A stretch of DNA of 61,566 nt, filler included, from Sphacelaria rigidula (Eukaryota), in NCBI GenBank assembly GCA_964200075.2. It is 10 parts of 10 records of this genome, joined end to end, with 100 filler letters (N's around TTAATTAATTAA, not from the genome) between each part and the next. Parts side by side here need not be neighbours in the genome. Positions count along the whole stretch, not along the records: positions 55,501 to 61,566 come from CAXNAA020022467.1; 9 more parts are not named here. One strand, 5' to 3'. Position 1 is the first letter of the stretch; each line of letters opens with the position of its first letter. This document shows, one piece after another, positions 1-61,566 of the stretch. Both the position numbers and the translations under genes were made by a program. Below the pieces are notes generated by a model. That model was not told the DNA's origin and did no database searches. It was given only the letters and a program-made list of their open reading frames with translations.

Positions 1-12334: not shown

Positions 12335-12405
12335 TGCTCCGTCTCGAAAGGGATGCGTGGTCAATTGGTCAAACGACTAAGGCAAGCAACACATGAGAAC
12401 GCCCC
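12335..12405 (+). repeat. Structured C-tract-associated repeat, short subfamily A
   Basis: tgctccgtctcgaaagggatgcgtggtcaattggtcaaacgactaaggcaagcaacacatgagaacgcccc; the contig begins inside it. Confidence 0.85.
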
Positions 12406-12692
12406 TGCCTTAAAATATTTTCTTGCGTATCCCAGCGTTGGTACAGCAACTTTCATCAGAATACATATCTCAATCCGGAGGGCGCGGTGGGGGATGGTAT
12501 CTTTTACCTTTTATCGGGACAGAAATGCAACGTACCTCCACCTTCATGGATTGGGCGGGCGCGCCGGAGTTTGTGTTTCAGCGTTGTGTAAGGCACATAA
12601 CCGCCCCGATAGCGGTAGTATTTACCGCATCAGACGATAACACCCTCTCGGAGTCTTGAAAATGCCGGAAGCAAAAAGCTACGTAGACGTAC

Positions 12693-13598
12693 GACTTTCA
12701 GGCTGGCGAAACGACGGGTGATACAAAGGCTGGTCATGCTCATCCTTGATTTTCCGAAGGATTTGTGGGGCTCTACAGGCTGGTCACACGACGTGAGACT
12801 ATGAGCATTGCCCTCGATTCCTGACTCAAGGGGATCGCCTGGCTATAACAGTGCGTATTCATTCTCATACAGCTATTCTGCGACTAGGTTCAGTGGGCAG
12901 AATATCCTGGGGAGGTCAACACTCGTCTCCCAACATCTACAATAGTGACGGCGTCACCTCCAAATGGTAAATGCGCACTCCTTCCAATCTTTTCGGATCC
13001 CCAACTCTCAAACGCAGAGTAGAGAGGCAAGATATGTACACCCCCAAGGGCTTGGAAATACCACGTAAAAAATAAGTTTGTAGACGTTCGTCCAGATATC
13101 TGTTTTTTTGGCAATCTAGACGACAAGCCGGGTGTCAAGACTAGATATCGTTATTCTTGCCTTGATGTCAGCAACGCGCACACCGAATCTCGCAACAATC
13201 AAGCAAGAAGTTCATGATTTTGATCCGTATATCGATCCTTTCCCGGAGTGCCGCCACCAGGCCGTATCGGATCACAACCAAGGGAGGAATGAAGAAATGA
13301 AATGAAAAACTGCAAGTAAAAAACAACAGCACGTGTACAAAACCATTCAAAGGTCAACTTTGATCTGTTTCTTCATTCGCACCTCAAGCGCCCGAACGAG
13401 GTTGTCGAACGCCATAGCCACTCCCTGTGCGCAGGACATCTCGTGTAGGTATCCCTCTCTGACGCGCAGCTTGGCTACCCTCCACCTTGTGTCCGCGTCC
13501 TCCACATCCCGGAGAGCAACGAAATACCACCTGGGGCTGCGAGTGTTTAGAGCAAGCGAATATCGACCAATCAGGTACATGCCGTCGAAAGCGCAACC
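12693..13598 (-). CDS. Three spliced exons (13383-13598, 12958-13050, 12693-12842) of an unknown protein, possibly JmjC/cupin-like
   Basis: Three stop-free phase-0 exons with AG/GT borders: GCAFDGMYLIGRYSLALNTRSPRWYFVALRD...RALE|PLGVYISCLSTLRLRVGDPKRLEGVRIYHLE|PGDPLESGIEGNAHSLTS... Confidence 0.45.
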
Positions 13599-13870
13599 CT
13601 TGGAAATAAGGAAATGTCATCGGGGGATAGGGACGACTGAAGGAGAGCAAGGAAACATCGATCCTATTCCAGCAGTCGTCGTCAAGAGTGCACGTGTAGA
13701 GAACACGATGATGGCGTGGTGATACAAGAGTACTTCAAAACGGCGCGATCTATGGAGGGCGACGTAAAACAAAGAGAGTACAAGTCACGTCAAAAAGAAG
13801 TAAGAGACAAAGTCGACGGATTACATACATCATCACATACTGTACCGCCAACAAGTTGCATTCTTGGCCG

Positions 13871-13910
<40 letters not shown>

Positions 13911-14333
13911 CAAAACACACGCCCATGCGGACGAAAAAGACGTTCCAAGCAGGAGAAATCATTCCGAACTATAGTTTCGTGTACGATCTACAACTCCCTT
14001 CGTGAACAGCAGATGAAAAATGCCAAGCAGAAAATATACCCTCGATCTAAACCCACTGCTGCTTCTGATCTCATACGCAAGGGTTCCTGCGTGAAAAATG
14101 ATATGCTATACCGAGAAGCGATTTTTTTCGTGGAAATTGGGCGGGGATAGCGATGTTGCGAAGAGCGAGCTTGCCCCGTGTGTTGACGTGGCCTGAGCTG
14201 AACTCGAGGGTCGAGTGCTGGGGGTACATCCAGGCCAGGTATTCATGGTCAGCTGATCAGTGCATTAAAGCCAGCTGATCATTCCCGGGTACACTCCTGT
14301 ATATAACTACAAAGGGGTTGGGCTGGCAGCATA

Positions 14334-14546
14334 TTGTAATGCGTGAGAGAACCGCGTGCTTAGAGGACTACATCGCAATTTCAAAATCGCTTTGGTTATG
14401 GTTAGGGTTAGGGTTAGTGTTGCGGTTAGGGTCAGGGGCGTGGTCCCTGCAGGGACTGGCTCAATTGGTCCTGAAAAACGTCGATCCTGAGGCGTTTCGA
14501 ACTATGGTGCGGTCCTCTAAGCACGCGGTCCTCTCACGCATTACAG
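14334..14546. mobile_element. TA-flanked (Tc1/mariner-like) MITE with internal GGGTTA repeats
   Basis: About 38-bp TIRs (tgtaatgcgtgagagaaccgcgtgcttagaggac / gtcctctaagcacgcggtcctctcacgcattaca), TA on both sides, ggttagggttagggttag inside. Confidence 0.75.
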
Positions 14547-14929
14547 TACTTTCCATAGTGCACGCACATATAGGCTGTTGATTCCGTCGTCTGTTGCATC
14601 GTCCGTGCAGAGATGGAAACGCCGTCGACGGCATGCTCAAAGCAAGCGAATGCTTGCTGCTCGATGGATGCTGAAAGATTAACACATGTCGAAGTAAAAT
14701 GATCACACCCTGGACAAAAGACGGTATTTATTGCGATAGCAAGAGAATCTGCTGCAGTAAATATCGATATTTTCGTCCGTAATGGCCATCGATCGGCACG
14801 TTTCTCCTTCCATTGTCGTCGGCAATGTCTATCGATAGACCAGTTTCCCACACTCTTGTTTGGGCAGCAGTCGGCTGTGGCCCTACACCGAAATTTCTCG
14901 CGGCCGACCAAATGCATCGAGCGATAGCT

Positions 14930-15110
14930 TTCCAGATCTATTGATGACGACAATGGCTATCGATAGACCGCATGCCAAATGTATTAATGACGATGGCTAT
15001 TGACAGAGTGCATACCAAATCTATTGATGACGGCAATAGCTATTGATAGATTGCGTATGAATCTATGCATGGCGGCAATGAATATCGATAGATACACATC
15101 TGAATCTACT
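14930..15110 (+). repeat. About 41-bp degenerate minisatellite; second array at ~16555-16750
   Basis: Units of ctattgatgacggcaatggctatcgataga plus ~12 variable nt; both arrays in the same orientation. Confidence 0.8.
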
Positions 15111-15647
15111 GTGGTATACATCGCCTTCCGATAGATATTCTCTGTCGTCTATTGCCACGCATACATCGGAACCTACTACGTATAGAATATATTATACTCC
15201 GCTAAGCTTCGGCAGAGAAGCCGCAGGTGGACATACAGCGGGTATATAATGACGCTACTTGTGAATATATGACATACTTGTGGGGATCCGCAATATGTGG
15301 GGACAAAAGTTTACAACGTCAGTGTGGTGGTCGTACTCATGGCTGTCCCTCTGATGAACATGAGCACTCACAGTACTTTTATTTGTGGGTGAGATGTGCT
15401 GATACCCTGGACAATAGACTATGTAACATTAATAGAACATTGGCGCTGCATTAGCCCCGAATATTTGACTGTTAATCTTCACCGTCAGGCATAATCGACT
15501 GGCATCAATGTCTATCGATAGCTATGGTAGATGACAATAGACTCGGGACAAGGGGCACAATGTATCATTGCCGTGACAATTGAGGGGCCGAGTTGTCTAT
15601 CGATACAATTTATTTGTTGCAATAGGCGCTGCATCGTGGCCACCAAT

Positions 15648-16070
15648 AACAGCCTGGATCCGTTTTTGAGGTTCAACGTTTTCATCAGTTTCAACTCGAA
15701 AACAGTGCTTTCCCTGACCTAAAGTCATGACCGATGAATTTCGCATGGACGATCTCATGCCCCCCGACCTTCTTCAAACTATTTTTGGGGTTGCCCGTCT
15801 TCCGTGCCCCCACAGCGTATATGCGAAAGCATGTTTTCGCCTCGATATCGGGGCGAAAAAGGGGACGTTCTTAGCCCGAAATTGGTGTTTTGGCATATAC
15901 ACTTTGGGGGCACGGAAGACGGGCAACCCCCGAAAATAGTTTAAAGCAGGTCGGGGGGCATGAGGTCGTCCATATGAAATTCATTGGTCATGACTTTAGG
16001 TTAGGGGAAGCACTGTTTTCGAGTTGAAACTCATGAAAATGTTGAACCTCAATAACGGATCCAGGCTCTT
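15648..16070. mobile_element. Foldback MITE with ~180-bp TIRs and 4-bp CAAT target duplication
   Basis: agcctggatccgtt...cagcgtatatgc is mirrored by gcatatacact...aacggatccaggct; caat at 15644-15647 and 16071-16074. Confidence 0.85.
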
Positions 16071-17499
16071 CAATGCCTACTGCTGATCACAATAGGATCT
16101 GCCGCGCGACCACCACTACATAGAGTGGTGGTCACAATAGGATCTGAATTGCGCCCATCAATGTCTATTGAGGATCACAATAGAATCTGGATCGCGGTCA
16201 CCAATGTCTACCGCTAATCACAATGTTTTTTTTTATCGCGGCCACTAATATTTATTGCTGACCACAAACGTACCTGAATGGCGTCGATCACTAGCGCTAT
16301 GTATTCACATATTTCGATGTATGTTTCCACCTTATTCCACAGAAGCTATGGTGAGCTATCGCCTCAGGTCGTTGCGTGTTCATGTGAAAGGGGTATTACT
16401 GTTGATGTCATACGACCACTGCAGTGAGCATTCTGTTTTTCAAATCCTATCGTTGGCGTCACTGGCTATCGATAGGTGCTCCCGAGAACAATCGGTTGTT
16501 GACGGCAATGCCCACATTGATATATACCAAACAATGCATTGTTGGGGGCAGAGATTACTGATAGATGGCTCACTAAATCTGTGATGACGGTAATAGGTAT
16601 TGATAGATGGCTCACCTAATCTATTGATGACGGCAATGGCTACCGATGGACGGCCCACCAAACCTATTGATAACGGCAATAACAATCGATGGATGGCTCA
16701 CCAAACCTATTGATACGGCAATGGCTATCGATATGTACATCCCGAAATCGATTGCGGTACACGATGTCCATCGATGGCGAGTGATCTTTATCCATTGTAG
16801 TTGCCATAGGCTATCGATCGACTACTGCAACATCCATTATTCCTTGCAATACATATCAATACATGTGTTTCATCATCTATCGTGTTCGACAATATACAGA
16901 GACAATTTTTCCCCCGTGTCAATTGCTGAAGCAATGGACTATTATCGTGTCCATTGTCCAGAATGTGAAAATGATTGCATTTGGCCCAGCTCACGACTGC
17001 AGCATACATGAGGGAACCAAAAAACACCAAAGCACTACACCAGTCCAGCACACGGCCACTCGCCACTCATACTGTAGCTTGTGTTCGACGCTACGCTGCT
17101 ATTGGATAGAGCGTGCAATGTGCTCTCGTTGGATGCGGACGGGTATGAGTGTGCCTTCGGAGGAGACTAGTGACATGGGGCAGCGCTACTGACTGTTGTT
17201 TTCAGTCAGTAGCTGTCTGCACAGATGTTTGTTGCAACTTGTGTGCATGTGGCAAAGACGTGATCAACCATGCGTGCCAACTTCCGAACCTTCCACAGGG
17301 GTGTGGTCCTAGACCATCCCGCATTTTGGCAAATGTATGGGGTAAAAATAAAAGAGAGAACGTCCACCATATTCGCAGTAGAGTCGACACTTCGAAATCG
17401 ACACCCTGTCGGTCTCCAAAACCGAAGGGTTGAAAGCCGTGATGTATGATACGCTCTCTTCTCCGTTCCTTTCTTTCGAGGGAGAGGGGGGAGGGGGGT

Positions 17500-17568
17500 G
17501 GCGTACTCATTTGTTGCTTGCCTTAGTCGTTTGACCATTGACCACGCATCCCTTTCGAAACGGAGCAC
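17500..17568 (-). repeat. Structured C-tract-associated repeat, subfamily A
   Basis: Reverse complement nearly identical to the 56351 copy; G-rich tracts on both sides. Confidence 0.9.
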
Positions 17569-17986
17569 TAGGGGGGGGAGGGGGGGTACGTTTCATGGGA
17601 AAGTACGCCGTTTTGACGCTCTCCACGACAAGAAGCAGCGGCAACGATTGCGTTTCTTCCAAGCGATTTGGCACCGGGGAAGAGAAATAACCTCATTTTC
17701 AAACATCGTCATTTGTTTTTATCACATATCCCTGTCGAGCAAAGGTCTGGGATGCTTGATATGAAACATTGTGTGGTAGGGGACGTTGACGTCGGCCGAT
17801 CAGGGTCCGGGACAGTGGGCTTGTCCTTGTTGGCCATAATCGAGGACTAGGATATTGGCGAAAATGTATATCTGATTCGTGTTTTCTTCCGCCAAAGGGC
17901 CGGGACAACACGAAAGAAAAACAAAATGCCGCCCTCGCCTCCATCGCAGCAAACAACACAGAAGAAAAACAAATCACCGTCCTCAC

Positions 17987-18073
17987 CTGTCGGGAAAGGT
18001 TGTTACGCTGATCGAGCTCCCCGGTCAACTGGCTCGCCGCTCCTTCCGACTTCTCCCGCTCGTCATCGAATTG
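17987..18073 (-). CDS. Orphan internal exon, coiled-coil-like
   Basis: ccgcAG acceptor, CAG|GTgagg donor, phase 0/0; QFDDEREKSEGAASQLTGELDQRNNLSRQ. Confidence 0.55.
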
Positions 18074-18255
18074 CTGCGGCATATCACGTACGTCATGGAG
18101 GCGCAGGGCGAGAGGCAACGTGACTCGTAACACAAGATGAACACAACGTCAGCGAGGACGGGCTAGCAAAACAAAAGCTTGGATTGTATATCCACTCTAG
18201 CGTAGCACAGCTTGAGCGTGAATTGACCCAAAGATGACCCCCTCTTCGTTCACCT

Positions 18256-18323
18256 TGCTCCGTCTCGAAAGGGATGCGTGGTCAATGGTCAAACGACTGC
18301 GGCAAGCAATAAATGAGTACGCC
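18256..18323 (+). repeat. Structured C-tract-associated repeat, subfamily A
   Basis: Same ~69-bp core, followed by a C run. Confidence 0.9.
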
Positions 18324-18934
18324 CCCCCCAATGGTCACAAGACGAAGGCCAGCAACAAAAGAGTATCCCCCGGCCCCAAGCGCCAGACGAGCCGCCGATC
18401 GNNNNNNNNNNNNNNNNNNNNNNNNNNNNNNNNNNNNNNNNNNNNTTAATTAATTAANNNNNNNNNNNNNNNNNNNNNNNNNNNNNNNNNNNNNNNNNNN
18501 NGGGGGAACACAGAGTTTCTCCTCTATGAAAATGCCGGTCTTCCTAACTGCAAACACTTTGGTGCCCATTGGTTTCTAATAAGAACGTTAAATTGTCGAT
18601 TTGTGATGGTACTGTACTGATTCGCAGATGCCAATGACAGGAAAGATTCATAGTCCTGTTCGACAGTACCTTCGAACGCTTGAACGGACCCAAAGCAGAC
18701 ACTTTCCCTCGGGTTAGGAGAGTCATTCAACATCTACTACGCCTTGGTGTATTTTGGCTACATGCCACATGTCGGCCCAGACTCTCCAGTACATGGGCAC
18801 CCCCCCCTTGAATAGACCACTAATTCGATTTGCAGATGACGGACCAACTCGTCGGTGCCGAGCCTACAACCGTTCTCAGGCTGAATCACTTCGCAGAAAG
18901 CTCTTGTCAGATTTCGGCTGGTAAAGCCGCTTAT

Positions 18935-19374
18935 TATAGTCGGAAAGGAGTTACTGCGGACAAATGCCCTTTTTGAGGGATATATCGCAGGTTTTCGGCG
19001 GCATACGGGTCTTGGCGGATTGGTACTCCTCGGAAATATTTACTACAACTTCCAAGAAGAGTCTTCTCCTGCACCTTTGCGATATTTCGTGCGCCCAGTT
19101 CCACCTTCGGCCGGAGTACTGTTTTTCTCCAACAGCCCCACACGTGTTCCCGATTCCAAGAACAATGACATATATTCCGAAATCCGGAGCTGGACTACGG
19201 TCAAGAGTATTACTGGGCGCACGGGAAATCGGAAAATAGCGCTAGACTCTTCTTTGTAAAGTATGGCAAATCTTGCCGAGGAGGCCCAATCCGCCAAGAT
19301 CCGTCCTCCGCCAAATATCTGTGATGGATCGCTAAAAAATGGCAATTTTCCGACAGTCCTTTTTTTTACTATAA
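18935..19374. mobile_element. Old MITE with imperfect ~100-bp TIRs
   Basis: ttatagt...tcttggcggattggtactcctcgg is mirrored by ccgaggaggcccaatccgccaaga...actataa. Confidence 0.6.
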
Positions 19375-19479
19375 AGAGCGGTCGAACTCATAAAATTGGG
19401 GTGGGTACTCCACTTTCGGTGGACGTTTTTCGGTAATGGCACTGTATTCAAAGTTTAATGTTACATACAAGGGTCTGTA

Positions 19480-19775
19480 AAAAATATCACGGATGTGTAC
19501 GAAGGACAATCCGCTCCNNNNNNNNNNCGCACCGCTCCGTGGCATTTGTAGGGGGCGGATATCCGCACCGTGAAAATCCGTGATTTCTCCCACTGGCGGA
19601 TATCCGCTCCACTCCGCTCCACTCGGCTCCGTACCATATTCGAAAAATACGCTCCCCACCGTGACATTTTCGTTGGCGAATATCCGCTCCGCAATAAGCC
19701 GTGATTTTCCCGATGTACGGATATCCGCTCCGCTTCGGTCCGTGATAATTTCGAAAAAAACGCTCCGCTCCGTAA
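19480..19775. repeat. Degenerate atccgctcc/ccgtga repeat cluster (contains a 10-N gap)
   Basis: Repeated ggatatccgctcc and ccgtga motifs. Confidence 0.6.
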
Positions 19776-19844
19776 AGATTACAGCTTCGCGGTTGGAAGC
19801 GTGAAACACGGTTTTCTACGGTGCGGGTTTATCCACTCCGTAGG

Positions 19845-20390
19845 TAATCCGTGCGTCCTCCGCGCATAACTTACGGATCGAACCGCTAAAAAGACACGGA
19901 TTTCCACGGATGAATTTGTTCTGAATGCCGGATAACTCAGAATTCGAAGTATAAAAAAAGCGTTCTGGATAAGCAATTCGCCGATACGGTTCTGAAAGTC
20001 TGCACTCCGTACTCCATGCATCCGTGCGTTCTCCGTAGCATATCTCAGATCAAACCGCTGAAAAGCCACGGATTTCCACGGAAGAAATTGCCCTGAATGC
20101 CGGATAACTCAGAGTTCGAAGTATAAAAAGTATCGTTCTGTATGAGCGATTCGACTGTATGGTTCTGAATTTTTACTCCGTACTTCATCCGTGCGTTCTC
20201 CGTAGCATCACTCAGACCAAACCGCTGAAAAACCACAAAATCCCACGGATAAATTGTTCCGAATGCCGGATAAGTTGGAATTCGAAGTTCAGAAATATTG
20301 TTCTGGATAAGCACTTCGCTGCAGTAGAAGTTACCACTCGGTAGTTGACGGATAGTTCTCGGAAATTTACGGCTTGTGGACAGGTGATGA
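19845..20390 (+). repeat. About 170-bp tandem repeat (~3 copies) followed by a terminus shared with the hAT-like MITE at 28914
   Basis: ccgtgcgttctccgtagcat...aaccgctgaaaa...gaatgccggataa recurs at ~19849, 20022 and 20189. cagtagaagttaccactcggtagttgac at ~20322 matches the MITE TIR. Confidence 0.75.
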
Positions 20391-20636
20391 TGAGTTTCAA
20401 CGTTTGTATGTTCTCGCATATTTACGATGATTGTAATCGTTCTCTACACAGTATGTGGAACCAAAAATGTAGTAGCACGTCACCTCTTGTCGTCATCGAC
20501 GGTTTCGGATCAACCGCAGACGTCTTCGAGCTCGTACGCACGCTACACTCAGGACAGTCCCGGATGAATTTTGACAGCTCCGCAGCTAGTACTGTCTGAC
20601 TGCTTGTCTGTGTGTTTGTCTGTTTGTCTGTCTGCC

Positions 20637-20640
<4 letters not shown>

Positions 20641-20722
<82 letters not shown>
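20641..20722. repeat. Compound (TC)n(AC)n microsatellite
   Basis: Direct observation. Confidence 0.95.
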
Positions 20723-20726
<4 letters not shown>

Positions 20727-22847
20727 AGGCGCACTGCTACTGGCGAATGTTTCCAGCTCAATTTTTCGAGCTACCGTGCGTCATCAACAGCTGTATTTCA
20801 TGGAGTGGGATCGGTAGACGCTCACGACTCTTTGTCACAGGGAAACGTAATCGTCTCATATTCATTGATCTAGCTAAATCTAAGGCTTTCACGGTGAATA
20901 TAATACAATTTCGCTGGCCAGACTTTTCACGGACCATCGCTCGGCTTTCGCGACGAGGCATTTGCGCGGCTCTGTTATAAGATCAAGGAAGGTTAGCTCA
21001 TGCTTAAAACCGGCAGCTGGTCCCGTCTTGTATCATTTTTAATCGATGTACACACTCCGTACCCGCGGTCGAAAGTCCAATGTAGTTGAATAGTCACGAA
21101 ATGGTTTGTACAGCCTACGCTCCCGAATCATGAGGCGAATACTCACTAGGACGTTGGAGTCAGCAGTGAGTGACCGTCGAGCGGACGTTCGAAAGGTGCC
21201 AGCTCTCATTATTTTGGTCACCAGATGTTTTAATTATGTTCTCTTTTCGAATCATCGTCGAGTTGGAAAGCCGAGTGCCACCTCCTGAAGCCGGAATGGC
21301 CACTTGCGGCACCGGATCTCCTTACGTTGGCCAAATGTATCCTAATTCTTCATGATTTATTTCTGTTTCGCTTGTATCGCGTTTTGTGAGTTTTTCTCCG
21401 GGTCTATATTTGTTTTTCATATCGGTTTTATTCGATATCCTCTCCCCTCATTATAGGCAGCTAGCCTGTGACCACGGAAGGGGTCCGCATCATATGCCAA
21501 GTACGAATGTACCGCGCAGATATCGGAACGGTATTTAATGTGAAGACAACAAAACCAAGAGCGAAGAAGCCGTGGAATTGTTGTTTTCTTCTTCGGGCAA
21601 AATTCCTCGTCATGACGTTATTCGAAGGCGCTTGCTATTAATTAGAGACTGCTTCACACAAGGTAGATACCGTAGTCGGAACAAAGCGAATCGCGAATAA
21701 TCGAGGTCCATTGGCACACCTCCCTCTAAGCCCACGATGATGGCGGGGTTAGTCACCCCCCCTCCCCCCCCCCTCCCCTCTTCATGAGACTCGTTGAACA
21801 CACGACGGCGCTTCGTGCTTGGTGATTGAGTGCAAGCCCGGTCCGCCGAAAACCCGGCGTGCTCCCGTCCCGGCTTTGTAGGGATGAGGCGTCAATGGTA
21901 TGATAACTACGGTATGCACCATCATGAGTACACCCCTCCCTCTTCCGCGGGATGGTTCGTTTTTGAATCGGCTGCATTTTGGCGGAGAGATGTTTTATTC
22001 GTTGGACGTTCTGCTACTTCCGGCGTACTTACGACCTAAACCTTGTGCCGACATTTGAGGTAGTGCTCACAGGTGATGTAAAGGAAAATACACAATTGCG
22101 ATCAGCTAGCCTGGTGACGCCCGGGCTTCATCCGTACCCGCGAATGCCGACCAACTGCAAGACAGACAATGGAATGCGCCCACTCTGACGAAATATACGC
22201 CAAACAAAATTTCACGTGGGTCTGTCACACGATACGAAGAAAATAATGTCGTGTGTGCACAGAACAGCTGCAAAATTGCTCCAGTAGTCATTAAATCCGC
22301 CAATGTCGCTATGCGGTATGGCAATAGCCGACGTGCGCCGCATTATTTTTTTCGTGAAGGTTGTCGGAGAATAACTCATGTAAGGAATACAACATTTCAA
22401 ATTCAAATGGCTTCAACTATTATTCACGTCCGTTTTTGTCGTGAAGGTCGGTCACTTCTTCGGCATTCATGGTGTGGTATTTGCCAAAACGTAGCCCGTG
22501 AAGTTCGGAAATTTCATGTGTGCAAAGCCGGTCGACCGAAAGAAAACGGCCGTCGACCGGGCCGGGTCGTGCAGCTATTACAAGCGGGGCATGCAATACA
22601 CGTGGACCAAGGCAACCGATGGTGTAGTAGTGTTCACCAAATATCGTTAACCATTATTCCAATAACACATCCGTACGCCCCTGAAGCACATATACTGACC
22701 GTACAAAACATCGACATATACCTTGTGCATCGACAACAGGAGCTCCTAGCAAGAAAGACCATCTGTACGCCTTACAACAACAAGCCTTCGCTCAGAAATG
22801 TCACTGCAACTCTACCGAACCGATCACAAGATCGCATCAGGGGATTC

Positions 22848-23671
22848 CTACAAAAGCACCGCCCGCAGCTCCACATGTCCATTTTTCACCCCCACGAGAT
22901 TGTCTTTGGGATGCCCGACTACGTTGCCCACGAGGCGATCCACCGTCCTGCGGTTGATTGCCTGGTTCTCGAGCTCATTTACAAGAGTAACCGTAAAAGC
23001 AAAAGAATTACAGCCCATCACGTTCAGAGAACAGAGGAATATTTTCTTCTTGGCATGATTCCGCTCGTGGGTGTTGAGGTTGACGCCAGGCAACTCGTCG
23101 CACATCCTTAGCCCACCAAATTAAGCTCGACATTGCGGGCCGTGATTTGTTTCGTGAGGTCCGTCGGGGGATAGGCACAGTCCGGCGCACTTCCCGAGAA
23201 CCGGATGACGTTGTCGAACGTGGGCGTTTGCGGGCGGGTCGATGTTGAAGGGAAGGCCATAGCCTTCGACTAATCCCTCCTCACTCGCACTTTCTCCAGG
23301 ATTGAAGCCGGACTGTGCAATCTGCGAGCACTTCACAGCGTGGACGGGGGTCCCAAACCCAGCCCCGCCACGTAGAATATGCACTGCGGGAGTAGTGACG
23401 GTAACAAACAGCAATTTTCAGCAGGGGAAGAAGTATAGAAGATGTAACGGAGAGGGCGCTGCTGAAACGGAGAACACCACTTCCTCGTGTTCACCGTGAG
23501 GAAACAGGAAAAGCACGTCCCAGGGGAACCAAGAAAGGGGCGTGAATCAATCTTGGTAACTTTGAATACAATGAAAAAGAGTCGACTACAGCATTAAATG
23601 GCCGCACCTGCTTCATCCTTCATGCGGTCTTCGGCGGGTTGTAGTTCGGCAGCGATGAAGTCCACCTTGCC
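22848..23671 (-). pseudogene. Spliced KDZ (Kyakuja-Dileera-Zisupton)-like transposase C-terminal fragment with a premature stop
   Basis: Exon 23608-23671 (ctgcAG ... G|GTgcgg, phase 1) joins an exon starting at 23383. The frame reads ...LSPDGPHETNHGPQCRA*FGGLRMCDELPGVNLNTHERNHAKKKIFLCSLNVMGCNSFAFTVTLVNELENQAIN, fitting the DxxHxxNHxxxC...NxxxxE pattern. Confidence 0.5.
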
Positions 23672-23913
23672 CTGCAGAAAAGAACCCGACGGAGATTGCT
23701 GTAGGTCGGCAACACACAGGACAAAAAATCTGCCCTCAATTCGTAAAATTACGTGTCAGACCACGGTGGAGATACTAAAAAAATTACATCTCTTTCCCTG
23801 GTTTTTTAGCAACTGACCGTTTGTCACTAAAAATGCAAATTCGGTCAAGAAAAATACTGTGACCATCGGGAAACGAAAACATGCCCTGGGAGTCATCATA
23901 CGATGGGGGGGGG

Positions 23914-23982
23914 GGCGTACTGTTGTGCTGCTTGCCTCAGTCGTTTGACCATTGGCCACGCATCCCGTTCGAGACGGAGCAC
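23914..23982 (-). repeat. Structured C-tract-associated repeat, subfamily A
   Basis: Same core, abutting a G run on the plus strand. Confidence 0.88.
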
Positions 23983-25399
23983 CGTTCCTACTCCTAATAG
24001 AGCCACATTCAACATTCCGGCGCTCATTACGTTGCTTCCATACATTGCACGAAAGCCCTCTACATGTTATCCCCGTCCTGTTTCACCGTCTGTGTCCAAC
24101 ATTCATCTCGTAGTATAGCCATCGTTTTCTCCCTACTTTCTACTGCATCGAACGATTTCATGACACTTCGTTTACGCCCCGCATTTCCCGCTCTAGCACA
24201 TCCCGTTCTTTCTTGTATAGTTGACATTCTGCCACTATATGACTTCTGCTCTCTATTCCTTTGCCACAGGGGCAGTTTTCTCCATCTACTTACTCCTCCT
24301 TTCGGAGACCGGTATACATCTTTCTTCTTTTTGACAGGTTCACGTTCCCCACCCGGAATCGCAGTTTAAGAATTTTCGCAGCGTCTATTGGGGCATGCAA
24401 ATATGCTTTCATCCCAATCCCCTCTCTCAATCACCCGTATATCTCCAGGTGTTTTTCCTCGTCTACTTTACGATAGGGAGGAGGGGGGGGGGGGGGGTTT
24501 GGTTGCACTAAAAAAGGGTCATGGGGGGGAGGGGAAGGGAGGCGGGGGGGGAAAGGGTGTGGAGGTGGNNNNNNNNNNNNNNNNNNNNNNNNNNNNNNNN
24601 NNNNNNNNNNNNTTAATTAATTAANNNNNNNNNNNNNNNNNNNNNNNNNNNNNNNNNNNNNNNNNNNNGAAAGGTGTAGACTGGTGCCCAGAATTAATGG
24701 GACGACAACACACACACCACTAGTACATTCTACAGCAACTACAATCGCAGTGAGAGCACGGAATGAGGCGAACAGCTATGCTACAACACCGCCGAGAACG
24801 GACCGAACGAGATCAACCAACGCTACTACAGCTACAACATCAAGATCGAGCGTGGATCCAGCGAGATCAACGAACGCCACCACAACACTACACAATGTTA
24901 GCCAATGAATGATTGACTGGTAGCAGGGCCATAAAACATGGTACTTCCAACAACCGGTATATTTGACAGCTATGGGCGCGCCTGACGCCCCAAAATGGGC
25001 AAAAAAAAGTGTCAACGACCAATACAACGAACAGGCACGAACAGACCGAGTTCTGGGGCTTATCCAGGCTCGTGGGGTAAAATGTGCCTTACGACATCGG
25101 AAGAGAACAGCATGCATCCAAAATTCACATCGAGAAAAAGTGGACTGCATTCTAAAATCAGAACCCTACCGCTATTTCCGTTGTTGTTCCTCATATATTA
25201 CATGCCACTGCGTCGCTTTTCGTCCGAGCTTGCGATACGCTGGCATGCAGGGAGGCTAGTCGGGTTGACTCAACCCAACGCACACCGAGAACACTCGGGC
25301 AAGGGCGGTACATACACTCCCTGAATAAAGTGAGGCCTTGGTAGACCCCAATTCGGCGCCTGTGGCGCTGATTTCAACAAGAACGCGTTCTGCGCACCC

Positions 25400-25845
25400 G
25401 AGGAGCACACGGGACTGTCAGCACTATTGAATTCCGATTCTCGTTGTACGCACTCAAATCAAGTAATATCAGCCACGAACATTTGTAGCCCAACGCCGGT
25501 AACTGAAACCGGGACGCTGAAGCATTTTTGGGGGGATGCGGACTGAATTTGGCCAACTTCATGTGCTCAACATAGGACAGAACCAGCTTCATTTTCGAAA
25601 AGTAAACCGCAAACGGGGTACCAGCGGGGTCGTGAACTGAGCCAACATGCTCATGACTCCCTCCGGTGTGACCTTACTTAACACTCTACTCATCATAACG
25701 AGCAGATGGTCGAAAGCTTCGGGTCCAGTTTCCCTCTACTCGGCCTGCATACGAATATCCTGCTCCGTTGCATCATTCACGTGGGAGCGTTACGCCACAG
25801 CTTCCTGTGGGCCAGAGCGAATGGCACGCAACAAATACCTTTGAA
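25400..25845 (-). mobile_element. Possible decayed LTR-retrotransposon gag-like fragment
   Basis: Frameshifted reading EAFDHLLVMMSRVLSKVTPEGVMSMLAQFTTP/AGTPFAVYFSKMKLVLSYVEH looks helical and gag-like; no diagnostic motif. Confidence 0.3.
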
Positions 25846-25870
25846 AACATTTCTCCCATGTTCATGTCGA

Positions 25871-25925
25871 ACGGCTGGATCCCTGGGGGGGTCAGTTAAA
25901 GTGCGACAATCAATCAATGAATCGA
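25871..25925 (+). mobile_element. Non-LTR (LINE/SINE) 3' end with (CAAT)n tail; other copies 59228-59315 (-) and 61320-61398 (-)
   Basis: acggctggatccctggggggtcagttaaagtgcgac followed by aatcaatcaat in three copies. Confidence 0.7.
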
Positions 25926-26324
25926 ATTCAAAATCAAAATGGACAGGGTCAGTGTCACCCGCAATTAGACGAATACTTTCTATCGAATTTTTCATGGCCC
26001 ATAGCACATTTGTGCAAAATTTCACGATCTAACTCCTAAAAACGGCGTGAAGTTTTGCGCGTTTGGGCGATGAAATTTTCCGTGCCACGGTGAAACCGCA
26101 AACTATCTGATTTTAGTATGAAAATGGCTTTTTTGGGCCTTCTTTGACGTGAACATAAAAGTTGAAGCATCAGTTTTATCGAGTTTGACCACAAAACTTT
26201 GTGGGGCCCTTCCTTGAGTCATGCGGCGACAGCTCGTTCGCCACAAAAAATGAAAAAAAAATCGCAGTGCCGGTTTCCCGGGATCCCAGAATGGAGACTA
26301 CTTCGAAAAAACCAAGGTTGTGTC

Positions 26325-26885
26325 CTGTAGGGTACGAGCATGTCCTGTAGGGTATGAGATTCCGTATAGAACTTACAGCACTATCGGGTACCGGTGTGAA
26401 AGTCTTACAGATATTACAAAACTGTCGGATACCGGTTTGAAAGTCTTACAGGAAATACAGAACTTGTCGGGTATGGTACGGGAGGCTTACAGAAAACCGT
26501 ACCGGCAATCAGGCATTTCTTCAAGGGCGTACCCGCACTCCAGGTACGGGTATATATTCTGTACATAACTCACAGAACTATCGGGTGAGGGTATGGGAGG
26601 CTTAAAGAATTCACAGAAACTGTCGGCTAGGGTTTGGAGGTTGCACAGAAAACCGTACCCGCAACCGTATATCGTATCAAGGGCATACCCGTGCCCCCGG
26701 TAACGGTACGGGAGGCTCGCGGAATTTACAGAACTATCGGGTAAGGGTATGAAAGTCTTACAGAGTTTACAGAACTATCGGGTATCGGTATGACAGTCTT
26801 ACAGAAGTCACATGACTGTCGGGTACGGTAAGTACCCGGGTAAATACCCTGGGTATACAGAAAATCGTACCCTACGGAACGCAAC
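26325..26885 (+). repeat. Degenerate ~39-bp tandem array (cttacagaa...tatcgggta), probably a MITE body
   Basis: Recurrent acagaactatcgggta and gtcttacag motifs; flanked by two copies of cccatagcacattt...aacggcgt (~25998 and ~26983). Confidence 0.7.
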
Positions 26886-28913
26886 TTTGGAAAAGACGAC
26901 TTGGATCCCGTCGGACTTCCGAAAAGCGGGAAGTTAGTCAAAAAGTAAAATAACCCTTCGCCCTTTGAAAGTTGCGTAATGACCCATAGCACATTTATGG
27001 GAAGTTTCAGGGTCTAGCTCCTAATAACGGCGTCAAGTTTTGCGGGTTTGTGCGAGGTCGTGAGCTTAAAACGTACGCACTAAAAAGTCAGCAAGCCCAT
27101 CTGCCCCGATCTTGGGTTGCACGTTGCAGCAGTGCGCGAAGAGGTGAAAAGAGGTCAGATTCTGTTGCAAAGCAGTTGCTATTTTATTTTATTTTTTTCT
27201 GGCGTAAGACTGAAAAAGTGTCTGCGGCGCCAACAGGGCGAGCAGGGGGAAAACAAAACAAAACACAACACAACGAGTGGCTTCTGTGTTCCGTGCAACC
27301 GTATAGTGAATCTGGAGTGCGCCACGCTCTGTAGTCGCACTTTGATAACTTGACTCTCATCCTGCGAAACCACCTACGGCCTGGTGGCGGTATTTGTTGG
27401 CGGTTTGGGGCAGAAATCGAGATACCCGAGAATGAACGCCCGATTGCGCTGAAAGTTGATGGGCGTGCAGCTGATGCGAAGAGCGCGTGGTTGTCTCCAT
27501 CGTTGTACCTAGACAGCTTTCACCTCAACTTTGTGTCGCGGCACAGACTGTGCTAAATACCTGAACAGCCAGTGCGGGTGCCCCCGAAGCGTGTCGGATA
27601 TGTAGACCTCGGATTACGGGTTTTAGTTAATCACTCTGAATAAGACGGTTCATTGAGTGGCTGAACCGCGCAATCGATGGTGTTTAGATGTGTCAAATCG
27701 GTTACGATACAATGAAGAGGTGACGCATTAGCTCAGTGTTGACAGTCATCGAAAGATCAGACTGTGTGAGAATGGTGGTGTTGGTTCGAGTCCGTACGCA
27801 CAGCTGTTCTACTTCCTCTCGTCTTTTCTTTTTTGCCTTTTTTGCCCTGCCTGTTACGAGCTGAGCCAGCCTAAAAACGGGTTTGTAAGCTTTCACAGCC
27901 AGATAACATCGACACATACGAATTGTGGCGTAACTCGCATATCTTATAAATCGTCCTATCAGGGGAAAATGCTAACCCGCTCAAAAGCCTGGGCTACATT
28001 TTATTCGTTGATCACACGCCATGCCGAGTACAATTCCTATACCGTTGGGAGATACGGTCCGCACCAAAGTCTATGTGAAACCCCGAACGATGTATACAGT
28101 GGATGATGGCGATTTTTGGTGTGAACTTTCCCTGGAGCACGAGGAAACGATCGATACCCTCACCTTCCCCTGATTTGCTTTCTATAGAGATATGGTGCAC
28201 ATTATATTCGATACTGAACTCAAGCCGTTACGAGCAGAGGCCCTGGATACACTGAATCCGGATTTCGCGTCGTCACGGTTTCGAGAGGTGTGCTTTGAAG
28301 TTTGGTATGGAGAATCGCTAGGGCATAATCCACAAGAAGAGTCTTCACGTCCTTGAGATGTTTTTTTTTTTTTCGTGTCTTGAAGGAGTCTCACGGGAAA
28401 ATGGACTTTGTTTCTGGCCCTCGTCTCAGTTTTAGTCGAGAATTTTGCTTCAAAAGTGACTAAGGAGAATCACAAGGGCATACTGAAAACAAAAAAAGTG
28501 GGCCTTCATATTTTCCTTTTTCTTGATCAGTTCAGGATGTTAAACGTCCTTAACTCATGAAGAAAAATAAAAAGTCAACGTGTCCTAATTCTTTTCCTTA
28601 CCTCGCGATTTCCCACACAAAATTCCACAGCACTAGTACCAAAACTGGGCTGGTGAATGACCTTCAGAATATTGGTCCGAATCTAAACCCACTCGGGTTC
28701 TAATATGCCCATGCTCACCTAAAAAAATTGAGAGTGAAAACCGCATCTCGTTCCTTGCCTTCAACTCATGGAAAAGAAAACAAAGAGCTCAACGTTTCAA
28801 AAATTGTTGTTTGACTGCGGCCGCATAATTCTCTCTGTACCACATATTTAAACGTCCAGCTTTCAAAATTGAGGAGAGAATGAGTCTGCAACCTACAGAT
28901 CCGCTCCTAGGCT

Positions 28914-29100
28914 GAGGTGACTTTACCACTCGGTAGTTGACAGATATTCCTCGGAAATTTATGGTTTGAGCACGCCAGGAGCATAGGCCCGTCCAAAGAT
29001 CCGGATTTCGGTGTTCACACTCAAATCCAATATTGCACCTGTCCACAAACCAGAATTTTTCGAGAACTATCTGTCAACTACCGAGTGGTAAAGTCTACTG
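28914..29100. mobile_element. hAT-like MITE with 8-bp TSD
   Basis: About 55-bp TIRs (gactttaccactcggtagttgacagata...), right end ...gtctactg; cctaggct duplicated at 28906-28913 and 29101-29108. Confidence 0.8.
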
Positions 29101-29369
29101 CCTAGGCTGACGCGGCTCATATTTTCCTCGTGGTCACAATGTGTTTTGCTATCGGTGCCCATCTATCTCATTGTGCGCACCCCTTCGTTGGCATTAATAT
29201 ATACTACATAGTATTGATACCCGCGCGATAATGGTCACCCTCGCTCCGATAATAACGCCAAGCACCCATGGGCAGCTAATGGTGGTGCTCAATTACACAG
29301 TCGTCGACCCACTACTCCTCGATCGCGTAGACAATTTTCAACTTACACACGAGGCGAATCGGCTCCCGT

Positions 29370-30240
29370 CTAGAGTAATATCTTTTCAACCCTCAGAGTA
29401 TTTTGGTGAGAATACGTATACTCCGTACTGGTCACTTGTGATGCCTCTAGAGTATTTGCAGTCCTCTACGATCCTTAGGAGGGCAAGTTTTAAAAACAGC
29501 TCAGAGGATTTCGGAGGACTGCGAATAGAGTACGCAAAATCAAATCCTTCACAGTATTTTGTGAAAACACGTGTACTCGGTGCTGGTCGTCCTTGTTTTC
29601 CCTTCGGCATTATTTGCAGCCTCTCTCGAGAGCTTCTCTCAATAAATTATGGAGGATTTTGGAGGACTGCGATTACTCCTCTCGAGCACGCAAAATCGTA
29701 TCTTCCAGAGTATTTGTATAATGAAGTGTACTCGGCACTGCGGATCGTTCTCGATCACTCGAGAGTAGTACTTACTGTCCTCTGTACTCCTGTGGGGCTT
29801 GTTTAAAATACTGCGGAGGATTTCAGACGTTGCAAATACTCTTAAGGATGGGCAGTTGAATCCTCCAGAGTACGTTGTGACATGATATGTAAACGGTGTT
29901 AATCGTTGTTGACTCCTCGAGAGCATTTATTTGTAATCAGTCCTCTGCAATTCTCCGGCGTGCTGAGCTGTCAGAAATACCCCGAGGGAGCGGGCACTTT
30001 TTCGTCCTCAAAAACCTTTTGTGACAACAGGAATCACTGTTATGGTCGTTTTGAGTTCCTTAAAAAACAAGAACCTACTCTTTGGCACCCTTCGGCAGCA
30101 AGCCCCCGTCTATATCCTTTTGAGGAGCAACAAAGTGTAATCCTCGAGAGGGTTATGTGGAAAGCGTATCATCAGCCGTAGTCTGCTTTAAATTGCTCCA
30201 GAGGAAATAATGTCGGTTTCTGTAATCTCCTGGTCAGCTG
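29370..30240. repeat. Highly degenerate ctc(g/c)aga(g) repeat array
   Basis: Recurrent cctcgagag, ctccagag and gaggatt motifs; explains ORF 29231..29806. Confidence 0.5.
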
Positions 30241-30835
30241 CTGAAATGCTCAACCTTAACAGGGTTCGATCGAGCTGAATTTTACGCACACCGTTTTTGA
30301 CTGACGCGATATATTGTATGCGATTCCCTCCCTTCACTGCTATCCGTGCCGGCCTGCTCCGTCAAGCTTACCATAATTGCACGCCATCGGAGTACACGCC
30401 TCGCTCCCGGACCCAACTGCACTCCATTCCCGCGAAATACACACACGCTCCCTTGTAAAGAGGCGTTTTGCTGTACCCCGACGCGCGAATTACACCAAAT
30501 AAGCGAAAAAAAACTCGCCCCATGCTTCATACTGTTGGTACAACACACACTTCAAAACCAACAGCTATCACCTCTTGCGCCGTTGGAAATCATGACTGCC
30601 GAAACAACGACGAACACAGCATTAGGTGTAACAGAGGCACCCCATTACCCCCCCCGCCCACCCGACTATAATGGTGACGCACCCATGAGGCAGTGTATAA
30701 GCCGTGGCTGTCTCTGGAAGTGGCGATACCAGAAANNNNNNNNNNNNNNNNNNNNNNNNNNNNNNNNNNNNNNNNNNNNTTAATTAATTAANNNNNNNNN
30801 NNNNNNNNNNNNNNNNNNNNNNNNNNNNNNNNNNN

Positions 30836-31547
30836 CACTTGTCGTTGCATTTGAGACCCGCGCCATCAATCGCCGACAGCAAGGGTCTTGTGGCTTTCAC
30901 GCAACGCTGTCGGTCGTACGGCAGGCAAACCCGATCATAGCTAGCTTTCGTTGCGACCGTACTCACTCCCGACCGGAGGTCGCAACGGGTATGAAAGCTA
31001 AACAGTTGGTTTTTCTCAACTTCATTCACACAATTCAACCAGGAAAGGTGGTCGCCTTGGATCCGCCTAAACACGCAAATATACCGTCGAACAGCAATAC
31101 CAAACGTTTCTGGGGTTGACATCAGCCAGTCCGTGGAGAACGGAACAAAAATCGACAAGTTACCGTTCGTATTAGAAAACAATGCACACGAAACGCTTTG
31201 CAGGTTGAAAAACATGCATTTTCATGGAGAAGAAACTTCCCGTACCCCCATTAGTGTTATGTGCGGTCGAAAAACTCTACTGGCCTTCATTAATACCTGG
31301 CGGGGGGACAGGGAAGACGTCCTCCCTCAGGTCTCGAGCGTCGTTTGAATTGTGTGAATGAAGTTGAGAAAAACCAACTGTTAAGCTTTCATACCCGTTG
31401 CGACCTCCGGTCGGGAGTGAGTACGGTCGCAACGAAAGCTAGCTATGATCGGGTTTGCCTGCCGTACGACCGACAGCGTTGAGTGAAAGCCACAAGACCT
31501 TTGCTGTCGGCGATTGATGGCGCGGGTCTCAAATGCAACGACAAGTG
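30836..31547. mobile_element. Young MITE with ~200-bp near-perfect TIRs; left end at the contig edge
   Basis: 30836-31038 is the near-exact reverse complement of 31346-31547. Confidence 0.9.
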
Positions 31548-31689
31548 GTTGATGGTAGAGCACTCTCGTTCAGCTTGTAATGCATGACCTCCTCACATCA
31601 GAGCAGTTCTGGAAAGCTACTCGTAGTGTACCCAGGTGTTCACGCGACCAGCGTGTGCTCCAGGTTGTAGCAAGGACGGACTCCTATGC

Positions 31690-32662
31690 GCCACACCAGC
31701 AACAGTTAGGTCACCACCATAGGTATCTTTTTTCACTCCGCATGTCAAATAGGTCTCTACAAGTGTTTGATCTCTCATACACCCCCCTCAACTGGCGTGT
31801 GGTAGGCTGTTCTCGTCGGGCACCCAGAGGGTCAGATGTGGGTGAACTCAATGATGAATAAGACCCCCCAAGATCAAATTGAATCTATTTGTTATGGCCG
31901 CACCACCGTCCTTGCTGGCATATGTGTGACAGAGAACAACAGTATATATATTTTTCTTCACTCCGCATGTCAAGAAGGTCTCCACAAGTTTTTGATATCT
32001 CACACACACCTTCCAAGTGGCCTGTGGCACGCTCTTGTGGCCGGGCATCAAGATGGTCACGTGTCATGTCGGGTTAAATCAACGATAAATAACACCCCCC
32101 AAGTTCAAATTGGATTCGTCATTATTGCCGCAGCGCACCGTCCTTGCTGGCATGTGTGTGACAAAGAACAGTAGTAGCGGTGACGGGAACATTACTCTCT
32201 TTTTCAACGACATGTTTTTCAGCGCTCAGATGCGCGTCCTGCCGAAAAAGAAAGGCAGAGAGAAATCGATCTTCGAACTGGTGAGCTCCACAGACAAGAA
32301 GAGACGAAATCTCTCCGCAGCTCGATAATCTTTGGGAGGCTGTGCGCAGCAACATAATAACGTGCCTACCGGCATATGATAAATTGGGTACATGCTGGTA
32401 GCATGCATGATGCCAGTCTCTTGAGCGATTGGTGATCGCCGAGCGAGGACGCACAAAGGACACGGGCGAGGAGCTTCCTCTCTGTCGTTGCTTCTCTCTC
32501 TGGTGGCATCGTCATTGACACGCGTGTACACCGCATTCGTTCGGTGCACCTAGCCACAACTGATTCACTGTTGCAGAGTTTTTGGGAGAAAGATGGTTTC
32601 GCTCTGTGTAACTGTTTCGCGCTATCTCTGCAAAAAAGGTATGCCACTTGAACCTCATTTTA
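31690..32662 (+). mobile_element. Non-coding interspersed element with an internal ~220-bp duplication; second copy 42172-42890 (-)
   Basis: Long collinear similarity from gcaacagttaggtcaccaccataggtatc to gccacttgaacctcattt between contigs 6 and 7. Confidence 0.85.
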
Positions 32663-32989
32663 GAGATCGACCCCCATTTTCCAGGATCCACTGGTAAGTG
32701 CCTCTCTCAGTATTTCGACTCGACCGAGTATCATTCTGTCGGCCTCAATTTGCGTCCTCAGCGGCCACGTGCCTAACAATGGATAGGAAGCCACCCGTGA
32801 AATACATGCACGTGCGCGGATGTGTCGTGTCCTTAGCCTACGGTATTTCGTCAAGTAGTATACGCGGAGCACATGCGTACATGCTCGCGCTTGTGAAATC
32901 GCCTTGTAACGCTGGTACACGGCGAACAGCACACAGAAGGGCGAGCGCGATGGACTACAACGATGCTTTGGAGCTCCCTGCATGACGGT

Positions 32990-33330
32990 ACGCGACTCCG
33001 AGGCCATGCACTTCCTTGTCGACATAGAACATTCCATCATTGTGATTAAGTCGATCGAAACCTCGTTGTTGCTGTTGCAGATCTGCACTGTCAGCCCGTA
33101 TGATGATGTTCTCCTTACTAATTTTCTTCCAAAAATAAACTCATCCCTTTAGCTCTAAACAGACTGTAGCATTCTGCAGAGCCAATAACTCCACAGGCAA
33201 CAACGGGCGATGCATCCTCTCTTGGCCTCAGTGCAAGATGATACATCCTCCTTTGATACGGCCAAGGACGTTTTTTTCGTCTGTCCGTCCCCAGGAGACA
33301 GGTAGGGGCCTTACCGTGCACTTCGCTATT
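32990..33330 (-). mobile_element. Decayed Ty1/copia RNase H relic
   Basis: PVSWG..., VSSCTEA...C...YWLCRML and ICNSNNEVSIDL appear in copia order (ISWxS, STxEAEY, WL, DNxxAIxL), with frameshifts. Confidence 0.45.
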
Positions 33331-34609
33331 TCTAGTTTCGTACAGGGCCTCCGAGCACGCTCTACTTCGCCGCCGCTTCAAACTCAGTCCTCGAGCTGAA
33401 CTGCCATCGAGATGCTCCGGTGTACGAGTAGCATCAAGGTGGCGGCCCTCCTACCTAGGTGGTCTCGAAGGACTTGGATGATAAATTATCCCCACCGAGC
33501 AAACCTCGTTGTGATGTCCCCTAGCTCGACTCTGTACACGAGTCACCCTACCCATCCGGGCGTTGATCCTCAAGAGACGAACCTATAAAACAAAATTACC
33601 ACGCCCGCGGAAGGCATACGAGAGAATAACACCCCACACCGATAACACCCGAGGGAATCAAATAACACGACGAAGTAGCTAGTTTAAGGCGGGTGAAGGT
33701 CAAAAAAAAAAATAAGAACTTGATTCATTCATGTCGACAAGACTACTATACTGCTGACAGCATACGGCGACTCTTCTCGAGAGTAATATTATTTCTACCT
33801 TTAACCACCACCCCCGCAACTCAATTCGGTACGGTTGTGGGTTCGATCAAGACACATGAAAACACTTTTTCTTGTCATCAAACATCTTGACTCGAAACGC
33901 AAGCTGTATTCTCGTGGTTCTCAAGCTGAGGCTCTTCCTCGTCTACACTAGAGTATGACACACGATATTATAACACATACACTCAACTATCGCATACACC
34001 AGAGTATGGCGCATGCACTGAAGTATAACACACTGGAATATGGCACGCACACTCGATTAAAGCACACACGTTTCGATCACACCATCTCACTTTCACTTTC
34101 GCAATTATTCGCTGGCGTGATTCAAACCAAACCAAAACTAAAACGAAGGTATCACATGTCACCAGGTATTGAAACATATGAATACGTCACTAGGTATCAA
34201 AAATCCGAAGAAAGTGTAAAGGAAAAATATGCATTTCAGCTATGCTACTTGTGGCATGAGTGGTCGTTGTGATAGTGGAAATGGTAGTAACACGCGCTAC
34301 AAAATGAGAATACGCGAGAACTAAACGTTTGGCACATGAAGAGGGCAAAAAGACAGCACCTGCAAACACAAGAATACGAAACGCACCTCAAGCTCTACAT
34401 GAATACTCAGACTCCCTACACAAAATACTCGAAACAACAACAATCGGATAGCCATAATAATAGCAGCAACAACACTAAATAGTAACCGTGATGATACTGA
34501 TAATAATAATAATAATAATCCTAAAACGTTCTGGAGACAAGAGGAAACGACAGGAGCTGGCTAAAGACACATGAAACGAAAGCTTCCACGTGAGTCCAAA
34601 ATTCCTCAC

Positions 34610-34711
34610 GACTAGTTCGTCGACAAGGCGGGCGAGAAAAACAAAATCTATGTTCTCCTGCGCCCACCCTCCAATCCCTTGCAAGGCCGTTGTCATCTCT
34701 CCAAGGTCATC
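34610..34711 (-). CDS. Orphan internal exon, unknown protein
   Basis: tttcAG acceptor, GTgagg donor, phase 0/0; DDLGEMTTALQGIGGWAQENIDFVFLARLVDELV. Confidence 0.5.
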
Positions 34712-34914
34712 CTGAAATTCAAAAATACACAGGAAGCACGACAAGCAGAATCACAAACGCGGCCATGCATGCAAATGGCGGAGCGGCGGCGGCGGCAGCA
34801 TTAGCGCGGGGGACAGCCGGGGTAAACATCCGAAAGGGCTTCAATAGAACGTGCTCATCTTCACTTGGCGATACGACGATAAAAGCGTGGGAAACACGAA
34901 GAGCCATCGGAGAA

Positions 34915-35480
34915 ATGATCGGTCGCATGGTTGTTTGGTTGTTTGGTTGACTGACTGACCAACCGAGTGATTGATTGATTGCTTGGTTGATTGGTTGATT
35001 GGTCGGTTGGTTGGTTGGTCGACTGATTGATTGATTGATTGGTTGGTTTATGCGTTGATTGATCGTTTCTTGATTGCTTGGTTGGTTGACTGATTGGTTG
35101 GTCCGTGGATTGGTCGTTTGGTTGGTTGGTTGGTTCATCGATTCGTTGATTGGTTCATCGATTCGTTGATTGGTTGATTGATTCGTTGATTGATCGTTTG
35201 ATTGATTACTTGGTTGGTCGACTGATTGATTGGTTGGTGGATTGGTCGTTTGGTTGGTTGGTTGAATGGTTGGTTGGTTGGTTGAATGGTTGGTCGATTT
35301 TTTGGTTGGTTAGTCGGTTGGTAAGTTTATTCGTTGATTGATCGTTTGGTTGATTGCTTGGTTGGTCGACTGATTGATTGGTCGGTGGATTGGTCGTTTG
35401 GTTGGCTGATTGGTTGGTTGGCTGGTTCGATCGATTGACTGCTTGATTAGTCGGCTGGTGGATACGTGGGTTGGTTATTC
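34915..35480. repeat. Complex (GGTT/GATT)n tetranucleotide repeat tract
   Basis: Direct observation; source of the NQPT-rich ORFs. Confidence 0.95.
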
Positions 35481-38400
35481 GCTGGTCTCTCACACGAAAC
35501 AATGTCTCTCACCGATATCCAGTCGCGGTCGCAAGATAAACGTGCTGTCTGTACAATATACCCAACGTGAACAGACAGAAAACATCCGTTGAATCAAAAT
35601 GGCGAGAAGAACGGGCAAGACAACACAAAAGGGAGACACCGCTAGGTAGATACATGAAAAAATTGCGAGAAATGCGAGGTAGATAAAAGACAAAAGATTG
35701 CCTTCTCAAAGCCGCAAAATCGGCCAAATATTGATCCCCGGACTCCTCGCCCGTTTGATCTTCCATCACAGGAGCACATTCGTGAAAAGACACGTTGCCT
35801 GTGGGTCAGCCACATCTTGTGGGTAAATTCTACTCCCGTAAAATCACAAGATAGTCATGAGCGAGGACGAACGGACAGCTTTTACCCAAGCGCGGATAAA
35901 AGGCGGTACGGGCTCTCCAAACTCCTGAAGTGCTTCTAAACTGTGAACACAGTTGCTACATCGGACACGCTGATAGCACACACATATCTACATCGGCGCG
36001 GCGGGATTAACACTAGGAAAATTACGGAGACGTGCCTCATTCACTTTTTCGGCAATAGTAGCGTTTCTCGTCAGCAGACATGTAAAAAACTTGACATGTA
36101 CTTTGAACTGAACAACACACAAGTAGAACAGAATACATCTTTCTACCTATACGTATCTTCAAAGGAGTGTCACAATAGTCCGACCGCAAGTGCGCGAGAA
36201 AATGGATTTACGATTCATTAATCAGCGATACATATTTCTCTCACCGTACGATGGGGTTTTCGTCGGTAGGTTGAAGCCCCTGCACCGCCCCACTCGCACG
36301 GACCCTGAAGATTCGTTGGAACTCGCCGGTGATTGTTTCCAGTACTGCATCGACCTCGCTTAACGGGTTGTCGTCGCAGATCTGGGTGAAACGGATATCC
36401 ACAGGAAAGTCCACGTGCGTATGTGCGTACGTGCGTATGCGTGCTGGTGTGCTTTTGCGTGTTGATGTGTTTGTTGGGTAGGGGCGTGAGGAGACAAAAG
36501 CTGCGGTTGCGATGTCTGCACACGACTTATAGAGAGGAAAATGTATCGTTTACTGTCTACAACGTTTCTGCTGGTACACAATGGTCAAAGCCTTGTTCTA
36601 ATTCCTGTGACCAAAAAGTCTATTTTATCCTGAAAAAAATAAAAGAGAAATAATTCAGTATACGACCATCTACTATGACTCACTTCATTAGTCCCCTACA
36701 CCACGACAATGTGATTCTAACCTCGGTTCTTTTCACTACTACTCCCGCACTGTACCTACCCATTACCCTGTGAACGGGAGAGGGAAAAATGAGGAGGAGA
36801 TGGAGGGGAGATGGGGAGGAGGGCGTTCTCATGATCATGCATGCCATAGTCGTAAGACCGTTGACCTCGCACCCCTACAAAGCCGGGACGGAGCACGCCG
36901 GGNNNNNNNNNNNNNNNNNNNNNNNNNNNNNNNNNNNNNNNNNNNNTTAATTAATTAANNNNNNNNNNNNNNNNNNNNNNNNNNNNNNNNNNNNNNNNNN
37001 NNTATGTCGTGGGTACACAAAATTCGACTTAACGGTCGACGACGGAAAGGGACTGCTGAACCCCTCTCGCGATAAAAAATAAAGGCAAGCACCGCAGAAG
37101 GAATCTGGGTACTAAAATCTTTTTTTTTAAAGAAGCTCCTGTGTTGACCTTCCGCCCGTGTGACCCCGGCTGGTGCGCCCATAAATATATATATATATAT
37201 ATACCGAAAGGTGTAGACCATCGTCCAAAATAGAAGGGACGACAACACACACACATCGGACGTTTTTCTCGCGGGGTGTATTCGTCCATGTCGTCCGCCA
37301 TTACCAGAGTATATCAAGTCGCGTCATTTTCGCTTACTCATGTACTATAGCTTCTTCGTGAAATGTCGAATGTTGTATAGGTATATGTCGGAGCGAATTT
37401 CAACCACAGTTGTACATGAAGATGTTGCTCTTTCGTAGGGCAAAATATCAACTTCTGAGCAAACTCCTACTTTTGGAACACGAGCACACTTTTTCTTTCA
37501 TGTTTCAGCTTTTTTTTAAATCAGAACGCAATGTCTTCCGCGTTCTTCACACTTTTAATACGTGGAACAAAATCAATTGTGTTTCATCCACCATTCCGCG
37601 CTCTCATCGTTTGCGTTCCTTGATACCTATCATGCTACACCCATGCCAGATCTTCCCTCTTCTACTCATCACATATAGGACAGTTTCATAACCGATACAC
37701 ACGTCAAATCTCTGGCCCAACCTCTTGGTAGGAGTCATTACCTTTATTACTCTCTCCCAAGTTACATTAATTCTTTTCCGCGCCTTTCGTAGAGGACGGG
37801 GCCGCCGATAGGCGGCCCCGTCCGATCCTTGTATATATATATGTGTGTATCACTCGCCATATCACAGATTGAGTTGCAAAGCCGACAACACTTATTCCCA
37901 GCTGAAATTTCACCACAATTGTCCTGCAGCAAAGAGCACGAGTTGGGCACAGAGATATAGATACACACTGCCGTAGTTGGGTATGATGTATGTCTTGTTG
38001 GTGTTTGAACTTGAGCATCTTCTTCCATGGTCGCAGAGTCGCGCGGTGCCGGAACCATGCGGGGTATGGTGCGGGCAATAACCGGCGGTTTACTGCATAC
38101 ACAACCATGGACAGTGCAGGCAGACAAAGCTGCGAACTTTGTTCAAGTCCTTTTCACGTCGCACTGTAAGCAGAAAACATACATATAGCTCTGCGCTACC
38201 TGTACTGTACTTTGCCCGTTTCCCTTTCACGTCCTACCGACGCAGTGGTGAGCAAGCTGCAAGAACGAGCGTCGTGATGCATATTCAGTAGCTGACGGTA
38301 TATAACACCTCCATGCACCCAAAGTTACAGGCACCCGCTTTGTTTAGCCATACGTGGCGCATATTCCGCGCTAACTCTGCAGTATATGGCACCGCACGTA

Positions 38401-39380
38401 TTTAAGTACGATTTGATACTGTCCCGCACGGTATTGTACAGTTCAGTACAGCACCAAACCATGCCTATTGTTGTGATGGTCGTAACGTCATCAACGCACA
38501 GGAGAAACCGCGATCATGATTTTTCGCGTGTTCAATCGAAAAAGTGCTCTGGTATTGACATGGTAGACTCGGGACTACGGGGTTTCGGGACCTGTGTGTA
38601 TACATTTCAGAGGTTCATGCAGGTTCGACACTGTCATCACCAGACAAACGTGTACTGCGCGGCCATGAAGACATACACTCGCAGTCAGATATGGCGGAGG
38701 CTGTTGAGGAATCTGATCCCCTTGCCCAATTGATATATAAATTGGGGGGCAAGAGGATGAGTTTTCAACAACTTCTGCTGTCTCTCGATCCTTATCCACT
38801 GATACGGTGCGGTATGTTGGACTTGAGCAGCAGATGCTGCTTACAAATTTATGTATGTTGCCCAATTTCAGGTATTGGCGGGCAAAATGAGGATCTATTT
38901 CGAAGAGCTTCTGGTGTACGAATCCCATGTGCGAGTGTATATGGAATTTGTACAGCCTCTGATGTTCGAAATAAATCCTTTACCCTATATATTCCAAATT
39001 CGGAATCAGGATTTATTTCGAACAGCAGAGGCTGTGAAAATTTCCAGATTTCCATAGCAATTGTGCCTTCGAAAACAATCCAGGGGATTTTATTACTGAC
39101 ACAGATCTTCGAGGCCCCAACATTGAAAATCCTCTAGGGGATTACGAATACCCAAGATCCTCTTGAGGGGATTTCAGAACGAACGGAACCGAGGATGACG
39201 TTTGGAAATTCCTCGACAAGGTAGCCGAATGGCTGCGTGTGTCGGCTGATCAAATGGTTCGCTAGTTGTGTTACCGCAGACAGACGCGGTCCGTTGGTCA
39301 TATTACAGGATAAGGGGTGATTTCGAGTGTAGTGAAATGAGCTCAGCCTTGATCAGTCTCATTTGTTCTCGAATATTTAA

Positions 39381-39758
39381 CCGCCAGGGCGAGTCAACTG
39401 TTAAGTGAGCGTCATTTCAAGTTGAAGAACGGGTGTCAGACCCGGATGACCCACCCTGGCGGTCAAACTAACCCTTTGAACGCCGCAGATCGACACCTGA
39501 GTCGGATGGTTATTCTTCGAGTGACCGTGATGCCGACTCAGCACATGTGCACGTGGGCAGCCAAGCAAGGGCTAGGTTTATAGCGCTTTGACAGCCAGTA
39601 TGCGTCAGTGTTTCCCCTTGACCCTGAATGTAAGGCTGACACGATCTATCGTAGAGGTCGGGGGAAAGTTCTCTGACTGCCTAGGTATCCATCACTAAAT
39701 CGCCACCATTTTCCCTCGAAAAATGTAGTATACAGATGGCCCACTCACGGTCGAAGGG
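39381..39758. mobile_element. Two adjacent TTAA-type (piggyBac-like) MITE relics (39381-39462 and 39472-39758)
   Basis: ttaa|ccgccagggcgagtca...tgacccaccctggcgg|tcaa and ctaa|ccctttgaacg...cggtcgaaggg|tcaa. Confidence 0.45.
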
Positions 39759-40509
39759 TCAAAAACACGCAGTGGATAAGTAACTAAATACGTGAGACCT
39801 TTATGATTCTATCATGAAATAATGTCCAAGGGTCACTTTTTTAGCGCCGTTTTCTTCCTGCATATGGCACCTTGATCAAGTATACTCGCATTCAGTCTAC
39901 GAGTACAGTATGTATAATATTTGTTTTGGGTTTAGGTGGTGAAGATTTATGCATCGGTTGAAGGTGGATAGGACGATGACGTATTGGGGGATTGGGGCGA
40001 GAAGGAACCTTGTAGTTCGGCGAATCACTTCGTCTCAAAATGACATATGTCCGAGATGACGTATACCATATGTTCATGGTTGGCGTGTACCCTGGTGTGT
40101 GCCTCTTTTCTTGGCGTACACCATTTTTTCTTGACAGTACACCATTGCACGGACCTTGTTAATTCTCTCTATTAATAGTTTACTGGCCGGTTTTGGTCGG
40201 CATACCTCATTTCATAACACAAAGCTGTAGCACCCATTTTCTGATCAATCAAGTACCCCTAACAACATCTACGATTTTTACAGGGAGATGATTCTAAAAC
40301 ATATATTAATGCGGGCTTGTACACCTTGAGCCACCTACGGTAACCTTCCCCTTGCGTCTAAGATATCTGCTACATCGAGGAGTCTCGCGCACACCACACC
40401 CAAGAAGATCCGCCTTGTTTTCTGTTCTTCTGTGCGAGTAGTTCGTCCTTACATTGCCATAATTTTCCCATATCTTACGGCTGCTTCGATGTATCTTCGA
40501 TACTCACAG

Positions 40510-40741
40510 ACTCTCCGACTGCACCGCGACGGAGAACCATCCGGCTCGTTTCAAAACCGAAAGACATATCGAGGTCACTCCAAGCCCGTAACTCGCGCTG
40601 TGTACGGGTCATCCAACGAAGTTCTGTATAGCTGCTCGCGCGACACTGCCGTGCGACAATGGAATCGCTTGGGAGGAGAGGAGGCTCTTCAGGTGTTTGA
40701 AGGGCACACATTGGCGTGCACTGCGGTGGGGCTCAGTGCAG
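40510..40741 (+). CDS. WDR31: WD40-repeat protein exon (WDR31-like)
   Basis: tcacAG acceptor, G|GTactg donor; YRGHSKPVT...LYSCSRDTAVRQW...FEGHTLACTAVGLS (GH...W WD40 blades). Confidence 0.8.
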
Positions 40742-41298
40742 GTACTGCATGATTTCCTAAGAAGCAAGGATGATCACGTGCTTTGAGCAGTATTGGAGCA
40801 GACAGCCAGTCGTTGACATCGCCGTCCCCCCCGGCGAAGCAGCAGATGAATAAGCGTTGTATAGTTCTTGTCCTCGTCACACTGTGTTCATACCAGTATG
40901 GTATACTGGGTCGCCAGCTGCCTTTAATCTTGCCATTCCCGTACGTATTGGGTGCGAGAAATACCCGGACAGTGTGCATAGTTGACATCACCAGCGCTGG
41001 AACCCAGCGCGGACCTTCACGTGCGGGTCATCGGTATATACAGGGCACGCGCCGCACCGAGTCCAGACAAGTACGATAGGCAATATATATATATATATAT
41101 TTGTCTGAATATTTGTGGTACTCATCTTGCAAAACGATGTCATCAAGCCAATCTCCTTTGCACGATAACAAAGTCTCACTTGGTAGAGCTCTCTCTATCG
41201 CCCCTCCCTTTCCCCTCTTATCGACCACCATGCTCCGCAAACCACACGCGACCACCCAAAAAACTGTTCTCGATCCTTGGTGGCATACTGGCTCCAAG

Positions 41299-41558
41299 AC
41301 GAGAAGACTCTGTGCTCGGGATCTCGTGATGCCAGCGTCCGGCTGTGGGACGCGAATACCGGATATTGTCAGAACTCTGTCATGGTGTCGCGCAACATCG
41401 TGACGTGTCTCAAGTATGCCCCTGCTTCCAGCGGCGGACCCACGTCATCATCGACGGTGGTGGTGCAGGGAGGAGAAGACCTCAAATTGCGGGTGTGGGA
41501 CTTTCGAGAAGGAGGGCAGACCCCGGCCCTAACAATACAGGGATACACGTACTTCCCT
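41299..41558 (+). CDS. WDR31: WD40-repeat protein exon (WDR31-like)
   Basis: Phase-1 join to the previous exon. DEKTLCSGSRDASVRLWD...VSRNIVTCL...VVQGGEDLKLRVWDFR matches the WDR31-type SRNLVT and QxSED motifs; donor GTgagt. Confidence 0.82.
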
Positions 41559-42171
41559 GTGAGTACTCACATGTCCTCCACTCTGAGTGCTATGCGCAAT
41601 GCTTCTTCAGATCGACGTTGGGTGGATTCGAGCGCACGATAACGTTGTGCGTTAGTCGCAAAACATGCTCGTTTGCCGGAAGGAGTCCAGTGCGGTCCGG
41701 TGGGGAGCATGTCTCGGTACAAGGGGCGTTTCGCCTTTGGGGCTATTGATAGTTCTTCACTACAGGCTTTGCATTCCATCGCGCAACCGAATATGCCCAC
41801 GACATTTTAACGTTTTGATGAGGAATGCTTTCGTATCTGCAAGTGAAGAAGATCTCCGCTGCATTGAAAACCAACGCCTTCTAGAAGTGGCCTCAACAGT
41901 TGTATTAAACAGGGGATGCTGCAAAATGGGGAATAAAACCTTTTTATGGGAACGAAAAAACAAATGGTGCTCGGAATCGTGCGAAACGGTACATGCCGTA
42001 CGCTGACGTACGACGGGGAACTATCCCGAAAATGCAACAGCCCGAAAGGCACCAAACAGCGGTAACAACTTCTAGCTCTCGCAAGTTGCCGACAAGTCGT
42101 TCCAAAAACCATCCTCAGACGTTCATCAAGATCAACACTTACCTAATCACCACGAATAACAGTGGATCCTG

Positions 42172-42890
42172 AAAAATGAGGTTCGTATCAAAAATGAGGT
42201 TCAAGTGGCATATCTTTTTTGCAGGGACGACCCGAAACAGTAGCACAGAGCGAAACCATCTTCCCCCCCCAAACTCCGCAACTGTGAATCGTCAGTTGTG
42301 GCTAAGTGCACCGAACGACTGCGGTGTACACGCGTGTCGATGACGATATCACCAGAGAGAGAAGCAACGCCAGAGAAGAAGCTCCTCCTCGCCCGTGTCC
42401 TTTGTGTGCCCTCGCTGGGCGATTACCAATCGCTCGAGAGACTGGCATCATGTGCGTTACCAGCACGTGCCGAATTTCTCATGTGCCTGTAGGTATCCCC
42501 AAAGCACATCGAGCTGCGGAGAGATTTCGTTTCTTTGCCTGTGGAGGTCATCAATACGAAGATCGATTTTTCTCTGCCTCTCATTTTGGACAGGACGCGC
42601 TTCTGTGCGCTGAAAAACTGAGCAATGTTCCCGTCACCGCTACTACTGTTCTCTGTCACACACATGTCAGCAAGGACAGTGCGCTGCGCGGCAAAAATAA
42701 CAGATGATCCAATCTGAACTTGGGGGGTGTTATTCATCGTTGATTTTACGCGACATGAGCACAAGAGCCTGCCACAGGCCAATTGGGGTGTGTGTGTGAG
42801 AGAGAGATCAAAAACGTGTGGAGACCTTCTTGACATGCGGAGTGACAAAAGATACCTATGGTGGTGACCTGACTGTTGCTAGCGTGGTGC
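42172..42890 (-). mobile_element. Second copy of the element at 31690-32662
   Basis: Reverse-complement similarity over ~700 bp. Confidence 0.85.
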
Positions 42891-43336
42891 AGAGGGGTGC
42901 GTCAGCTGCGATCTGGAGCTGTCGTTGCACTCCTCTTCTGGCTTCCATCTGCACAGCTAGTAAGCACATGTTAGTATATACCCGAATTCGAAACAGCTAC
43001 TGTATGAAAACAAAACAGCTCGGTTTTCGCAACTCCGTCGAGATAACTGAAATGGCTCTTCTTACCCGNNNNNNNNNNNNNNNNNNNNNNNNNNNNNNNN
43101 NNNNNNNNNNNNTTAATTAATTAANNNNNNNNNNNNNNNNNNNNNNNNNNNNNNNNNNNNNNNNNNNNCCGACCTCATGATGATGAGTACACCCCCCCCG
43201 TCCCCCCCCCGCGCGCGCGCCCCGCCTTTGATGTGACAGGTACGGATAGCTAGAATGGACCTCGAAATGTTTCCCGCCCCCCACCCCACCCTACCCCACC
43301 CGCCCGTCTCATCCGTCGACTACCCGAGACATGCAG

Positions 43337-43582
43337 GTGCTCTGGACAAAATATTCCCCCCGCAACAGCTCCGTCCCGACCTCTCGTCGTCAAGAGGAGC
43401 GAAGCCGTACCGAACATGGAGTTGCTGGCGGGGGTGACCGCAAGCCCCGGATCTACTTCTGCGGTGCACACGACGAGACCGCGAGCAGAAGCGGCGGCGG
43501 CAGCGGCGCGGAAGCTACGGCTGTGTCGACCGACCCTGCGGCGGGCGTGGCCCACTACATGCGCGTTATCGCGCTACTCCAG
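43337..43582 (+). CDS. DNPH1: DNPH1/RCL-like nucleotide N-hydrolase domain, exon A
   Basis: atgcAG acceptor (or ATG at 43331), CAG|GTgggg donor. KPRIYFCGA...HYMRVIALLQ, compare DNPH1 LYFCGS...LYERIVSRLR. Confidence 0.6.
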
Positions 43583-45517
43583 GTGGGGTTCCAACACAAT
43601 TCTTTCGCTCTCAAGGTGGTGATGATCCTTCGAGGACTATGGCCAATGGGGTAGGCTGTACACGTTGTAATTGGGATGGGGATCGGAGGGTGGTGGCGGT
43701 GGCGAGCGTGGGGAGGGGGTGTGGGGTGTTCCCGAGGCGGGGCTGCATGCCCGTTCCTGGCCCCGCCGTTGCCCGGCGGGGATACCATGCCATTGCTCTT
43801 CTTAGCTGTTCGTGCCCAAGCTGGCGCCGTGTGAGCGCGAAGCGCAAACGCGTAACATGCCGTGTCATGCCGTACTTCGTCCACGACACACCCATTTTGT
43901 CATCGTCCGCCAGCTTGATCGTTTCCTTCAACCACAGGGAATTTTTGTCATCAAAACACAAAATTCGCCACCTATCGGGACCGAGGGGGGCCGAGGGCGA
44001 GGGGAGGGGAGGTTCCCAGGCGTGCGTGGTTTTTTGGGCGGTGAAAAACCCGCCTAGGTTCGACATGCCACCTTGGGTCCTTCAAACATGCCTCCCAGCC
44101 TGCTATTCCACCTGCGCACTACCTTGCAGACCAGACGTTCGCAACCACGCTCGCAGGAACTGTGAACCGTTCTAGATATTGTTCGGCATGACTCGTGTTT
44201 TTTTTTTGTTTCACGGTCACCCGGTGGGTGGGTCATGCCCCAGAGTACAGGGAAGGAGAAAGAACCACAGGGGATGTCTGTCTATGCTGCGGTCAACAAC
44301 CGCGACGTGAGAGCATCATCGTCGCCGCCAAGGCCCTCAGGCTGTGGGCGTTGCCCAGGGCGAGGTGATCACTCTATGATCGATGTACGTACAGTACAGA
44401 CCGATGATCGTGCCCTTGAACGCGGGGGCGATTCGGGCATCAAATCGTTAGAATCCTTAGCGGAATATATTTGCCGCCCGACTTCGCCGTTATCTGTCTT
44501 ACACGTTACAAGAGCCAGGCTGCAAGCGTCCGTGGGCCGCTGGTTGTATGTGTGTGCGCGCGTTTCGCCATGCTCTCCGCTGCAACCGAAACGAATTGCT
44601 CGTGCGCCCACACGATTCTTCAGAGTCTGCCGCCACTGCGGCTGCTGCATCCGCCCTCCAATCACTACTTCATCTTGCGCCCGTTGTGGAATGCTCCCGC
44701 GTAGCGTGACCTCCCCCTACTGGGCCCTCGTACCCAGCGGGAGGACCCTGCGGCCAGTGTTTGCGGAGGTATTGCCCCACTCCAGGTAGTGTAGTTGCCA
44801 AAGTAGAGAGGCCGGGGGCGTGGGGTTGGGCGAATTACCGGTAGGCGTGCCTACGGCGCCCGAGGTCAGACGAGAAGAAGAGGAGGGAGGTTCAGAGATA
44901 CGTCGGAAGGAACGGCGGTTGGTAGGACGTCTAAGATGATCTCGTTGCCACCTACTTGCACGGCTCTGCGCACAGGGGAAATATGGTTGGTTGTGTACAT
45001 ACGACGAGTCTGAAGTGTTCGGGACGGACGGAGGGTAGGTACACCGGGGGGGTCGGCATTCCGGGCACCGCCCGTAAGCTGCTTGTGGCCCCGAGGGGTC
45101 GAATCCCGCTCGCTTGCCACCCCGTCCCCTGCCCCCCGCCCGTCCGACACACCCATCTCACCCGCGTTTCCGCGAGCCAACTTTTGAGGTGAGATTTATA
45201 GCTCGGCCTTGTTATTTCACCACCGGAGCCGCCCTGCACGCTTTTTTTTGACGACGGCTGGGCTGAAGTATCTGCCCCCCCCCCCACCCCCCCCACCTGC
45301 CATACACATAAGTACAGTTCCGCTTTCACACCTTCTTCTGTCTCCCTGGCGGACAGACCCAAGATTACCTCTACCATCACTGGGCGCGGGTCGGTCGCCG
45401 ATATGGGTTTTGATCGATCGCGCATCGTATTGCTGACTCTTAGTCCATCTCGAAGTTTCTGTTGTCGTCAACAAGAACCTCATGGATGAACACGCACACG
45501 CATACATCGAAAAACAG

Positions 45518-46162
45518 GAGCACGGGGACGTGGTTTCTACGCTCCTGCCGCCCCCGGAGGATAAGGTGGCGAGGCGACGCCGTGAGCGCTCTCGCACGGG
45601 TGCGGTTGCCAAGGCGTTGGTGCCGTCCCGGGATGAAAAGCAGCCTATAAACGCCGATGGCGCAGCGCAGGTCTCTCCGAAGTCGGCCGCCGACGATGCC
45701 ACGGAAGGAGTGAAGAAGGAAGATGGGATGGACACGACAGATGTCACCAGGGCGGAGAGTGCCGACAAAATGGTCGACGAGGAGGACGATGGTGAGATAA
45801 GAGATGTAGTGAACGGCACTGGAGAAGGCAATGGTGGTAAGATCGGCAGCGTTGGTGCTGGGGATGAAGAAACCGCGAGGGATGAGAAGAGAGAAGAAGG
45901 TAGTGTCGGCGGCGGGACTGGCAACGAAAACGGCACGACGGTAACCGAAAGCAACGGGAAAGATTTGTCGAAGAGTGAGGAGGGAAACGAGGAGGATGGA
46001 GCGGCTATGGTTGTGGTGGCCAGCAAGGGCAAGGGCGGCGACGTTGCTGGGGCGGGCAGCGCAGCGGTCGTGCCGGCGGTGGAGACTGAGGATCTGAGAG
46101 ACGTGGACGTTTACAAGAGGGACATCGCGTGGCTTCGGTCAGCCCAGGGAATGGTGGCGGAG
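45518..46162 (+). CDS. DNPH1: DNPH1/RCL-like domain exon B with a ~190-aa acidic low-complexity insert
   Basis: aaaaacAG acceptor, GAG|GTgggt donor, phase 0/0. EHGDVVS (compare RFGTVLT) ... DVDVYKRDIAWLRSAQGMVAE (compare DRLIHEQDLEWLQQADVVVAE). Confidence 0.7.
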
Positions 46163-48918
46163 GTGGGTAGCGGCGCTTGCGAGCGAGCGAGTGAGCGTTA
46201 TTTTGCTGCAGCTGTGTTTTGCTTGGGTGATGTGCCGATTTAACATTGTTTTGATGATGTGACTTCGATGGTTCGTGGTGTCACGAGCCATTTGTCGGAA
46301 GATATGATTCGGCACTACTTTCACGGCACTGAGATTATGTGTGTGCTGCAAACGCACGCATGGAAGTACAGTGAAGTACTCTCCCTCGTTGTCAAACTCC
46401 GTTAAATTATATCAAAATGAATAGTGTTAATGTCTCTCCGCCTCGGTCTTCAATCAAGTGAAGGCTGAATATTTTCCAATACTTCATTCAGTACAAAAAT
46501 GAAGCATCATAGTTTTTTTTCGTAACACGCTCTGTCTGCAGGAGGAACAAAGTCACCGTCAATCACCACGCATGAGTATGGCCAGAGATCACCCGTCCGC
46601 ACACGGTTACGTTGTGTTTTACCCCTCATAGTTTGAAAAGCCCCTGTTCAGGAGCCTACCAATACTAATTTCGTGCGCTGGTAGGCGCGGAGTCTACCTC
46701 TTTCGGGAAATTCACACTGTGCACAAGTAGCTCAAGTAGTAGCTCCGGTGAGGGTTGACAACCTAGGAATTGATTTTGACGCACCACTCTTGAATCAACA
46801 CAAATGCGGAGAAATAATCTGAGCTAGGAATCGATAATGTTTTACTTCGTTACTCTACGTCCGGTGGGGGCTTGGAAGGTTGACGGAACACCATTCTACT
46901 CGGTTTGGGTCTTGCTTGTTGGGATAGATTCGCTACTTGAGTAGCGCTGCCAGGTCGGCGGCAATGTGGTCAGGCTTCCTATTCTTATTTCGTAGTCAGC
47001 TGTCATTTTCACGCACCATTCAAATCGAACGAATGTGGACAAACAAACTCCCTCAATTCATTATGCATTATTCAAGGATCAAATATTCCGATGAAACAAG
47101 CGATGCACCCTGGTTGTGACTGTAAATAAAGACAAGCCCAAACTGGAACGCTAAGACTGTACAGTGTTGTACAATGCAGTACAATGTCTGTAAAGTCCAT
47201 GGGTATCATCGAGGATCAGATGGCGAAAAACCTCTGGAGAACGTGATTTCTTGTATCCATTGCGTGCTTGCTGTACTGTAAGATCACGGGGATCGTCCTG
47301 GTATCTGATGTGTACCCGGCTGCTGCTGTTGCTGTTCCTTTGCATGGATTTGGTCTGTCACTGCGCTCTCAACTCTACAGTCTGCACCGGCCGCTGATCT
47401 GGTGACGGAACCAAACGCTGATAGTCGGTCGCTGTTATCCCGTGCGATTTGATAGTACAGAGATCACAGTAGCGATGACTTCGTCGCCACCAGTAAATGG
47501 TATACGTTTTCCCGAGTACGCCCGCTCCAGCACACCCCGCTCTTTTTACTCAGCCTTCGGAAGGACATACATGGATTGCAGTTTATGCGTTGCTCGCAAC
47601 GTCAACCCGCAACGACACCGGTTATCGTAGCGTGATGTGAAAACGTCGAGGCAGCTACGTACTCCTGGATAATACAGTGCAACAGGGCGCAGTCAGAACA
47701 GCACCACAGTGTGTCTATACAGCACATTCAGCAGTATGCTGCATTGCCTTGTGTACATCCTGCATTTCTCCGTCCTTGACTTTTCTGTTTTCGATTGGCG
47801 CGACTTCATGCGCACATGAAGTGCTCCGCCACCGAAGGTTGTCGAGTCGTGCAGAGGGAAGGGAGTCCATACGAGTTGGGTCTCAGTACATCGGATTGCT
47901 TCATTTCGGTGTGATTCTAGGAGCATTAGCTGTGCGCGTGTTCATGGGCATGAGCGGAGCGTGCACGATTCTGGAGACCACCGATGTGGTTCAATTTTAC
48001 TGCGGTATCCAAACGTTCATTGGATCTTGGATAGTGATACATTTCGCGTGACGTTTTTCACGACCACTTCGCCGTTAGACGGTGGGCCGCAGGGTCAACG
48101 ACCCCTGTCACACAGAGAACTCAAGGTAGGGAGCGTGGCGTGTACCGGAACAGACAACATCGTGGCGACTGTACTACTCCGACTCATACCTCTCCTCTGA
48201 CGTTTCCTCCAGTTTCCCCAGTCTGTCTCATATTTCATTTGCTTTTATTGAGGACGGGTTGGTCAGGGAACCCCGAGGCCGACGCGGCACCCCAGTTCTC
48301 TCTGAAGTGTGTGATTCGAGCGCTCGTATGAGTTGTGTGCTTCGAATCCGAAGGCGCCGGGCTGTAGCCTTTTTCAGGGCACGCCCCGCGCTCAGCAACC
48401 CCTTACCCCCTCCCCGAAAAATCACTTATCTTTGCAGGTTTTGAGAGTGCGATTGAAAAGCAATTGAAAAAAAAGTCCAAAACCTGGGATTTGTCAGCGG
48501 CGCGGTAGTGTACGCGGTGTCTGAATAGCGAGAGCGTCACTGGAACGCACGATTTATCCATGTGAAGGATGTAGTATATTGAATGTATCCAAGGAAACGA
48601 AGAAAAGTGGCCAATGGTCGGTATAATGTCGAACAACCCGGAGACTCTTGAGAGGCTAACCCCCCCACCCCCACCCCGACCAGCATCCCCAACGGTGAGC
48701 TTCCTTGATTATTTCGTAGAGGTTACAGTTAGCCGTGGAGTTGGAAGTCCTCACCTGCTTATACTGATGCACTGGGGTTGAATTCAGATCCATTTTTTGT
48801 TGTTGGTCTTTTTATTCAAAACCTCCACGAGTGCAAGAGCTGTGGTTGATATCTGCGGCACTGTTGTCATGTGCGTCAGCGGTGGCCTACGATTAGCATA
48901 TGAATTATGGGCCCTCTT

Positions 48919-49036
48919 AGGAACGGCCATACCACGTCAAAAGCACCAGATCCCGTCCGCTCTGTGAAGTTAAGCGGCGTCGGGCAAGGCTGGTACTATG
49001 GTGCTGGACCACGTGGCATGCCCTGGTGCTGTTCCT
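48919..49036 (+). rRNA. 5S rRNA-derived sequence (diverged copy, pseudogene or SINE head)
   Basis: 118 nt: aggaacggccataccacg...gcaccagatcccgtccgctctgtgaagttaagc...ggtactatggtgctggaccacgtggcatgccctggtgctgttcct, with closing helix aggaac/gttcct. Deviates from the usual 5S consensus around the C box and has no T-run directly after. Confidence 0.85.
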
Positions 49037-49043
49037 TGCCGCT

Positions 49044-49125
49044 GCACCCCGGTGGTGCAATGGACTAACTGTCGCCATTGAGGTGGAGAGAAAGTGGGTT
49101 CTATTCCCGATACGTTGGTTTTTTT
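49044..49125 (+). mobile_element. tRNA-derived module directly fused to the 5S copy
   Basis: ccccggtggtgcaatgg (A box), gggttctattccc (B-box-like), then a T7 run. Confidence 0.55.
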
Positions 49126-52100
49126 CTTCCTAGTATCTGACTTCAACCGTGAAAAGCGCGAGAACGTGAGTTGACGCGGTGCGGGAGTGCTGATAGTCAT
49201 GACCCAATCCGTGAGACCAAAATGCAAGGCGTGTNNNNNNNNNNNNNNNNNNNNNNNNNNNNNNNNNNNNNNNNNNNNTTAATTAATTAANNNNNNNNNN
49301 NNNNNNNNNNNNNNNNNNNNNNNNNNNNNNNNNNCTTGGGCTATTGTTACTGAGAATGCTCACTGGGCAACACGATCCGCCGGCATTGAGTCCAGCACGT
49401 GTCGCGGTCATCGGCGCAATATCAATTGGGCGATTGGTACTGAAAATTCTCACTATGCAACACGATCCGCTGGCATTGAGTCGCGGGCAGTACATTGTTC
49501 TACCCTCTCCGGCAGGCGCCGAGATCTTCAGGACAAATGAAAGCTCGTTCGCCGACCCTCGTTCGTGGCGTCAACTAGTTCAAGAGAGCGACCAGGAATA
49601 TGTAAACCCACGTTCCAGAGATCCAGTATCTCAAACTCGAGGTTCCCCGCATATTCGAACGTAAAATTACTGTGAAATATACCAGGAACCTCGAGTTCGA
49701 GACACCTATTCTAATTCCGAATCATTTTGACATCCGTTCATTTCCCGAAAGGAATTCTCCATCCACTCTGAAGTTCATAACCTCCGAGTAGAGGGGGGAA
49801 TATCGAAATAGCGGATGGTGTTTTCACTTTCAAGACCAAAATATCGCCATATCGCGACCGGAGCGTGCATTAGCACCTATAGTTCATAATTACTGCGATT
49901 GTTATGCAGGTTCCCACGACCCATCCTCAACAATACCTGCTCCCGCGAATTTTCAAACCCCCTGTTCTCTGTTACCGATACTGCTGAAATAGAACGGGGT
50001 GGTCTCCGCGACGCTAATTTTCTCGAATCCGCTTTTCGCTATGAACGTTTTGATTCAGTGCAAATATGCAATTATATCTGTGGGCAAGATGGCAAACACT
50101 ATCACCATAGTTTTTTCACGGTTCGGACGAATCATCGCCAGTTCGAATCACCGAATCCACGCTTTTTGCAGGCCTGATTGCTCGAAAGAGAAAAATCTTC
50201 ACCGCTGGTCCAAAAGGTCTCCACGCAAATTTTGCGTCATTCCACGTGCCTGGGCAGCGCGTACCTGGGTTGCAACGCTGAAATAAAAACCTAGGGATGG
50301 ATTCGTGCGGTACGCATCAATTTCACTAAAACCAAGTAAAATCCAGACGAATCGTCAAGTAGTCCGACCCTTGTAATTTTTCGTTGGATTAGAGACCTTG
50401 AACACAGCGGGTGAATTATCATGATTGATTTTGATTGATTGGTTGTCGCACTTTGTGCAGGATGAAAGCAAGTATCCCAATTACGGCGAGGGACCCATCG
50501 CCGGAGGGGGGGCGTCCTTATTTTTGCTTGCTTTAGCCGTCCGGGAGGGGCAGGGCATTTTTCATGAGAGGTACCTCCCACGGTCGTGGTAATATGGCGC
50601 CGGATTGCACCGTCACCAGAATAATGCAGAGCCGACAACAAGCCGGCACACTAAGCCCCATCGATGCATACCCGAAAATGATCCGCATCGTCCACGTCTG
50701 AGAGTCGTCCATCGGGCACAAGGCATCCCGTTGTCGCCAGTCGATGAGTGGAGAGCTTCGAAGGCGAGACGGACGCTCGCCAACCACTTGAACCTCCGTC
50801 ATCTTTTAGGTCACAGAAGCTGATCTAAGAAAACATCTGAACACGCGCCAGGATCACTCGCCCGTCGGCGGAGTAACCGCCGGGTGGAGAGACCGTGACC
50901 CTGCGTGCGTGCCGCAGCAAAGCACGGTACGGGAACACTCGGATGCCATAAGTGCACAAATGAAAAAGGTCGGACGGTGGAACGATTGCTACTGAAATAT
51001 TCGCACAGGTCCTCCAAGGATCAAGCAGAGGCAACGCAAAAACGTCGTCGTTAAAAAAACGGTCTCTGCGCCGTCGCATCGGCGCGGATCACCGTGCACC
51101 AAAACCCAAGTCCTATGGCAAAAATTAAAACAAAACACAAGACCGAAAACCCAAACGATCACAGGCGAAGCATATGTGTAGACCTCACTACCACAGGTAT
51201 AAAGCACACACCCCCAGCCCCCAAGAGACCGATATACTATACAGACAATCACAGACACCGACAACAAAGAATACACACCGAGGAAGGCTACAAAATACGA
51301 AGAAAACCGAGAAGGAAGACAAAAACAGGTCAGCCCCCCGAACACCGCGCAATAGAGGATAACTGAACCACGCATTACGAGGCGCCTCGTACCCAGAACC
51401 CACGGCCCAAGTCCGCGACTCAGTGGGCCAAACAGGGATACCTTTTGTGCGATATGCGCCGAATTTATCACACAACTCCATACTCCGGCATGGAGCGCAA
51501 CACATCCGCAAACTCCGACAGCAGCCGTCCTCACGGATCGCTGCCGCCCCCAACACCACAACGCGTCGGCGCCGACATGTGGAGACAAATAATTCACCAC
51601 GACGACAGAAGGATTCAAAATTCTTCTTGACAGGCGGGTAGGAACCGTCACCCCAACTTCCGGCGGGGCAGACTGTCGTGGATCCAAAGTGAGGTTTAAC
51701 TTCCCGCCCCCCCCTCCGTCCATTTATCACGGAGTTGTCACATCCTTCACACCGACAGCGTGGAGGCTTTCCGTAGACGCCTGGAAAATTCACACGACCC
51801 AATATCCCACAGCCAGGCGGAAGCCTCGCGTACCGCCGACGGAATCTCTCCATCCCCGACCCACGGGACGGGGCATGCCGCGGTGAAACAGTCCCGCCGA
51901 GGTATCTGCACCCTCCGTCCATGTGCTCCGAGCGATTTCCTTGACCTGAAGGCCGCCTGCACAGGGAGTCAAGGGTTACAGGTGACGGGCGCGGCAAGGA
52001 CACGGTGAGCGCAATGAAATATTGAAGAGAGAGAAAAAAAACAGCGCGAGTATCGTGTGCATCGCCGAAGGTGTGGCGCCGATGCAGTGTGCATCACAGC

Positions 52101-53149
52101 GGTGCACGCACAACGTGCGCCGGCCACGACATTCTGTCGCCGGAATGGCAGGCATGAACATAACTTGGTGTAGGAGATGGGCGCTGAAGTACGGAGGCAA
52201 GAGGTAGTGTTCGTGCCGTAGCACAGAAACGGCGAAGACGAGACAATATGTGAATGCGAACCCGCGGTTCGACAGAAAACTACTCCTATCGTAGCGCAAT
52301 ACTGCTGCCGCGCCCTGCTTGTGTCATGGGACTTTTATCACCAGTTGGATGGACGAAATGTGGATTCCATCCCCCAAGGTTTGTCTCCTTTACTTTGTGC
52401 ATGTGAGCTCCCAACTTCATTCCGATATCACTTGTTCCGACAAAAACATGGCCCGAGCGCGTAGCACTATTGAAAGATACGAGTTCTTTCGTATGCGATG
52501 GCAGTACTGTACACGGGTTAGGGGCTCTCACTAGGGCTTTCGACAGAAAATACATGTAGAAAACGCCGCAATCACCAAACCGTTGAAATCGGTCTATTTC
52601 GTAAATTCCGCACCGCGTTCGAGCATATGTCGACGCACTTGGTGGCCGTCTCGACATCGAGAACGCGCTTTGGTGGAGGCGTCTATGGCAGTTCGCGCAC
52701 CGACGGCATAACGTGCTGAGTGAGTGTCTTGCAGCCTTTTTCCATCGAAAAAAAAGAGCGATGGCAATTAGTTTTAGCGAAATTCGATATTGTAACTCGA
52801 TTTGGGTCGAGGCGAATTTTCAAGCTTTCTATCGGAAAAGGACGGTGAAATTCGTGAAGCGGTATATGGCCGTTTGTGAAAACTACGGACAGTCCGTACT
52901 GTCTGCGCTGTTTGAATGCAGTGTATATTGACTTCGTGTCTGCATGTTTCGTGCAGCCTGATGTGAGAGAGGAGCGGGCAACATGCAGAACCTCCACGGC
53001 AGCACCATCTGTTCTCTCTGCCCACAACGGGACGTGAGAAGGACTCGGACAACGCGCAGCTTTGTACATGCATTGCGTCTATGACCGCGTCCGCGAGGGG
53101 GTTGGCCACCTCACCACGCCGTTTTAACCTTCGTCCCTACGATGAAAGA

Positions 53150-54350
53150 AGATGGTCAAGTTTTCACACGTCGGACGAAGACGAGTATGAATCGTGGCTT
53201 GCACTCGTTGGGCTGCTCGTGGTGAAAAAAAATGAAGAGGGCGAGTACTCGAGTCATTGGTCGTTGTGGGAATACATGAATGGGGGGGAGTACTCGAGTC
53301 ATTGGTCGTTGTGGGAATACATTAATGGGGCGAGTACGCGAATCATTGCTCGTGGTGAAAAAAAATCACACGACGGACTAGTCATTAGTCGTCGAAACGA
53401 CTGCACTCGTGGACGTTTTTTAAAACACAACGAGCATGACTCGTGTGCTCTAGTCATCGTTTCTTTTTACAACGAGCAACGACTCGTGTGCTAGAGTCAT
53501 TCAGTTTTTTCACAACGAGTAATGACTCGTGTGCTCGAGTCATTTTTTTTAAGAACGAGCAATCACTTGTGTACTTTCGTCATTATTTTTATACAGCGAG
53601 CAATGACTCGAGTGCTCGCCCTCAAAAAATGTAAATGTACTGCTCGAGATATACTCTCCGCTGCTTTGGTAAGACTCTGATCAGTATGTGTGTGAGGGTG
53701 CTTGGATAAACTGAAAACTAACTTTGGAGCTTGACGCTTGCACATGTGCAGACATGCATATTAACTTGAAGATTCTAGGTTCAAGATCGTCGAAGGGCTC
53801 ATTACAATTATTTGCTCGTCGGATTGCTGGCTACTCCACTCAAGTCATTCATCATGAACAATGACTCGAGTGCTCGCCCTATTATTATTTTTCACAGCGA
53901 GAAATGACTCGAGTACTCACCTTATCAATTTTTACCGCTAACGAGCAGCCCAACGAGTGTCAGTGCCACTAGTCATACTCGTGCTCGTCCGGCGTGTCAA
54001 AAAAATATAGGGCGAATACTCGAGTCATTGCTCGTAGTGGCAAAAATTAGTAGGGCGAATACTCGAGTCATTGCTCGTGGTGGCAAAAATATAGTAGGGC
54101 GAGTACTCGAGTCATTGCCCGTGGTGGAAAAATATAGTAGGGCGAGCGCTCGACTCACTGCTCGTGGCGGAGAAAAATCATAGGTCTAGCACTCGAGTAA
54201 TTGTTCGTGTGGAAAAAATCATGACTCCAGTACACGAGTCGTCGGTCTTGGTGAAGACAAATAAATAACTCGAGCACACGAGCCGTACTCGTGGTGTTTT
54301 CAAGAAACATTAACGAGTGCACTCGTTTCGACGAGTAATGACTCGTCCGA
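53150..54350. repeat. Arrays of ~43-bp gagtactcgagtcattgctcgtgg units in alternating orientation
   Basis: Best-preserved units at 54001-54170; inverted copies at ~53430-53625 and ~53855-53990. Confidence 0.8.
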
Positions 54351-56350
54351 CGTGTGCAAGTTTTCGCCGACAAAATGTACACACAGCATACGCAACTACT
54401 GCAGTGCATCCACCCCTGTGCTCAACTCCTGCTCAATGCTGCAGGGTTGCGACCGTAGCCAACGATGAGTGGTGTGCACTAGTTTGCATGATCATGTGGA
54501 CGGATGGTATGTGGCGTGGTAGTCTATAAGCTAGGGGTCCAGCACCTCTTCGTGCCTTTCCCCCGCATTTTTGTTAGAAAAAGGTTGGCTTTACTGTTTT
54601 TCACTTCTTCTCCGCTCGCCACTAAGGCCGTGTCTTCGCATACCACATTTGGATCGAAACGTGCAGTGGAAAACAGAAACCCCGACGAAATAGGTCGTAA
54701 TTTGAACCAGCTTAAAAAGAAGCCACGAGAGCTGAATAGCAGGAACGGTAGTGGAAGGACAAGCCTACCAATGTGACCACGGGTTCCAGAGATCGGACAA
54801 ATGTGCGCAAACAATAAGTTAATACAAAATAGGTGAAATCACGGCTTATCAAATCTGACTCTTCCTTTTCCACCGTACATTTCCCATATTAAAATGATGT
54901 GCGAAGGCACGCCGTAATGATGAAACAATCGTTGATGCCAACTAGGAGCAAAACGCGGTGGACATATGCGATGACAAAAAAATTTCCACCACACTTTTTC
55001 GAGCGACAAAAACATACACGAAGGAATGTCATCCATGGGAGGGTGTTGACGTCGAAACATGATGTTTTACTGCTGGTAGACACCATCCGCCTTTGCGCCT
55101 TCGGCGACAACCCGCGGCGGGCAGGAATCGCTGAACCAAACCTGATTGGCCCATCTGTACCTCTCCATACATAAGGGTCGTTTCCCAGTTGAGACGAACG
55201 CCTATTCCGTGGGAACATAAAAGGTGAACGCCGTTCGCTTAGCGGTGTTCACTGACTGCAAAAGGAACAGGTACGAAAGGAACAGGTACGGTAGGTGCTG
55301 GTATCTTGAAATACCGTGGTATCGTGGGTATCGTAGGTATGACACTTGAAAATACCCGATTGGGTCGGTATCGGTAGGGTATGAGATGTCCGAAATACCG
55401 NNNNNNNNNNNNNNNNNNNNNNNNNNNNNNNNNNNNNNNNNNNNTTAATTAATTAANNNNNNNNNNNNNNNNNNNNNNNNNNNNNNNNNNNNNNNNNNNN
55501 CCCCCCCCCGCCTCTCTTGCTTAAAAGGGGTGCGCGGGCCACCGCCAAAAAACTAAAGCAAAACAAAAATTTGTCCCCCCCCCCCCCCCCCCCCAAGCTT
55601 CGCTGTGGATCCGCCCCTCCCATGGTTCGCCGTGGATCCGCCCTTGGCAGAACTAGATCGATCGCGTGCACCGCCCTTTCCACTGGCGATATCACCACTG
55701 GAAGTCGCCTCGGTTTCCCCAGAGGACGGCGGGGGTAGCAAGCGGCGACCCTGGCAACCGCAGCTCAGAATGCAGTTTCGCAAACACGTGCATTTTTGCA
55801 GCGGTGGCCTCTTTCCGGCGCCTTTACCGGGTTATATGAGCACCTCAGGGTCCGCACGTTTCCAGACACATCAGCGTACGTGTGGCTTGATAAATCAACA
55901 ACGATGCTGTCCCGGGTGAGCACCTCTGCCTCTCTGCTCGCCGGTTTGATGCCCTCCTTGTGATGAGTCTTTCTTTGTGGTTCAACACCCCACCCGCCCT
56001 CCCCAGCCCGCACGCAGCGAATTATACCGTCACACCCCGCCGCGTCCACCACCGCCGCCGCCGCTCTCCCACCCCTTCGTTCGCCTGCCACCAGTTCAGG
56101 CTGCTGCGCAGGCCCTACTACCCAATCGCCCACGACACCTGTGCCGCCAGTATTTCCCGCCACACGTTGCCCGCTTGCAGTCGTGGGTGTGATTTCACTA
56201 AGGGCAGACGATATTCCTGCCCCATGCGTGACGATCAAGGGTATAGTATTGTCGTCGAGTAGTACTCGCTTGAAAGTACCGCTGGCGAGGTAATTCCGGG
56301 CGTGCTTGCTTGTTCTCCCGTGGCAAGTCCTGCAAGCCTGCCTCCCCACG

Positions 56351-56419
56351 GTGCTCCGTCTCGAAAGGGATGCGTGGTCAATGGTCCAACGACTAAGGCA
56401 AGCAACAAATGAGTACGCC
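56351..56419 (+). repeat. Structured C-tract-associated repeat, subfamily A (reference copy)
   Basis: gtgctccgtctcgaaagggatgcgtggtcaatggtccaacgactaaggcaagcaacaaatgagtacgcc. Confidence 0.9.
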
Positions 56420-56509
56420 CCCGGTGCCCCTCGCGCAAGTGGTGGCGGACAAATGCCCCCACCCCTGACCCAGCAAAAAAAGTTATACCCCCCCCCCCCC
56501 CCCCCCGGT

Positions 56510-56857
56510 GAAGCGCAGCCGTCGATGTGGGGTGGAATCTTGTGTCGCACTTTTGCAGTTTATCCGTTCGCGCTCGTTGCTCATGCGCCTTGATAACACC
56601 CACGGTGTCGGGATTACCGTACGCAAGCGCCCCCTTCGTCCCGGCATCCGTCCATTCAGTACGCACCTCGCCCGCATGGTAGGCTTCGAGTGCCGGGTAT
56701 CCGCTCTCCGTGACGGCCTGAGGAGGTTTTCTGTGCACCTCCACTGCGTAGTCCACGACGTGACCCTGTGCAATGTAGTAAGGATCAAGCTGTTCGGCAT
56801 CTGGGCAGGCAGATCTTCTCCACTGCACGGCAAGACTTTTGTTGGAGTGCCCCATAC
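56510..56857 (-). CDS. Possible orphan exon, unknown protein
   Basis: ttgcttactcAG acceptor, then a stop-free protein-like frame GMGHSNKSLAVQW...LDPYYIAQGHVVDYAVEVHRKPP...; 3' boundary not determined. Confidence 0.35.
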
Positions 56858-57684
56858 CTGAGTAAGCAACACGGCGGGACAGGATCGAACGGGCGACGGG
56901 CCGGCATGCGGGAAATATGAACGCGGGCGAGGAAGAAAACGCATACATCAGCCTTCTCGATCGGAATACACACGGTGGATACTTCCGGATACAACCAATC
57001 ATTGCACTGAAAATTTGATCGTTGCAGCGGCGATAAACCAGGGCAGGCTGTCATTCGTCTGTGGCTGAGGAGGGCGGGGGACGTGTGTGCTCGTTTCCCA
57101 GCGTTTTAAACATATTTTCTTAACCCAAAAAACACCGTAGAGTTCATTAAAAAAAAAACGATCGGACATCGTTAAGGACCCGTAAAAATTTAGGTACCTT
57201 TACTTATGGGACAGAGGAAGTGTTATATATATGTGTGTTACTAGCGAAGCCAATATCAATGTTTCACACGTCGGACGGATCAGCTCGTGACAGATCCGGG
57301 TCAGCTCATTTTGGGCATAGATCATGATCCGTCCGAGGTGAGCTGTCACCCGTACACGTTTCTCCGATGCTTATCCGTAAGACCCGCTTGATCCGTACAT
57401 TTTTGCCGAGCGACGAGCTGTACAACCCGGTTTATACACACACTTTCGTGTACAACTGATCTACAGAGCCGTGTCATCTGTACAACATCACATGTCATTT
57501 ATATCACTCGGGTCAGGTGAGCGCAGTAGCTTGTCGTCGACCCGTGCGATTCGAATCTCATGTACACCAAAAACTACCCCTTACCTATGGAATCCGAATC
57601 TAGTGTACAAGAAACCCTCCCCCGCACCCGTAAGATCCGGATCAAGTATGCAAGATCCGGATCAAGTATGCAAGAAAACAGTTC

Positions 57685-58090
57685 CCTCACCTGTTAACGT
57701 GTATGGCCCGGGTACAACAGTGCATGTTTACAAGTCCGGACGTTGGCTGTTGCAGCCCGGGCATATGGAACATGAACTACGTATATTTTATTCCGAGTGG
57801 TTCTTGCATATATTTTTCCGAAGATGTGCACTGTCGGCGCATCCGAATAAAGTATACAATGACAGTATTCAGTAATCCTCACCTGCTAACCTGGTCCTGG
57901 TACATTGTGCATGTTCACAAGTCCGTATGTTGGCTGTAGCAACCCGGGCATATGGAACATGAAGTACGTATATTTTATTCCGGGTGGTACCACGGTAGGG
58001 CTGCATATTTTTTCTGAAGATGTGCTCTGTCGGCGCATCCGAATGAAGCATACAATAAACAGTATTCAGTATTCCTCACCTGCCAACCCG
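57685..58090 (+). repeat. About 190-bp tandem duplication
   Basis: cctcacctg...gtgcatgtt.acaagtccg...cccgggcatatggaacatgaa...gtcggcgcatccgaat occurs twice. Confidence 0.85.
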
Positions 58091-59559
58091 TGTGATTCGT
58101 ACGTATTTGTCCCATGATGACCTGTATGACCCGAGTATCCGTACATGATCTCCTTGGGCACACCTATGTAATCAGAATCAGGTGTACACGAAACGTCAAG
58201 AAGAACCTGTGTATCATCATAACCCGTACAAGATACCTCCCTGGTGATCGATGAGATCCGGATCACGAGGACCATTCCATAACTAGTTGAACTGTATCAC
58301 CCGGATCGGGTACACTTGTGTGTTCACACTTGAGCTGTATGACGCGCATCCTAGAGAAAGTGATCCGTCCGACGTGTGCAACGCTTCACCAAAGTCTCCA
58401 AAGGTACTCACAATACGGTGACGCACTCCAGTGTCCTCTGGTTTCAAAGGATATTTTCTGTGCTGAGGACCCCAGATTATCCGGAATATCCAGCATCGGG
58501 AATTTGGAGAGCACGTTCCTGGCTTCACCAGTGTTCTGAGATCCCGGTCCCCCATACAGCATTCACGATAATCATGTCCCAAAACCAGCAGCTTGCTCGC
58601 TGCATGGTCGGCGAGGATGGATCACTGACGATCCTGAGCAACCTGAGTGTCCGCCACGCTGCATCCGCGAACCTAGACTCTACAGCTCGAGCAAGAGCAC
58701 ACGATATCGAGTATTCCGTACAATCATGGCGATCCAAAAAATGTTGAGTATTGCAGGGGACCCAGAATACCGAACATCATATCGAAAAACACTGAGTCAT
58801 TCCAAGGTGAAGTATATTATACAATGGACACAGTACAGGGGGAGCGATGTGCAATGTAGCGTCAAAAACGTGCTCGAGGTAAGCTAAACCTGCCATCGGC
58901 AGGACCAAGATTCGCCCAAACGTAACCAAATTTTTGCGCCTCTCTCGCGTATACAGCTGTGTGGTGGTAACGAGCGCACACCACTCATGATGTATGACCC
59001 TAGTAAAGAGGTGAACACATCGAAAATGCACATTTTAAGGTGGCTCAAAATCTTCGTAGAGTTATCATGCACCATATTTCTCAAACGCATCGGGAGGTGT
59101 TAGGGGTAAGGTACCGTGCCCGAGGTACCCTGGGTTCTCCGAGTGTTCCAAGAAAGATCCTCGGGGTATCGACGGCCGAAAATAACGAGTGTCCCAAGGT
59201 ATCAAGGGCGCCCGAAAAGTACTGAGTTTGATTCGATTGATTGAGTGATTGATTGATTGTCGCACTTTAATTGACCCCCCCAGGGATCCAGCCGTGGTTG
59301 CATGATAGACGTACCCAAGAATAAACGAAAGTGAAAACACTCGCTGAAGAAAAAGAAGGAACTGTGAGTATTTTACGGTGTTATGTGGTATGGGCAACTC
59401 CCAGAATACCCGCATTCATATCCCACCCTGCCTTACCATACCCTGAGTACTTTTGAATAACCTTATATCTAGAGTCTGGTGATAGCGTATGTACACTTGT
59501 CTGTCATTCCATGTCCTCCGTTTGTTGTCGCCTCTCGGTTGCGGCGTTGGTGTGCGCAG

Positions 59560-59676
59560 GTGGACCTCATCGTAGAAGCCCGGCGACAGCTCGACCCCGT
59601 GGACAAACTCATTACGGGAGCCAAATGGGATGCCATCCGCAACATCATCAAGACCTACCCATTGGCAGACATGAAG
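59560..59676 (+). CDS. Internal exon, PsbQ-like/thylakoid-lumen helical protein
   Basis: gcgcAG acceptor, AAG|GTggga donor, phase 0/0. VDLIVEARRQLDPVDKLITGAKWDAIRNIIKTYPLADMK fits the LxxLIxxxxWxxVRxxL pattern. Confidence 0.55.
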
Positions 59677-61566
59677 GTGGGAAAGAAAAGGGCTACACGT
59701 CGGTACAATTACTCGAGCATTTTTTCCAAAGGTAGGGTATGGGTATGGGTACGGGTACGGGTACGGGTACGCGTATGGCTCAGTATTTCAGATGCCCTGC
59801 AATACTCAGTATTGTTTGCAGTCGATACCCGAGGTGCCCTCGAGTTCTCCACACTTTCGGCGGTTGATATCTCATTCATTCTAGGGTACTCGGTACTGCC
59901 AATAGCATTAAAACTCGGGGTACTCTGGAGTATGGCACCCCACCCTCACAATCTTTGTAATTTTGTAGTGTGACCACAGGTTGATGAGTTAGGTGATTGG
60001 CTGTTATATTAACTTGTCAACAGCGGACCCAGCCGTGGTCACAAGGTATTATCCTAACTCTGTACCGACATTCCTACATCAGTCTCGTAGTACACACGAC
60101 GTGCTGTAGAGAGATTGATTGATCCCTTGAGACCATAGACTCGTCCCCAGGAAAGAAAGGGATTTAAATAGCGACGAAAAAAACAAATAGCGGCCGCGGC
60201 CGTGAAAGTGTTTTCATCGGCCGTGAAAGTGTTTTCATCTCCGTGCACCCAAAGCAAGGCACGCAGCGCCAGAAAGAAGGCAAAACGGGAGGTGAAGAGG
60301 GGTGAGGCCTGCGTAATATATCGCCCCCAAAAGAAGCCGAGAACATATGTATACAGGTGAAGCACCTAGCGTCGCTTGTGAGCGGATGAAGATCTTCACT
60401 TTCTGCGCGACCCGAACCAGCAGCCGATATATTTGCAGCAATACTACGGTAGCTTCACTCGGACCTGTTCGAGTGACGGAAGCATATCCCGTCCAACGAG
60501 CACCCTCCCTGGTTTCGTCTAGCACTATCACGGAGGTACCGTTAACAGCAACAGTCCCAGCCTAACCGATGCTGGAGAGAGAAACCCGGATCCGGCGGGG
60601 AAAATTGTCCCAGCGGCGCCCAGCGGCGCTAGCGCATTTACTAGGCGAACCGGAAGCTTATCCTCAGCAATTCCATCCTCAACGCGTTCCAACCCATTAT
60701 CTTTGCGTAGATGGCTGTTCACGTCTCGTGAGAGACCTTCAGACCCCGAACAGTTCGTAGTCAGCAGTGATTGGGAATCTTAGTTTGGGGCCGACGCCAT
60801 GACAGGGTAGTAGTTGCAGCTGCGATCCAGAGCGAAGCCGATACCTCCTTGCCATCTCGGACTTGCTACTATCGCGCCTGCTACTCATCGTTTCCCTGCG
60901 CGCATCGCGTGGAAATACGATTTAGAATGCCAGTGTTGGTGTGGGTCTACGGTAGGGGTGCACATTTTCCCCCCGAAGCTCTGCGCTGTCGGAGCCTCTG
61001 GATGTCAAACATCCGGGCCCTATTGTGCAGCCTCACAAGCGTTTTGGACTAAAACTTGCACCCCAACCGTAGGATCCTTCGTTAATGAATCAGCCACATG
61101 AAACCCAGGAGCCCATGGTCGCTCCTGGACTGTAATCACAAGAAGTCAACACCTAAAAACTCAATAACAAAAGGGTTATGTTTATTGGTGCGTTCCAGGC
61201 GGTAGAAGATACCTGTTACCGGTGAGGCTTCAGTCATGACCTTGGCGTGCTGGTCAGTCGACTTGACAAAATCGGAGCGAACCTTCTTTCCCCCAACCGG
61301 CTCACGCAGAAAGTGGTGTTTTGATTGATTGATTGATTCATTGTCGCACTTTAACTGACCCGCCAGGGGTCCAGCCGTGGTGTCATGATAGACGTACCGT
61401 GTTGCACCACGATATGCTCACTGTTGACGCTTCTTGGCGAGTTGCACGCCAAACAGAAGTGCTTCTCTCCCTCCCCCCCCCTTTGCCTGGTCCGGCGAGA
61501 ACCCGGTGTGCTCCGTCCCGGCTTCGTAGGGGCGGACCCCCGATGGGGGTGGCGACGCTTGGCGAT

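Follow-up and report, generated by a model that had tools for sequence, protein, structure and literature searches.

SINEs that carry a LINE-derived 3′ tail form 'stringent' LINE/SINE pairs, such as UnaL2 and UnaSINE1 of the eel, and LINE tails themselves are as a rule truncated at widely scattered points. Waldo, Mino, Kibi, Koshi, and Dong are insect non-LTR retrotransposons that target microsatellites. Retrozymes and the hammerhead-bearing short repeats of Penelope-like elements are small and non-autonomous, and are proposed to work by way of an RNA structure. Among the tail types described for SINEs and LINEs we know of no C homopolymer. For brown algae, published genome reports list almost no SINEs beside large 'unclassified' repeat fractions, as in Nemacystus, where RepeatMasker assigned them 0.0024% (PMC6418280), and in Ectocarpus the most abundant unclassified repeat is 'Sower', at 1.2% of the genome (PMC3145265).

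Here we analyze a 61,566-nt stretch of DNA from the alga Sphacelaria rigidula (hereafter the window), which consists of ten 6,067-base segments of separate contigs joined by N spacers. It contains a family of short repeats in which a single ~70-nt 3′ module, combined with any of several 5′ parts, stops at a constant 3′ end and runs into a homopolymer-like tail. The family differs from known kinds of element in its C-homopolymer tail, in having no small-RNA head, and in a commonest form of only 72 nt. On balance, we think that it is probably a SINE-like or LINE-tail-derived family of non-autonomous retroposons for which C:G homopolymer tracts act as both tail and target.

Results

A dispersed repeat family with two main subfamilies

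Searching the window by blastn with the 56351 copy and the B copies as queries recovered everything that an earlier, sequence-only reading had listed: five copies of subfamily A, three of subfamily B, a variant at 61486, and a 3′ fragment at 43169, on six unlinked contigs (Table 1). Identities were 89–96% for the five A copies (E 4e-24 to 5e-29) and 78–80% for the three B copies (E 3e-14 to 5e-18), and copies lie in both orientations on six of the ten segments (2, 3, 4, 6, 8, and 10). The existence of the family is thus confirmed, far above chance.

Table 1. Members of the repeat family and other features of the window, with positions counted along the whole window.
Feature	Position	Strand	Details
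A copy (the finding under study)	69-nt core 56351–56419; blastn match 56351–56422	+	Reads GTGCTCC to GAGTACGCC; 3 nt of long-form extension kept at 56348–56350; short C-rich tail 56420–56435
A copy nearest consensus	17500–17568; blastn match 17497–17568	-	C-rich tracts on both sides
A copy	18256–18323; blastn match 18256–18326	+	C8 tail behind
A copy, 5′-truncated	18329–18386	+	blastn 79% over 61 nt, E 7e-8; nhmmer E 8e-8; abuts C8 tail of 18256 copy (head-to-tail pair); own C-rich end
A copy with long-form part	23914–24016 (core 23914–23982; blastn match 23911–23985)	-	C11 tail 23903–23913; ~34 nt of conserved 'long-form' 5′ extension at 23983–24016
A copy at segment start	12335–12403; blastn match to 12405	+	First base lost at contig edge; short tail
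B copy, full-length, ~138 nt	8436–8573; blastn match 8433–8533	-	~65-nt 5′ part missing from A, then common 3′ module; C-rich tail 8420–8435
B copy, full-length, ~152 nt	21785–21936; blastn match 21832–21936	+	C-rich tracts on either side
B copy, 5′ side cut by contig end	36821–36902; blastn match 36815–36902	-	CT-rich tail 36790–36820
Divergent variant	61485–61566; blastn match 61485–61531	+	C-rich tract before; cut by contig end; differing middle part with its own 6-bp hairpin
3′ fragment at contig start	43169–43210; blastn match 43169–43200	+	nhmmer E 0.064; ends …ATGAGTACA, then long C-rich tail
Weak, old-looking member	55510–55594	+	Between C9 and C20 runs; nhmmer 55519–55567, E 0.025
Weak 3′-end-like fragment	50504–50542	-	C7 behind; nhmmer E 0.1
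Example C/G homopolymer runs	2036–2064, 12217–12234, 24483–24497, 55575–55594, 56488–56506		
Second short dispersed repeat	25871–25938, 59227–59315, 61319–61398	-, +, +	
5S rRNA gene	48919–49037	+	Rfam 71.5 bits
tRNA-Ala (CGC) gene, 85 nt	11483–11567	+	Rfam, ARAGORN; long enough for an intron
WD40-repeat gene exons	40330–41639	+	Best high-identity relative named from the brown alga Pylaiella (exon 41187–41639: 55% over 62% of query)
Dispersed ~750-bp repeat	31949–32696 and 42157–42854	Inverted, two segments	79% identity; no Pfam match to its ORFs
203-bp inverted repeat	30836–31038 and 31345–31547		98.5% identity; ~300 bp between; at segment start
Proline/threonine-rich PT-repeat ORFs	34722–35508	-	Pfam PF04886; internally repetitive stretch

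We gauged the abundance of the unit from the contigs of four public sequencing runs, placed on positions 56251–56520 at a likeness of at least 80%. The 72-nt unit was matched by 39,149 of the 4,559,685 contigs of run X1 and by 45,883 of the 5,464,531 contigs of run X4, which puts the repeat on ~0.8% of the contigs of these two DNA runs. At the same threshold it was matched by 2,040 of 295,880 contigs in X6 and 2,355 of 364,895 in X7, two runs that are only guessed to be RNA and whose matching contigs give nothing firm on expression. Summed depth was ~1.1e7 on the core versus ~24 on the unique flank at 56314–56331, a ratio that is not itself a copy number; we take it only as a sign that copies number at least in the tens of thousands. 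Depth climbs at 56341–56350 and drops at 56422–56430, which places the borders of the unit at ~56348/56351 and 56422. By likeness, the matching X1 contigs fall into classes of 5,390 (at least 99%), 12,206 (95–99%), 16,084 (90–95%), and 5,469 (lower), and only four positions carry a variant in at least 5% of the depth. The population of copies is thus very large, and its variation is star-like. At four of the segment ends (12335, 36902, 43169, and 61566) a copy is interrupted, as an assembly is expected to break at a high-copy repeat.

A fixed 3′ end, a C-rich tail, and several 5′ parts

The 3′ end is constant across copies, which finish in GAGTAC(G/A)CC; behind it comes a C-rich tail whose length varies. 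The next 15 nt hold at least 60% C at seven of nine copy ends, versus 1.35% of background windows, and in 1,486 X1 contigs the C-run continues behind 56422. C-runs also precede many copies: one stands directly in front of the unit, at 56352, in 420 X1 contigs, and in the window the 20 nt before four of the eight complete 5′ ends are at least 70% C. Some copies are joined head to tail with a few C between them (56 X1 contigs 'go back 71', with several similar classes). Such tandem joins have periods of 69–75 and number tens of contigs each, and those 56 contigs, of the 39,149 matching in X1, make up the commonest of the joins listed.

On the 5′ side the family is modular. A is the bare module of ~72 nt, long A is the module plus a 5′ extension, and B is the module plus a different 5′ part (~65–80 nt, distinct from A, beginning near TTCATG(A/C)GACTCG); within the common module the chief difference between A and B is a 5-nt indel in the first hairpin's loop, with scattered substitutions besides. 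The statement in the earlier reading that A copies start at the closing stem does not hold for every copy, because the 23914 copy reaches into the long form and because, of 6,291 X1 contigs lying only partly on the stretch used for matching, 829 at 56348 and 219 at 56350 carry a related, conserved upstream sequence, which is that of the 5′ flank of the 23914 copy. A decayed second unit upstream of this extension was considered and dropped, as 55 of 500 shuffles scored equally. Among the best-supported loose ends, a set that leaves out 485 others, the 5′ borders fall within ~7 nt (56348–56354). One of the six A copies in the window is truncated at its 5′ side: a kept 3′ end with a missing 5′ end is seen at 18329–18386 and, more weakly, at 50504–50542. 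The C-rich tails, the preceding C-runs and head-to-tail joins, and the longer form are all features that the earlier reading did not contain.

C or G homopolymer runs of at least 7 nt number 42 in the 61 kb and are up to 29 long, and ~13 of the 42 adjoin members of the family. Because such runs are common in this DNA, some of this adjacency could be an effect of target or neighbourhood and not a tail, and because several of the runs lie at contig ends, part of them could be artefacts of assembly or sequencing. Of the six copies testable at both ends, two have flanking duplicates beyond those in shuffles, both low-complexity and C-rich. The 17500 copy is flanked by a 16-nt near-duplicate (as long in 0 of 200 shuffles) and the 21785 B copy by an 8-nt duplicate abutting both ends (matched as well in 15 of 200 shuffles).

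Just upstream of the 17500 copy, positions 17571–17610 of the minus strand read …CATGAAACGTAC and then a C-run. This looks like the 3′ end of another, decayed family member, and thus like a stacked insertion.

Two further kinds of repeat lie in the window. Arrays of 43–45-nt units occupy 53161–54356 in both orientations, each unit with the palindrome CGAGTACTCG and, behind it, a C-rich or T-rich stretch; in carrying GAGTAC and then C they are reminiscent of the way in which family members end. The second short dispersed repeat (Table 1) has a GATT-rich part, an internal C7 run, and then a part starting AGGGATCCAGCCG, and its copy at 61319–61398 lies just upstream of the 61485 variant. When its right half (59282) was aligned to B, 8–14 of 1000 shuffles did as well for two B copies, and 68 and 248 of 1000 for the other two targets; we rejected it as a further family member, the likeness to B being weak.

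No coding capacity and no small-RNA head

None of the 359 stop-to-stop ORFs of at least 70 aa in the whole window has an RT, transposase, or Rep domain, and no RT sequence lies beside any copy within it. Together with the high copy number, this bears out the earlier description of an abundant, non-coding, dispersed, and apparently non-autonomous element. Also as described, the copies have neither long terminal inverted repeats nor poly(A), and the reported lack of Pol III boxes agrees with our finding no tRNA-, 5S-, or other Rfam-like head on the module or the B copies. In particular, Rfam at E <= 10 returned no tRNA, 5S, 7SL, or other small-RNA head on the copies in the window, ARAGORN found in the window only the tRNA at 11483, and alignments to the window's own 5S and tRNA genes did not rise above shuffles (best p 0.04–0.08). 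We also considered the segment GCGTGGTCAATGGTC…TAAGGC, which we take to resemble the D-arm of tRNA-Leu/Ser; an origin from such a tRNA found no support from Rfam or ARAGORN.

The element is short, non-coding, dispersed, and high-copy with a variable simple-sequence 3′ tail (C-rich, not A-rich), as a SINE is. By the strict definition it falls outside the classical SINEs, because no Pol III-type head was found, and it behaves like a SINE or like an offshoot of a LINE tail.

Pattern scans of metagenome contigs and viral contigs yielded no copies. Loose-pattern matches in genome contigs (at least 121, each a single one, in unrelated bacteria) we judged to be chance and set aside, such a number being roughly what 596 billion bases would give. 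A literature search on C-tailed retroposons, on brown-algal SINEs and repeats, and for four exact strings of the repeat, with Repbase and Dfam outside its range, turned up no published description of the family, which may nonetheless have been catalogued before.

A shared predicted fold that tracks common descent

The sequence-only reading had proposed that the subfamilies differ in sequence but keep one multi-stem RNA fold, and had taken this as the mark of a structure-selected element. The stems that this reading names are present, the minimum-energy fold of 56351–56419 is the one that it drew, both substitutions at 23914 preserve pairing, and RNAalifold gives a single consensus fold for A and B on a structure-fitted alignment of eight copies. 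Its separate hairpin at 61528 is also there, although it overlaps the position of the A hairpin only partly. When a covariance model was built from the five A copies and the proposed structure, its only further matches at E <= 0.01 were to the three B copies, which scored 51, 32, and 21 bits, with the 36821 copy the closest to A among the B copies (51.4 bits).

Selection for this structure is not supported by the same eight copies, a sample that gives the covariation tests low power. Compensatory change on both sides is seen in none of the 20 pairs, 94.9% of cells are paired versus 94.5% in shuffles (181 of 500 shuffles being as high), the covariation score is 0.095 versus 0.101 in shuffles, and the covariation term of RNAalifold, +0.55, is a penalty. 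In the closing stem all of the variants disrupt pairing, and of the 17 variant cells in stem columns, nine keep the pair, all via G.U, and eight break it. The first hairpin is the best kept, being fully paired in seven of eight copies, with three pairs varying on one side. Of the four variants present in at least 5% of the sequencing depth, three fall within the second hairpin's loop, at unit positions 37, 38, and 40, and one at position 44, where G.U becomes G-C, a placement that is suggestive, yet equally typical of subfamily markers.

Folding energies are likewise ordinary. The 56351 copy has a z-score of -1.21, with 23 of 200 shuffles folding as well; the other A copies range from -0.21 to -0.70, the B modules from 0.02 to +1.07, and the full B copies stand at +0.72 and -0.56, while the opposite strand folds worse than its shuffles (+0.66 to +1.84). 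No copy matched any RNA family or ribozyme in Rfam (hammerhead, HDV-like, twister, hatchet, and pistol included), either at the gathering threshold or when hits with E <= 10 were admitted, and fitting an HDV-like fold by hand failed because the strand order does not fit. The claim of a structure-selected element is therefore not supported: there are no compensatory pairs, pairing equals that in shuffles, and the eight copies, for all the little power that they afford, show no significant covariation, which the earlier reading had itself named as evidence against its view. We attribute the shared predicted fold to the common descent of the copies; in a young repeat family, a neat common fold is no evidence of selected structure.

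Discussion

The reading that we favor, and hold to be somewhat more probable than its negation, is that of a C-tailed retroposon. Retroposition by target-primed reverse transcription is favored by the fixed 3′ end with its variable simple tail and by a truncated copy with its 3′ end intact, as well as by the modular 5′ parts, the star-like high-copy population, and the stacking of copies on tails. Transcripts ending in the module and a C-run would serve as the template for reverse transcription at nicked C:G tracts, where the target's G-run at the nick would prime on the C tail. The outcome would be C-runs on one or both sides of a copy, with new copies stacked onto the tails of older ones, and such priming would explain the C-runs on both sides of the 17500 and 21785 copies. 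The RNA intermediate, the priming at C:G tracts, and the RT partner are steps that we infer, the priming by analogy with A-tailed elements, which enter T-rich nicks. Several observations speak against this reading. The window holds no RT partner and shows no clean target duplications, the unit has no small-RNA head, only two of the six testable copies have flank duplicates beyond shuffles, both C-rich, the listed 5′ borders are clustered (56348–54), unlike those of usual LINE tails, a C homopolymer is not known to us as a SINE or LINE tail, and C/G runs are frequent in this DNA at large.

The same short copies would need no independent 72-nt element if they were the 5′-truncated tails of an autonomous LINE, a Penelope-like element, or a longer SINE, with the long form as the start of the path to a full-length parent. 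The conserved 5′ extension in the 23914 copy and in 829 + 219 of the 6,291 partial X1 contigs, the 3 nt of it retained by the 56351 copy, the truncated copy at 18329, and the different, longer 5′ part of B all fit such a parent. We nevertheless consider it unlikely, because the 5′ ends gather at 56348–56354 with no broad spread among the loose ends listed, hundreds of contigs have a C-run directly before the unit, and no copy in the window has RT sequence beside it. Spread at the DNA level, in the manner of a satellite or minisatellite (through unequal exchange, through extrachromosomal circles, or in the course of repair at C:G tracts), would dispense with an RNA intermediate altogether. Although head-to-tail joins with periods of 69–75 in tens of contigs each, the partial dimer at 18256–18386, the C-tracts on both sides of some copies, and the 43–45-nt arrays, whose units also have GAGTAC and then C-rich sequence, are in keeping with such a process, five of the six A copies and all of the B copies in the window are single and dispersed in both orientations, the top listed tandem join accounts for 56 contigs versus 39,149 matching (in contigs that cannot show long arrays), and the unit is asymmetric, with a fixed 3′ end and a tail. 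DNA-level spread is thus distinctly unlikely in our estimation.

A structured functional RNA, whether a selected recognition structure or a self-cleaving RNA of an unrecognised kind that creates the sharp 5′ border in the manner of a retrozyme, would find in that border a ready product, and the consensus fold common to A and B, a first hairpin intact in seven of eight copies despite a 5-nt loop indel, and the confinement of the variants of at least 5% to the second-hairpin loop (37, 38, and 40) and to the change from G.U to G-C at 44 would all suit it. With no compensatory change in any of 20 pairs, pairing that does not exceed that of shuffles, a closing stem in which all variation is pair-breaking, 8 of 17 stem variant cells breaking pairs, ordinary folding z-scores, no ribozyme or other Rfam match even at E <= 10, and an HDV-like strand order that could not be fitted, we regard it as very unlikely. 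The suggestion of an HUH or single-stranded-DNA element in the earlier reading found no support. Complementarity of the unit's two ends over 6 bp and hairpins near its 3′ end might recall the terminus of a Helitron or other HUH element, or a MITE, but the unit runs from GTGCTCC to GAGTACGCC and has no 5′ TC with 3′ CTRR, its flanks are C-rich with no insertion between A and T, the complementarity extends to six end bases only, short of the ~10 bp or more of MITE inverted repeats, in an asymmetric element with a one-sided tail, no ORF in the window encodes a Rep, helicase, or transposase, and folding of the opposite strand is poorer than that of its shuffles (z +0.66 to +1.84). We rejected both the Helitron terminus and the MITE, and think an origin of this kind extremely improbable.

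The 70-nt module might be a working RNA device, either the minimal recognition structure of the RT, here a hypothetical enzyme that would use C:G homopolymer tracts for priming, or a new RNA that processes itself and so fixes where its 5′ end lies. We give this proposal little credence; should any part of the module be functional, the first hairpin would be the best candidate, as the part that the copying enzyme recognises. If the proposal is true, the 72-nt C-tailed unit would rank with the smallest and most successful of known retroposons, and no abundant SINE-type element would have been described from brown algae before it. The retroposon reading, if true, would itself make a tiny element a noticeable share of this algal genome and would account for breaks in its assembly. 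The unit and its tails are worth masking in annotation, and could serve as insertion markers.

Comparison with known systems

The kinds of element that come closest are LINE-tail SINEs, truncated LINE tails, and microsatellite-targeting non-LTR elements. Like LINE-tail SINEs, the repeat is short, non-coding, very high in copy number, and dispersed in both orientations, and it sets a conserved, hairpin-bearing 3′ module with a simple tail under varied 5′ parts, with few diagnostic subfamily positions. Unlike them, it has no tRNA-, 5S-, or 7SL-like head that we could find, its tail is a C-run, its commonest form is ~72 nt, and no partner LINE was seen. With 5′-truncated, 'dead-on-arrival' LINE tails it shares a constant 3′ end, the loss of some 5′ ends, a longer form, and non-coding short copies, whereas the best-supported of its 5′ ends lie only a few bases apart and no RT-coding continuation was seen.

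The resemblance to Waldo, Mino, Kibi, Koshi, and Dong lies in a tail whose sequence is that of the target tract and in simple repeats on both sides of copies. Those elements are autonomous, with an endonuclease and an RT, and take di- to tetranucleotide targets, whereas the tracts here are C:G homopolymers or CT-rich, and their targeting is a proposal of ours. As among retrozymes, the repeats are small and non-autonomous and some stand head to tail; unlike in retrozymes, no hammerhead or other known ribozyme motif was found in them. Like Sower, by the description of that repeat, the family is an unclassified, short, most-abundant repeat of a brown alga. A retroposon with a C tail and no head would point to uncharacterised copying machinery that prefers C:G tracts.
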